Origin: a virus
Lineage: Duplodnaviria; Caudoviricetes
Virus record (IMG/VR): IMGVR_UViG_3300021964_008614
Span: 1 to 56,986 of that record
Reading direction: 5' to 3' (one strand)
Length of the DNA: 56,986 bases
In this document: positions 1-56,986 of the stretch, one piece after another
How the letters are laid out: each line of letters begins with the position of its first letter
Numbering within the stretch: position 1 is the stretch's first letter
Notes under the pieces: model-generated
Databases searched by the model: none
What the model saw: only the letters and a program-made list of their open reading frames with translations
What the model was told of the DNA's origin: nothing
Position numbers and translations under genes: made by a program

Positions 1-1
1 T

Positions 2-871
2 AATTTTGCAGACAAGACAGACGAAAGCGAAATACAAAAAGGGCCTTATCCACAACAAGTAATAGATGAAGCAAACGAAGATTTAGAAACTTTTGTAGAT
101 TTTTTAAAAGGAGAATCAGTTGAAGTTTTACGTCCTGATGCTACTGATTGCAACTATTATAATTATTGTCCTCGAGACTCAGTATTTGTACACGATAAAC
201 TAACACTTGCAACTCCTATGCCTATTAGAGCAAGAAAAGGAGAATGGAGAGCGTTTGAAAAACATTTAAATAATCCTCGCAATATTCGATGTTATCATGA
301 AAGTAACTTATACAATACAGATTGTATTGGCAATAAAGATATACTTGCACTTACAGATTTTGAACCTGCGTTTGATGCCGCTAATATTATTCGTGCTAAT
401 GAAGATGTATTATATCTTGTAAGTAATAGCGGAAACGAATTAGGTGCAACACTGTTGCAAAATGCATTAGGTGACAGGGCAAAAGTACACTTACTAAAAG
501 ATGTTTACAGTTATATGCATATTGATAGTACTGTTGCTTTTTTACGTGAAGGATTATTACTTGCTAATCCAAGTAGAATAAAAAACAAAGAAGATTTGCC
601 AGAACCTTTTAGAAGTTGGGATATATTATGGTGTCCAGATCCAGTAGACATCGGACATTATCCTGGTTGGTGTAATGCAAGTACATGGATAAACATGAAT
701 CTTTTTAGTGTAAATACTAAGTTAGTTGCACTTGAAAAACATCAAGAGCCACTACGTAAAGCCTTAGAAGCACAAGGTATTGAATGTGCTATGTTGCCAA
801 TGAGGCATCAACGAACACTTGGCGGTGGATTTCACTGCGTAACATTGGATATTGAGAGAAATGTGGCATAA
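2..871 (+). CDS. Amidinotransferase (glycine/inosamine-phosphate amidinotransferase family), 5'-truncated by window edge
   Basis: The frame is open from base 2 (NFADKTDESEIQKGPYPQQVIDEANEDL...YYNYCPRD...). It has the family motifs CPRD, FDAAN, HIDST and C-terminal GGGFHCVTLD (catalytic Cys). Confidence 0.85.
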   Translation, partial: NFADKTDESEIQKGPYPQQVIDEANEDLETFVDFLKGESVEVLRPDATDCNYYNYCPRDSVFVHDKLTLATPMPIRARKGEWRAFEKHLNNPRNIRCYHESNLYNTDCIGNKDILALTDFEPAFDAANIIRANEDVLYLVSNSGNELGATLLQNALGDRAKVHLLKDVYSYMHIDSTVAFLREGLLLANPSRIKNKEDLPEPFRSWDILWCPDPVDIGHYPGWCNASTWINMNLFSVNTKLVALEKHQEPLRKALEAQGIECAMLPMRHQRTLGGGFHCVTLDIERNVA

Positions 872-1352
872 AGGTTACCTCCCTAAAATATGGGGCGAAG
901 GTTATAAAAGTTTTGATTATGTAAGACAACCTATTACAGGTGCAGAGTCTACTACTTGGCGTAAGCAAGGGTATACTCATAATACAACTACAGGCAAAAT
1001 GTATGATAGCAGAAATCCTATGCCTGATTGGACTACTGGTGTTGCAAATTTAATTAATTTAAAAAATCCAGGATTTGTTTTTTATAGAATGGATACACTT
1101 GATATTATGCCAGAACACGTTGACCATTTTACTACTTACTGTAAAGTGTTTAATCAAGACCGTAAAAATGTTAGACGTGCTATTGTGTTTTTGGAAGATT
1201 GGAAGCCGGGACATTATTTCCAAATTGATAACTCTGCTATTGTAAATTATAAAGCAGGAGAATATGTATTATGGCATCCTGATGTTCCCCATGCCGCAAG
1301 TAACATAGGCATAGAACCAAGATATACTTTACAAATTACTGGCACTTATTAA
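861..1352 (+). CDS. Putative 2OG-Fe(II) oxygenase / cupin-fold protein
   Basis: HxD motif (PEHVDHF), distal His (VPHAASN) and C-terminal RYTLQITG. The ATG at 861 overlaps the upstream stop and is preferred over the TTG at 852. Confidence 0.6.
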   Translation: MWHKGYLPKIWGEGYKSFDYVRQPITGAESTTWRKQGYTHNTTTGKMYDSRNPMPDWTTGVANLINLKNPGFVFYRMDTLDIMPEHVDHFTTYCKVFNQDRKNVRRAIVFLEDWKPGHYFQIDNSAIVNYKAGEYVLWHPDVPHAASNIGIEPRYTLQITGTY

Positions 1353-1353
1353 A

Positions 1354-2379
1354 ATGTTTAAGCAAGATATTTTCTGGGGCAATTTGCCTGTTAAAACTAC
1401 AAAGTTAGGAGGAATGTTTACACAACTATTTGAACATTGGTATCCGGAAAATCCATTTATTATCTTTACTGGCACTAATAAAATAAACTTTGATAAATTT
1501 CCTCTAACTCCTAAATTAGTTAAAAAACTTAAAAAATTAGAAATATATCTTTATGAACCATTAAGTTTGTATGAAAAAGGTAAACAACATAATAGAGGAT
1601 TTTTTAGTGAATTCAAAGGTGGGGAAACACTTCGTGCTGATGAATTAGATAGTATCGAAGAGTTTAGTAAAAGACTTAATGCTTCTATTACTGTTTATAC
1701 TTGTAACTACAATGTACAAAAACATATTACAGATTATCCATTTGAACTAAAGTGTTTTGATATTTTCTTACGTAATCAATTTAATGGTGGTTCTATTACT
1801 GTAACAAATTCTATAGAAAAACGTTTTATTTGTCCTAATTGGCGTTACAGTAATCATAGAGAATTAATTATAAATCATATAAAAGACACGCCAGGTTACT
1901 ATAGTTGGGCATTTAGTGATCCACCATTATCGATAGATGTTAAATTAAAAAGCATCAACTCTGATTTTAAAAAATGGCCAGAAGGAAATGTGTCAAGTCC
2001 CCAAGGTTTGCATGAATACTATTTGAAATCGTTTTGTGTAGTTGCTAATGAAACACGGTTTTACGAACCTACAGGAAATTTCAGCGAAAAAACAAATAAT
2101 GCTATGATATATAAAAGGCCTTTTATTTGTGTTGCACCTCCGTTTACTTTAGAGTATATTAAAAAATTAGGTTTTAAAACATTTGATAAATGGTGGTCTG
2201 AAGAATACGATACTGAAACTAATCATGATAAAAGAATACAGATGATTTTCGATACATTAGATAGTATAAAAGAAAAAAGTATATACGATTTACAACTTAT
2301 TTTAAATGATATGCAAGATGTATTAGATTGGAATCAAAATCTTGCTAATAAAATTTTTAAAAATAAAATTATACTTTAG
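1354..2379 (+). CDS. Hypothetical protein, glycosyltransferase-like C-terminus
   Basis: 341-aa ORF. The segment VVANET...FSEKT...KRPFI...LGFKTFDKWWSEEYD resembles GT-B-like proteins common in aquatic phage glycosylation islands. Confidence 0.5.
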   Translation: MFKQDIFWGNLPVKTTKLGGMFTQLFEHWYPENPFIIFTGTNKINFDKFPLTPKLVKKLKKLEIYLYEPLSLYEKGKQHNRGFFSEFKGGETLRADELDSIEEFSKRLNASITVYTCNYNVQKHITDYPFELKCFDIFLRNQFNGGSITVTNSIEKRFICPNWRYSNHRELIINHIKDTPGYYSWAFSDPPLSIDVKLKSINSDFKKWPEGNVSSPQGLHEYYLKSFCVVANETRFYEPTGNFSEKTNNAMIYKRPFICVAPPFTLEYIKKLGFKTFDKWWSEEYDTETNHDKRIQMIFDTLDSIKEKSIYDLQLILNDMQDVLDWNQNLANKIFKNKIIL

Positions 2380-3739
2380 ATTGACAACTTAAATAAAATT
2401 CTTCCAATTCAGGAAACACTTCGGTCATTTTAATACCAGTACGACTATCATATTCATTAAACCAAGTATAGAAATTTTTATGCCCATTAAGTAACTTAGC
2501 ATCGTCATAATTTGTTTTACGCATATAATCTACTACCCTACGAAATCGTTCGTATTCTAACAAACTAAATTTTGTTCTATCAGCATCATTAATATTTTCT
2601 GCTATAAATTTTAAATGCTTTTCCATATATGGCATAAAGGTATCTTTAGGCAATATATTCATATCAAATTGAATAGGGTCTCTAAGATATGGTGTATCAA
2701 ATCTTATATTTTGCCATTGTGTTTTATTATTTTTATTGTACTTACTACGCCACTCGAGTATCTTTTTCAGTAATTTATCAAAACTTGTGACCGCAAATAA
2801 ATTAAATGTAATCATAAATGTTACAGGGTATCCAAGATTTTTAAGATAATAATCAAGATTACGTTCCCATAGGCCTAAATCTAATCCCCTACGAGTATAA
2901 CTTGCTCTTGGCCCCCAAGTATCAATGCTTGTATATAATTTGAAACTTCTAATACAATTTTTTTCTTTAAGTAGTTTAATTCTTTCAACAAGTTTTTGCA
3001 CAAGTTTTTCTTTTACTCCCATATTACTATTAAGTTCGATTTGAATATGTGGTTTAGGATTTTGTTCAAGTTCGTCGAATAGCCTCCAAGTACTCTTATG
3101 CATTAAAGGTTCACCTCCCGTGATACGTAAGATATTAAGAGTCTTGGAGACTTCCGGCCACCACTTCCACCATGCATCAACATATGGATTTGTTTGTTCA
3201 TCAAATAATTCAAGCCAGTCAATGTCGTTGCGATGCACAGTACTGTCTTTGTATGGTCCATGCTTTTTTATTTCGTTGAAATAACTTGTGCTAAATTTAG
3301 GATGGCAGTATCCACATTTAAAATTACATTCATTTGAAAAATTTACTTCTATATACTCAGGATTAATATCATAATCCCACGGGTTACTTTTAATTTCTTC
3401 TATACGTTCGGGTTTATATATACTTGCAGTTTTGATGTGTCGATCACTAATATAATCTTTACCCATACATTCAATGTTCCAACAATATTGACACCCGCTC
3501 GGCTTTTCCCCTTCAAGCATTTGCTTACGCTCTTGTTTCTTCTGAGGCGTATTATGAAGTTGACTTGGATTATCAATTAATCCTTCAAGTGGAATTTTGT
3601 GAGGTGCTGGATGATAACAACTGTGTGTTTCACCTGTTTGCAAATATATAGTTACATGATGCCATTTAGCCAAGCAGAATGTAGGAGATATCTTATCAAT
3701 CTCCGGCATTATTTTTTTAATTTGATCTACTTCACTCAT
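2369..3739 (-). CDS. Radical SAM protein with N-terminal SPASM/twitch-like Cys cluster
   Basis: CxxxCxxC motif (CNFKCGYC), ITGGEP motif, and extra Cys in FCLAKW, SCYH and GCQYCW. Confidence 0.85.
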   Translation of the reverse strand: MSEVDQIKKIMPEIDKISPTFCLAKWHHVTIYLQTGETHSCYHPAPHKIPLEGLIDNPSQLHNTPQKKQERKQMLEGEKPSGCQYCWNIECMGKDYISDRHIKTASIYKPERIEEIKSNPWDYDINPEYIEVNFSNECNFKCGYCHPKFSTSYFNEIKKHGPYKDSTVHRNDIDWLELFDEQTNPYVDAWWKWWPEVSKTLNILRITGGEPLMHKSTWRLFDELEQNPKPHIQIELNSNMGVKEKLVQKLVERIKLLKEKNCIRSFKLYTSIDTWGPRASYTRRGLDLGLWERNLDYYLKNLGYPVTFMITFNLFAVTSFDKLLKKILEWRSKYNKNNKTQWQNIRFDTPYLRDPIQFDMNILPKDTFMPYMEKHLKFIAENINDADRTKFSLLEYERFRRVVDYMRKTNYDDAKLLNGHKNFYTWFNEYDSRTGIKMTEVFPELEEFYLSCQSKV

Positions 3740-4623
3740 TTACGTCTTATAACTCTATCACTATTAATGTAAACAGTTTTAAAGAATTCACTTTGTAATT
3801 TATCAAAGGGAATAACAGCAATTGGTATATCTAATTCGTTAATCAATTTTTTGCCTAACTCCTTACATTCTTCAGACACGTTTATGTCTTTATGTTGTTC
3901 CCACAAACTATTTAAATATGTAAAATCTCTTGTTTGTGTGTGATCCCATTCAGTTAGTAAATTCATATAAGTTCCAAGTCTTGCACCGTAGACTGCCCAT
4001 ATGCCGTTTGGAATATCACAACCTACCATTTGCCAAATATAAAGTCTATGTCTGTTTTGCCACCACAAGGTGTTTATATCTTCAATTGGTTTTCCTCTAT
4101 CCAAACTCATTTTAACACCTTCACGAAAACCTGCTCTCCATGCTTGTTGAGGTGTAGATGTAATAATGCTGGTTGAATAATTGTCATTAAGTTGATAATA
4201 GTTGTCAAAATAACAAAACTCAATACTTGTTTCATTACTACCGTCTGTGTTTTCATGAGTTTTCATATTTTTAACAAACTCTTTAGTCCACATTTTTAAA
4301 CTACCATTGCCGTACATAAGTCCATTAGCATTAATTTTTCCACACCAACTAAATTGATAGTCGTCGTCTACTCCTAATTTGTCTAAATCTAAAGAGACTT
4401 GCATAAATTTAGGATCAACAATAGTATCTCCATCTACTGTAACAAAATGTTTTGTGTCTGATAAATCAGCACAGGCTTTGTGTGCCGCATCTGATCCTTC
4501 TACACCGTGTACACGCTTTGCCCACGGGATCTTACGTTGTAGATCTGCCCAATTTTCTTCAGCATTAGGCTCGTCATAACTTAAAAAGATGATATCTACA
4601 TCTTGAATTTTAATTATCGACAA
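3736..4623 (-). CDS. Glycosyltransferase (GT-A/GT2-like)
   Basis: N-terminal DIIFLSYDE strand, AHKACA, DxD motif (VTVDGD) and QAWRAGFREG. Confidence 0.65.
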   Translation of the reverse strand: MSIIKIQDVDIIFLSYDEPNAEENWADLQRKIPWAKRVHGVEGSDAAHKACADLSDTKHFVTVDGDTIVDPKFMQVSLDLDKLGVDDDYQFSWCGKINANGLMYGNGSLKMWTKEFVKNMKTHENTDGSNETSIEFCYFDNYYQLNDNYSTSIITSTPQQAWRAGFREGVKMSLDRGKPIEDINTLWWQNRHRLYIWQMVGCDIPNGIWAVYGARLGTYMNLLTEWDHTQTRDFTYLNSLWEQHKDINVSEECKELGKKLINELDIPIAVIPFDKLQSEFFKTVYINSDRVIRRK

Positions 4624-5173
4624 TTTCTACTCCATAACTATTAAACATTTTGTTTGTATATACGTCAAAGTCTATTATAGCATCACTATCATCAAAATGC
4701 AAGACTAAATTGTCACTTGCTAAATTAAATTGCAAAGAACGATATAATACATATGGGTCGTTCTTTTTAACAATACTAAAATTTTTGATAGTGTTTAATG
4801 TTACATTATTTGATTTAAGTGTTTTGGTAAATAATTCACCAAATTTAATCTGCCATTGGCCTTTAGAATAATTTTTTACCAAAATAATATCTGCATCTCT
4901 GTTATTCTGTAGTTTGTACAAACTATTATTAACATTGTATTCATAATGTGTTTCATCGTAGATGTTTTTTAATTCGTACAGTAAAGATGTAGTATTGAAT
5001 AATACATTATAATGCTTAAATTTTTCTCTTCCAGATGCCAACCCTTCTACATCTTTAAAATCTACTTCAATATAGTTTTTAGACTGGGGATAACTTGTCA
5101 ATGTTAGAACATTGCCAGTTTTCGGGTCAAACTCTACATACGTAGAAACATCATCTTTAATAACTTTGTTCAT
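4610..5173 (-). CDS. Hypothetical protein
   Basis: 187-aa ORF overlapping both neighbours in the operon; no recognised motif. Confidence 0.7.
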   Translation of the reverse strand: MNKVIKDDVSTYVEFDPKTGNVLTLTSYPQSKNYIEVDFKDVEGLASGREKFKHYNVLFNTTSLLYELKNIYDETHYEYNVNNSLYKLQNNRDADIILVKNYSKGQWQIKFGELFTKTLKSNNVTLNTIKNFSIVKKNDPYVLYRSLQFNLASDNLVLHFDDSDAIIDFDVYTNKMFNSYGVEIVDN

Positions 5174-5723
5174 CAGTTGCCTTATAAAAGTCAGAAATGT
5201 CTACGTCCATATTCCAACTTATAATTGTTTTTATTTCTTTTGTTTGATTTATAGGTGCTCGGTGTACAGTCCAACTTGGAAATGTAATTATATCTCCTTC
5301 TTGAACATTGAAGTTGTGTGCATTACCTGTTACAGGATCAATCCATTGCGTTACCGGAGTTTCTCCAGGTAAATCTAAAAAATACACACTTGTAAAATTG
5401 CACCCATGAACATGCCAACTGTGTTTACCACCTGTTGCATACTGTTGAAACCATATTTCATGTATTGTGAATGTTTCATATTTGAACTGTTTCATCCAGT
5501 TCTTAAGATGTTCATTCAAATCAAATTGTAAAACTTTTAACCATTCTCTATTTGGGTCGAATCTTCCAGGTCCCCAGTCACAACGTGTAATATCATTATT
5601 AGGGCCAAAGATTTTTTCTACAAGTGTAGTATTATTAATAGCATCTAATAACTCTTTTTTCTTAGAGTCATGTGCTTGAAATTTTTCAGGTTTAACTGGA
5701 AATTGTATAATTGAATCTGTCAT
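5157..5723 (-). CDS. Putative 2OG-Fe(II) oxygenase
   Basis: WFQQY..GGKHSWHVH, FTSVYFL and EGDIITFPSWTVHRAP...KTIISWN match the phage putative 2OG-Fe(II) oxygenase pattern. The ATG at 5723 has GGAG upstream. Confidence 0.7.
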   Translation of the reverse strand: MTDSIIQFPVKPEKFQAHDSKKKELLDAINNTTLVEKIFGPNNDITRCDWGPGRFDPNREWLKVLQFDLNEHLKNWMKQFKYETFTIHEIWFQQYATGGKHSWHVHGCNFTSVYFLDLPGETPVTQWIDPVTGNAHNFNVQEGDIITFPSWTVHRAPINQTKEIKTIISWNMDVDISDFYKATDEQSY

Positions 5724-6525
5724 AAAATTTCTCCGTAAAATCTTTTTCAGTATAATGAAAAACTGTGTTTTGTAAATGTCCGCCAACACGCATTTGTTTT
5801 TTATCGTTTACAAAGCAACTAATCCTGTCTTGCCATTTTTTAGTTTGCGTTTTCCATGGTTGAGCATAAGGTTTCATATGAACAAAATTAGGAAAAGGTG
5901 TAACAGCATTAGTTACTTTATCTTCGACTCCTAAAACTCTAATAGTAATTGCTGTGCATACATCTACACTTAAAAATTTTTGCATTTTCTTAGGAGCATA
6001 TTTTTCATAATAGTATTCCCAGTTTTTCATTACTTCTTCTAAGCAAGTATAAAATTTTTTAGCAAAGTCTGACTTCTTGAAATAATGTAGTGCTACATAT
6101 GTATCTGGTAAATTATTCTGTTCAAACATTTTCCTATAATATGTTGCATTAAGTTTACATTGTTTATAATCAGTTACTTTAGTGGTATAGAATACTTCAT
6201 AGTTTTTCATTAAGTTCCACCAATGTGTTAGATTATTGCACACTATCATGTCTGTATCTAAGACAAAAGTTTCATTATATGGACAAGCATGGTAAATCTT
6301 CCAACGATTTTGGACTTTCCATTTATGTTCTTCTGCTTTATCTTCCCACGGTATAGGTACAATGTCGTCAAATAAGTTTTCTTTAATCCACTCGTTATCT
6401 TCATTTGTAATTAAACAAATTTTACTATCTGGATTTGTGTTACGAATACTCATTGCCAACAACTCTGCCTGACGAATATAGTTATCTTGTCCGTTGTTTT
6501 GTGCAAGAACTGTAAAATTAGGCAT
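5692..6525 (-). CDS. Glycosyltransferase (GT8-like)
   Basis: LAMSI...ICLIT, PYNETFVLDTDM (DxD motif) and FVHMK. The ATG at 6525 overlaps the upstream gene end. Confidence 0.7.
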   Translation of the reverse strand: MPNFTVLAQNNGQDNYIRQAELLAMSIRNTNPDSKICLITNEDNEWIKENLFDDIVPIPWEDKAEEHKWKVQNRWKIYHACPYNETFVLDTDMIVCNNLTHWWNLMKNYEVFYTTKVTDYKQCKLNATYYRKMFEQNNLPDTYVALHYFKKSDFAKKFYTCLEEVMKNWEYYYEKYAPKKMQKFLSVDVCTAITIRVLGVEDKVTNAVTPFPNFVHMKPYAQPWKTQTKKWQDRISCFVNDKKQMRVGGHLQNTVFHYTEKDFTEKFYDRFNYTISS

Positions 6526-7339
6526 TAGCAATCTCTCTACTTAAACTAAATTTATTCATAATGTGTAAGTTTGTATCTTTAGATTTTAATAAAGTATATT
6601 CACCTGTTCTATTTTGTTTTTCAACTAACATAGTTAATTCATTATTATCAATCTTATGCAATATATCTTTTGCAGTTGAATAAATCATCTTACCTGGCAA
6701 CTCTTTGACATTACCCATAATATGAGCCGCTATACTAAATGCATAGTCATTCCTAAAAACTGTGCTTGTAATTTGATATAAGTTCCTATAGTGTTGATAA
6801 TTATTTTTAATATGTTTTATGACATCAAAGAATGCTTTATTTTCCGGATCTTTTGTAAAATATACACAAGTTGCCCAGTAGAATTTGATGCTGGTTTCAC
6901 TGATGTAAGAAAATTCTGATGCATCACGCCAACCTGATACATCTAAAGACTTGCTATACATCATAAGTTTATTAGAACTTTCAAATACTTTGCTTAAGAT
7001 GTTGTTTGATATAATGTAATCTGTATCAAGAATTAGTGTTTGTTGATATGGTGTTAGATCATATGCATCGCTTCTGGTAAAATTCTTAAAGTCTAATACC
7101 TTTTTTGATAGAGATCCATCGAAATATGTTTTTTTATTTTTTTGTTCTACTGCATGACCATAAATGTCATCAAATACTTCAAGACCGTTATAGTGTTTTA
7201 CTACTCTTTGAACATCATCAGTAACAAGAGTAGTAGGTAAATTCATATATTGCTTTATACGACCTGCTAAGAAACAAGCCTGGGCAACATAGTCTATTTG
7301 TTCATTGTTAAATGCAAATAATAAAACACCGCGTGTCAT
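6518..7339 (-). CDS. Glycosyltransferase (GT8-like), paralogue of neighbour
   Basis: RGVLLFA, TPYQQTLILDTDY (DxD motif), RNDYAFSIA and LHIMNK. Confidence 0.7.
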   Translation of the reverse strand: MTRGVLLFAFNNEQIDYVAQACFLAGRIKQYMNLPTTLVTDDVQRVVKHYNGLEVFDDIYGHAVEQKNKKTYFDGSLSKKVLDFKNFTRSDAYDLTPYQQTLILDTDYIISNNILSKVFESSNKLMMYSKSLDVSGWRDASEFSYISETSIKFYWATCVYFTKDPENKAFFDVIKHIKNNYQHYRNLYQITSTVFRNDYAFSIAAHIMGNVKELPGKMIYSTAKDILHKIDNNELTMLVEKQNRTGEYTLLKSKDTNLHIMNKFSLSREIANA

Positions 7340-7677
7340 TTTACCAAACCGTCAACTGATCTACTTTTTTGTAATTTCTTATATTCTGTGTAGTATTCAT
7401 TCGACGCTGTAAAGTATTTGTCAGTAATATCTTCTAAAAACTCATTAACTTGTATTTCAATAGGAATATTATTATCATCAACAAGTACAGATGTTTCTTG
7501 ACCTGTTTGTTGTAACATGTAAACAAAGTTTATTAATTCTTTTGTAAGTGTAAATTGGCCGCCAGCATAGAAATGAATAGTGTCTGTTACGAACTTTTCT
7601 TGTAACATACGTTTTTGATTTTCAAGAGTAGCAGTGTAATTGCCAAACTCTAAGGCTTTTGATAACTTTTCGTCCAT
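7336..7677 (-). CDS. Hypothetical protein (late-expressed)
   Basis: 113-aa ORF with TAAATA 5 nt upstream of the ATG. Confidence 0.7.
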   Translation of the reverse strand: MDEKLSKALEFGNYTATLENQKRMLQEKFVTDTIHFYAGGQFTLTKELINFVYMLQQTGQETSVLVDDNNIPIEIQVNEFLEDITDKYFTASNEYYTEYKKLQKSRSVDGLVK

Positions 7678-7682
7678 AGTAA

Positions 7683-7689
7683 TATTTAC
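7683..7689 (-). promoter_or_regulatory. T4-type late promoter (GTAAATA)
   Basis: TAAATA core in a short intergenic gap, 5 nt before the ATG. Confidence 0.6.
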
Positions 7690-7700
7690 TATGTTAAGTG

Positions 7701-8633
7701 TTACTGTAAGTTATTTGTGGTTGCGAATGTTGGAGAAGTAAGAGATACTCTTGTGCCTGTAGGCAATCTTTCACCTACAATACTGTCCAAAGTACCAGTT
7801 ACTGATTCATCAACTGGATTAATAGCACCGTCTTGGTTTGCATCGTCAGTATCATCACCAATATCGTCATCTCTAAATTGTATTCTAAACTGAATAACAT
7901 TAGTGCTATTTTCTTTTGCGGCAATATTGTAATCGTTCTCTGCATAAACTCCAGTACCGTCTTTTTGAAACACTGTTTGATAATCTGCGGTTAAATCAAA
8001 ATTACCAATTCCTAAATCTGTTCCTGGTGCAGAACCATCTGATGCACAACCATTTGATTTAAACTTTGCTGTACCCATTGCAGATAACAAATTATTCCAA
8101 TCGTTATTTTTACCGTTTGAAGCCGCTGGATCTAAATCAGCAGTGAATCTAATTTCACCACCAGCATTAAAAAAGTGTCTACGTGCATCTGCATTAGGCC
8201 ATGTTACTGTTATAACATGATCTACCGTACCTGCCCAAGAATCAGTTCTTGTTGAACTTGTTTTAAGTGCTGTGATTGTACTCTGTGAAGTGTCGGCAGT
8301 ATAAATTACATCTTTGTTTGTTTCAACCAGTGTTGCCATATCTTCATACTGTATTACACCTCTATTAGTACCTGTGTCAGTGCCATCTTCTTCAATTACT
8401 TGTCCTGCTGACACTGTTGCCAGTGAATTAGGAATACTACCAACTTGATGTACTCTTGCATTGATAAGATCTGTATACAAGTCTGACATGTGTTGCGAAT
8501 CAATTACAGTTTCAGCCGCTACCTGCGAACTAACAAGTGTTTGTCCATAACCAAATTGACCGCTTCCGTTACCTAAAACATTTGCTACTTTTGCTTGTAA
8601 ATCGTTGTATCTTGCCGCTGTGATAATCGCCAT
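7701..8633 (-). CDS. Virion structural protein (tail fibre/baseplate-associated)
   Basis: Thr/Gly/Asp-rich 310-aa ORF with ARRHFFNAGGEIRF, lying directly after the fibre genes. Confidence 0.6.
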   Translation of the reverse strand: MAIITAARYNDLQAKVANVLGNGSGQFGYGQTLVSSQVAAETVIDSQHMSDLYTDLINARVHQVGSIPNSLATVSAGQVIEEDGTDTGTNRGVIQYEDMATLVETNKDVIYTADTSQSTITALKTSSTRTDSWAGTVDHVITVTWPNADARRHFFNAGGEIRFTADLDPAASNGKNNDWNNLLSAMGTAKFKSNGCASDGSAPGTDLGIGNFDLTADYQTVFQKDGTGVYAENDYNIAAKENSTNVIQFRIQFRDDDIGDDTDDANQDGAINPVDESVTGTLDSIVGERLPTGTRVSLTSPTFATTNNLQ

Positions 8634-8649
8634 TTATTAAATCCTTTTC

Positions 8650-10128
8650 TTATACTTTCAAGAATGTTTCCACTAACTTTTCTTCGTGTCTATCGTTAGA
8701 CTCTAATGCAATACCTACTAATTCGCCTTCATTTGCTTTTTGTGCTGTACCATTAGCGCCTACATAAAGTTTGTCGCCTTTGTTAACTGGTCCTATGACT
8801 CTTACCGGCACACGACCTTTAAGTGCAACTGCTTGTCCTTCAGACTCTGCATTCATTAAGTATGCAGGCTTTGCACTAATAACACCTATTGGCATTCCTG
8901 TCATCGGGCACCAAGTCGCTTCATTATCTTCGTCTGTACCAATTGTCATAATTGTACCTACCGGATATTGATCATCTGTTGTATATTTTTCTGCTAAGTC
9001 AGCATATCTTGCTGTAGTTGCAGTACCATTAAACAAATTAGCATTTATATTACCCGAACTATCTCTTACTGCAACAGTATCGTTAGTTGCTGAAGTACTT
9101 GCAGTTCTATTGTTCGATCCAACAACTAAAGCATTTGCCGCCGTTGCTGTACCGTTGAATAGAGTTGCATAAACTTCTTTGAATTTATTTGCACTTGTAC
9201 CGATATCAAATGTATTGTTAGCACCAGGAACGATACCTTCTGCTTTAATTTGCACAGGTTCTGTTGATTGTGCTTGTGCATTATCAACTTTGAATCTAAT
9301 TACAGTTCCTACTTCATTTGAAATAACTGCTTGAGTTCCGTTTTCAATTGATACACGTAAATCATTTGAATCACCTACGGTAAATCCTGCATCACTAAAT
9401 CTAACAATTTCTGAAAATGTTGATTCTTGTCCTGGAATACTTACTACATATTCACTTGCTGATCTGCCGCCTAATTTTTCTGAGTTAGTTGCAGTACCCC
9501 AAAACCTATGAGCAGTTGATGTTACACCTTGCTGTGCATTAGTTGTATTTTTTAGGGTCATACCTTGGTGAATGACATCAAACCCAGTTATGGCATTGTC
9601 GGGGTCGCTTGAGTCAATTGTAAAGTCTGACGCTGAGAGTACTATAACTACTTCATCGTTAATTGTACCTTTGATCACTGTTCTTTGAACATTACTGATA
9701 TCTCTAATTGAATCTGTTACAAATGATGTTACTGTATCACCTTGTGATTGTGGACCAATTAAAACAAATCCTGCTCCGGTGTTTGCATACAGTTGATTGT
9801 TTGCATTATCCCACCAAAAATCACCTTCAGTTAACCCTGACGGTTGACTTGCACTTACTTCTGCTCCACCAGTTGTTCTAAATTTTGTACCGTCATAAAA
9901 TTTTAGTTTGCTTGTGCCCGAATCAAACCAAATTTGACCTCTAATTGCTCTGGATGGTGCGTTAGCACTTGAAAAGTTTTCAAGTATATGAACGAAATTT
10001 TCGTTCTGGATTTCACCGTATCCAGCATAGTTTTTACCAACAAGTTTTACATCAGTAGTTTGATCGACTGTACCGTCTTCTACTACTGCAATCTGTGACC
10101 CATCAGTTCTATTAATAATATATGCCAT
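8650..10128 (-). CDS. Tail fibre-like protein with C-terminal intramolecular chaperone/autoproteolytic-like domain
   Basis: Shares the N-terminal module of the next two genes. The C-terminus ARYADLAEKY...IGVIS..PAYLMN...VALKGRVPVRVIG.VNKGD is typical of phage fibre chaperone domains. Confidence 0.7.
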   Translation of the reverse strand: MAYIINRTDGSQIAVVEDGTVDQTTDVKLVGKNYAGYGEIQNENFVHILENFSSANAPSRAIRGQIWFDSGTSKLKFYDGTKFRTTGGAEVSASQPSGLTEGDFWWDNANNQLYANTGAGFVLIGPQSQGDTVTSFVTDSIRDISNVQRTVIKGTINDEVVIVLSASDFTIDSSDPDNAITGFDVIHQGMTLKNTTNAQQGVTSTAHRFWGTATNSEKLGGRSASEYVVSIPGQESTFSEIVRFSDAGFTVGDSNDLRVSIENGTQAVISNEVGTVIRFKVDNAQAQSTEPVQIKAEGIVPGANNTFDIGTSANKFKEVYATLFNGTATAANALVVGSNNRTASTSATNDTVAVRDSSGNINANLFNGTATTARYADLAEKYTTDDQYPVGTIMTIGTDEDNEATWCPMTGMPIGVISAKPAYLMNAESEGQAVALKGRVPVRVIGPVNKGDKLYVGANGTAQKANEGELVGIALESNDRHEEKLVETFLKV

Positions 10129-10152
10129 AGTTAATAACCCCTTTATTGTATG

Positions 10153-10160
10153 TATTTATC
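10153..10160 (-). promoter_or_regulatory. T4-type late promoter (GATAAATA)
   Basis: Intergenic, upstream of a fibre gene. Confidence 0.65.
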
Positions 10161-10161
10161 G

Positions 10162-12258
10162 TTATACGGCAGAACTCGCTCCGCTTGTATAAGTCCAAGA
10201 CCCTCCTGTTACAGTACAAGTAAGGACATATCTGTTTACTGTTAGTGTTACAGAACCGTTAACATCTGTAAATTCAACATCTTTTAATACATCTTCGTTT
10301 TCTTGTCCAGTTTCTGTTACTCTATTTGTGCTACCACTCGAAGCATCGTATGCAAAAGCACCGTCTGTGCTTGTATCAGCAGATACTTCGATTTGTGTTG
10401 AACTAACAATTCGTTCAATATTCCATGTTCCATTTAAATTAGCCCATGCAGTTCCTGTGTTGTATGTTGCTCCTGAAATAATAACATTACGTCCAGCATC
10501 ATACCCATGCACTGCATCTAATGTTAAAATTGTAGTTGCACCAGTTGTTACGCTGGTTATAGATCTTGTTGCAACTGTTACAGTTTTATCAACAGATACT
10601 GTGCTTTCTTCAAGAGCCGCGTTTAAATCTGCCGCGGCGAATGTTGCACTTGCACCAGTTTGTTCTGTGCCATGAATTTTAGCAATAGATCCGTTCTTTT
10701 TTGTGGATGCCGGGACAATTTCCTCAAGTAAAGTTTGAATATTTGCGGCAAACGTTGCACCACCATTCTGAACTGGATCATATCCCAGCCCTGTGATGTT
10801 AAGTGCTAATACAATACCTTCTCCATCAATAGCATCGTCGACATATTGTTTACTTGCGGCATCTGTTGAATTTACTGGAGTACCTAATCCTGTGATTCTA
10901 TTTGAGTTTTGTACTTCAATTACACCCGATGTACTTTCAATTTGTAAATTACCTACAGTCGAAGAAATTTTCTGTGCATCAATATTCACATTGTCAACAT
11001 TAAGTCCTGTTAAAGTTCCTATAGTTTGTAAATCAGGAGCACTTGTGATATAACTGAGTGCTGTTCCACTTAAGACTGTATTTCCATTTAGTTTATAACC
11101 TTGTGTACTATCATAATAGACATTTGCTGTCCATGCATTAGATGTAGATAGCCAATTGAATGTTTTGTCACCATCACTTGAAACCAGTGTTAATCCGCCA
11201 CCGTTTATTTCTGCATCTGGTTGTGCAGGATCTGCAAATCCAAGTTGCATATTTTTATCAGAAATTCTTACTTCTTCAACATCTGTTTGAAAGGTAGTTC
11301 CAGCAATAGTCATATTGCCTTGAACTCTCATGTCACCGCCAACATCTAAAGCAAATTGCGGATCACTTTCAAAAATACCAAGGTGCGAATCTAAAGTGTT
11401 AATTTTGATTGCCGCTACTGCGCCAGTTGATTTTCGTACTTTAAATTCTAAATTTCTATCACGCACTTGATTTTCAAAAATTGTATGATTTGCAACAATT
11501 TTTAAAACAATATTATCTTCTGGTCCTACTGTGATACCGCCATTGTTAATAGTAGTAATAGTTCCGTTGGTTACACCATTAGCATCTGTTGGTAAAAACT
11601 GTGAAGCATTTTTCTTAACGCCTTGAGCATTAATAATAGTATCAGCAGACGTTGCAGTGCCGTGGAATTTAAAGTCATCGTCAAGGACTGTGATACCTTT
11701 TTGTACTGTACCTGTAATTCCATTGATCGGATTACTTTCATCTGGAGTAAATGCAATTCTTGAAATTACTGCTTCGGTTTGTCCGCCTACATTTAAGTTA
11801 ACAAGTGTTCTATTTGTTTGAGTTGTATCAAGCACTGTTTCTGTTGAAAATCCTGATAGTCCTTCTGAACTTGCATACTGCGGACCAACCAGTACTAAGT
11901 CAGTACCATCATAAAAATATAGTTTGTTATTTTGATTGTCAATCCATAAATCACCTGCAACAAGTTGAGGTTGTGTAGGACTAACAATAGGACCACCCGC
12001 ACTTTTAAAAGTACTACCGTTCCAAATTTTTAATCTTGCTTCACTGCTATCGTACCATAGTTGTCCTGTTAACGGATTTGCTGGTGCTTGAGTATTTGAA
12101 AAATTTTCTAACATCTTAACGAAGTTTTCGTTAATGCTTTCACCAAATCCAGAATAATTTCTACCAATCAGCGATATGTCAGTTGTTTGTGTATTAAGTT
12201 GTCCGTCAACTAATTCTACTAACAAGTCTCCGTTAGTTTTGTTAATCTGATATGCCAT
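10162..12258 (-). CDS. Tail fibre-like protein
   Basis: Shared N-terminal module, ALDVGGD beta-repeat, DAASKQYVD coiled-stalk motif, Thr/Gly-rich. Confidence 0.7.
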   Translation of the reverse strand: MAYQINKTNGDLLVELVDGQLNTQTTDISLIGRNYSGFGESINENFVKMLENFSNTQAPANPLTGQLWYDSSEARLKIWNGSTFKSAGGPIVSPTQPQLVAGDLWIDNQNNKLYFYDGTDLVLVGPQYASSEGLSGFSTETVLDTTQTNRTLVNLNVGGQTEAVISRIAFTPDESNPINGITGTVQKGITVLDDDFKFHGTATSADTIINAQGVKKNASQFLPTDANGVTNGTITTINNGGITVGPEDNIVLKIVANHTIFENQVRDRNLEFKVRKSTGAVAAIKINTLDSHLGIFESDPQFALDVGGDMRVQGNMTIAGTTFQTDVEEVRISDKNMQLGFADPAQPDAEINGGGLTLVSSDGDKTFNWLSTSNAWTANVYYDSTQGYKLNGNTVLSGTALSYITSAPDLQTIGTLTGLNVDNVNIDAQKISSTVGNLQIESTSGVIEVQNSNRITGLGTPVNSTDAASKQYVDDAIDGEGIVLALNITGLGYDPVQNGGATFAANIQTLLEEIVPASTKKNGSIAKIHGTEQTGASATFAAADLNAALEESTVSVDKTVTVATRSITSVTTGATTILTLDAVHGYDAGRNVIISGATYNTGTAWANLNGTWNIERIVSSTQIEVSADTSTDGAFAYDASSGSTNRVTETGQENEDVLKDVEFTDVNGSVTLTVNRYVLTCTVTGGSWTYTSGASSAV

Positions 12259-14339
12259 TAGTTTGCCCCCGTGTAGATTATGTAATTAACAGCCAAGTAT
12301 GGGTTCATAACATCAAAGTTTTGACCAACCGGTGTGTTGTTTACAACACCTCCTGAGAATGGAAATTTTTGACCTGCATTACTTCCTGTTGGTGCATCTG
12401 CTACAGTAGCATCTGAATCAACTGGTGTGCCTTGAACGTCTCTTGTTGCATAATATTGTGTACCACTTGGTCCACGTAAATCGTGTTCGTGTTCTGGTAA
12501 GTTTTCAACTTCAATTAATTTTTTATCAACACCTGCTGTACCGCCAAGGGTATCAGCGTTTTCATTTGTAACTCTGTTTGCTGATCCTTGTGTAGTACCC
12601 ATATTATCCATACCTAATGGAAATCTTCCACGTAAATCTGGTAATGCAAATTTACCAATTGTTGGATTTGCTTTATATCTTGTACCAATAATAAGATGTA
12701 GATCTGTATAATCAACAATGAATACCTCTCTACCATCGCAAGGTAACCAGCCTGCTAACTTTAATTCTTGTTCTCTTGCTGTTGTCATTTCGCCTGCATA
12801 TGGTGTAATAATACCAATTGGATTAACCGGTAATGATGCAAATAAATTACTTCTTGAAATTTTCTTAACACCTGTACCGCTTCCATTTTCGTCATTGACT
12901 CTATTGATTAAGATTTCGTCATCAAACCTTGACGTTGGTACTGCTTGTTTATTTGTAATAAATGTACTGTTAACTGTTATATCAAAGTTTTTAACAAGAG
13001 TAGTTTCTCCTGGAGCAGTATATTGTCCGTCATAAATTACATCTGGTGCTGTTACATCTCCAGTTACTCTAAATGTAGTTCTACTTGCAAGTTTGTCTGA
13101 ACTTCCCGAACGTCCTGTAACAGTTCCAGTAACGTTACCTACTAAGTTTGCTCTTACTGTATTTGCATTAATTTCAGCAAATTTTAATACTGTACTACCA
13201 ATGTTAACTGAATTTGTTGTATCTGGTAAAATTGTTCCACCAAACGTACTATCACCGCCTACCTCTAATTGGTTTCCGATTCTTGCACTTTTAGCAACAC
13301 CAAGTCCGCCTTTTGTTATGATAGAACCTGTACCAGTATTAACTGCTTCTGCGATTCCATTAATAACAATATTGTTAGAAACAATAGCATTACCGGTTAC
13401 ATCTAAGGCTTCTTGAGGTGATAAGTTGTTGATACCAACTTTTTGTGTTGAATCAATTCTTAGTACCGGTTGTAAGTTTCCTGCATTGTTTATACGCAGG
13501 TCAATATTTGCACCTGACGTGTTATTTGAAATAATGGCATTTTGTCCTTCAATACCAATTTGTAAAGTAGCATCACTACCAATTGATACACCTGAGTTGT
13601 TTCTAACTGTTAATGCTTGACTTGAAACTGAAGGTTTGTCGCCTCTTAAGAAGTTTGATGCAGGAACAGGTTCTGTTTCGCCTGGAATGATTAATGCTTC
13701 TGCTTTTTCTGCAACACCAAAATATTTTGAAATACCTGAGCCTGTAATATCTGCACTACTCATATTGAAACCAGGTTTAATTGTTGTAAATCCTGTAATA
13801 GTTGATTTAGGTGTAAATGCACTTGTAGCATAAATTGCTAATACTTTGCCGCCAATCTCAACTTGTAGTGCTGTGTAATTTACGTTGTTAGTTCCAGTAA
13901 GTGTTGTTGGTCTAACACCTGCCGCCAGTCCATCGCTAAATTCCGGACCTACAAGAATCCAACCCGAACCAGTAAACAAATATAGTTGCTGATTGTCTGT
14001 ATCGGTCCATAGGTCACCTGCTACTGAATTAGCAACATCTGGTGCTGATTCGCCTCGTTTTAATCCGCCGGCTTCAATCCAGTTAGTGCCATCATAAAGT
14101 TTAAGTAAATTAACACCAATAGAGGTATCATACCACAATTGGCCTTCAATAGGTCTTGCTGGTGCTGAATTATTTGCAAAATTTTCTAATAATTGTAAAA
14201 GGTTCTGACCAATTAGTGTACCGTAATCCGTTGTGAATCTTCCCGGAATTCTTAACGAAGTAGTAGTATCAACTGTATTATCTTCAATGACAATACTACC
14301 TTTGTTAGTTATGTCTGTGTAATTAATAGTATATGCCAT
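12258..14339 (-). CDS. Short tail fibre-like protein with tail collar domain
   Basis: Collar motif PIGIITPYAG...GWLPCDG...FALPDLRGRFPLG, then NLPEHEH and C-terminal MNPYLAVNYIIYTG. Confidence 0.8.
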   Translation of the reverse strand: MAYTINYTDITNKGSIVIEDNTVDTTTSLRIPGRFTTDYGTLIGQNLLQLLENFANNSAPARPIEGQLWYDTSIGVNLLKLYDGTNWIEAGGLKRGESAPDVANSVAGDLWTDTDNQQLYLFTGSGWILVGPEFSDGLAAGVRPTTLTGTNNVNYTALQVEIGGKVLAIYATSAFTPKSTITGFTTIKPGFNMSSADITGSGISKYFGVAEKAEALIIPGETEPVPASNFLRGDKPSVSSQALTVRNNSGVSIGSDATLQIGIEGQNAIISNNTSGANIDLRINNAGNLQPVLRIDSTQKVGINNLSPQEALDVTGNAIVSNNIVINGIAEAVNTGTGSIITKGGLGVAKSARIGNQLEVGGDSTFGGTILPDTTNSVNIGSTVLKFAEINANTVRANLVGNVTGTVTGRSGSSDKLASRTTFRVTGDVTAPDVIYDGQYTAPGETTLVKNFDITVNSTFITNKQAVPTSRFDDEILINRVNDENGSGTGVKKISRSNLFASLPVNPIGIITPYAGEMTTAREQELKLAGWLPCDGREVFIVDYTDLHLIIGTRYKANPTIGKFALPDLRGRFPLGMDNMGTTQGSANRVTNENADTLGGTAGVDKKLIEVENLPEHEHDLRGPSGTQYYATRDVQGTPVDSDATVADAPTGSNAGQKFPFSGGVVNNTPVGQNFDVMNPYLAVNYIIYTGAN

Positions 14340-14343
14340 TTAA

Positions 14344-14958
14344 TTACCCCTCGTTAAAACCGGTTAATGATTGTACTCTAACTGTATAGTCAATTTGAAT
14401 TAATCTGTTTAAACTTTTTTGTACCGGGTGGAAAATTACGTGTGTTAGTAATCTACCTGTTCCAGTTGGACTGTAACTTACAAGACCTAATTCATCAAAC
14501 ACATATTGACTCTCGGTGCTTGTTGCTGTATCATTTGCTTCTTGTCCATTTGGTTCACCGTAATCAAGTAAACATTGCACAATAATATCTGTGTAATTTG
14601 TACCAGTAACATGTCTTGTTTCAATTTTGTTTCTGTTAGGGTCAACATTGTTGACTGACTGATCGTCTACAATTTTCTTATATGTTTCGTTGTATAAACT
14701 TGCATTTGTACCTGTTGAATTTGGAGTTAGGTATGTAATAATGCCTGTAGGATCAACGCTTGTACCACCGTTTCCAAATGCCATTTCGTATACAAATCCT
14801 TGCCCTGCATTAGCAAGGGATTCAGCAAGTGCTATACTCATATTCTCATAATGAATTGCATTGCGTTTATCAATGATTACTTCTTTAGTTTCAGGGTCAG
14901 ATATCTTAATGTGTCCCTGTACTAATACTCCGTTTTTGTCTAATAAGTTGTCTGTCAT
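14344..14958 (-). CDS. Virion structural protein (baseplate-associated)
   Basis: 204-aa ORF inside the tail module. MAFGNGG, FDELGL and THVIFHPVQKS resemble phage baseplate/fibre-attachment proteins. Confidence 0.55.
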   Translation of the reverse strand: MTDNLLDKNGVLVQGHIKISDPETKEVIIDKRNAIHYENMSIALAESLANAGQGFVYEMAFGNGGTSVDPTGIITYLTPNSTGTNASLYNETYKKIVDDQSVNNVDPNRNKIETRHVTGTNYTDIIVQCLLDYGEPNGQEANDTATSTESQYVFDELGLVSYSPTGTGRLLTHVIFHPVQKSLNRLIQIDYTVRVQSLTGFNEG

Positions 14959-14975
14959 TTTGTTATCCTACATTG

Positions 14976-14983
14976 TATTTATT
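14976..14983 (-). promoter_or_regulatory. T4-type late promoter (AATAAATA)
   Basis: Overlaps the stop codon of the giant gene, upstream of 14958. Confidence 0.55.
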
Positions 14984-17900
14984 TAGGTAAGTCAACCTCT
15001 TCCGCTCTTAAGAACTGTGCGATTGCATTTTCCGTCTTACCTAAGGTTTTTCCTGGTTCATTCCAAATTTTACCAATTTTTCTAACGATAGTAATGCGTA
15101 CACCGTCTGCTGGAGCAGTAGTAATAGTTAGTATATTTGGCGAACTAATACTAAACTCTGCTGGTGCTGTTACATCACCTTCTGGGGAATCTTGATCTAC
15201 TGTTGGGTCAAACGTTAAAATTGCTGTTTTTCTTAATCGTCTGCCGCCTACAAATACCTCAAATTCATTAACACTATCTGGTTCCCAGTCCAGATTAAAC
15301 GTTTTTGTACATCCATCACCGTTATAAGTGTTTACTAAAGTTTGATCTTGGTACGGAACTGTTTGTTGGAATCCTTGATCAAATAACTGATCTCCAACAT
15401 TATGTATCTCTTTAACTCCAGTACCCATTGTACCTCTACGAAGTTGTTGTAAACTATTACCATCTTTTACAAAATACTCAATACGCTCACCATTAATAAA
15501 CAATACACCCGGTGTATTACTTTCTTTTTCAGGTACAAACATCTTAGATGCATCATCTACAATTATTTCTTTGTCAAAAATCTTGAGATCTTTTGCTAAT
15601 CTGTAACTATTACTATCACCCAAGCGTTTGTATACAGTTCTATTAAGCATATCTTTAAATTGTCTGTAACCAAATTTAGAAACTGTTGGTCCGTCTTCTG
15701 CAAACTGGATTAACTCAATTACGTCGTTTGCATCTAATGGTTGTGCCATTCTAACAAAAAGTTTGTCATTGGTTACTTTATAATCAACACTTGGGGTTTG
15801 TAATTTTCCATTAAGAATAACCCAAACATATTCGGCATCGATTGTTGGACGTTGCAATCTAATTAATCCTGCAAGTAGATGATTGTACTCAATATCACCA
15901 GCACTTTCAAATTGTACTGTTGTTCTGGTAACTATGTCATAGTTTTTACGATCAATTTGTTGAATATCGTGATTACTAAAATGTGTTACGCTAATCAACG
16001 TATTTTCTGTAGGTACTGTATCTAATGTTAATGTGTTTCCACTAACCGTGTACTCCCCGTCTGTGGTTACAAATATTTCAAGTTTATCACCTTGCTGGGC
16101 AACGTTCTCAAAAATTTCTACGCTTGAATTTGCTGGACGGAAAATAAAGTCTGAAGTATATGTTAATTGTCTACCGTTGAGTAATACGATAATATCATCA
16201 GCACCTAATGTACCGCCAGGCTGTTGCCAGTTACGTAGTTGATATTCTATTCTATTATCAATAGTAAATTTTTCATTGTAACCTGCATTAAGAATGTTGT
16301 CACCAACTTTTACAATCAAGTTATGACTTGCAGGTAAACTACTAAACGGAGTAATGCTTAATTCATAACTTGCACTGCTTCCATCTGCAACTAAGTTGTC
16401 TGTTTTAATTTCACTAAATGTCTGTGCTTCACTTGCATAAATTGCGTAGTTAATGACAGCATTGTCTGTTGGTGGTGCACCAAAACTAATAACTGTTTTA
16501 TTTGCAGTATCATAAGAACTATCTGTAGTTTCTAATATGTAGTTTACTTTTTCACCATTTACTGTTACAATGCTTGATAAATTTTCTTTCCAATCAACTT
16601 GTGTAACAAATTGTAGTGTTGATCCGTCGCCATCAAATGTATCCATATCAAGGATACCTTCACCGTTGCCACTCATTGTAACAATGTTTATACGTGAATT
16701 ATTTGCAGGTGCTGTTGTAAATGTTAGTTCTTTGTTTTTATAATTAACAGTATAATCAGAAACAATAACATTGTTAACCTTAACAAAAATTGCATCGTTA
16801 GTTTGAGGTAATCCAGTAAACTTGTAAGTTGTTGCTGTTCCGTTTGCAACATAGGAAACACTTTCAATAATACTTCCGCCTTCTCCTACTCTATCGTACA
16901 CTTTAATATCTAATGTATCTAAAACTTGTCCTGGAACTAATTCTTCTGGTCCTTTTGAAGTTGTAGGTGTTACGAATCCGTCACCGTCGATATTAATATC
17001 TTCTGGATTCAATCCTGTTGCTGTTGAATAAGCAAGATCGCCACCGGTTACAATAGTATCGTATGCTCTTGGATCAGGAATAAATGATCCGTCTGATGTA
17101 TTTTTACGAATTACAATTACATCTCCACTTTGTGTCGAAACAACTTCTTCGTCAAATTTAATAACTGTTGATTCTACTTCTGTGCCATCGTCGGTTAAAA
17201 TAAATCCTGTTTGTCCTGCACCAATAATACTTGGGATTAATGCGTCTGGATTTGTAGGATTACTTGGGTAGTTTGGATCGTCAATTCTTGTGCCATTCTT
17301 GTAAACGTTGTAAGTAATACCTGTTTCAAGTGGTTGAGCAAAATCATATACTTTTGTACTGTCGTCACCTAATCTAAATACCTCATCTTCATATGTGTTA
17401 TCGTATGTGTCATACGCAGACGTAAACCATTCGTCGGCATCCCAACCAGAACCTCCACCAAAGTTAAAACTCTTGACTTGAACACCACCATAATCAATAC
17501 CATCTAATAACTGACCTAAATCATTAGCAATCATTCCTGTTTGTGGATTATAAAACAAATTAATTCTATCTGCGGCAGTTAGTAGAGATATATCCTTTTT
17601 ATACTCAATTTTGATATTAAGATTGTTAGCAGGCGGAGTATCAAACGTGATTTGTGCTATTTTTCTTTTATGGGTTCTACCTACACTATCTTCTATATTT
17701 TCAATAGTATATCTACTTGGTAGAATTTCTAAATCACCCACTGTAATCTTTATTTTATCTGTTCTAACATCTGCAGGCCACTTTAATTTATATGTAAATT
17801 TGCTTCCCGATCCTACAAAGTTTTCTATTTCATCAAGTGTAGTAATAAAGAATGTACCTGTAACCCTATCAAACTTAACATTCATATGTGTTGTTCTTAG

Positions 17901-20900
17901 ATTTGTATTACCGATTACCGAACTTACTTTTGCAACTCTGCCGCCGTCTGCTGTTGAACCATTTAGCACAACTGATGGTGCACCCAAGTATCCTGTTCCA
18001 GGATTATCAATTTTTATTTCAGTAATTTTACCTCCGCCGACGTATGCTGTTGCTTTTGCTCCAGTGCCGCCGCCACCTACAAATTCTACACCTGGTGCGT
18101 TTTCATAGCCACTACCTGCATCAGCAATATTAATTCCTGTAATTTGATAACTTGCATTATCTAACCAATGTTTGAATGGATAAGAATTAATTACATTACT
18201 TGCTACTTTTAATTCATTATTCTGTACTACAACATTTTGCGGTAAAATTCTTCCTGCTTGTTCGTCATATACTGCTGGTAAATCGAAATCTGTAACCATT
18301 GTTTGAGAGTTATCAGTACCCTCGTATGTGCTGAGATATTCTCTAATTTTTGTTTTATAAGGTTTAACCTCATTTGTATATGCTTCATAACTTTCTAAGA
18401 AATCATTATTAAACGTAACATCTTTTCTTAATGCACCAATATTGTGTTTTGCTTTTACAAACGAAGTTTTAAACATCCAATCAACAAACGGTTGTTCTGC
18501 TAATACATAACGCATTTGTGCAAAAAATAGTTCGTTGTAATGAACTGCTAAATTATCAATTAAAATTTTATCTCTTAATGTTTCAAGAATAATTCTTAAT
18601 TCGTCAACTGGTTGTAAATCAAATGCATTGTCGTCATATCCAAAACTATCAAAACCTACTGTCTCGTTTGAATAGTCGTAAATAGATTTTGATAATTGTA
18701 TAGTAGCGTTTTGTCTACCAATAGTTTCATAATTTACTGTGTAATCAACGTTTGCTTGATCGTCAATCTTTCTAAGTAACAACCAGCCTCCTGATCCTAC
18801 AGAATTAATTTTAACAATATCTCCAAATGTATCGGCTAATGATTCTAATTCATATGTTTCGTCAATTATATAATCTGCTTTTGTTAAATTGTTATATCCT
18901 GTAGTATACCAATCTGCATAATTCCAATAAGGTTGTACATCGTATCTTTGACTTGCCACTCTGTTCCACGGATTTATTCCGCCTTGGTATTCATAAAGTG
19001 ACCATTTGTTTGCAAAACTTGCATCAACAGTAGTAAGGACTGTAAAGTTTCTTACTGTTATTGTGTCGCTTTGCTGATAATTTGTACCCGAATTTACTAT
19101 TGATGCACTTGTGACTGCGCCTACATTGTTGATTTCTAATCGAACTTCAGCACCTTCGCCTGTGGCGCTATTAATTTTTATTGTAGGAACAGTTTTGTAT
19201 CCTCTGCCCGGATTAGTAATATCAACTCTTAGAATTTTGCCATCTTGTATTGTAGCAGACAATGTTGCACGTCGAACTCTACCTACAGCAACAAATTCTA
19301 ATTCTGCATTAGAATCAATTTGAACATCATATCTTCTTGATGCTACTGTTGGAATTGGATCATTACTTGTAAGATCACTTAAATCAAAATCATCAATTAT
19401 AATATTTTTGATTAAAACACTGTTGACTCGTTCAACTAATTGTTTTAGGGCTTCTACTCTGTTAACAAACATTGTTTGTCTTGGTGTATTTAAAATACCA
19501 TAGCGTTCTTTTTCGCCTAAGAATCTATCTGGAACTTCTCTACCTTGTTCGTCATATCCAATTAAACTATCATACCATTTGCGTTCAAAGTCGGATTTAG
19601 GAACACTTGTTTCTAACCCATCTGTAATTATTCTGTACTGATTGTGAATATTTTTTTCAATATTACCAATAGTCCAATAACTAAATTTAAGTACTGTAGA
19701 TAGACCTTTAATTGTGCTTTCTAAATTGTGTGCAGTCCATTCATTGTTACTAAGTAAAGAAATATACTTGTAACCTTGTGCAGAAGGATCTCTAATTAAT
19801 TCTTGTACATCAGAACTACTAATTGTTCTGCCTGGTACATCTGGTACTGTTTTTTTATTACGTACCCAGAAGTAATAATATGTAGTAAACTTTTGTGCAG
19901 GTTCATCGTATATGCGTTTAGTACAGTATGCGTTCATACCATACTTGGTTGTACCGCTTATTCCTAAAGCAAGTCCTTCTTCCGAGTCTGCTTGATTGTC
20001 CCAGACTTCAGGAGATATTTTAGATTCAACCCACTCGTAAACTTCTACTTCTGTACCAGGAAATATTGTATTCATTGTATTGCTTACATTAAAAATATTT
20101 CCTGTGTTACTATAAGGATTAATAAATCTTACAGCATCAGTGTCCCACCATAGTTTACCAACCATTTCTTTGGCTGTAAAATGTGTAGTATCCTTGTTTA
20201 CCAGTGTTGTTTCTGCGTTGTTATAAGTTGCAGGATCAAATGAAGTTTTAAAAGATAATTCTACTTCTGCCTGGCCTGCAATTTTTCCTTGTAACGGATC
20301 AATATAATCTAAATATTCTTCAACAGTTTTAGTGTCTTTGTTATAGATAGTAATACCTTTAATTTTTTCTACATCAACTAACGGTCTTGCATTACGTTTT
20401 CTTTCCCACAATTTACTGTTAAGTTTTACTCTGTAATCTAATAAGGCGCCTTGAGCATTATTTGAGTCTCTTTTATACTGAGGTAAACAAACATATATGT
20501 GATTGCCTTTTAGCAACATTGTTTTACCAAAATATAAAGTTTTTCTATCTGCAAATTCTAACTTGTCACTATAAACATATCTATTACCTAATAGTTCAAA
20601 TACAAATACTTCTCCTGTATCAACTAATGTTGATGTAAAGTATGTAGTACCGTTATCGAATACTGTAGTACCTGTATCAAAGTTTGTGTTACTAAACAAG
20701 TCGCCGCCTGCTGAGTGTACAACAATTCTATCATTGTCATATTTGACTACTGTACCGAATTTTTCATTAGGTAGTCCTTTTGGTCCTGTTAAGTGTTGTA
20801 CTTGTGTAAATCTACCATCTACTTGTTCATAAATGAATACTGTACCTTCGTTTGAATATTTTGCAGAATAATTAGGAGCACCTACTGCAATAAACTTACC

Positions 20901-23900
20901 ATCAGTGCTTACTGCTACAGATTCGCCATAATTAATATCTGCTAAGGGCGAATCAATCATTTGATCAAATACGTAATGTCCTAATAATGATTTTCTATAG
21001 ATTACTAATTTTCTTGTTGCTATTGAACTATCAACTGTATCACCATATTTTACAATCGTTGCTAAAACATCGCCTGTAAAACTTACATCAAACTGTGTTC
21101 CAAACTCGTATAAATTTTCTGTTTCAATTGCACTATCTGTTCCTGTAATGAATCCGGTATTATTTGGCAAAAATCCATTAAGGTCAACACCTGTTAAAAT
21201 TTGTTCCCAATCATTTACATTAAAAGTGCCTGCAATCAGATTTGTTTTTGCTTGATATACTTGATTGTTTATTTTAACATATTCACCTTCAAAATATGAT
21301 ACATTTACTTGAAAGTCGCCTCTGTAATTATCATCAGCACCAAGTTTCCAACCTCCACTTGCTGTCCAATTTAAAATATTAATTCTTCCAGGTTGATCAA
21401 AAGTGCCATTTCCTTTACTTAATATATAAGCAGAGTATGTATTGTTTGTATGGCTTACTATTTTTATTTCACTTCCAAGATATCTATCTGCTTCGACATC
21501 TGGTGTTACATATATGTTTTCTAATGTATAAAAATTACTTGCGTTTCTCTGATAAACTGCATAAGCACCTTGACGTTGTAATCCGCTTGAAGTACCATTG
21601 GTATCGGCTGGAATATTATAAACACGTTGCCAGTCATTGTTTGTTTTTGCAGGAGGGTTTGCATCTCTTGCGATTCCATCCAATAGAATTGATTTGTAAA
21701 CCCAATATTCAAAACCTTGTAATGTACGACTTGTACCTCTCGGAAGATTAACTCCCCTGTCAACAACTACAATAAATCCTGCTGTAGTTGATTGTAAGTT
21801 TACAGTATCAGTTGTACCTATAAGACGAAGTACTCCTTGTCCTTGTGATCCCCCAACAATACTTGCACTTGAAATTGCTCCATTGATGTTCCCCAACTTC
21901 CATGTGCCTGTAACATTTTTTACCCACACTCGTAAATCATTAAAAGTTTTTTCAACATATGTTACTTCTGCTGTTGCAAGTGTATCATTGTCTTGAATTG
22001 TATCTCCAACTATCGGAACAAACGGATTACCATAATTAGGATTGTAATCCGGATCTCCTGGTGTCGGTGATCCTCTGTCGTCAAAGTTTGTAAGATTAAT
22101 TTCAATCCAGCCGTCCCATAGATCATTAATTGTGTGTTCTGTATTATTCAAATAGTCGTGTGTGATAACACTTGAAATAACGCTTGGGTCCTGTAGTATT
22201 CCGTCTGTATTTCTATATTCGTTAAAGAAGAAATTAAAAGTTTCTCCTACTGCTAAATTATTATCCAATGACCTTGGTGCTCTAAATACCCATTTATCTG
22301 CAATCTCATCACCGTTGTCGCCGGTATAAGTTAATGTTTCAATATAAGAGGTAATTGTAGGTGATGTTTGCGGATCAGTAATCCTTAAAACATTTTCATA
22401 ATAGTTTGGTGTTCTACTTACTCCTGCTTGAATTACATCTTGTATTACAAGGTATGGCTTAGTTTCAATTGTTGCTGTTGATTGGAATGTGCCACCAACA
22501 TCAATTTTCCACCAACCACCCAGTGCTTCATCGTCTTGTTCTACTGCTCTTTCGTATGCACCTATTGAAATATCTCCAACAAATAAATTTCCTGTTGATT
22601 CAAAGTCACCGTTTGCATCTTTAATATAAATTAATGTTCTATTATCGCCAGTTGTGTATCTAAATGCAACAACACCAACTGCTGTTGAACTTGAAATAAC
22701 ATCGTTAACACTTGGAATAGCCTGTGTATTATCTACTAATAAGATATCATCGATTTTTTCTGTAATAGTGTGATTACCATCAAAGAATTGTTTATTAAGT
22801 GTTGGATCACCATTAAACGGTTGTACGCCGCTTGGATATCTTGTGTTGATATCGTTCCAAAATAATTGCAAAGAATCTCCCGGAGTTGTAGCAACATAGG
22901 CAAGTCTTGGCGCTCTAATTAATACATGATCTGTAGTTTCTTCTTGGAATAAGAAGTTGCCTCTTAAGATGTAATAGATATTATCATATTGTTGAGTTTC
23001 AGCATCATACGTTCCAATTAAATGTCTTATGTGGGAACTAAAACTTTGAAAATCTAAACTTGGATCTGTAGGCTCTATAATGTTTTTAGCCTTCCAATAT
23101 TGATTAGTATACTTTACAATTTCGTCTTTCTGATAAACTTGTCCTGAATTAAATTGTCCTTTATATTTTGTTTTGACATTTGAAGCATATGGTAAGCCTA
23201 CAAAAAGCCATTTTGCATCTGAACTCAATGCTGTTGCTCTTCCAAAACTATTTTCTCCATCTAAGAAGTTTATAGGACAATCAATTGTCTGGGCTAATAC
23301 CAGTCTGATATTTTCTCCTGGTCTAAAGTGTACATCAACTCTACCGTTTACTGTTGATGATGGTGAACCTACTGCTACAGTCGTATTATTTGCATTAGAA
23401 CTAATACTTGTTCCAAATGCTCTTTGGTCTGTACCCAACAATCCTTCTACTGTACTGTTGTAGATTGTTTGTTCTAATCTATGTGCATTAGTATTTTCTA
23501 CAACCGTCCATCTATTATTTTCATCGTAATCAACCCAAACACGTTCCTGAGTTGAATAGTTATCTCTTGTAATTTTTTCGTTAACATCTGTAAGTGTTTG
23601 TACGCGAGAACTTACAAGTTTTAAAATAAATCCGTCTACTTCTGTAGCATCTTCAACTTCGCCAGTAGTTTCTGCATAGATAACATTTAAACTTACTCTT
23701 AATACTTTATAAAATCTATTTTGTTTTTCGCCTACACCTAATATACCAATAATGTCATCTTTATCAACTGTTGGTGCTTTACGTGTTTTAATTTCAATTG
23801 ATTTAGAACTGTCACTATTAACAATATCTGTGACCTTCATTTCTGTTTCAGTTTGGCGTAATACGTCCCAAGTTTGACCTTTTTGTGCAACCCAAATATA

Positions 23901-26900
23901 TTGTCCTATTTCAACTTGATTTAGATCTAAATCAAGAATATCATTGTAGTTTTTTACTTTATAATCAATATCTTCTTCAGCAACATATCCTGCGGTCTTA
24001 ATATAAGTGTCATTCTCATCAATATACTTTGTTGGAAATGGCTTGTGATCGTAGTTCGATGGTTTACTATAGACATCTACCGGAGTATATCTATAAACCA
24101 AATCTGTTGATTGAGGATTGATCGTTTGTACCAACTGGAATGGTTGCGGACTTAATCTAAATTTTGATTCGTCAATTTCGTATTCTACTTCTTCAAACGA
24201 TTCACTTGCTCCATACTGTCCTACTTTAAATGCCCAATCTTCAAAAAATTCTAAACTTGAATTTTCTGTATTTGAAAGTGCATCAAATAGTTTTTCTAAT
24301 GAATTTTTTGTACCTTTGTCTTGAATAAACCCTTGATAAAATTTATATTGTGAAACATCATCATTAATAATATTTTCTAAATATGTACGTTTTTGATATC
24401 CAATTAAATGTTGTGCAAGTCTTTGTTGTTCACTGTCGAAATTATCAGTATCTAAATCATAAAAGTCTGCAAATTGATTTGCTTTATAATCAAAATTAGG
24501 AATTAATCCCGCAGTAGGTTTTTGATTTAAAATATACCACTCATCTTCATTAAAAGTTGTTGTTCCTGTAATTTTTTGTTTTGCACTGTAGTATCTTGTT
24601 TTGTAATAAACTACATCTGCAATATCATAATCTGTATTTTGTGTCCAGTCCTTAACATTTACATCGTCAAGAGTAAATCCTGGAATATTTACGCTCCCGT
24701 TCCAATCAGTACTACGATATCCAAGTACTCTAACCCTTGCTTGTCTATATCCAGGTGCAGGATTATAAATTGTATCATTAAAGACAGTTTTGTTGTCAAG
24801 TAAACAAACATGCTCTTTTTGTACAAGTGGTAATTTAACAAAATAAATTCCGTCTGCTGTATTTTTTAATGTTAATCCAAATTCGTTTTGACTACTTCTA
24901 ATAGTGTTAGCAAAATCTTCTTGAAGTTTTTGTCCATCTGCTTTAAGCAGGGTGTAGTCGTAGAAGTTATCAAATAAATTATCAACAACTACGTAGTCTC
25001 TACTAAATTGTAAATTTATTGCACTTGGAGAAAGTGTTAATAATGCACCTTCATTCCAGTTTTGTGTAGTCCAGAATAAAAATTCTCTTGCACTTAGTTC
25101 CCAATTCTCAATTGTTTCTATAGCCTGGTTAAACTTTTCAAAATTAAATCCTTGCGATTCTAAATATTTTCCATACCCGAGCAAAAAGTCTACCACTTCT
25201 TGATACGTTCTAAACAATGTACCGTAGTTTAATTTAGATGTATCTTCTTCGAATGTTCTACGTAGTATAGCATCTTTGCCGCCTTCAATTGGTAATTCTA
25301 CAAGTTTTACAAAGTTATCTGTAGAAAATGTATCAAATGTACCACTAACTTTTACTCTAAAGAAACTATCACCGAATCTAACAATTTGATCTTTTTGGTA
25401 ACGCTGTCCTGCTTCCCATTCAAGAAATGACTCGCTAACGCCGCCTATATTAATAACAGGATCCTTTGCACGTTCTAAATGTTTATAATAATCAAAGTAA
25501 GGTTTAGATTTATCATAACCTCTTACTAAGAAACCTGCCGCACGTTTTTCAATTATAACTCCGCTATAAGTTACTGTGTCAACGGGTGAACTTGTGTTTA
25601 AAAATAGTTTATAATTTTCTTCAGGAATAAACACGTTGCCTTTATTGTTAGGTGTACGCGAATCTAATATTAGTCTAAATTTATCTTTTGTACTAAATCC
25701 TCCAACCTTAAATCCAAGTTGAATTTTTAAATTTTTTATTTCTTTACTATATTCTTCATTTAATTTAGTTACATCTGCATTGATATAATTAAAGATGTAA
25801 TTTACTATTCCAGCAGTAGTAATTCTTACAGAACTTTCTGATGTATTAGGAAAGATAAGACTATCTAATTTAATTCTTTTGTTATTTCCTGTGTATACTA
25901 TTTGACCTGCATTATTACGTTTAATACGAGAACGATCAAATCCTAATCCAATCACTTTAGCAGGCTGATGAATCATCCAAGCAGTTATATATGCAAAGGC
26001 ATATTCTGATGATCTACGCCATGCTGTCTCTGTTGGTGCTTCGTCACCGAATACAAAATTATTATTTGTTTGCGGAACAATTAATCCTTGAGCGTATCCT
26101 GATTCATAAGGACTTAGTAACACACCCTGTGAATTTACAGGAATATGTTTTAATAAATCTTTTCGTGCGTAATTAGGGCGGTATCTAACTGGATTTCCTG
26201 GTTCACGAACTCTACCTTCTTGCAAGTCTTCCCAAAGAATTAAGTTTTCTTTTGTATAAGGTGCTGGACCATAAACTGTTTCCCACCAGTCTGGTTGGTC
26301 AATGTAGCCTAATATTTTCCAAGGTGTAGTATGAGGACTGTCAGTTCCTAAGTACTGCTTGTAAATTGCTCTCCAAAACCCGGGTAATTTTTCATTATAC
26401 GGATCTACCATAAAACTGTAATTCCAAGTAAATGAATTATCTCTATCATAAAAACTTGTATCTGTATAATCAGGATCACCTGCAATAGATAACCATTCTG
26501 CAAAATCAGTTATGATTATGTCGTCTAAGTCTTTATTTGTAAATCCAGTATCGCGTGACTTATGCCCTACAAAACTATCTACATCAAAAATATCTTTGTC
26601 ATATGTGACTTTTATATTATTGTAAATTCTTTTTTCTAATTCCAGTATTAAATCATCCCTGTAATCGCCATATGCTTTAATAATACTTCCATCATGTCCT
26701 TTAATAACTTGTTGCGGAGTTTGATATGTGTTATCAGTATATTTTACAGGAATATGTAGTGGCCATAAACCTAATTTTGTAGGAGTTGGCGGAATATACG
26801 ATGCATCTGTTGACTCGTATTCGTAAATATCAATTATATCGTTAACTGTTAAAGTAATTTTATCAGTTATTTGAATAAAACCTTCGGTGGTAAAAATATA

Positions 26901-29858
26901 ATCTCTGTTATGTATCAATTGCTGATCATTTAGATAAACATAAACTGCTTTTGCAGAAACTGTTTTTAAATCAAATGGCTCAGTAAGACTATAAAATTTA
27001 TTTCCTATATCAACAACTGTAAATGAACGTTTGTTACTTGCTCCATTACCAATCATATCTGTCCAATAGAACGCTGTTTGCTTAGATTTTTCTGACTTCC
27101 ATTTTTGTAAGGTTTTATCAACAAGATATCTTGCTTCGCCATCAATGCCTAAATCTGTTGCTATCGAAATAAATGCTCTTTTAAACTTAGCATATTCTTT
27201 TCTTGCAAAGCGTAATGCTTTTACTGAATTATATTTCTTGTTGGTAATATGATATGATGCAAGAGAAATAGGACCACTATGCTGTACAAACTTTGTACCA
27301 AATTCTGATAGTTGACCTAAGTTACGTAGATTACTACTACCTGGATATTTTCCTTCAAATCCTGATACATTTTCAATAATAGTAGTTACATGATCAGCAA
27401 CTTCACCGTATGTAAAATCGTTTATATTTTCATTAAGCGGATTGTGTTCTAAGTTTATAGGAAATGCATAATGACCGTTGTTGTTTTTATCTGCCTCACT
27501 TGTACAATGTAAAATTATATTATCATTATTTGCAAGATTACTTGTAAATGTAATGTATGCTATTCCGTTTTCTCTGTTGATTTCCCAATCAGTTCTACGT
27601 TCATTGTTAACAAATACCTTAACATCAAGGTTGTTAAGATCGCCGCTTCTATCATAAACATCTACAGCAAAATTATTACGTTGTCCTGAAACAACATATT
27701 GTCTAATTACTTTTTGTTTACTATCTGCTATTGCTTTTTTCCAACCACTTACACTCTTATAAGAAGTTAAATCAGTATACTTTCTTAAAGTTGCAATATC
27801 GGTTTTTTGTGAAAAATTCACTTGGCCTTGAGTATATGTAAATTCTTCATTTAAAAGATTAAAGTTAAAAACGATATCGCCACTGTTTTCAATGTTTCTA
27901 TATGTTAGCGGAAAGCCTAAGACGCTGTCGTTTGCTCCCGAACCTTGTTTATAAGAAAATAGTTTATTACCAATAAACGAATTACTTGCATATGTTGAAA
28001 AAGAATTATCATCTGCATCATATAAATCAAACAATGGTGCTTGGTTGGCTGTAAGTTTATCTTGTGCTTTTTGCCATTTAGTACCATCATACCAATAAAT
28101 TTTACCTTGATTTGTTGTACCATTTCGAACAAGAACTGTTTCATTTGTTTGAGGCTCAGTATCTGTTTCTTCTTGCAGAGAAATTTGTCTTGTGCCAAGA
28201 TGATTAATAAAGTTGACTTTGTAAATTCTACCATTGACTCTGATATCAGGATCTGCTGTAAACAATACACGTTGTCCGTCAATTAAATCTACACCGTCAA
28301 TATTATAACCTATTGATCCTTCAATAATTGAAAATACATCAATTGTTTTGTCGTCAATTAGATCTACATTAGATTTAAATTTTGATCCATAATTATATAA
28401 TCTTAATCCTGCATCAAATTCTATAATAGGTCTTTTTGCACGTTGGCTCTGATCAAACTCTGTAGGTGTTCCGTTTGCCTTTGCAACTTTTTCAATAACG
28501 TCTCTATGAAACCACCTGTTGTGTCTGGACCATTGATTACCGTCAATCGCCGCACGGTTGATTGTAATATAATCTTGTTCTTTTGGATAATTTAATGCTT
28601 GTCCGAATGGTAGTTTATCAAAGTTTTCAGTATCAAAAGGTATAAACAGATTAGAACTATATGCTCCAGTGATTTCTAAATCTGCTTTACTAATAAGTTT
28701 AATACTGTCACCAACTCCTTCTACATACCAAGTGCCTTCTCCATATTTTGCAGGAGTAACATCTCCAAGAAATTCAACAAGCATACCATTTGATAAGTCG
28801 GTGTCGGTTCTTGTTGTGTAAGTTTTCTTTTGTAGTATTTCTTCTTCTACATTAATTTCAGTATTTTCTAAGATGTTATACATTAATATAGTACCACTTG
28901 TATTAACATCATTTTTACTAATGTAAAATAATCTGTCTGGTGCGTTTAACGGCACTGTAAATTTTAGTGTTCCCTTCTCTACAAATACTGTTGCGGATTC
29001 AACTCCGTCTGTATATAATGTAGATATGTTATCGCCTTCTGTGAATCCTTCGATACCACCTTCCACAGGTTCTACTATGTATTCACCAGTGTCGTATCCA
29101 TCGCTGTCAAAAAGTTCTGACTCAAACTTACCAGGAGCCAACACCCCTTCTACTGTTTCAGTAATAATTGCTTGACCAGGGGTAAAGGCTCTGTTTGTTG
29201 CGAATGCAATAGGATGTCCCGGACAATCAATTTCAAATATGTAAGTTTGACCTTTGTATAGTTTTAAAGTAGGATTTTGTGTTAAACCTGTTGGCGTAAA
29301 CTTGTAGGCTACGTTGTCATCATTTTCCTCCAATGATACTTTAAATGTTGAAACTATCTCTTTAGATTGTCCAAAAATAGATAATATTTGGGGACCAGAA
29401 GGTAACCAATAGTATTCTCTAAAATTAACAAACTTGTCCCAATCAATATGCGGATTCCATGCATAGTATTCTTGTGCATTAATTTTGCTATGATCTTTGT
29501 TTGTATTTCCAAATGAACGTAATTGATTAATATAATCATTATAGTCTTTATAATATGTTACGTTGTCTATATCATCTTTAAGGACCAATGCTGGTTCTAA
29601 TTGATAATCTTCTCTTGTCTTAGTTACATCGCCGACATAATTATCATCGGCGGCATACGCTTTAGCATCTTTTCTGCCGTAATATGCATTAAGTTTTTCA
29701 ACCACACCTGGTTGAATAAGTTGATCAAGCGTACTTGTTAAAAACTTTTTGTTTGCCGGTGTTCTAAAATAACGAGGTAGATGACTTAGGCTGGTTCTTT
29801 TTTCATTTTCACCATCTGGATTAATCGGAAACTCGTTTTGATCATTGTCATAAGCCAT
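14979..29858 (-). CDS. Giant (4959 aa) virion structural protein, probable baseplate wedge/adhesin
   Basis: Uninterrupted 14.9-kb ORF immediately downstream of the gp6-like gene. It contains FG-GAP-like propeller repeats, GxGY repeats and repeated G(D/N)G...F beta-sandwich units. Confidence 0.75.
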   Translation of the reverse strand: MAYDNDQNEFPINPDGENEKRTSLSHLPRYFRTPANKKFLTSTLDQLIQPGVVEKLNAYYGRKDAKAYAADDNYVGDVTKTREDYQLEPALVLKDDIDNVTYYKDYNDYINQLRSFGNTNKDHSKINAQEYYAWNPHIDWDKFVNFREYYWLPSGPQILSIFGQSKEIVSTFKVSLEENDDNVAYKFTPTGLTQNPTLKLYKGQTYIFEIDCPGHPIAFATNRAFTPGQAIITETVEGVLAPGKFESELFDSDGYDTGEYIVEPVEGGIEGFTEGDNISTLYTDGVESATVFVEKGTLKFTVPLNAPDRLFYISKNDVNTSGTILMYNILENTEINVEEEILQKKTYTTRTDTDLSNGMLVEFLGDVTPAKYGEGTWYVEGVGDSIKLISKADLEITGAYSSNLFIPFDTENFDKLPFGQALNYPKEQDYITINRAAIDGNQWSRHNRWFHRDVIEKVAKANGTPTEFDQSQRAKRPIIEFDAGLRLYNYGSKFKSNVDLIDDKTIDVFSIIEGSIGYNIDGVDLIDGQRVLFTADPDIRVNGRIYKVNFINHLGTRQISLQEETDTEPQTNETVLVRNGTTNQGKIYWYDGTKWQKAQDKLTANQAPLFDLYDADDNSFSTYASNSFIGNKLFSYKQGSGANDSVLGFPLTYRNIENSGDIVFNFNLLNEEFTYTQGQVNFSQKTDIATLRKYTDLTSYKSVSGWKKAIADSKQKVIRQYVVSGQRNNFAVDVYDRSGDLNNLDVKVFVNNERRTDWEINRENGIAYITFTSNLANNDNIILHCTSEADKNNNGHYAFPINLEHNPLNENINDFTYGEVADHVTTIIENVSGFEGKYPGSSNLRNLGQLSEFGTKFVQHSGPISLASYHITNKKYNSVKALRFARKEYAKFKRAFISIATDLGIDGEARYLVDKTLQKWKSEKSKQTAFYWTDMIGNGASNKRSFTVVDIGNKFYSLTEPFDLKTVSAKAVYVYLNDQQLIHNRDYIFTTEGFIQITDKITLTVNDIIDIYEYESTDASYIPPTPTKLGLWPLHIPVKYTDNTYQTPQQVIKGHDGSIIKAYGDYRDDLILELEKRIYNNIKVTYDKDIFDVDSFVGHKSRDTGFTNKDLDDIIITDFAEWLSIAGDPDYTDTSFYDRDNSFTWNYSFMVDPYNEKLPGFWRAIYKQYLGTDSPHTTPWKILGYIDQPDWWETVYGPAPYTKENLILWEDLQEGRVREPGNPVRYRPNYARKDLLKHIPVNSQGVLLSPYESGYAQGLIVPQTNNNFVFGDEAPTETAWRRSSEYAFAYITAWMIHQPAKVIGLGFDRSRIKRNNAGQIVYTGNNKRIKLDSLIFPNTSESSVRITTAGIVNYIFNYINADVTKLNEEYSKEIKNLKIQLGFKVGGFSTKDKFRLILDSRTPNNKGNVFIPEENYKLFLNTSSPVDTVTYSGVIIEKRAAGFLVRGYDKSKPYFDYYKHLERAKDPVINIGGVSESFLEWEAGQRYQKDQIVRFGDSFFRVKVSGTFDTFSTDNFVKLVELPIEGGKDAILRRTFEEDTSKLNYGTLFRTYQEVVDFLLGYGKYLESQGFNFEKFNQAIETIENWELSAREFLFWTTQNWNEGALLTLSPSAINLQFSRDYVVVDNLFDNFYDYTLLKADGQKLQEDFANTIRSSQNEFGLTLKNTADGIYFVKLPLVQKEHVCLLDNKTVFNDTIYNPAPGYRQARVRVLGYRSTDWNGSVNIPGFTLDDVNVKDWTQNTDYDIADVVYYKTRYYSAKQKITGTTTFNEDEWYILNQKPTAGLIPNFDYKANQFADFYDLDTDNFDSEQQRLAQHLIGYQKRTYLENIINDDVSQYKFYQGFIQDKGTKNSLEKLFDALSNTENSSLEFFEDWAFKVGQYGASESFEEVEYEIDESKFRLSPQPFQLVQTINPQSTDLVYRYTPVDVYSKPSNYDHKPFPTKYIDENDTYIKTAGYVAEEDIDYKVKNYNDILDLDLNQVEIGQYIWVAQKGQTWDVLRQTETEMKVTDIVNSDSSKSIEIKTRKAPTVDKDDIIGILGVGEKQNRFYKVLRVSLNVIYAETTGEVEDATEVDGFILKLVSSRVQTLTDVNEKITRDNYSTQERVWVDYDENNRWTVVENTNAHRLEQTIYNSTVEGLLGTDQRAFGTSISSNANNTTVAVGSPSSTVNGRVDVHFRPGENIRLVLAQTIDCPINFLDGENSFGRATALSSDAKWLFVGLPYASNVKTKYKGQFNSGQVYQKDEIVKYTNQYWKAKNIIEPTDPSLDFQSFSSHIRHLIGTYDAETQQYDNIYYILRGNFLFQEETTDHVLIRAPRLAYVATTPGDSLQLFWNDINTRYPSGVQPFNGDPTLNKQFFDGNHTITEKIDDILLVDNTQAIPSVNDVISSSTAVGVVAFRYTTGDNRTLIYIKDANGDFESTGNLFVGDISIGAYERAVEQDDEALGGWWKIDVGGTFQSTATIETKPYLVIQDVIQAGVSRTPNYYENVLRITDPQTSPTITSYIETLTYTGDNGDEIADKWVFRAPRSLDNNLAVGETFNFFFNEYRNTDGILQDPSVISSVITHDYLNNTEHTINDLWDGWIEINLTNFDDRGSPTPGDPDYNPNYGNPFVPIVGDTIQDNDTLATAEVTYVEKTFNDLRVWVKNVTGTWKLGNINGAISSASIVGGSQGQGVLRLIGTTDTVNLQSTTAGFIVVVDRGVNLPRGTSRTLQGFEYWVYKSILLDGIARDANPPAKTNNDWQRVYNIPADTNGTSSGLQRQGAYAVYQRNASNFYTLENIYVTPDVEADRYLGSEIKIVSHTNNTYSAYILSKGNGTFDQPGRINILNWTASGGWKLGADDNYRGDFQVNVSYFEGEYVKINNQVYQAKTNLIAGTFNVNDWEQILTGVDLNGFLPNNTGFITGTDSAIETENLYEFGTQFDVSFTGDVLATIVKYGDTVDSSIATRKLVIYRKSLLGHYVFDQMIDSPLADINYGESVAVSTDGKFIAVGAPNYSAKYSNEGTVFIYEQVDGRFTQVQHLTGPKGLPNEKFGTVVKYDNDRIVVHSAGGDLFSNTNFDTGTTVFDNGTTYFTSTLVDTGEVFVFELLGNRYVYSDKLEFADRKTLYFGKTMLLKGNHIYVCLPQYKRDSNNAQGALLDYRVKLNSKLWERKRNARPLVDVEKIKGITIYNKDTKTVEEYLDYIDPLQGKIAGQAEVELSFKTSFDPATYNNAETTLVNKDTTHFTAKEMVGKLWWDTDAVRFINPYSNTGNIFNVSNTMNTIFPGTEVEVYEWVESKISPEVWDNQADSEEGLALGISGTTKYGMNAYCTKRIYDEPAQKFTTYYYFWVRNKKTVPDVPGRTISSSDVQELIRDPSAQGYKYISLLSNNEWTAHNLESTIKGLSTVLKFSYWTIGNIEKNIHNQYRIITDGLETSVPKSDFERKWYDSLIGYDEQGREVPDRFLGEKERYGILNTPRQTMFVNRVEALKQLVERVNSVLIKNIIIDDFDLSDLTSNDPIPTVASRRYDVQIDSNAELEFVAVGRVRRATLSATIQDGKILRVDITNPGRGYKTVPTIKINSATGEGAEVRLEINNVGAVTSASIVNSGTNYQQSDTITVRNFTVLTTVDASFANKWSLYEYQGGINPWNRVASQRYDVQPYWNYADWYTTGYNNLTKADYIIDETYELESLADTFGDIVKINSVGSGGWLLLRKIDDQANVDYTVNYETIGRQNATIQLSKSIYDYSNETVGFDSFGYDDNAFDLQPVDELRIILETLRDKILIDNLAVHYNELFFAQMRYVLAEQPFVDWMFKTSFVKAKHNIGALRKDVTFNNDFLESYEAYTNEVKPYKTKIREYLSTYEGTDNSQTMVTDFDLPAVYDEQAGRILPQNVVVQNNELKVASNVINSYPFKHWLDNASYQITGINIADAGSGYENAPGVEFVGGGGTGAKATAYVGGGKITEIKIDNPGTGYLGAPSVVLNGSTADGGRVAKVSSVIGNTNLRTTHMNVKFDRVTGTFFITTLDEIENFVGSGSKFTYKLKWPADVRTDKIKITVGDLEILPSRYTIENIEDSVGRTHKRKIAQITFDTPPANNLNIKIEYKKDISLLTAADRINLFYNPQTGMIANDLGQLLDGIDYGGVQVKSFNFGGGSGWDADEWFTSAYDTYDNTYEDEVFRLGDDSTKVYDFAQPLETGITYNVYKNGTRIDDPNYPSNPTNPDALIPSIIGAGQTGFILTDDGTEVESTVIKFDEEVVSTQSGDVIVIRKNTSDGSFIPDPRAYDTIVTGGDLAYSTATGLNPEDINIDGDGFVTPTTSKGPEELVPGQVLDTLDIKVYDRVGEGGSIIESVSYVANGTATTYKFTGLPQTNDAIFVKVNNVIVSDYTVNYKNKELTFTTAPANNSRINIVTMSGNGEGILDMDTFDGDGSTLQFVTQVDWKENLSSIVTVNGEKVNYILETTDSSYDTANKTVISFGAPPTDNAVINYAIYASEAQTFSEIKTDNLVADGSSASYELSITPFSSLPASHNLIVKVGDNILNAGYNEKFTIDNRIEYQLRNWQQPGGTLGADDIIVLLNGRQLTYTSDFIFRPANSSVEIFENVAQQGDKLEIFVTTDGEYTVSGNTLTLDTVPTENTLISVTHFSNHDIQQIDRKNYDIVTRTTVQFESAGDIEYNHLLAGLIRLQRPTIDAEYVWVILNGKLQTPSVDYKVTNDKLFVRMAQPLDANDVIELIQFAEDGPTVSKFGYRQFKDMLNRTVYKRLGDSNSYRLAKDLKIFDKEIIVDDASKMFVPEKESNTPGVLFINGERIEYFVKDGNSLQQLRRGTMGTGVKEIHNVGDQLFDQGFQQTVPYQDQTLVNTYNGDGCTKTFNLDWEPDSVNEFEVFVGGRRLRKTAILTFDPTVDQDSPEGDVTAPAEFSISSPNILTITTAPADGVRITIVRKIGKIWNEPGKTLGKTENAIAQFLRAEEVDLPK

Positions 29859-32800
29859 TAGTAACTGCTTCCTCCGCCGTTTGATCCGCTTGAACTACTT
29901 GATACACTTAATGCACTTGATGTTATGCCTGCATTTGGTGTTGATGCTGTTGTTACTACCGCACCCGATGCTTTTAATCTCGATGCTGTTACACTATCAA
30001 TAATTTCTATGTCGTCAACTGTTGCACTTGAAATAAAGATTTCATCACTTTCAGTTGTAATTTCGTATAAACTTCCAAAAACTTTTTCCGTTTGTGTTGG
30101 CACTAATACTATTGTGTTAATATCTGGTGCTAAACTGTTCATAATAAATGTCGCTAATTCTGTAAAACTAAACTTGTCGCCAAAGTCCCAAAACTCTAAA
30201 CTAAAGAATGCATTAATTGCTGTAACAATACGCAATTTAATATCATTATCATTTGTTACTTGTTCATTATTTTTTACAACCTTAAAGATTGCTTGTAAGT
30301 CTGGATCTGCTTTTTGTCCAAATAGAATTTTATATTTTACTGGATGATAAATTACTTCATCACTGATTGATTTTATTTTATTAATACTTGCACCAAAGTT
30401 CTGAAATAATTGGTCTGAACTTGGTGGTAATGGTTTATTCTCAGTTGCACCTGACAAGTATTCCCTAAAACTTCTATCATATGTAGATGTTAACAAATAT
30501 GTATCAATTATATTTGTACTACTTGGATCTAATCTATTATTTTCGTCTGCACTGTGTACGTATTGAAATTTAATTTTATCTCTTCCTTTATATGCTTTAT
30601 AATTTGTAATCAAAGAAAGCATTCCAGTAGTTTTATTGTATTGTTTAAAAATATTAGGATTAGTAAAGTAAAAAATTGTGCCGTCATCAAATGTAGATAA
30701 TGCTCCTGTAGATGCTTCGAATTCAAATACTTTAATATTTTCTACTTGCGGATCAACGTAATTAAAGTTAGTTGATTGGTTGTTTGTTATTTCTTCTTTT
30801 ACAAAAACCCATTTTGTCAAAGGATCAGTATCTGGTTCTACAAAGTTTAAGAAAGAGTCGGGATTATCAATCACTCCGTCGCTATCACTATCAAAGAAAC
30901 TTACTTCAACTTTTTTACTGTTTACATATCCCTCTTCATCTCTATATTCTTTTGTAATTTGCCAAGGGTAATCAATAGTAAATGCATCAGTTGATCCTGG
31001 CTGTCTATTAATAGATAGTAAATTAATTTTATCTGTTATAATTTTGCCTGTTCTACTATCATAAATTTGATCTGTTTCATCAAAATAAAATCTAACTTCT
31101 TTGTCACTTTCAAAAATATACCTTACACCTCTATATGTAATTGTATATTTTTCTCCATCAGTTTCAAATAACAATAACCAACTCGAGTCTAAATTTTGAT
31201 TAGAACTGTCTCCTGATCTTCCTGTGTTAAACGCATTACCGATACTTAAATTGCTATTAAGAATAAGTCTCCATTCTCTATCAACAAGACTATAACGTAA
31301 TCCAAATGTTTTAAAAGCAAAAATTTGATCAATCATTTGTGATATTACATCCGATGTTAATGACGTTGCAAACTTAGGTTTGATTTCGTTTAACCTTGCA
31401 CCGGTCGGAATAACATCATTAAAGACTATAGGTCCTTGACCATCTTCATAATTTTCTGTTCCGTCGCCGTTTACTTGAACAACTTTTGTCCAAAGGAATT
31501 TTGTTGCACCTGGATGATCTGCTTCACCAGTCATTAGTTTATTAAGATCGTTAGTCATAAAATGTTGACCTGCTGGGGCAATAAATTTAACCAGTGCTCC
31601 GGGTTCCAAATATCTTAAAGCACTACCAGTAAATGTTCCTGTTGTTAATGTAATATCAAGTGCATCTTTAAGGAAACCACTCGAATTATTAGTTTGTCTT
31701 GCTATCTGTGTCCAAGTTGCGTCTAAGTCATTTGTAGATGTTTTTGGAAATTCACTAAGATAAAAATTTCTAAGTAAAATATTTCTTAATATAGGTTGTA
31801 CAACGTTTTCTACACGACCTTCAACATCGGTTCTTGTAACAAAACTAAAGTTAACTTTTTTATCAAACACTTCTCTATAAAGTGCACCGTCATCACCATA
31901 AATGTTAGTACTTGAATATTTTCCAGTTGAATCAATTAGATCAAAGTATCTGCTAATACCACTTGATGTTCTGTTAATACTTTTACTTTTAATAATTTCT
32001 TGACTAACAGTTCTTGGTGCTACTTGGTAATCTTCACCGGTAATCATTCTATTCTGTGTATAGAATGTTGAAGGAGCATTTTCTTTTATGCTTTGACTTG
32101 TTTCTGTACTACTTGCATTATCAACTGTGTATCTTAAAGAAGCAACAATCGTAATATTTTCGTTAGTACCAGATCTGCTTCTATATGGAACACTGATTGT
32201 GATGTTTGTTAATTCTTCAGGTTGGATAGCATAATTTCTACCTATAGATTTTCTATAGTAAACTCTAAATTTACCTTTAGGTAAATTACCAAATGTACCA
32301 TCAGCAAAAAGTAAACTTATTCTGTCTTCAATTCTTGTTAATACTGTATAGATATCTCTTTGGTCTTTACTAAGACTATTGTAAATTACATTATTGCCTT
32401 CCACGGCATCTACTTTAGTCCATTGACTTGATTCATTACCATTTGAGTCAAGTTTGTATAACCAAACATCTGAGTTGTTAATATTAGTTGCATCAATTGC
32501 AACAGTTTGATTTGTTGTTGGACTATCTACAGTAAATACTCCATTGTCTAAAACACCTTGTCTAAAATGTAGAAAGTATCCTGTGTTACTACTTCCAGCA
32601 CCTTTGCCGTCTTCTCTATATAAAAATGCTAAACTGTTTCCAGGTAAAGGTGTTTCTTCGAAAATTTTGTCTTTAGTAATACTGGCACTTGTTACTTCAA
32701 ACACCATATTCTTTTCGCCTACGTTTTTATTAAAACTATAAATTGGTAAGTTTGTGTTTGTTGCATTATAACGATACTGCTCAGTAGTAATACCGTTGAT

Positions 32801-33334
32801 TGTTTCTTTTTTAATAGGTCGACCAATAATAGAATTTTCTGGTAATGCAGAATTAAGCACTTTTCTAAATTGTTCTGACCAATCAGGGTTAGAAGGATCA
32901 TTCCAAATAATAGTTTGGTTAGAAAGATTTACTCCGTTACTGTCAACAATTTCTTCCGAAGTCTGCACACTTTCAAACTTTAATAACCCGTTAGCACATT
33001 GATTACGTTTTGGATTATAAGAAAGTAAACGTGCTAACCGTAGTACGCTTTCCCTACGCTCTGCTAATTCTAAATAATTTTCACGTGCATTTAAATCTAC
33101 TCTAAATGCTAAATTCTGTCCAAGGTAAGCAATCAAGTCAATCAAAGCAAGATATTCACTTGATTCAATATAATCGTTAAAGTCTTCTGGATAGTTTTGA
33201 CGCAGATAGTTGATCATTGTACGGCGTAGACTATCAAAGTCATACGACTTAAAGTCTGCGTTTTTAAATGTTTGATATACTCTCTTCCAGTCTTCTGCAA
33301 GTAGTAATCTATTCTGTCTATCTGTTGTTGACAT
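29858..33334 (-). CDS. Baseplate wedge subunit, T4 gp6-like
   Basis: DFDSLR..MINYLR...FNDY..SS...LIDLIAY...ENYLELAERRESVLRLARLLSYNP, FADGTFG and QNRMITGEDY. Confidence 0.85.
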   Translation of the reverse strand: MSTTDRQNRLLLAEDWKRVYQTFKNADFKSYDFDSLRRTMINYLRQNYPEDFNDYIESSEYLALIDLIAYLGQNLAFRVDLNARENYLELAERRESVLRLARLLSYNPKRNQCANGLLKFESVQTSEEIVDSNGVNLSNQTIIWNDPSNPDWSEQFRKVLNSALPENSIIGRPIKKETINGITTEQYRYNATNTNLPIYSFNKNVGEKNMVFEVTSASITKDKIFEETPLPGNSLAFLYREDGKGAGSSNTGYFLHFRQGVLDNGVFTVDSPTTNQTVAIDATNINNSDVWLYKLDSNGNESSQWTKVDAVEGNNVIYNSLSKDQRDIYTVLTRIEDRISLLFADGTFGNLPKGKFRVYYRKSIGRNYAIQPEELTNITISVPYRSRSGTNENITIVASLRYTVDNASSTETSQSIKENAPSTFYTQNRMITGEDYQVAPRTVSQEIIKSKSINRTSSGISRYFDLIDSTGKYSSTNIYGDDGALYREVFDKKVNFSFVTRTDVEGRVENVVQPILRNILLRNFYLSEFPKTSTNDLDATWTQIARQTNNSSGFLKDALDITLTTGTFTGSALRYLEPGALVKFIAPAGQHFMTNDLNKLMTGEADHPGATKFLWTKVVQVNGDGTENYEDGQGPIVFNDVIPTGARLNEIKPKFATSLTSDVISQMIDQIFAFKTFGLRYSLVDREWRLILNSNLSIGNAFNTGRSGDSSNQNLDSSWLLLFETDGEKYTITYRGVRYIFESDKEVRFYFDETDQIYDSRTGKIITDKINLLSINRQPGSTDAFTIDYPWQITKEYRDEEGYVNSKKVEVSFFDSDSDGVIDNPDSFLNFVEPDTDPLTKWVFVKEEITNNQSTNFNYVDPQVENIKVFEFEASTGALSTFDDGTIFYFTNPNIFKQYNKTTGMLSLITNYKAYKGRDKIKFQYVHSADENNRLDPSSTNIIDTYLLTSTYDRSFREYLSGATENKPLPPSSDQLFQNFGASINKIKSISDEVIYHPVKYKILFGQKADPDLQAIFKVVKNNEQVTNDNDIKLRIVTAINAFFSLEFWDFGDKFSFTELATFIMNSLAPDINTIVLVPTQTEKVFGSLYEITTESDEIFISSATVDDIEIIDSVTASRLKASGAVVTTASTPNAGITSSALSVSSSSSGSNGGGSSY

Positions 33335-33354
33335 TCCTATTCCTTGTTATAAAG

Positions 33355-33362
33355 TATTTATT
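33355..33362 (-). promoter_or_regulatory. T4-type late promoter (AATAAATA)
   Basis: Intergenic, upstream of the gp6-like gene. Confidence 0.65.
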
Positions 33363-33390
33363 TGTTTGAGATAACCGAGTACTTAAATCT

Positions 33391-33837
33391 CTAATCTAAG
33401 AAGCCATTTCTTTGATCAAACTGTAATTTCATGTTTTCAGAGATATTATATGGTAGATATTGTAGTTCACACTCTATTTGAATACCACTTTCATACTGAT
33501 CAACAATCACTCTTGCGGCATTAATTCTTGGATCTGCATTTATAATTGTTGTTACATTGTCTGCTATTGCTTCTTTTAAATTTTCAGTCAAAGGTTCAAA
33601 CAAAACGTCCCAAATAATTGTTCCAAATTCTGGATTTTCTAATTTTTCTCCTTGCCTAATATGAAAGTGATTTAGTAGATCTTGCTTGATAAGACCTATA
33701 TCATATAGTGTGTATGATAAGTTATTAGGATTTACTGTGCTTAAACCTCTATAAGTTTGCTGTTTTACAACAGGTTGCTGTCTAAGGTTTTCTTTAACAC
33801 GTACATTTTTAATTGTATCTTTTTCTAAACTACTCAT
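33391..33837 (-). CDS. Baseplate wedge subunit, T4 gp25-like
   Basis: IKQDLLNHFHIRQGEKLENPEFGTIIWDVLFEP...DPR motif. Confidence 0.88.
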   Translation of the reverse strand: MSSLEKDTIKNVRVKENLRQQPVVKQQTYRGLSTVNPNNLSYTLYDIGLIKQDLLNHFHIRQGEKLENPEFGTIIWDVLFEPLTENLKEAIADNVTTIINADPRINAARVIVDQYESGIQIECELQYLPYNISENMKLQFDQRNGFLD

Positions 33838-33842
33838 ATGTG

Positions 33843-33850
33843 TATTTATG
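33843..33850 (-). promoter_or_regulatory. T4-type late promoter (CATAAATA)
   Basis: Intergenic, 5 nt before the gp25-like ATG. Confidence 0.65.
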
Positions 33851-33855
33851 TGCTG

Positions 33856-35328
33856 TTAAGCACCATCTTTCTTAAATGTATCAGGTAATGTATCTATATC
33901 CTGTGCTGACGGAATAACAACGTCATTGGTTCTATCAGTCATTGTAGGTGTATACTGTTGTGGATCAACATTTTCATGGTGTGTCCACGGCTCGTGCTGT
34001 GGCAAGCGTTTGTGCAAGGACGCGACAGCGGTAGCGGTAGCGCCGGGAACCACGTGAGTGGACAACGGAGTTGTCTGTGCCGCTTCTGGGCCATTCATAT
34101 GGATCTGTAGTGCTGTCTCAAAATGTCCTAATGCACTGTATATGTTTGATGTTGAGCCACTTGTTATATTTGTTGCTAAACCTGCAAGTGTTTGAATACT
34201 TGTTAGAGACTCCATATTAATGCCAAAGTTTGTTTTTAAATTGAAGGTTCTGCCTGCCTGCATGTTGATATCTCTATCAGCAGTTATGTTTAAATCCTGT
34301 TCAGTGTGCATACTAATTGAATCTTTTGCATATACATCAATTTTACCATTGGCACTTAGTTCTATCCATGAATTTCCGCTACCGTGATCAATGCGTATTA
34401 AATCTTCTGTGTTGTGAAAAAGAATTTGATGTCCTGTGCGTGTTCTGATACGCATAAGTTCATTTGCTGGTAATTGTGGCACTCCTTTTTCATCTTTACC
34501 TACATTTGCATATTCTTTCTTTGTAGTACTTGCAGGACCTTTCCTTAAAAATTTGTCATCACCGTCGTCCATAACAAAATGCGTTCCGCCGAGGCGGCCA
34601 AATGGAATTTGTGCTCGTGTTTCTTTAGGACCATACGGTGCTTTTACGTAACCAGGACGTTTGTCATATGGGCCGGGTGTGCTTATACCAAACACCATGC
34701 TTGGCACTTCACGTCTTGCACTTGCAGAACTTAGTCCTCTTGTACCATCTGCACTCAATCCTGCATTGTGTAACGTGCTCATCCAATCTTCATTGATAGG
34801 TTTTTTAAATTTTGTAGGATCGTTGCCTTTGTTATCTTCAAGATTCTTTTTGTTTATTTCACCTACAACTGCTTTTCCTGTTTTACTAATACTTTCTTTA
34901 CTGCCCGGTGTTTGTCCTGGAGCGTTAACAAATGATGTTGCTACTCTGTCAGGCATTGAAAAATTAACATAGTTATCTTGGATACACCCTAACCAGAATC
35001 CCATGTTTTGCTGTCCTTCAATGAACACCACAATTACTCTCGTTCCAATGTCTGGCGGAGTCATCCAAAATCCATATGATTGTTGTGTGTATTTGTAGTC
35101 TTTATTTTTGCTTAAACCAGCCGCTGGTGTTTGACCAGTAAACGGTCCGCCGTAGCGTACTTTAACTGTTTGACCGTCAAGTTGTTGTCCTGAACTTGAA
35201 TTTAGTTTCAGTAGTTCAACTTCAATGCCTCCCATGTAGTTGGGATCAAGGTGTCCAACCACCCTACCAATAAAAGGACCGGGTTGGAGATTTTCTTGCT
35301 GGCCTGCTGTGCGAGTTTCATGACTCAT
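33856..35328 (-). CDS. Baseplate central spike, gp5/VgrG-like (OB fold plus beta-helix)
   Basis: GRVVGHLDP..MG, PPDIGTRVIVVF, RTRTGHQI and SWIELSANGKIDVY, followed by beta-helix repeats. Confidence 0.8.
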   Translation of the reverse strand: MSHETRTAGQQENLQPGPFIGRVVGHLDPNYMGGIEVELLKLNSSSGQQLDGQTVKVRYGGPFTGQTPAAGLSKNKDYKYTQQSYGFWMTPPDIGTRVIVVFIEGQQNMGFWLGCIQDNYVNFSMPDRVATSFVNAPGQTPGSKESISKTGKAVVGEINKKNLEDNKGNDPTKFKKPINEDWMSTLHNAGLSADGTRGLSSASARREVPSMVFGISTPGPYDKRPGYVKAPYGPKETRAQIPFGRLGGTHFVMDDGDDKFLRKGPASTTKKEYANVGKDEKGVPQLPANELMRIRTRTGHQILFHNTEDLIRIDHGSGNSWIELSANGKIDVYAKDSISMHTEQDLNITADRDINMQAGRTFNLKTNFGINMESLTSIQTLAGLATNITSGSTSNIYSALGHFETALQIHMNGPEAAQTTPLSTHVVPGATATAVASLHKRLPQHEPWTHHENVDPQQYTPTMTDRTNDVVIPSAQDIDTLPDTFKKDGA

Positions 35329-37962
35329 CTACTGGACTCCCTCTGTTGCTTTTTGTGCTTGTTCTTGTGCTAATATTTTTTGATTTTGTTGAGCGGCAAT
35401 TCTATCGTCAGCGGTTGATTGTGTGCCTGGAGGTCCTGCACTAATAGATCCTTTTTGGTTTTCGCTATTAATCTGATTGATGGTGCTTGAATCTAACTTT
35501 CTACCATCACCGTCGCCAACAGTTTGACCTGCTTTGTTTTCACTGTCTTGCGAAGTTTGTTTTTTAGGATACTGATTTGATCTACGTATGGCTTCAATTG
35601 TTTGTTTAAATTCACCATTGTTAAAACTATTCTTCACTATGCTTACCAAATATAATCCACTGAAGGAATCTACTGCTATAGTTTCATCTGGAAATCCCAT
35701 CATACCATTTTCTTTGTAGTCTACCGGCGTTCTAAAATTGATAAGAACATCAACTTCGCCCGATTGATAATCAATATTACCATCTGCATCAATATTAATC
35801 AACTGTGTATTTTCTGAGTTGTAGTTTCCAAATCCGCTGTCTGAAATGTAATAGGGATCACCCCAAATTTCCATCTCAATTGAAAGTAAGTCTGCATTAG
35901 AATTAATAATTGCATCATTGAACCTACGTGCAATCTCAATTCGCATGTCATCTTGATTTACCGCACCTGCGGCTTTAGCGTTGTTTTTAATGTCTGGAGC
36001 AGTTTTTCCACTGATAAGTTGCTCGTTGTCAACTTCTGTTTGTTCTAATGTCTGTTGTGGATTTTCTTCTGCATCTTTTCCTTCTTCTACATTTACCTTA
36101 GGTAATACTCCTGGACTCATGCTTTTAAAGAATGTGTTGTCTAAGTTAATATTAAAATTAATAATGTCATCATTTTTTCCACTATAGATATAATTGTATT
36201 CTTTACACACTTGTTTTCTCAGTGCTTCGATACCATATGGAATTTTATCAGGTGATAAAAATTTTGCCTCGTGTACTTTGTATGGCAATACTCTAAAAAC
36301 GTATATCCTTGGAGGTTGACCTGTTTTCTTTTCTGTTATAGGATCGGTAATATTAAAAACTTGTGTATCAATTTTGAACCAATTTTTCATACCCGTTCCG
36401 TCACTTGGTTCGCTGGTAAGGTTTCTACCATATTCACTTATTATTATAAGTTCTTCGATAATATCTTGAATTCTTGTGCCTTGGCCAAATTTAATTTCTC
36501 CCAATCCTGGAGACAGTTGCATTTGTCCTCCGTCTCTTTTCCATACATTCTTTTCTTTGTCCCAAGTAAAATTTGCATCACCAAATGGTTGTTGGGTAGA
36601 ACCAAGTTGCTCAAGGTTGAACATTTGCGATGTTCCAATAACATTACTATTTGCTTTACCTGTTTGTTTTTCTCTAATTTCTTCACCTAAGGCTGTGGTT
36701 GAAATTTTTGCTTTAATTTCATTTAGATATTTTTCTAATTCTGCTTGTTCTGGTGCTTCCCCGCCTTTGATTTTTTTATACAGTTCTTGTAACTCTTCTG
36801 CTGTGGCAGTGTTTCTTGTGGACTGTTTACTGCTTACACTTACACTTGGGGCTCCATTGTTTGAAGCAGTTGTTGCTCCTGCGCCGCCGTCACTAATAGT
36901 TCCTGATGAATTGCCTTTTGTTGCACGGGTTTTAGGGAACACAATAAAATATTGATCTGCGGTACTAATAGTTTTGTCTATTGCTTTTTGTTGATAGTAT
37001 TTGTTCATTTCTGCAGATAAACTTTTAGGACTACTCTGTAACAGTTCTTCAATTGTTCTACCTACAAGTGTTACGTCGACCGGAATACCCTGTGTTGCGT
37101 CTTTGAGTGCGCCTTCATTATAGGCAACACCTTCGACTACATATGCACTACCGCCATTTGTAACTGATAAATCACTTCCTACAAGTTTAAATGGCAACAT
37201 CTTAGTTGCTGTGGGTGTTTCAACAGGATTACCGTCTTGGTCCCAACCTATAAAATCAATTGTTAAAAGGAAAGGTGCTTCTACATAGTTTTCATGTCCT
37301 GCTTGATATGATGCCATTTGCAAAGTTTGTAAAAACAAACCCATACTGTATGGTTCTTGGATTTCTAATCTAAATCCTGTTGCATTAGTTGTACCTTTTC
37401 TTTGGTTAGGTGAAATTAGAGATTCAATCTCTAAATTATTCATAAAAAATTCAATCTTTCTACCACTGGATTCGTATCCTGTTAATACTTTACTATCTCC
37501 AAGACCGCCGCCACTTTGTAGTATTGCAATGTTAGGACGTTTAATTCTATAGGTTGCATCAGGATTGTTTATTTCTTCGTTTGTTAACGCATACATTCCT
37601 ATCCTATAATTGTAACTTGCAAAATTTCTTAATAGATTTGGAATAGGTAGGTTAACTACTCTACCGTCTGCTGTGTAAGCAACCTTTGCCGGATCAACTG
37701 TTACCCGTTCTTGAGAAACTGTCTCTTGTTTTTCTGTAGTAGTTGCATTTTTATCTGTTTCGACTGTAGTTTCAATGCTTGACGCATTTGTGTTTACCTT
37801 TTCAGGAGTATCTGAAAAGTCTTGCATATTTTCAGTGCCGGTGTTTTCAGATTCTCCGGCGCCTGCGGCATTTAATTCATCTTTATTTTCTGCCACATAG
37901 TTGTTTACTATAGATGCATAGTCTATTTCTGTACCTGGAGGACCTAATGGTTTATTAGCCAT
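35329..37962 (-). CDS. Baseplate hub protein (gp27-like, inferred)
   Basis: Lies between the gp53-like and gp5-like genes. C-terminus has IEMEIWGDPYY and FSGLYLVSIVKNSFNNGEFKQT, typical of hub proteins. Confidence 0.55.
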   Translation of the reverse strand: MANKPLGPPGTEIDYASIVNNYVAENKDELNAAGAGESENTGTENMQDFSDTPEKVNTNASSIETTVETDKNATTTEKQETVSQERVTVDPAKVAYTADGRVVNLPIPNLLRNFASYNYRIGMYALTNEEINNPDATYRIKRPNIAILQSGGGLGDSKVLTGYESSGRKIEFFMNNLEIESLISPNQRKGTTNATGFRLEIQEPYSMGLFLQTLQMASYQAGHENYVEAPFLLTIDFIGWDQDGNPVETPTATKMLPFKLVGSDLSVTNGGSAYVVEGVAYNEGALKDATQGIPVDVTLVGRTIEELLQSSPKSLSAEMNKYYQQKAIDKTISTADQYFIVFPKTRATKGNSSGTISDGGAGATTASNNGAPSVSVSSKQSTRNTATAEELQELYKKIKGGEAPEQAELEKYLNEIKAKISTTALGEEIREKQTGKANSNVIGTSQMFNLEQLGSTQQPFGDANFTWDKEKNVWKRDGGQMQLSPGLGEIKFGQGTRIQDIIEELIIISEYGRNLTSEPSDGTGMKNWFKIDTQVFNITDPITEKKTGQPPRIYVFRVLPYKVHEAKFLSPDKIPYGIEALRKQVCKEYNYIYSGKNDDIINFNINLDNTFFKSMSPGVLPKVNVEEGKDAEENPQQTLEQTEVDNEQLISGKTAPDIKNNAKAAGAVNQDDMRIEIARRFNDAIINSNADLLSIEMEIWGDPYYISDSGFGNYNSENTQLINIDADGNIDYQSGEVDVLINFRTPVDYKENGMMGFPDETIAVDSFSGLYLVSIVKNSFNNGEFKQTIEAIRRSNQYPKKQTSQDSENKAGQTVGDGDGRKLDSSTINQINSENQKGSISAGPPGTQSTADDRIAAQQNQKILAQEQAQKATEGVQ

Positions 37963-37963
37963 A

Positions 37964-38257
37964 TTATTCTCCCAACAGTTGTCTTAATTTGCTACCCTTT
38001 GATACATAAATTTTTAATCCGGCCCTAAAATCATATATAGGGTCTTTTAATGAATCCATGTTTCGTTGAGCAAATACCCACCATAATTTTGGAGAGCCGT
38101 ACATGTCATACGCCAACAAGTCTGGACGTTGATGATATTGCGATTCTATTTCATACACAACATCGTCGCCGTCTTCAGGAACAGGTCTAATACTTAAAAT
38201 ACCTAAGTATTGATTGCGTACAAGACGTGTTTTTGACCAGGGTGAATTATTTGACAT
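37964..38257 (-). CDS. Baseplate wedge protein, gp53-like (LysM-like)
   Basis: RPDLLAYDMYGSPKLWWVF motif. Confidence 0.8.
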   Translation of the reverse strand: MSNNSPWSKTRLVRNQYLGILSIRPVPEDGDDVVYEIESQYHQRPDLLAYDMYGSPKLWWVFAQRNMDSLKDPIYDFRAGLKIYVSKGSKLRQLLGE

Positions 38258-39144
38258 TAAATAAATCCTTTGTTGTTAGAACCAATATATCCGCCTTTGA
38301 CAAATGTGTCTAAACTGAATTTTTCTACTTCTGATCTTGAGTAGATAGGTTGTAGTGTTACAGTAACTTGGCTTTCTACTGGAACATAGCCAATTTTGCC
38401 TCTATCAGTATCACCTGTAAGTTTTGTAAAGTTACCAAAATTACCGTCTGCTGTTGAAGGAGCATTAAATCCAAAATCAAGATCGACAGCAAGATAGTCA
38501 ACATCAGTTGGCATATCAAGGGTAAAATTTGTAATTACTACAGGCACATCTTTAAACACATAATCACCATATCCATTTAATTTAACTATAGGAGGTGGTG
38601 AACCTTGGTTAGATGTCTGACCGTAAAACATTTTTGTAATACTTCTTAGATAGTGCAACATTGCTATCCAATACTCACCTTCTAATGCATTTTGTACAAT
38701 AAACTGCCCAGTCAGCGTCATTGCGTCCACACTTGAATTCTGATAAGCAAAGAATGGATAATTACTATGTACTGGTGTAATTGCATTATAACTTGCTTGA
38801 TGACTCATAATAATTGTAGGCGTATAAGGAAAACACAGTCCGCCTGTAGAAGTAATCAATCGTTGAATGTAAGGACTTTCTGTAAATGCTTTAATAGGAG
38901 GTATGCTTAATTTGACTCTCCAATCTTTTGAGTTGGGATCTTGTGCCCAAGACGCACTTGCTATATCAATTTCTGGTGGCTCACCGTCGGTGGGGATAGT
39001 TCGAGAGCGAATTGCTTTCATAAACCCTTTTCCGCCTGCCTGTAATACATCAACTGTTTGTTGTGCCAAATCTTTGGCACCGTCAATGATGTCTCCTGTA
39101 GTTACAGGTTTTTTAGTTGGGTCAAAATCAAATGTGTCTGCCAT
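38257..39144 (-). CDS. Baseplate/tail tube initiator-like protein (gp48/gp54-like)
   Basis: FPYTPTI and PPPIVKLNGYG..VFKDVPVVITNF, a tube-fold baseplate signature; first gene of the baseplate operon. Confidence 0.6.
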   Translation of the reverse strand: MADTFDFDPTKKPVTTGDIIDGAKDLAQQTVDVLQAGGKGFMKAIRSRTIPTDGEPPEIDIASASWAQDPNSKDWRVKLSIPPIKAFTESPYIQRLITSTGGLCFPYTPTIIMSHQASYNAITPVHSNYPFFAYQNSSVDAMTLTGQFIVQNALEGEYWIAMLHYLRSITKMFYGQTSNQGSPPPIVKLNGYGDYVFKDVPVVITNFTLDMPTDVDYLAVDLDFGFNAPSTADGNFGNFTKLTGDTDRGKIGYVPVESQVTVTLQPIYSRSEVEKFSLDTFVKGGYIGSNNKGFI

Positions 39145-39166
39145 AATTGGTAATCCTTACTGTAAG

Positions 39167-39174
39167 TATTTATT
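39167..39174 (-). promoter_or_regulatory. T4-type late promoter (AATAAATA)
   Basis: At the head of the baseplate operon. Confidence 0.65.
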
Positions 39175-39201
39175 GACTTTATTATCAGAGTATATTATAA
39201 T
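39173..39201 (+). promoter_or_regulatory. Host sigma70-type promoter for the gp55-like gene
   Basis: TTGACT (39173-78), 17-nt spacer, TATAAT (39196-201). Confidence 0.8.
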
Positions 39202-39225
39202 AAGAACACTAAATGGAGAAATCAC

Positions 39226-40059
39226 GTGAAAAGAGTAAATTATTTAAACAACAAGGACATATTGTCCGAGATACACAAGTCAAAGAGCAGTTTTTGCAGT
39301 TTTGTAGATTCAGACTATCATCAATTTGATATTATTTTACCAAGCATAGACAAAATTAACGTAAGAACAATAGCAGAAGCAAAAAGAAACAAAGCAAAAA
39401 GATTAGGAGATGCAGATTATGCCGCAAGAAAATTAGCAGGCGAAAAAGTTAAACAAGCAGAGTGTGCTGTTGACTACAGAAAGATCACAAAAGAGGAACT
39501 TATTTTCCGTGTAATGACATTTGATCATATTCCTGAAGAAAAGGGTCGTAAGAAAAATCCTAAAACTATAGCAGATACAAAAATAAAATTAAACTTTCCT
39601 CCATTCCAGCATTTTAAATTTAACGAAAACGACGAACTTGTATGTGTAGGCAAAAGTCATTGGGAAGGCGGAATGGAAAACGGTTCTTTTAATCTAAGCG
39701 GTGGTAAAGCAACTGAAAAACTTGCTCGCATGTGGATGAAACTTTGTGATCGTTATGCAACAAGAGGAAATGTACGTGGATACACCTACAATGACGAGAT
39801 GCGAGGTCAAGCAATTCTTCAACTTACACAGATTGGACTACAATTTGATGAAAGCAAATCACAAAACCCATTTGCATACTACACTGCGGCAGTTACAAAT
39901 TCATTTGTAAGAGTTATTAACATTGAAAAGCGTAATCAAAATATTAGAGACGATATTCTTGAAATGAACGACATGACTCCAAGTTACACACGCCAAAGTC
40001 AAGGCGAATGGGAAAGACAAGTAGAAGAACAACGCAAAAAAATGGCAAGTGGCAAATAA
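39226..40059 (+). CDS. Late-transcription sigma factor, T4 gp55-like
   Basis: NYLNNKD at the N-terminus, N.RGYTYNDEM and FDESKSQNPFAYYT..V.NSFVR.I..EK. GTG start with GGAG. Confidence 0.85.
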   Translation: MKRVNYLNNKDILSEIHKSKSSFCSFVDSDYHQFDIILPSIDKINVRTIAEAKRNKAKRLGDADYAARKLAGEKVKQAECAVDYRKITKEELIFRVMTFDHIPEEKGRKKNPKTIADTKIKLNFPPFQHFKFNENDELVCVGKSHWEGGMENGSFNLSGGKATEKLARMWMKLCDRYATRGNVRGYTYNDEMRGQAILQLTQIGLQFDESKSQNPFAYYTAAVTNSFVRVINIEKRNQNIRDDILEMNDMTPSYTRQSQGEWERQVEEQRKKMASGK

Positions 40060-40063
40060 GTTC

Positions 40064-40092
40064 TTGACTTTATTTGACTTTTGCTATACAAT
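40064..40092 (+). promoter_or_regulatory. Host sigma70-type promoter for gp47/gp46
   Basis: TTGACT (40064-69), 17-nt spacer, TACAAT (40087-92). Confidence 0.75.
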
Positions 40093-40119
40093 AATAAGAC
40101 AATAAACTGAGGTAATATT

Positions 40120-41124
40120 TTGTTTAAAAAATGTGCAGTATTTACAGACATACATTTTGGTCTGAAAGGAAACTCTAAAGTCCATAATGATGACTGTGAA
40201 GACTTTGTGGATTGGTATATTAAAACAGCCAAAGAAAACGGATGCGAAACAGGAATCTTCATGGGTGACTGGCATCACAATCGTAACAGTTTAAATATTG
40301 TTACAATGGACTACTCTATTCGCAGTCTTGAAAAACTTGGAAAGGCATTTGAACAGTTTTTTTACTTTCCAGGTAATCATGATTTGTATTACAAAGATAA
40401 AAGAGACGTCCAAAGTGTAGAATTTGCAAAACATATCAACGGTGTTACAGTTGTTGATGAGATTACTACAATAGGCGATAGTACAATGGTACCGTGGCTT
40501 GTAGGTGAAGAGTGGAAAAAGATTCCTAAGATCAAAAGCAAATACATGTTTGGACATTTTGAACTTCCAAACTTCTATATGAATGCAATGGTACAGATGC
40601 CTGATACTGGCGAATTACAATCTAAACATTTTGTACATCAAGATTATGTGTTTAGTGGCCATTTTCACAAAAGACAAACACAAGGCAACGTAACATACAT
40701 AGGAAATGCATTTCCACACAACTATGCAGATGCTTGGGACGATAAACGCGGAATGATGATTCTCGAACACGGTGGAGAACCTCAGTATATAGATTGGGAC
40801 AGTTGTCCAAAATATAGAACTGTGAAATTAAGTCAACTAATTGATGAAAAAGATAAGTTGATGAAAGATAAAATGTATCTACGTGTAACACTTGATATTA
40901 ATATTAGTTACGAAGAAGCAAGTTTTATCAAGGAAGAATTTCAAAAGCAATTTAGTTGTCGTGAAATTACTTTGATTCCAAGTTTACAAGATGATCAAAT
41001 TAATACTGATATTGATATCACAAAGTTTGAAAGTGTTGATCAAATTGTAGCAGAAGAGATTAATGCAATCGAAAGTGAAAACTACAACAAACAAACACTA
41101 CTAAACATTTATAACGAGTTATAA
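40120..41124 (+). CDS. Recombination endonuclease subunit, gp47/Mre11/SbcD-like
   Basis: Metallophosphoesterase motifs DIHFG, GDWHH, GNHD, GHFE and SGHFH. TTG start with GAGG. Confidence 0.92.
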   Translation: MFKKCAVFTDIHFGLKGNSKVHNDDCEDFVDWYIKTAKENGCETGIFMGDWHHNRNSLNIVTMDYSIRSLEKLGKAFEQFFYFPGNHDLYYKDKRDVQSVEFAKHINGVTVVDEITTIGDSTMVPWLVGEEWKKIPKIKSKYMFGHFELPNFYMNAMVQMPDTGELQSKHFVHQDYVFSGHFHKRQTQGNVTYIGNAFPHNYADAWDDKRGMMILEHGGEPQYIDWDSCPKYRTVKLSQLIDEKDKLMKDKMYLRVTLDINISYEEASFIKEEFQKQFSCREITLIPSLQDDQINTDIDITKFESVDQIVAEEINAIESENYNKQTLLNIYNEL

Positions 41125-41127
41125 AAT

Positions 41128-42897
41128 ATGCTGATTAAAGACCTAACTGTAAAAAACTTTATGAGTGTGGGAAATCAAACCCAGGCTGTAGACTTTAGCA
41201 ATAGACAATTAACGCTTGTACTTGGTGAAAACCTTGATCAAGGAGGCGATGATAGTGGCTCCCGAAACGGAACTGGTAAGACCACTATCATTAACGCCCT
41301 TTCATATGCACTATACGGCCAAGCACTAACAAATATTCGCAGAAATAATCTAATTAATAAAACCAACGGCAAAGGTATGTTGGTTACACTTAACTTCGAA
41401 AAAAACGGAACAAAATATCGAGTTGAGCGAGGACGTAGTCCTAACGTTTTAAAGTTTTTTATTAACGAAGAAGAAAAAGAAATCACAGACGAATCACAAG
41501 GTGACTCAAGAGAAACTCAAAAAGAAATTGATAGTCTGTTACAGATGAGTCACGAGATGTTTAAGCACTTGGTTGCATTAAACACATACACAGAGCCCTT
41601 CTTAAGTTTAAAACCCAACGATCAACGTGCTATTATTGAGCAACTATTAGGTATTACCATACTATCCGAAAAGGCTGAACAACTTAAAATAAAACAAAAA
41701 GAAGTGCGTGACGGAATTACCGAAGAAACTGCAAGAATAAATGGGATACAAACTGCAAACGAAAAAGTAAAAGAGACAATTGATAGTTTAAAGGTAAAGT
41801 CAAGTGCGTGGAGACAACAGAATGCTAAAGATTGTGAACGCTTACAAAATGGTATTGACGAATTAGAACACTTAGATATCGATGAAGAAATAAGAAATCA
41901 CGAGTTACTATCTGCTTGGGAAGAAAACGACAAGCACAAGCGTAATTTAGAAAAAGAACGTGCTACACTTGAAAGTGCGTTAAGTCAGACAGACAGACAG
42001 ATTACTAAAATTGGAAAAGAATTAAATGATCTTAATGATGCAAAGTGTCATGCTTGTGGACAAGAGTTACACGAAGAGAAAAAACAAGAAATAAACAATA
42101 AACTTCAAGAAGAGTATGGCGAAACAATGACATACTTAATGGAAATTAATACAAAATTTGAAAAGGTTGCAAATAAATTAAGTGAGTTAGGAGATTTAGA
42201 TTCTAAGCCAAGTACATTTTATGAAACTGCTAAAGAAGCATACGATCATCGAAGCAATGTTGAAAATTTAAAACAAGCACTTAAGGCTAAAGAAACAGAA
42301 AACGATCCATACGTTGATCAAATCGAAGAACTTGAACACACTGCTATACAAGAAGTAAACTGGGATACCGTGAATGACCTTACGCTGATGCAAGAACATC
42401 AAGGTTTCTTGTATAAGTTACTTACAAATAAAGATTCCTTTATACGTAAAAAAATTATTGAACAAAACCTTGCATATCTAAACAATAGATTAACATTCTA
42501 CTTAGACAAAATTGGTTTGCCACACACTGTAGTATTTCAAAATGATTTATCTGTGATGATCACCCAGTTAGGACAGGACCTCGACTTTGATAATTTAAGT
42601 AGGGGTGAGCGTAACAGACTAATACTTGGTTTATCATTTGCGTTTAGAGATGTTTGGGAAAGTTTGTATCAAAATATCAACTTACTATTTGTTGACGAAT
42701 TAATTGACAGTGGAATGGACACCGCGGGTGTTGAGCATAGTTTGGCTATCCTCAAGAAAATGGGTAGAGAACGTAAAAAGAACATTTATTTGATTTCACA
42801 CAAAGACGAACTGCAAGGTCGTGTACAAAACGTACTTAAGGTTGTAAAAGAAAACGGCTTTACCAGTTATGCAAACGATATTGATATTGTACAATGA
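41128..42897 (+). CDS. Recombination ATPase subunit, gp46/Rad50/SbcC-like
   Basis: KNFMSVGN, Walker A NGTGKTT, coiled coil with zinc hook CHAC, signature LSRGE, Walker B LLFVDE and ISH. Confidence 0.93.
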   Translation: MLIKDLTVKNFMSVGNQTQAVDFSNRQLTLVLGENLDQGGDDSGSRNGTGKTTIINALSYALYGQALTNIRRNNLINKTNGKGMLVTLNFEKNGTKYRVERGRSPNVLKFFINEEEKEITDESQGDSRETQKEIDSLLQMSHEMFKHLVALNTYTEPFLSLKPNDQRAIIEQLLGITILSEKAEQLKIKQKEVRDGITEETARINGIQTANEKVKETIDSLKVKSSAWRQQNAKDCERLQNGIDELEHLDIDEEIRNHELLSAWEENDKHKRNLEKERATLESALSQTDRQITKIGKELNDLNDAKCHACGQELHEEKKQEINNKLQEEYGETMTYLMEINTKFEKVANKLSELGDLDSKPSTFYETAKEAYDHRSNVENLKQALKAKETENDPYVDQIEELEHTAIQEVNWDTVNDLTLMQEHQGFLYKLLTNKDSFIRKKIIEQNLAYLNNRLTFYLDKIGLPHTVVFQNDLSVMITQLGQDLDFDNLSRGERNRLILGLSFAFRDVWESLYQNINLLFVDELIDSGMDTAGVEHSLAILKKMGRERKKNIYLISHKDELQGRVQNVLKVVKENGFTSYANDIDIVQ

Positions 42898-43100
42898 GCA
42901 TAATAGACGACACACACGACAAATTAACCAAAGCATATTTAGAATATTTCAAAGCAAACGAACGTTTTGAAAAAAATGGGGGTCTAAGAACCATGCAGGA
43001 CGCTCGAAAATGGCTCAGAACTATTCGCACTCTCGCTAAATTACGTGGAGACGAAATTAAAAAGGCATACGATTCCAATAAAGACACCAAGGCAAAGTAG
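42894..43100 (+). CDS. Hypothetical protein
   Basis: 68-aa basic helical ORF coupled to the gp46-like gene by an ATGA overlap. Confidence 0.7.
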   Translation: MSIIDDTHDKLTKAYLEYFKANERFEKNGGLRTMQDARKWLRTIRTLAKLRGDEIKKAYDSNKDTKAK

Positions 43101-43106
43101 ATCTGT

Positions 43107-43113
43107 GTAAGTA
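43107..43113 (+). promoter_or_regulatory. Variant late promoter (GTAAGTA)
   Basis: One mismatch to TAAATA, with the same 5-nt spacing to the ATG as at other SD-less late genes. Confidence 0.45.
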
Positions 43114-43118
43114 TCCAT

Positions 43119-43544
43119 ATGCAATGGACTTATCAAGGACAAGAAGTAAAAGAAATCCCAGAAGGCATAGAAGGCTTTGTCTATTTGATTACCAATACAA
43201 CTAATAATCGCAAGTATGTAGGCAAAAAACTCGCAAAATTTAAAAAAACACGCCCACCTTTAAAAGGCAAGAAAAACAAAAGACGTAGCAAAGTAGAGTC
43301 AGACTGGAGAGACTATTGGGGATCTTCAGATCACTTGCTTGAGGACGTACAAAATTTAGGCCCAGAAAATTTTACAAGAGAAATTTTACACTATTGTGAA
43401 AGCAGAGGCGTATTAAGTTATCTCGAAGCCAAAGAACAATTCGATAGACGTGTATTAGAAACTGACGAATATTACAACGGCATTATTAATGTACGTGTAG
43501 GCAGTTCGAAAGTTTTGAAAGAAGCGTTAAAAAATATAAAATAG
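43119..43544 (+). CDS. Stand-alone GIY-YIG endonuclease (T4 EndoII/Seg-like)
   Basis: GFVYLITN...RKYVGKK, YWGSS, FTREIL, conserved Glu (YLEAKEQF) and YYN; single catalytic domain of 141 aa. Confidence 0.85.
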   Translation: MQWTYQGQEVKEIPEGIEGFVYLITNTTNNRKYVGKKLAKFKKTRPPLKGKKNKRRSKVESDWRDYWGSSDHLLEDVQNLGPENFTREILHYCESRGVLSYLEAKEQFDRRVLETDEYYNGIINVRVGSSKVLKEALKNIK

Positions 43545-43549
43545 GCAAA

Positions 43550-43915
43550 AATATAGCAACATTGTTTGGTCGAGGAGGCTCGACTCATCTTGAGGATATG
43601 TGAAATACCATATTCAGATACTGGTGCGTTGCAAGGATAATGCTAACTTAAGGCATAAAAGATGTATGCTCTGTGAAAAAGATACAACATACGCGGCAAG
43701 TGTTTTTGCACTGTTAAGGAACAACTGCCGTCCGTGGATACTGCGAATGCTGAAGTAAGGGGTTGACGATCTACCGCCTCTGTACATACTATATGTAATC
43801 TTCTTTAACAGTGTGGTGATGCTAACTCACATGATGTGAAACCACTCAGTTCGTCCGGCAACGGGCGAATTGTGGCTCAACTATCTACATGATGCTAAAT
43901 TGCTTCGCAATTATT
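43550..43915 (+). ncRNA. Candidate large structured non-coding RNA, family not recognised
   Basis: ORF-free and more GC-rich than its flanks, with at least 8 hairpins. Includes an 11-bp stem with two G-U pairs closed by a GCAA tetraloop (43847-43872) and a 14-bp long-range pairing of 43708-43721 with 43801-43814. Boundaries are approximate. Confidence 0.6.
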
Positions 43916-43945
43916 GTTTAAGAAATAAGTGTTTGAGCGATAGCG

Positions 43946-43971
43946 AAAACAAGATGTGCTTTAGCACATCT
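43946..43971 (-). terminator. Intrinsic terminator for the two small minus-strand genes
   Basis: Perfect inverted repeat AGATGTGCT-TT-AGCACATCT (43952-43971) followed on the minus strand by TGTTTT, 10 nt past the stop at 43982. Confidence 0.6.
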
Positions 43972-43981
43972 ACTAAGAATG

Positions 43982-44170
43982 TTAACTACTTAAATCTTTA
44001 AGATAATCATTAGGTCGAAGTTTAACTTCGGTATTAATCTGATTCTTTGTTCCGGTATTATGTTTTGCAACAATTTCACTACCCTGTGTAAAATAAAATC
44101 CTAATGATTCTGCTTTTTCCATAAAATCAAGAAAAGCGGACTCTAATTCAACAACTTCTTTTTTATTCAT
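43982..44170 (-). CDS. Hypothetical protein
   Basis: 62-aa ORF starting 2 nt after the upstream stop. Confidence 0.6.
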   Translation of the reverse strand: MNKKEVVELESAFLDFMEKAESLGFYFTQGSEIVAKHNTGTKNQINTEVKLRPNDYLKDLSS

Positions 44171-44172
44171 GA

Positions 44173-44355
44173 TTAATCATACAAGTCTGGATCTCTGCCT
44201 AAACCTTTTGGTCTCGGAGGGTGTACTTCCAGTACTTCGTATTCCTCGTGGGGGTTAACATTTTTAAAGTTGCTCACAATTTCAAATGCTTCTGCTTCTG
44301 TAGAGCATTTGACGATTTCTCGTTTTGCAACCACTATATAAGAGTTAGTACTCAT
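44173..44355 (-). CDS. Hypothetical protein
   Basis: 60-aa ORF ending GLGRDPDLYD, with TAAATA 7 nt upstream. Confidence 0.6.
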   Translation of the reverse strand: MSTNSYIVVAKREIVKCSTEAEAFEIVSNFKNVNPHEEYEVLEVHPPRPKGLGRDPDLYD

Positions 44356-44383
44356 CGTGAATTATTTAATATTAGTTATCTGA

Positions 44384-44391
44384 AATAAATA
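44384..44391 (+). promoter_or_regulatory. T4-type late promoter (AATAAATA)
   Basis: Intergenic, upstream of 44421; a divergent TAAATA lies at 44363-44368 on the minus strand. Confidence 0.6.
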
Positions 44392-44420
44392 GTTATACAT
44401 AACGAACAAGGATTAATTAG

Positions 44421-45023
44421 ATGAAAATTTCACAAGTTGTAGTTGAATCCAAAAAACAAACCACAAATGAGGCTCCTGTAGGCGGTATTAAGCAGGGTCT
44501 TACTAAGTTTGGTGCCAAAGCGGCCGCTAAATTAGGTGCAAAAAACACTGCATTAGGACTTGCAGGCAAAGCAGATACAGGCGACGAAGCAAACAAATTA
44601 CGTGGTGAATTCCAAAATTACATGGGAACAACAGGTCAAAGCATGGGTAAAATCGATGCATCAGAGTTGACTGCATGGTTGAAATCTAAAAAATATCCAA
44701 CAAATTCAGTTCCACCACAAGGTGTTCTTAACAAAAAACAATTAGACGATATTCTTTTAAAAACTGTACAGGCTTCTAAAAAAGTAGGTGGCGGTGCCGG
44801 CGGTGCAGTAGGTGCCGATGCAAATGCTAAACAAACAACTACAAATACTGGAAAAGTAGATAAATCAACAGCAACAGGTAGTTCAACAGCACAGACTGGT
44901 GAAGCACCACCAACACAAAACGGAAGTGCCGGTGGACCTGCTACAGAAGTTCCACCAAACATTCAAGCACAACTTGATTTGCTAAATGCACCTGATAAAA
45001 AAAGATTGGCGGCTTTACTGTAA
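44421..45023 (+). CDS. Hypothetical virion protein (candidate internal head protein)
   Basis: Late promoter upstream; N-terminus MKISQVVVE...NEAP; Ala/Gly/Lys-rich. Confidence 0.6.
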   Translation: MKISQVVVESKKQTTNEAPVGGIKQGLTKFGAKAAAKLGAKNTALGLAGKADTGDEANKLRGEFQNYMGTTGQSMGKIDASELTAWLKSKKYPTNSVPPQGVLNKKQLDDILLKTVQASKKVGGGAGGAVGADANAKQTTTNTGKVDKSTATGSSTAQTGEAPPTQNGSAGGPATEVPPNIQAQLDLLNAPDKKRLAALL

Positions 45024-47230
45024 TGAAACTATACGAACTTAACACACCAAACAACAGAACTTCACAAATACTAACAGAAGGTTACCAGGACCTTACTGAA
45101 ACACAAAAGATTTATCTTAACAGATGGGAACGTGAACTTTGGCCATTACTTGAAGAATATACAAAACTTGCAGAAGCAGAATTAACTGCTGACCAAATTC
45201 AGGATATCTTTAAAGGTGCAGAAGAACGTGCTATGGCCAGCGGCGACAACAAAACTGTTGCAGGCAAAGTAGGCGCAGGTGTAGCGGCGGCCGCAAAACT
45301 TCCTGTAGATATTGCAAAAGCAGTTGACAAAAAAATTAACGAACTTGGTAGACTTGCACAAAACGCTGGACCAGTTAAAAATGCAGATGCTAAGTTTGAA
45401 GAACTTAAAAAGAAAATTAGTGCAGAAAATTCGGATTCAAAAATTGTACAAGGCATACAAAAAGTAAGCGACTGGGCAAAAGAAAATCCAGGCAAGGCAA
45501 GTATTGCTGTAGGTATCTTAACAACTATTGCGGCGTTTGCGGGCGGTCCTGCAGGTGGTGCCGCGGCAGGTTTGATTCTACGTGCTTCAAAAGATTTATT
45601 ACAAGGTGAAAAATTATCAACAGCAGTTGGTAAGTCAGTTAAAACAGCGGCATATGGTGCTCTTGCTGGTTTAGCAATCAGAGGCTTAACAGATGCTATG
45701 GTTGACAATATCGCAACAGGCAGTGAAGCCGAAGCAAATGCAATGATGGACGGTTTTGAAAAAGCCAACTTTAAAGCGGCTGTAGATAGTGCGGCGGCAG
45801 AAGCAGGTCTTGATGCAGGTGTGCTTGATGGTGCTATGAACTATAGCAGTCAAGGAAACATCAACGGTTTCTTTTACAATTACAATTTTACAATGACTGC
45901 TGATCAAGTTTCAGAGTATAAAAATTTGTTATCTGCAACGCAGAGTGCAAAAGTTTTCAGTCCAGAATATTATGAAGCGGCAGGTAGGTTACACGGTTTC
46001 TTAGCAACAGCACAACAAGCCAACTCAGATTTAACTGCACTTGCACGAACAATAGCAGACATTCCAAAAGACATGCTTACAGGTGATCAGATGGATGCGG
46101 CAATCGCTGTGCTTGACAATGCAGATGCGGCAATTGAAAAAGTTATGGATATCGGCGGCGGAGCGGCCGCGGCGGCTCAAGGTGCTCTTGCTACAGTTGA
46201 TGATAGCAATAAAGAAATGCACAAGGTCAAACCAATTGATCCAAAAGAAAAAGAACAACTGGAATTAAGTTTAAAAGGTGGCGGTGAAGCAAAAGCAGAA
46301 TCAATTGACTACGAAACTTCTTACAAATATTTGTTAGAACAATATCTTGCAGAAGCAGATCCAGCACAACAAGAATTACCATTAGACAATCCTAATACAC
46401 TTGGTGCAAAAGCAAAACGTGGTTTAGGAAATATTGCAAGTAAAGTAGGCGGAGCAGTTAAAGATGCGGCAGGCAAAGCAGTCAAAGGTGTTAAACAAGT
46501 CGCTAAAGATGTAGGAAACAAAGTAACTGCAAATAAACTAAACAAAAAGTGGAAAGAAATGGGAGAGCCTACAGATGCAGGAACAGTAGCATTTATCCTA
46601 CAAGATGCAGGCATGACTAACGATGACATTTCAGCACTTGCACAAGAAAAGAAAGTAGATTTGCCAGCACCTACAGCACAAGCAGATAGTACTACAGATA
46701 CAGATACAGCACAAGCAGATGGCGGCTCTAACGCTGATACAGCGTCAACAAGCGGTGGTCAAGGAGCAAGTGGTAGTGCAGGAGCATCAGCCGGCGAAAG
46801 ACGTGCTACTAAAGACGAAATTGCCAAGTGGGTAAGAAAAGATGCACCGCTTGTTGATCCTAAAAATCCAGCCGCAGACGGAGCCATTGAAGCAGATAGA
46901 GATGGCAGAAACATTGGACTTGTGAGACAGGCCAATGGTGCAGATCATATCTGGGTAGGTCAGTCATGGACAAACATGACTACTGGAAAGCCTGTTAGTG
47001 CAGACACACAAGGGTTAGGAAGACCAGATCTTGAAGAACTTGCTAAAGAAATTCAAAAAGCAAATGTTGCTAAACTTGTAAAAGATCAATTAACATCTCC
47101 TGGTATACAAGCAGGTACTAAAGACGCTCAGACTGCAAAAGTAACCAAAACAATGACCAGTAAGACTGCAGGGCAACGTGCTGGAACAAAGTTCCAAAAC
47201 ACAAGCAATCAAGGCACTACCGTTCAATAA
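45023..47230 (+). CDS. Hypothetical virion protein (candidate internal/ejection protein)
   Basis: 735-aa Ala-rich helical ORF with hydrophobic Gly/Ala segments, coupled to the upstream gene by TAATG. Confidence 0.6.
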   Translation: MKLYELNTPNNRTSQILTEGYQDLTETQKIYLNRWERELWPLLEEYTKLAEAELTADQIQDIFKGAEERAMASGDNKTVAGKVGAGVAAAAKLPVDIAKAVDKKINELGRLAQNAGPVKNADAKFEELKKKISAENSDSKIVQGIQKVSDWAKENPGKASIAVGILTTIAAFAGGPAGGAAAGLILRASKDLLQGEKLSTAVGKSVKTAAYGALAGLAIRGLTDAMVDNIATGSEAEANAMMDGFEKANFKAAVDSAAAEAGLDAGVLDGAMNYSSQGNINGFFYNYNFTMTADQVSEYKNLLSATQSAKVFSPEYYEAAGRLHGFLATAQQANSDLTALARTIADIPKDMLTGDQMDAAIAVLDNADAAIEKVMDIGGGAAAAAQGALATVDDSNKEMHKVKPIDPKEKEQLELSLKGGGEAKAESIDYETSYKYLLEQYLAEADPAQQELPLDNPNTLGAKAKRGLGNIASKVGGAVKDAAGKAVKGVKQVAKDVGNKVTANKLNKKWKEMGEPTDAGTVAFILQDAGMTNDDISALAQEKKVDLPAPTAQADSTTDTDTAQADGGSNADTASTSGGQGASGSAGASAGERRATKDEIAKWVRKDAPLVDPKNPAADGAIEADRDGRNIGLVRQANGADHIWVGQSWTNMTTGKPVSADTQGLGRPDLEELAKEIQKANVAKLVKDQLTSPGIQAGTKDAQTAKVTKTMTSKTAGQRAGTKFQNTSNQGTTVQ

Positions 47231-47443
47231 TTAAAAGAACGGCAAGCCTGATTTTTTAGTAGTTTCTAAATTATCGTCAATAACTTTTTTTACAACTTCT
47301 CGATCCTCTGGACCAAATTCATACGCTTCTGTAATAGTAACTCCGCCACGCATATACCAAACAATTTTTAACAAGTCGTGTTTAATTTGTTTGGCTTCGT
47401 TTTCAAGTTTTTTAGTTTCACGTAAGATTTCGTCAAGAGGCAA
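47231..47443 (-). CDS. gp51-like small domain, probably made as a -1 frameshift extension of the upstream gene
   Basis: WYMRGGVTITEAYE...DREVV pattern. It has only a TTG start with no SD, and the frame stays open back to a T TTT TTC slippery site. Confidence 0.6.
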   Translation of the reverse strand: MPLDEILRETKKLENEAKQIKHDLLKIVWYMRGGVTITEAYEFGPEDREVVKKVIDDNLETTKKSGLPFF

Positions 47444-47448
47444 CTTCG

Positions 47449-48354
47449 CTATTGACGTGCGAAAAAATTTGATTGATCAAACGCAATAGGCACTTGGAAT
47501 GTATCCGGTGCACCTGCTTTACGCTCCTCTTCATCAGTTGTAACTGTTAACGGTTTGATGTTAAACTCTGTTTTCATCTTTTCAAGATGATTTTTAAGTC
47601 CTTCAAAAATAACTCCGTCTGTTCCTTCAAAAAACTCTCTAATATGATTTATATTAGTAACTGGATCTTCGTTTTGGAACTGTACACTGATAACTTGATC
47701 AACAACCATATCTAAGTTATAGTCTGTTAACTTTTTAAAACTTGCATTAAATTTTTCTAATTTTTGTGCTTCATCTAAATTAGATTCATCAATTGTTTTT
47801 ACTAAACGTTGTTCTTCAAATGCTTTTAAAGCCGCTTTAGTAAACTGTGCATAGTTATTAGGAACTAATTTAAAAGTAAATCCATTGCTTACAAAGGTAT
47901 CTTCAAACACTCTTGACTGCATTGAATCTAAAAGTTCTACTAAGTTTACTTGATAGTCTCTTTCTAACTCTGGCGTAGTGTTAGGAACCTTAGTAGTAAT
48001 TGTTAACGATTCCCCATACGTTGCAATTCTAATTGCAACAAGAATTGCATCGAGATCAAGACTTGGTACTGCATAGGCATCTTTAATAGATGGAATACAA
48101 CTCTTAATCAAACTAACGGTCGATTCACCATTAATTAATGCGTCTGGAGTTTTCAAGACCAATTCGTCTTTTGCGGTCATTGAATATACCGGCACTTCGC
48201 CGTTGTCAGGCATATCAATTGAACCTTCAGGCCAATATTGTCCCTTTGACGGCAATCTTAGATAAATTTTAGGTTGTCTAAAATGTTTTGCCAGCGGGTT
48301 TTGACCTTGAGGCTGAATTGGTATAGGGCCTCGTGGTATATTATTTTCTGCCAT
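47449..48354 (-). CDS. Baseplate hub assembly/tail chaperone protein, T4 gp26-like
   Basis: LRLPSKGQYW, MTAKDELVLK and DLDAILVAIRIATYGE; AGGAG SD and TATAAATA promoter upstream. Confidence 0.75.
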   Translation of the reverse strand: MAENNIPRGPIPIQPQGQNPLAKHFRQPKIYLRLPSKGQYWPEGSIDMPDNGEVPVYSMTAKDELVLKTPDALINGESTVSLIKSCIPSIKDAYAVPSLDLDAILVAIRIATYGESLTITTKVPNTTPELERDYQVNLVELLDSMQSRVFEDTFVSNGFTFKLVPNNYAQFTKAALKAFEEQRLVKTIDESNLDEAQKLEKFNASFKKLTDYNLDMVVDQVISVQFQNEDPVTNINHIREFFEGTDGVIFEGLKNHLEKMKTEFNIKPLTVTTDEEERKAGAPDTFQVPIAFDQSNFFARQ

Positions 48355-48366
48355 TTTTTTCTCCTG

Positions 48367-48395
48367 CTAAATAAGTTATAGCACAAGTATTTATA
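48367..48395. promoter_or_regulatory. Pair of opposed late promoters
   Basis: CTAAATA on + (48367-73) and a perfect TATAAATA on - (48388-95). Confidence 0.65.
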
Positions 48396-48422
48396 GTGTA
48401 GGATAAAGTGAGTATATAATTA

Positions 48423-50861
48423 ATGGCTGTTCAAGTTGACATACCCGGTTTTGGGCTCGTAGAAGCCAAAAACGCGGCTGAAGAAAGCACAATGAAAGAG
48501 ATCCTCCGTGCCCTACAGGGTAAGGGATCTAAGAGTTCTGGTGGTGCGGGTGGTGCAGGAGGCGGCGGAGGCGCAGGCGGAATGGCAGGCGTAATGCAAA
48601 AAGCCACAAAGTCAACAGGCAAATACACAGAAGAAATTAACAACACAAGAACGGCTTTACAAGATTTTGGTGCAGGACTAAGAACAGTCGGCGGACTAAT
48701 TAAAGGCGCCTTTGGAATGGTAACAACCAGTGCCCAAGGGTTGGCTATGGAACTACTGGACGGCGGCAATCGCATGTCAGACTTCCTTCAACATGTACCT
48801 CTTGTAGGTAACTCGCTTGGTGCTCTAACAGGAATGTTAGAAGGACAGGTTGATAATTTTAGAGACTTATCTGAAATTGGTGCAGGGTTTGGAAATAGTA
48901 TATTAGGAGTAACAAGAGCGGCAACAGATGCAGGAATGGGTGTAGCACAGTTTTCAGAGTTTGTTGGACAAAACTCGCAAAATATGATGTTGTTGGGCGG
49001 AACTATCACTGATGGTGCAAAGCAATTTGGACAACTAACAAGACAAATAAGAAACAGTGACAGAGACTTCCAAGGCATGGGTTTTACATTTGAAGCACTC
49101 AATGAACACACTGTAGAATACATGGATCAGTTGGCAATGCAAGGTCGACTGTCAGGCATGAGTCAAGCACAACTTAGAAAAGGTTCCGAAGACTACTTGA
49201 TGCAGATTGATAGACTTGCAAAAGTAACAGGTAAGTCACGTAAAGAAGCAGAACAACTACTAAAAAAACAAGCGGCAGAAGCAAACGTTCAAGTTATGGC
49301 AAGTAGATTGTCCGGCGAAGCATTAACTAATTTCCAAGATAGTATTGCGTTTGTTGATTCCGAATTACCTGGATTTAGTAACGCAATTAAAGATATGGCA
49401 GACGGTGTTGCACAAACTCCACTTGCACAAAAACTTGCTTCTACAATTCCAGGATTCCAAGCATTACAAGAAGAAATGGCCAGTGGTAGTTTAAGTCAAG
49501 AAGAATATATTAAACGTATGGCAGGGTTTGGACCACAAATTGACAAATTTGTTAAAACTATGGATCCTGCTATGGTTCAGCACTTAATGGGTAAAGAAGG
49601 CTTTGAAGGCATGATGAGCGGTATGGCAGAATATAATAAAATGTCTACCAAGTACAACGAAGCAGACATTGAAAAAATGAAAGCGGAACAAGCCGAGCGT
49701 GACAAAACTACAGCCGCACTTGCAGACTTTGAAACACGAATTGCAGAAGTAAGAGCAAAAATTATGAAAACTCTTATTGATAGCGGAATCCTTGACAAAC
49801 TTAGTAACTCATTTGGAAACCTATTAGAATGGTTTACAAGCAATGGTGAATCACTAACAGAATCAATGGGAGAAGTTTTAAAAAGCGGTTTAACATACGT
49901 TCAAAAATTTGCTGACTTCTTAAAAGATACTTGGAAAGCATCAAATGGCGATTTGGGCACTTTCTTTAGCACAGTGGTTGGCACACTGTTTAATAAGATG
50001 ATAGAGGCATTAGAACCTGCTAAACAAAAATTTATTGCATACTTAAAAGACTTTTTCTCCGAACACCTTGGAACTATGATTGCTGGTGTACTTGGAGCCA
50101 TAGGTGGCATTATAGTAACAAAAATTATTACAGGAATGTTAGGAGCAATACTTGGTGCTATTGTAGGACCAATCATTGCGCCGTTCCTTGCAATTGGCGG
50201 AGCACTGTTAGCAATCTTTGGATGGGAAACTATCAAAGGTTGGGTTGGTGCGGCTTGGGACGCTATTGTTTGGGTGTTTAAAGGTATTGGAGATATGTTT
50301 AGTTGGATTTGGGAAAAAGTTCAAGTACCAATTAAATTTATTTGGAGTATCTACTCTACCATGTTTGGTTGGATTGGTGATACATTTAGTTGGATATACG
50401 AAAAAGTAAAAGGCCCAATTACCACAATCTACAATGTTATTAGCGGAATGTTCGGATGGATTGGTGATACAGTGGATTGGATCTGGGGTAAAATCAAAGC
50501 ACTAAATCCGTTTAGTTGGTTCGGAAGTGATGACGACGAAGACGAGGCAGAAGAAAAAATTGCCCAAGAAAAAGATAGAACAGTAGGATTATCAGCAGAA
50601 GAAAAAGCGAAATTGGACGGTTACAGTCCTGACCAAGTAACTGCAATGGCAACAATGCCTGCGGCTCCAGAAGTTAGCGGTGCAGGCTCAGACACAACAA
50701 TGCCAAATTTTGGAAATGCCAGTACTGGAGGCGAAACTGCAACTGCAAATGTAAATAATAGTGCGATTGCAGAATTATTATATGAACAAAATAAATTACT
50801 CAAGTATCAACTTAGTGCTCTTAAAGCATTACAAGGTAATTTGTTAAAAGGAGTAGGATAG
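48423..50861 (+). CDS. Tape-measure-like protein
   Basis: 812-aa helical Ala/Gly/Met-rich protein with a hydrophobic stretch and periodic Trp/Phe repeats (GWIGDTFSWIYEKVK); adjacent to the gp26-like gene. Confidence 0.65.
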   Translation: MAVQVDIPGFGLVEAKNAAEESTMKEILRALQGKGSKSSGGAGGAGGGGGAGGMAGVMQKATKSTGKYTEEINNTRTALQDFGAGLRTVGGLIKGAFGMVTTSAQGLAMELLDGGNRMSDFLQHVPLVGNSLGALTGMLEGQVDNFRDLSEIGAGFGNSILGVTRAATDAGMGVAQFSEFVGQNSQNMMLLGGTITDGAKQFGQLTRQIRNSDRDFQGMGFTFEALNEHTVEYMDQLAMQGRLSGMSQAQLRKGSEDYLMQIDRLAKVTGKSRKEAEQLLKKQAAEANVQVMASRLSGEALTNFQDSIAFVDSELPGFSNAIKDMADGVAQTPLAQKLASTIPGFQALQEEMASGSLSQEEYIKRMAGFGPQIDKFVKTMDPAMVQHLMGKEGFEGMMSGMAEYNKMSTKYNEADIEKMKAEQAERDKTTAALADFETRIAEVRAKIMKTLIDSGILDKLSNSFGNLLEWFTSNGESLTESMGEVLKSGLTYVQKFADFLKDTWKASNGDLGTFFSTVVGTLFNKMIEALEPAKQKFIAYLKDFFSEHLGTMIAGVLGAIGGIIVTKIITGMLGAILGAIVGPIIAPFLAIGGALLAIFGWETIKGWVGAAWDAIVWVFKGIGDMFSWIWEKVQVPIKFIWSIYSTMFGWIGDTFSWIYEKVKGPITTIYNVISGMFGWIGDTVDWIWGKIKALNPFSWFGSDDDEDEAEEKIAQEKDRTVGLSAEEKAKLDGYSPDQVTAMATMPAAPEVSGAGSDTTMPNFGNASTGGETATANVNNSAIAELLYEQNKLLKYQLSALKALQGNLLKGVG

Positions 50862-50862
50862 T

Positions 50863-52620
50863 ATGAGTTGGAAAAGATATTTTACAAATGTCCCGACTGG
50901 CGACAACGACATGGGAAATATGAGTCCATTTAGTGGTCGTGGCGGATCACAACCAGGACCTGCTCGTTCAAACTATTCCTCTTATCTTCCAGATGTCTAT
51001 GTAGGATCACCAAATCGTGTTGAAAGATATGGGCAATATAATGTAATGGACAACGATAGTGAAGTAAATGCGGCACTTGATATACTTGCTGAATTTTGTT
51101 CACAGAAAAACGGATCAAATCACACAAGTTTTAATTTACATTTTAATAAAAAAGGAACCAATTCTGAAGTACAAGTATTAAGCCAATACTTACAGATGTG
51201 GAGCAAACTGCAAAAATTCGATACTAAAATGTTTCGTATCTTACGTAATGTATTCAAATATGGAGATGCATTTTTCGTAAGAGATCCTGAAACTAAAAAA
51301 TGGTTCTATATTGATCCTGCTAAAGTTTCACGTATTATTGTAAACGAAAGCGAAGGTAAAAAACCAGAACAATATATTATCAAAGATATTAATTTTAATT
51401 TTAGAGACCAAGTAATTACCGATCCTTACATAACCTCAGGAAATGTTACAGGCGGTGGAGCGTCACAACCTGCAACTGGATATCAGTCAGGCGGCGCACA
51501 AGGAATGGTAGGCAATACTGGAACTTCTCAAGCAGGTTCAAGATTTCAAACAGGACAACAAGAAGTTGCAATTGATGCAGAACATGTTGTGCATCTAAGT
51601 CTATCAGAAGGATTAGACAACAACTATCCGTTTGGTAATTCATTGCTTGAAAGCATTTTTAAAGTTTACAAACAAAAAGAATTACTTGAAGACGCAATTA
51701 TTATTTACAGAACACAAAGAGCACCAGAAAGACGTGTGTTTTATATTGATGTAGGTAATATGCCATCACACTTAGCAATGCAATTTGTAGAACGTGTTAA
51801 AACAGAAATACATCAAAGACGTATTCCGAGTAGCACAGGTGGTTCTACAAGTGTTATTGATAGTGCATATAATCCATTGTCAACAAATGAGGATTACTTC
51901 TTTCCGCAAACAGCAGAAGGACGTGGATCTAAAGTTGAAACATTGCCGGGTGGTACTAACTTAGGCGAAATTGATGACTTAAAATACTTTACTAATAAAC
52001 TTATTAGAGGTTTACGTATTCCAAGTAGTTACTTGCCAACAGCGGCACAAGATGAAGGACAAAGTCAACACAATGACGGTAGAGTAGGCACAGCATACAT
52101 TCAAGAACTAAGATTCAACAAATACTGCGAACGCTTACAAAGTCTTGTAACAGAAGAATTTAATCAAGAGTTTAAACGTTACTTGTTAGAAAAGGGTGTA
52201 AACATTGATATTAGTATGTTTGATCTTAGATTACAGGAACCTATGAACTTTGCAAGTTATAGACAATCAGAACTTGACAATGTACGTATACCAACATTTA
52301 CACAGATTCAAGCAATTCCGTTTTTATCAAACCGCTATGCAATGAAACGATTCTTAGGGTTATCTGAAGAAGAAATTGCAGAAAACGAAAGAATGTGGAG
52401 AGAAGAAAACGATGAAAACCTACAACCATTACCAACCGACGCCGCAGGTGAAATGCGTGGTGTTGGCATAAGTGGTGCAGGCATAGGCGGAGACTTAGGC
52501 GGAATGGAAGATGTTGATCCAGAAGCAGAACCAGCGCCAGTAGATGGTGGAGCGGCGGCGGCACCAGATACTACTACAGCGGCACCTCCAGGTGGCGCAA
52601 CAGAGACACCTCCAGCATAA
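50863..52620 (+). CDS. Portal protein, T4 gp20-like
   Basis: LLEDAIIIYR..RAPERRVFYIDVGNMP, EDYFFP..AEGRGSKVETLPGG.NLGEIDD and LRIPSSYL. Confidence 0.95.
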   Translation: MSWKRYFTNVPTGDNDMGNMSPFSGRGGSQPGPARSNYSSYLPDVYVGSPNRVERYGQYNVMDNDSEVNAALDILAEFCSQKNGSNHTSFNLHFNKKGTNSEVQVLSQYLQMWSKLQKFDTKMFRILRNVFKYGDAFFVRDPETKKWFYIDPAKVSRIIVNESEGKKPEQYIIKDINFNFRDQVITDPYITSGNVTGGGASQPATGYQSGGAQGMVGNTGTSQAGSRFQTGQQEVAIDAEHVVHLSLSEGLDNNYPFGNSLLESIFKVYKQKELLEDAIIIYRTQRAPERRVFYIDVGNMPSHLAMQFVERVKTEIHQRRIPSSTGGSTSVIDSAYNPLSTNEDYFFPQTAEGRGSKVETLPGGTNLGEIDDLKYFTNKLIRGLRIPSSYLPTAAQDEGQSQHNDGRVGTAYIQELRFNKYCERLQSLVTEEFNQEFKRYLLEKGVNIDISMFDLRLQEPMNFASYRQSELDNVRIPTFTQIQAIPFLSNRYAMKRFLGLSEEEIAENERMWREENDENLQPLPTDAAGEMRGVGISGAGIGGDLGGMEDVDPEAEPAPVDGGAAAAPDTTTAAPPGGATETPPA

Positions 52621-52623
52621 TAG

Positions 52624-52631
52624 GATAAATA
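52624..52631 (+). promoter_or_regulatory. T4-type late promoter (GATAAATA)
   Basis: Just after the portal stop, 5 nt before the ATG. Confidence 0.65.
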
Positions 52632-52636
52632 GTTAC

Positions 52637-52876
52637 ATGATACTCAGAGAATTATTTTATTTTGATAAAGAAACACTTGAACCGGTAGAAGACAAGTCTT
52701 ATGATCCTGTAGACGATGAATCTATTATTAAAGTAGATGACACTCGCAAAACAAGATTAACACTTCGTCAGATTAATAAAGCACGTAGAGCATCTGAATT
52801 TCACAAAGAAGAACAACAAAAAGAATTACACTTTGTAAAGCAGATGTACGGTATTGCTTCACAACCTGAAGTTTAA
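52637..52876 (+). CDS. Small conserved head-module protein
   Basis: MILRELFYF...DTRKTRLTLRQINKAR...KQMYG. The ATG at 52637 lies 5 nt after TAAATA; the longer ORF call overlaps the portal gene. Confidence 0.7.
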   Translation: MILRELFYFDKETLEPVEDKSYDPVDDESIIKVDDTRKTRLTLRQINKARRASEFHKEEQQKELHFVKQMYGIASQPEV

Positions 52877-52889
52877 CGGAGTATAACAA

Positions 52890-53486
52890 ATGTCTACAGC
52901 ATTTGTTGTCGGTAACGGAACCAGCAGAAAATCTATTGATTTATCCCCTTTAAAAAACATTGGACCTGTGTATGGTTGCAATGCACTCTATAGAGACTTT
53001 GAACCAGACCATCTTGTAGCAGTTGATGCAAAGATGATACTTGAAATTGCTAAAACTGGTTGGCAAAAAACACACAAAGTTTATACAAATCACAACAAGA
53101 TGTTTGCTGAAATACAAAATCTCAAGATTATGAATCCAAGCAAAGGATGGAGTAGCGGACCTACAGCATTAGATTTAGCAACAGAACACAAACACGAGTT
53201 AATCTATATTTTAGGCTTTGATTTTAAAGGCACTACAGGCACAGGACAAGCAGGCGATTTAGTAAATAATCTGTATGCAGGAAGTTTTAATTATAAGCGT
53301 CCTACAGATCCTGCTACATATTTTGGTAACTGGGAACGACAAGTTGGCATTATATTGCAAAGAAATAGCAAAACGAGATATATAAGAGTAGTAGAAGAAG
53401 GAGATATTTTCGTACCGAAAAGTTTACAAAAATTCTCAAATCTAAAGCACATTACAGTGAATGAATTCAAAAAATCATTCAACTAA
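52890..53486 (+). CDS. Rossmann-like transferase (sialyltransferase/MAF/MptE-like)
   Basis: VVGNGTSR, YGCNALYRD..PDHLVAVD, SSGPTAL and IYILGFDF. Confidence 0.6.
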   Translation: MSTAFVVGNGTSRKSIDLSPLKNIGPVYGCNALYRDFEPDHLVAVDAKMILEIAKTGWQKTHKVYTNHNKMFAEIQNLKIMNPSKGWSSGPTALDLATEHKHELIYILGFDFKGTTGTGQAGDLVNNLYAGSFNYKRPTDPATYFGNWERQVGIILQRNSKTRYIRVVEEGDIFVPKSLQKFSNLKHITVNEFKKSFN

Positions 53487-53549
53487 TCACATTAAGGTTT
53501 CAAAATCCCGCATTTTGAGCCTATATTCAGCGTATATTCTTCATTATAT

Positions 53550-53556
53550 GTAAATA
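53550..53556 (+). promoter_or_regulatory. T4-type late promoter (GTAAATA)
   Basis: Intergenic, upstream of the scaffold-protease-capsid operon. Confidence 0.6.
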
Positions 53557-53601
53557 TTATTGACAGCCTTACCATATTAAACACTTATAGGAGGTACTAA
53601 A

Positions 53602-54576
53602 ATGGCAGACCGTAATAAATTCGAGGAAATGCTCGAAAAATTAGTTAACGAAGATCGTAAAGGTGCAGAAGAACTGTTCCACGAGATCGTAGTTGAAAAA
53701 TCAAGAACAATTTATGAAAATCTACTTGAAGACGACATGGAAGACTTAGACGTTAAAGAAGCATCTAAAGATGATGAAAAAGACGATGAGGATGACAAAG
53801 AAGTAGATGAAGCGTCAGATAATGACGACGAAGAAACTAACGAAGCAACTGACGAAGATGAAAAAACTGACGAGTCAAAAGACGAAGAAGTTGACGAAGC
53901 ATCAAAAGATGAAGAAGTTGCTGAGGAAATTCCAACAGAATTAACACCAGAAGGTGACGACGACATGGGCGGTGATCCAGCAGACGATATGATGGCTGAC
54001 ATCGAAGATGACGCTGAAGGCGAAGACAAGCCAGAAGGCGATGAAGAAATCGAAGATCGTGTTGTAGACCTTGAAGACGCATTAGACGACCTTAAGTCAG
54101 AATTTGAAGCAATGATGGCAGACAAAGGTGAAGAAAGCGACGATGGTGAAGAAGACTCAGAAGCACCAATGGACGATATGGACATGGGTGACGAAGAGAA
54201 GGAAGACGAGGCATTTGAGCCTGCTTCCGAACTTAGCGTAGATGAAGTACCAGCATTTGAAGGTACTAAGTCACAAGCAGAGCAAATGAGAGAGTATGTT
54301 GAAAAAGTTGCTGAGCCAAAAGGCGAAGATAACAAAGCAAAATCTCCAGTTGCTGGCAAAAATGACATGGGTGGAACAACAGCAAATATTGCAAAAGGTT
54401 CAGCAGAAGAAAAAGGCGGAACTGGTGCAAGTGCTCCTAAAGAAGAAAACGCAGGGAACGTAAATGTACCAGGCGGAAAGGCTTCTAAGTCAATGTCAAA
54501 CGCTAAAGGCCACGGCGCAGAGAAAAAAGGCGCAGGCGAAACTGGAGCCGATGCTAAAAGCATTATTGGCTCTTAA
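53602..54576 (+). CDS. Highly acidic prohead core/scaffold-like protein
   Basis: Asp/Glu-rich low-complexity 324-aa ORF with strong AGGAGG SD, located just upstream of the protease. Confidence 0.7.
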   Translation: MADRNKFEEMLEKLVNEDRKGAEELFHEIVVEKSRTIYENLLEDDMEDLDVKEASKDDEKDDEDDKEVDEASDNDDEETNEATDEDEKTDESKDEEVDEASKDEEVAEEIPTELTPEGDDDMGGDPADDMMADIEDDAEGEDKPEGDEEIEDRVVDLEDALDDLKSEFEAMMADKGEESDDGEEDSEAPMDDMDMGDEEKEDEAFEPASELSVDEVPAFEGTKSQAEQMREYVEKVAEPKGEDNKAKSPVAGKNDMGGTTANIAKGSAEEKGGTGASAPKEENAGNVNVPGGKASKSMSNAKGHGAEKKGAGETGADAKSIIGS

Positions 54577-54593
54577 TTGTTGAGGAATAATAA

Positions 54594-55211
54594 GTGATTA
54601 ACTTACGAGAGAACTTGACATTCGACCAGGCACAAATGGTCATTGAATCTACTGAAGATGGCAAAGACCTTCATTTAAAAGGTATTTGTATCCAAGGAGG
54701 AGTGCGTAACGCCAACCAGCGTGTGTACCCTGTTAGTGAAATCAGTAGGGCTGTCAACACTCTCAACGATCAAATAACCGGTGGATATTCAGTTCTTGGA
54801 GAAGTGGATCACCCAGAAGGACTCAACATAAACCTTGACCGCGTGTCCCACATGATTAAAGAAATGTGGATGGATGGACCGAATGGTTATGGAAAGATGA
54901 AGATATTACCTACACCGATGGGACAACTTGTTAAAACAATGCTGGAAAGCGGAGTTAAACTTGGTGTCTCATCACGTGGTAGTGGAAACGTAAACGAGGA
55001 CAACAATGTAAGTGATTTTGAAATCATCACAGTAGATGTTGTGGCTCAGCCATCTGCTCCTGGTGCATATCCAACACCAATTTACGAGCATTTGATGAAT
55101 ACCCGAGGCGGTATGCAGGCATTTAACATGGCCCGCGAAGTTCAAGGCGACACAAAGGCACAAAAATATTTAAAAGAATCACTTGTAAATATTATACAAG
55201 GGTTGAAATAA
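54594..55211 (+). CDS. Prohead protease, T4 gp21-like
   Basis: GICIQG..RNANQRVYP, GEVDHP, NLDRVSH, LGVSSRGSG and DVVAQPSAPGA. Confidence 0.93.
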   Translation: MINLRENLTFDQAQMVIESTEDGKDLHLKGICIQGGVRNANQRVYPVSEISRAVNTLNDQITGGYSVLGEVDHPEGLNINLDRVSHMIKEMWMDGPNGYGKMKILPTPMGQLVKTMLESGVKLGVSSRGSGNVNEDNNVSDFEIITVDVVAQPSAPGAYPTPIYEHLMNTRGGMQAFNMAREVQGDTKAQKYLKESLVNIIQGLK

Positions 55212-55221
55212 GGAGAACAAG

Positions 55222-56325
55222 ATGTTGGAAGCACTGAAATCACTTTTTGAAAACAATGCTATTTCGGAAGAAATTAAAGCCGACATTGAAGAAGCGTGGA
55301 ACGCCAAGGTTAACGAAAACCGTATGCAGGCTACAGCAGAACTTCGCGAAGAATTTGCCAAAAAGTATGAACACGATAAATCAACTATGGTTGAAGCCGT
55401 GGAAAAAATGCTTGAAGACAGATTAGGCGCAGAGATTGCAGAATTTGCAGATGACCGTTCTAAACTTGCCGAAGCAAGAGCAAAGTACCATGTAGCAATG
55501 CGTGAAAACGCAGACCTAATGAAAAACTTTGTTGTACAGCAGTTAGGCAAGGAAGTTTCTGAACTACACGAAGACCAAAAAGCAATGTCAAATAAATTTG
55601 GCAAACTTGAGGAATTTGTTGTAGAGGCTTTAGCAAAAGAAATTGCAGAGTTTCATGAAGATAAAAAAGATCTTGCAGAAACTAAGGTTCGACTTATTCG
55701 CGAAGCGAAGAAACATTTTGATACTGTTAAAGAGTCTTTCATTAAGAAAGGCGCAAAAGTTGTTGAAAATACTGTTGCAAAAACTCTTACAAAAGAGATT
55801 ACATCTCTTAAAGAAGATATTGATGCGGCACGTAAAAATGACTTTGGACGTAAATTATTTGAAACGTTTGCAGATGAATACCAGTCTTCTTACTTAAACG
55901 AGAAGAGTGAAACTGCAAAATTATTAAAAGTAGTTGAGTTAAAAGACAAGCAACTTGCAGAATCAAAACAAATCGCTGAAGAAAAAGCGAAATTAGTTGA
56001 ATCTAAAGATGCACAATTAAGATCTGCATCAGATAATGCAAAAAGAAAAGACATAATTTCTGAACTAACTGCTCCATTGAGCAAAGATCAGAAAGAAATT
56101 ATGATGGACTTACTGGAGTCTGTACAAACTGACAATATTCAAAAACAGTTTGACAAGTATCTACCTTCTGTAATTGACGGTAATACTCCAGAAAAGAAGA
56201 AGGCAACGCTCACTGAGGCAACTGAAGTAACAGGCAACAAAGAAGAATCTAACGTTAGAAATGGCGCAAGTAATTCTGCAACAGATAATGTCGTAGATAT
56301 TAGAAGACTTGCAGGATTAAAATAA
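55222..56325 (+). CDS. Prohead core scaffold protein, T4 gp22-like
   Basis: Coiled-coil Glu/Lys-rich protein between the protease and the capsid gene. Confidence 0.8.
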   Translation: MLEALKSLFENNAISEEIKADIEEAWNAKVNENRMQATAELREEFAKKYEHDKSTMVEAVEKMLEDRLGAEIAEFADDRSKLAEARAKYHVAMRENADLMKNFVVQQLGKEVSELHEDQKAMSNKFGKLEEFVVEALAKEIAEFHEDKKDLAETKVRLIREAKKHFDTVKESFIKKGAKVVENTVAKTLTKEITSLKEDIDAARKNDFGRKLFETFADEYQSSYLNEKSETAKLLKVVELKDKQLAESKQIAEEKAKLVESKDAQLRSASDNAKRKDIISELTAPLSKDQKEIMMDLLESVQTDNIQKQFDKYLPSVIDGNTPEKKKATLTEATEVTGNKEESNVRNGASNSATDNVVDIRRLAGLK

Positions 56326-56335
56326 GGAGAAAATA

Positions 56336-56986
56336 ATGTCAGAACTATTAGAAAGTAGATGGCAGGAAACTAAGAGCGCATTACTTGAAGGCCTACAAGG
56401 CACGAAGAAATCTGTGATGAATGCTACTTTGGAAAATACTAAAAGGTATTTGGCAGAGACAGCAACAGCAGGTGCTACTTCAGCAGGTAACGTTGCAACT
56501 TTAAACAGAGTTATCCTACCAGTAATAAGAAGGGTCATGCCTACAGTGATCGCTAACGAAATCGTTGGTGTTCAACCTATGACAGGACCAGTGGGTCAAA
56601 TCCACACATTGAGAGTACGTTACTCGGATACATTCGATGACGTAACAGCAGGCGAAGAGGCTCTATCACCGTTTAACATTGGCTTAGGCTATTCAGGTGG
56701 TGGATCAACTGATAAAGCAGACGCAACAGCAACACTTGAAGGTACTGCTGGTAAGCGTATGTCGATTCAGATCTTAAAACAAACAGTCGAAGCGAAAACT
56801 CGTAAATTGAGTGCTCGTTGGACTTTTGAGTCTGCACAAGACGCACAAGCACAACAAGGTATCGACGTTGAAGCAGAAATTATGGCGGCTTTAGCACAAG
56901 AAATTACTGCTGAAATCGATCAAGAAATTCTTGCTTCATTAAGAAACCTTGCTGGTTCTGCTGAAACAGACGTTCAGTATGATCAA
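56336..56986 (+). CDS. Major capsid protein, T4 gp23-like (3'-truncated; absent from the ORF track)
   Basis: AAGGAG SD, then MSELLESRWQETK...ILPVIRRVMPTVIANEIVGVQPMTGPVGQIHTLRVRY...KTRKLSARWTFE.AQD...EITAEIDQEI. Confidence 0.95.
   Translation, partial: MSELLESRWQETKSALLEGLQGTKKSVMNATLENTKRYLAETATAGATSAGNVATLNRVILPVIRRVMPTVIANEIVGVQPMTGPVGQIHTLRVRYSDTFDDVTAGEEALSPFNIGLGYSGGGSTDKADATATLEGTAGKRMSIQILKQTVEAKTRKLSARWTFESAQDAQAQQGIDVEAEIMAALAQEITAEIDQEILASLRNLAGSAETDVQYDQ

What the first reader, a model, noticed from the sequence alone, without database searches (positions are those of the whole stretch)
43545..43981. Unrecognised ~400-nt structured RNA with probable pseudoknot
Seen: this is the only long ORF-free stretch in an otherwise wall-to-wall coding window, and it is packed with stems. 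These are GCAAC/GTTGC (43556-60/43628-32) enclosing GTCGAG-gagg-CTCGAC (43569-84) and GGATATG/CATATTC; ATGCT/GGCAT (43640-56); GTATG/CATAC (43664-92); CGGCA/TGCCG (43694-730); TACATA-cta-TATGTA (43783-97); TCACA-tga-TGTGA (43827-39); CAGTTCGTCCG-GCAA-CGGGCGAATTG (43847-72); and AATTGC-ttc-GCAATT (43898-912). The loop region of the CGGCA/TGCCG stem, GCACTGTTAAGGAA (43708-21), is complementary to TTCTTTAACAGTGT (43801-14), giving a pseudoknot or an alternative fold. The imperfect pairs are G-U on the + strand and one loop is a GNRA tetraloop, which points to a + strand RNA rather than DNA cruciforms. I see no hallmarks of tRNA, tmRNA, RNase P or group I/II introns. Inference: a large phage ncRNA (ribozyme, nuclease scaffold or virion RNA) that may be undescribed.
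Basis: partly seen in the sequence, partly recalled or inferred. Interest (0 to 1): 0.9.

Follow-up and report, generated by a model that had tools for sequence, protein, structure and literature searches.

The report
Undescribed large pseudoknotted marine-phage RNA
The gap holds a real, strongly conserved, roughly 430-base folded RNA gene found in many uncultured marine phages, which matches no catalogued RNA family and whose job is still unknown.

Summary
Confirmed and extended. Window 43543-43972 (+) is a ~430-nt structured RNA. I add P3, P8, P9, P13, P14 and a second pseudoknot.

On 61 homologues (51 distinct rows), 94.6% of pair cells are standard pairs, against 36-44% in slid controls. 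Compensatory changes occur in 55 of 107 pairs, against 8-19. G-U cells outnumber A-C cells 628 to 39, so the + strand is the RNA.

A model of the 3' domain hits once in each of the 49 gp46-retrieved loci that extend far enough, and in 100 of 100 other loci. There are at least two subtypes with a shared 3' core.

Rfam 15 gives no hit, even at E<=10. ARAGORN finds none. Six cultured phages lack it. Contigs from four metatranscriptome studies cover it.

The upstream GIY-YIG gene is a fixed neighbour (135 of 141), but four genomes carry the RNA without it. A 77%-identical GIY-YIG in phage Melnitz has no such RNA.

Best reading: a new trans-acting structured RNA, either an RNP scaffold or a ribozyme. 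The function is not shown.

The parts
43119..43544 (+). Context gene: 141-aa stand-alone GIY-YIG nuclease (SegE-type, phrog_447). It is a fixed upstream neighbour, not shown to be a partner.
   Evidence: Pfam PF19835, E 1.7e-35. phrog_447, E 3e-38. Present in 79 of 80 gp46-related loci; the 80th ends about 200 bases after gp46. Upstream of the RNA in 135 of 141 evaluable instances.
43515..43542 (+). Sigma-70-like promoter candidate (TTGAAA, 16 nt, TAAAAT) inside the end of the GIY-YIG ORF.
   Evidence: 10 of 12 consensus matches. A comparable -35/-10 pair lies before the RNA in only 17 of 153 instances, against 1.8% at random positions.
43543..43972 (+). The whole RNA, about 430 nt. GC is 41% against 35% for the window.
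   Evidence: Limits of conservation in alignments. GC content. RNA-library contigs cover 43422-43976 in pieces.
43556..43632 (+). 5' domain, a three-way junction. P1 is 43556-60/43628-32. P2 is 43568-74/43579-85. P3 is 43586-89/43623-26. P4 is 43594-600/43609-15. The junction UGUUUGG and the UUGA / GA..CU internal loop are invariant.
   Evidence: helices 1-5: 99.6-100% paired in P1-P4, and 12 of 21 pairs show compensatory changes.
43640..43656 (+). P5 hairpin with an invariant CUAAC in its loop.
   Evidence: Compensatory changes at 2 of 5 pairs. The count is lowered to 77.6% paired by a one-column MAFFT shift in one subgroup.
43664..43692 (+). P6 hairpin enclosing the conserved CUGNGAAAAAG element.
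   Evidence: helix 7: 3 of 5 pairs compensatory. Mutual-information pairs 43666-43690 and 43667-43689.
43695..43729 (+). P7 long hairpin. Its 14-15-nt loop donates the 5' strand of pseudoknot PK1.
   Evidence: helix 8: 8 of 9 pairs compensatory, 82.4% paired.
43710..43812 (+). Pseudoknot PK1: 43710-43718 (P7 loop) pairs with 43804-43812.
   Evidence: helix 9: 98.5% paired, 6 of 9 pairs compensatory. Four mutual-information pairs with 100% standard pairing.
43734..43774 (+). Pseudoknot PK2: 43734-43739 pairs with 43769-43774 (P9 loop).
   Evidence: helix 10: 100% paired, 3 of 6 pairs compensatory. Holds the top mutual-information pair of the whole alignment.
43752..43803 (+). P8 (43752-55/43800-03), enclosing P9 (43758-63/43776-81) and the variable P10 hairpin (43783-88/43792-97). 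The P8 3' strand runs straight into the PK1 3' strand.
   Evidence: helices 11, 12 and 14: P8 100% paired with 3 of 4 pairs compensatory, P9 99.3% paired. P10 carries insertions of 30-45 nt in some relatives.
43826..43836 (+). Motif A, CUCACAUGA(U/A)G, conserved as sequence.
   Evidence: Invariant letters in alignment A2, but the search pattern forced part of this. Unique in the window.
43847..43872 (+). P11, an 11-bp hairpin with a GCAA loop.
   Evidence: Replaced wholesale by other complementary sequences in subtype 2 (GGAACC/GGUUCC) and in L178 (GAUUCUG/CAGAAUC).
43883..43894 (+). Motif B, AUCUACAUGA(U/A)G, a second copy of ACAUGA about 58 nt after motif A.
   Evidence: RNAalifold pairs the two palindromic CAUG cores, but no covariation is possible there.
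43898..43912 (+). P12 hairpin. It is up to 12 bp long with a UUCG loop in subtype 2.
   Evidence: Strongest covariation in A2: five pairs at 97-100% standard pairing with 2-4 pair types each.
43931..43950 (+). P13, GUUUGAGCG-NNA-GCGAAAAC, with tandem G-A and a GNRA-like loop.
   Evidence: Near-invariant across both subtypes. C-G to U-A exchange at one pair. Unique in the window.
43952..43971 (+). P14, the terminal 8-bp hairpin. No U-run follows it on the + strand.
   Evidence: helix 19: 5 of 8 pairs compensatory. Scored as a - strand terminator, yet kept in loci with no - strand gene downstream.

Best explanation
Window 43543-43972 (+) is the gene of a roughly 430-nt, independently folding non-coding RNA. 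It has about 15 helices and two pseudoknots. It belongs to an uncatalogued family carried once per locus by a clade of uncultured marine T4-like large myophages, whose locus order is gp55 late sigma, gp47, gp46, a small ORF, GIY-YIG, then the RNA.

Shown: the conservation, the fold, the + strand polarity, the single copy per locus, the fixed position, presence in RNA libraries, and the absence of any Rfam match.

Inferred: it accumulates as a discrete stable RNA. In some genomes it would be made from its own promoter, in others by read-through from the GIY-YIG gene. Its 3' end would be closed by P13-P14. It would act in trans through its tertiary fold, most likely as the RNA subunit or scaffold of a ribonucleoprotein or a self-assembling RNA, less likely as a ribozyme. 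The invariant unpaired blocks (UGUUUGG, CUAAC, UAAAAGAU, GAAAAAG and the two ACAUGA motifs) would be the contact or active surface.
For: - **Fold:** 94.6% of 5373 pair cells are standard pairs, against 36-44% with slid partners. Compensatory change occurs in 55 of 107 pairs, against 8-19. None of 500 shuffles reaches the observed score. RNAalifold on its own found 35 of 79 pairs with compensatory changes.
- **Polarity:** 628 G-U cells against 39 A-C cells.
- **Spread:** the exact 20-mer occurs in 94 IMG/VR stretches. There are 153 distinct true instances.
- **Unbiased sample:** of 80 loci fetched through gp46, 49 have a model hit. The other 31 end within 700 nt of the GIY-YIG gene or before it, so 49 of the 49 that can be judged carry it. 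There is one hit per locus in 100 of 100 further loci.
- **A gene of its own:** four true instances lack the GIY-YIG gene. In L178 the upstream gene is on the other strand, and L247 has a TTGACA, 17 nt, CATTAT promoter.
- **Modularity typical of large functional RNAs:** there are two or more subtypes with swapped 5' and central domains, variable-length peripheral hairpins and a shared 3' core.
- **In RNA libraries:** contigs from 4 of 4 laid metatranscriptomes, each from a different study, cover parts of it. One example is a 361-nt contig over 43543-43877.
- **Not a known family:** no Rfam hit at gathering score or at E<=10, and none on subtype 2 loci.
Against: - No function was tested, and no 5' or 3' end or strand was measured. 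The RNA-library data are contigs, which can come from contaminating DNA.
- A canonical promoter precedes the RNA in only 17 of 153 instances.
- Two RNA-library contigs bridge the GIY-YIG 3' end into the RNA. That also fits a long 3' UTR.
- No + strand terminator follows P14.
- In many loci the RNA lies directly upstream of the next + strand genes, so a cis role is not excluded there.
- No partner protein is identified.
- Part of the sequence invariance in the 3' core was imposed by my own search patterns.
Confidence: 0.6

Rival explanations
1. The RNA is the cofactor, guide or regulator of the adjacent minimal GIY-YIG nuclease. Together they would form an RNA-dependent nuclease module, by analogy with omega-RNA and IscB/TnpB.
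For: The GIY-YIG gene is on the same strand and ends 10-90 nt before the RNA in 135 of 141 evaluable instances. The protein is only a 141-aa catalytic domain with a Lys/Arg-rich insert and no recognised DNA-binding domain. Two RNA-library contigs bridge gene and RNA. GIY-YIG similarity tracks the RNA's 5' domain type rather than gp46 similarity.
Against: Four true RNA instances have no GIY-YIG gene within 1500 nt. The same protein family occurs in 518 GenBank phage records. One is Melnitz, at 77% identity, where no such RNA lies beside it or elsewhere in the genome. I saw no hypervariable unpaired guide-like segment: the variable parts are hairpins or AU-rich linkers. Linkage alone explains the co-variation of neighbours.
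Confidence: 0.12
2. It is a cis-acting element: a long structured 3' UTR and terminator of the gp55-gp47-gp46-GIY operon, an insulator between convergent units, or a leader that controls the downstream p200/p735 genes.
For: It lies between convergent genes in the window. P14 scores as a - strand terminator. Contigs bridge from the GIY-YIG gene. In many loci it sits 40-70 nt upstream of the next + strand gene.
Against: Some 430 nt with two covarying pseudoknots and many invariant unpaired blocks is far more than termination needs. The RNA is kept unchanged whether or not - strand genes are inserted between it and p200. It is also kept in wholly different neighbourhoods (L178, L247, L260). No Rfam riboswitch or leader matches.
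Confidence: 0.12
3. It is a very divergent member of a known large RNA class (group I intron, RNase P RNA, tmRNA, GOLLD, ROOL or HEARO).
For: It has a similar size and a pseudoknotted core. Related marine myophages do carry a two-piece tmRNA.
Against: No Rfam hit at E<=10 on 1 kb around it or at E<=1 on subtype 2 loci. ARAGORN finds none. As a positive control, the Melnitz phage tmRNA scores 106.7 bits with RF01849. The region is not inside a gene, so it has no exons. The central core differs between subtypes, which a catalytic core such as RNase P would not tolerate.
Confidence: 0.04
4. It is a replication-origin transcript or primer RNA beside the recombination genes.
For: It lies next to gp46/gp47. 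From my own knowledge, T4 origins use structured or R-loop transcripts (recalled, not tested here).
Against: The GC-skew switch lies at about 38-39 kb and follows gene orientation, not the RNA. The degree of tertiary-structure covariation is not expected of a primer transcript. No iterons or AT-rich unwinding element were noted.
Confidence: 0.05

Closest known systems
GOLLD and ROOL (large ornate RNAs, often in phages and prophages)
   Same: A large, elaborately folded, pseudoknotted RNA carried by phages. Its function is unknown, and it has variable peripheral hairpins around conserved cores. Conserved palindromic unpaired motifs (CAUG, twice) could in principle mediate self-association. Homo-oligomers are reported for GOLLD and ROOL in the abstract of PMC12286853 (search listing).
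   Different: There is no sequence or structure match to the Rfam models. It is shorter, at about 430 nt. No tRNA genes lie in the window. Hosts are marine T4-like myophages. Oligomerisation was not tested.
Pseudomonas phage PA5oct ncRNA002 ('putative lncRNA', 451 nt)
   Same: A large ncRNA of similar length in a cultured phage that is among the closest cultured relatives by gp46 (47% identity). It makes up 1.2-5% of phage reads across the early, middle and late time points (Table 1 passage of PMC7318152). Its predicted fold is stable, at z -4.05.
   Different: No detectable homology: the 3'-domain model finds nothing at that locus. It lies in the terminal repeat, not beside gp46. No comparative structure exists for it.
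HEARO / omega-RNA with IscB or TnpB
   Same: A structured RNA with a pseudoknot encoded directly beside a small nuclease gene on the same strand.
   Different: The nuclease here is GIY-YIG, not RuvC/HNH. No Rfam HEARO match was found. No guide-like variable end was seen. The RNA occurs without the nuclease, and the nuclease without the RNA.
T4 SegB homing endonuclease in the tRNA gene cluster (recalled from the literature, not checked here)
   Same: A Seg-type GIY-YIG gene sitting beside highly conserved RNA genes. This suggests the nuclease colonised the neighbourhood of a conserved RNA gene.
   Different: Here the GIY-YIG gene is fixed in the clade: it was found in every gp46 locus that reaches that far (79 of 80). 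It is not sporadic. The RNA is not a tRNA.

Membership tests
Group I intron (RF00028) | Match to the conserved P3-P9 core model | tested here: not met
   No Rfam hit at gathering score or at E<=10 on 43300-44300.
Group I intron (RF00028) | Interrupts a gene and is flanked by exons | tested here: not met
   It lies between the stop codons of convergent ORFs. In relatives it lies between a GIY-YIG stop and the next gene start.
tmRNA, including two-piece forms (RF00023, RF01849-51) | tRNA-like domain, tag reading frame and a model match | tested here: not met
   ARAGORN finds none. Rfam finds none. As a positive control, the Melnitz phage tmRNA is found at 106.7 bits. No short ORF is conserved after the AUG-containing motifs when the alignments are read.
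Bacterial RNase P RNA | Model match with conserved P4 core sequences | tested here: not met
   No Rfam hit. The central core differs between the two subtypes.
GOLLD / ROOL / HEARO / OLE / raiA | Match to the Rfam covariance model | tested here: not met
   No hit in the window or in five subtype 2 loci.
GOLLD / ROOL-like behaviour (self-assembling RNA) | Forms defined homo-oligomers | not testable with these tools
   The only observation is two invariant palindromic CAUG motifs.
Intrinsic terminator | GC-rich hairpin followed by a U-run on the transcribed strand | tested here: inconclusive
   P14 has no U-run on the + strand. It scores as a - strand terminator because of the conserved GAAAAC of P13. 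The hairpin persists where no - strand gene follows. It explains at most 20 of the 430 nt.
Nuclease guide RNA (omega-RNA type) | Obligate co-occurrence with its nuclease | tested here: not met
   135 of 141 instances are adjacent, but 4 true instances lack the gene. A 77%-identical GIY-YIG in Melnitz has no such RNA.
Nuclease guide RNA (omega-RNA type) | Variable guide segment next to a conserved scaffold | tested here: inconclusive
   The variable parts are hairpins (P10, P12) or AU-rich linkers. No target search was made.

The most novel reading that the evidence does not exclude
This is a new class of large catalytic or nuclease-associated RNA. One version is a ribozyme whose invariant unpaired blocks form an active site. 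The other is the RNA subunit that gives the minimal, DNA-binding-domain-less GIY-YIG enzyme its specificity or control, which would be the first RNA-dependent GIY-YIG system.
Probability: 0.15. Interest if true: 0.95.

Novelty: categorically new. Interest (0 to 1): 0.8.

Why it matters
Large RNAs with conserved tertiary structure are rare. Nearly every class whose role has been solved turned out to be a ribozyme, a riboswitch or the core of a ribonucleoprotein.

This one has unusually clear comparative support. It has two subtypes that give natural swap experiments, and it sits in abundant ocean phages. It could therefore expose a new RNA-based step in phage infection. It is also a ready target for cryo-EM and for self-cleavage, binding and oligomerisation assays.

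It also corrects annotation. The GIY-YIG neighbour is labelled 'NAD synthetase' in many phage records, and the RNA region is unannotated.

Limits to the novelty claim: it rests on Rfam 15 and five completed full-text searches. Supplementary tables of RNA-motif surveys could not be seen.

Tried and rejected
- **Searches of GenBank phages.** blastn of the region and of a subtype 2 copy found no match.
- **Cultured relatives.** nhmmer profiles on the gp46 loci of Phosso and PA5oct found nothing. The 3'-domain model on the whole records of Phosso, PA5oct, Atu_ph07, Vibrio phage 2.275.O and XbC2 gave a best E of 0.27, which is noise. On Melnitz the only weak hit (E 0.096) lies inside the prohead protease gene.
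- **Chance matches.** Two of the four genome contigs pattern hits (L275, L276) are chance matches inside bacterial coding DNA, and I dropped them.
- **Third pseudoknot.** I considered a pairing of the 5' part of the P9 loop with the segment after P11. It looked attractive between subtypes. Within subtype 1, variants break it without compensation, so I rejected it (reading).
- **Short ORFs.** ORFs starting at the two AUG-containing motifs are not conserved in frame or length.
- **TAGGCAAA as a promoter word.** It is not enriched in the window: 66 matches against 68.6 expected. The T4 late-promoter word TATAAATA occurs once against 7.7 expected.
- **Antisense targets.** Sites complementary to the ACAUGA motifs in the window number 4 against 6 expected, and two of those are the motifs themselves.
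- **GC skew.** It gives no origin signal at the RNA.
- **Unannotated gaps.** Long unannotated gaps near gp46 in Phosso, PA5oct and XbC2 share no similarity with each other or with this RNA and have no credible Rfam hit.
- **RNA-run limits.** Parts of the stretch without contig cover say nothing either way.

Full report
**What is at the coordinates.** The 437-nt stretch 43545-43981 lies between the stop codon of a + strand 141-aa ORF (43119-43544) and the stop codon of a - strand 62-aa ORF (43982-44170). Only short spurious ORFs of 57 aa or fewer overlap it. The upstream ORF is a SegE-type GIY-YIG nuclease domain (Pfam PF19835, E 1.7e-35; phrog_447, E 3e-38). Further upstream on the same strand are a gp55-like late sigma factor (39226-40059), a gp47-like phosphoesterase, a gp46-like Rad50 ATPase and a 68-aa ORF. 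The window is an IMG/VR viral contig rated 15% complete. By gp46, the nearest cultured phages are large myophages at no more than 48% identity: Sinorhizobium Phosso, Pseudomonas PA5oct and Agrobacterium Atu_ph07.

**Is it more than chance?** Folded alone, the + strand gives -122.6 kcal/mol with z -2.87, and none of 100 shuffles does as well. The - strand gives z -1.78. That is suggestive only. The decisive evidence is comparative.

Among 80 loci fetched through gp46, blastn found 11 full-length homologues at 70-81% nucleotide identity. Their gp46 proteins are only 70-93% identical to the window's. An invariant 20-mer from that alignment occurs in 94 IMG/VR stretches. That gave 60 further distinct, untruncated copies, aligned as A1 (61 sequences).

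RNAalifold predicted 79 pairs, 35 of them with compensatory double changes. My hand model has 107 pairs in 19 helices, including two pseudoknots, and was counted on 51 distinct rows:
- 94.6% of 5373 cells form standard pairs, against 36-44% when partners are slid by 1-3 columns.
- 55 pairs show a change on both sides, against 8-19 in the slid controls.
- The covariation score is 0.408, against 0.05-0.09 in the slid controls, and none of 500 shuffles reaches it.
- One measure runs the other way. The count of further pair types (113) is below the shuffled mean (126.7). That is expected when pairing is constrained.

An independent mutual-information scan puts the pseudoknot pairs at the top of the list.

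**Strand.** The modelled pairs contain 628 G-U cells against 39 A-C cells. Read as the - strand, pairing falls from 94.6% to 83.6%. The RNA is therefore on the + strand, the same strand as the GIY-YIG gene.

**Anatomy (window coordinates).**
- **5' domain.** A three-way-junction domain holds P1 to P4 (43556-43632).
- **Hairpins.** P5 has an invariant CUAAC loop. P6 encloses CUGNGAAAAAG.
- **P7 and PK1.** P7 is a long hairpin. Nine nucleotides of its loop (43710-18) pair with 43804-12 to form PK1.
- **PK2.** 43734-39 pairs with the loop of P9 (43769-74).
- **P8.** It encloses P9 and the variable P10, and its 3' strand runs on into the PK1 strand.
- **3' domain.** It holds motif A (CUCACAUGAUG, 43826-36), the 11-bp P11 with a GCAA loop, motif B (AUCUACAUGAUG, 43883-94), P12, an AU-rich linker, P13 (tandem G-A and a GAUA loop) and the terminal P14.

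TCACA/TGTGA does not.

**A wider family.** Most other gp46 loci lack the window's 5' two-thirds by blastn but keep the 3' third. It also finds four genome contigs stretches. Two of those are chance matches in bacterial coding DNA. The other two lie on 335-kb and 153-kb contigs of one marine MAG.

In all there are 155 distinct instances: 70 of subtype 1 (like the window), 79 of subtype 2 and 6 others. That leaves 153 once the two chance hits are removed.

Subtype 2 has its own covarying core. It has a hairpin with a 20-nt conserved loop, a long-range helix, and equivalents of P8 and P9. It shares the 3' domain with subtype 1. There P11 and P12 are rebuilt from different complementary sequences.

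A covariance model of the 3' domain (R1) hits exactly once in each of 100 of 100 loci, with E from 1e-29 to 2e-9. In the sample that was not chosen by RNA sequence, it hits 49 of the 80 gp46 loci. The other 31 contigs end less than 700 nt after the GIY-YIG gene or before it. So every locus that can be judged has the RNA.

**Relation to the GIY-YIG gene.** The gene precedes the RNA in 135 of 141 evaluable instances; 15 more had too little upstream sequence to judge. It was found in 79 of 80 gp46 loci; the 80th ends about 200 bases after gp46. It is therefore a fixed gene of the clade and not a sporadic homing endonuclease.

Of the six instances without it, two are the chance hits. Four are true RNAs in other neighbourhoods: L178, L196, L247 and L260. 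In L178 the upstream gene is on the opposite strand. L247 has a TTGACA, 17 nt, CATTAT promoter before the RNA.

Conversely, the protein family is common. It occurs in 518 GenBank phage records, 339 of them Synechococcus phages, and is often mislabelled 'NAD synthetase'. The OM43 phage Melnitz has a 77%-identical copy with only a 150-nt gap after it and no RNA match anywhere in its genome. Adjacency is therefore best read as conserved synteny, perhaps seeded by a Seg-type nuclease settling beside a conserved RNA gene. A functional tie is not excluded.

**Expression.**
- Six metatranscriptome runs hold about a fifth of the sampled words of a 701-nt query.
- I laid four of them, each from a different study, and all four gave contigs on the region.
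- X17 gave a 361-nt contig over 43543-43877 at about 96% identity, and a 788-nt contig ending on 43885-43976.
- X16 gave a 150-nt contig over 43804-43953 at 100% identity.
- X15 and X19 gave contigs that bridge the GIY-YIG 3' end into the RNA (43427-43599 and 43422-43624).
- These are contigs. They show presence in RNA libraries. They do not show strand, ends or level, and DNA carry-over cannot be excluded.

In the window, a sigma-70-like promoter (10 of 12 matches) ends at 43542. Comparable -35/-10 pairs precede only 17 of 153 instances, against 1.8% at random positions. Both initiation from its own promoter and read-through remain open. P14 is not followed by a U-run on the + strand.

**What it is not.**
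- Rfam 15 (4227 families) gives no hit in the window at gathering score. It gives none at E<=10 in 43300-44300. On five subtype 2 loci it gives nothing on the RNA; the only matches at E<=1 are two chance DicF hits elsewhere.
- ARAGORN finds no tRNA or tmRNA.
- The two-piece tmRNA of Melnitz is found at 106.7 bits by RF01849, so phage tmRNAs are detectable and this RNA is not one.
- It is not inside a gene, which rules out an intron.
- The central core differs between subtypes, which argues against RNase P.
- Five completed full-text searches returned no paper on it. For those I saw listings and abstract starts.
- I read passages of two papers. A 2026 preprint on noncoding clusters does not mention phage or GIY-YIG. 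The PA5oct paper reports four RNA-seq-defined ncRNAs, none at the gp46 locus.

**How it most likely works.** The shown facts point to an RNA that works through its three-dimensional shape. It has a complex tertiary fold, many invariant unpaired blocks, and peripheral hairpins of variable length. Its domains are modular. It occurs once per locus. It survives in changed neighbourhoods.

I put about 0.6 on a discrete trans-acting RNA. Within that, an RNP or self-assembling scaffold is more likely than a ribozyme. The two palindromic ACAUGA motifs are candidate contact sites.

The rivals are:
- a partner of the GIY-YIG nuclease (0.12);
- a cis 3' UTR, terminator or leader (0.12);
- an origin or primer transcript (0.05);
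- a diverged known family (0.04).

None of the functional steps is shown.

**Verdict.** This is a real, widespread and apparently uncatalogued class of large structured phage RNA. Its function is the open question.

Noticed in passing
window 14979-29858 (-): A single 4959-aa ORF, followed by ORFs of 1158, 877, 698 and 693 aa on the same strand. The first is a giant, presumably structural protein.
   Followed up: no
window 43119-43544; GenBank phage records: The phrog_447 GIY-YIG family is annotated 'NAD synthetase' in many phage records and in PHROGs. Pfam calls it a SegE-type GIY-YIG domain, so the label looks like a propagated error.
   Followed up: partly
L175 8402-9415 (Phosso); L281 6631-7398 (XbC2); L176 about 8859-9521 (PA5oct): Cultured relatives have unannotated gaps of 660-1014 nt within 1-3 kb of gp46. 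The gaps share no similarity with each other or with this RNA. They could hold analogous RNA genes.
   Followed up: partly
L277, L278 (genome contigs): A MAG labelled Candidatus Neomarinimicrobiota (isolate RS350) contains 335-kb and 153-kb contigs that carry this phage RNA. These are probably phage contigs binned with the MAG, or a host hint.
   Followed up: no
window 44421-47230 (+): Two low-complexity Ala/Gly/Thr/Lys-rich proteins (200 and 735 aa) have no Pfam or PHROG family. They are conserved downstream of the RNA in most relatives.
   Followed up: no
window 42894-43100 (+): A 68-aa basic ORF lies between gp46 and the GIY-YIG gene in 78 of 80 gp46-retrieved loci (absent only from two contigs that end there). 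It also precedes the RNA in L196, where the GIY-YIG gene is absent. It has no family hit.
   Followed up: no
L003, L004, L138 (A1 columns 244-275); L125, L131: Some subtype 1 copies carry an extra hairpin of 30-45 nt inserted at P10. Subtype 2 has a variable hairpin of up to about 60 nt. These are natural expansion sites.
   Followed up: no
window 43879 (table 7): A loose end in run X17 reads the subtype 2 sequence GGTTCCGTCTGACTGA. Both subtypes are therefore present in the same RNA library.
   Followed up: no
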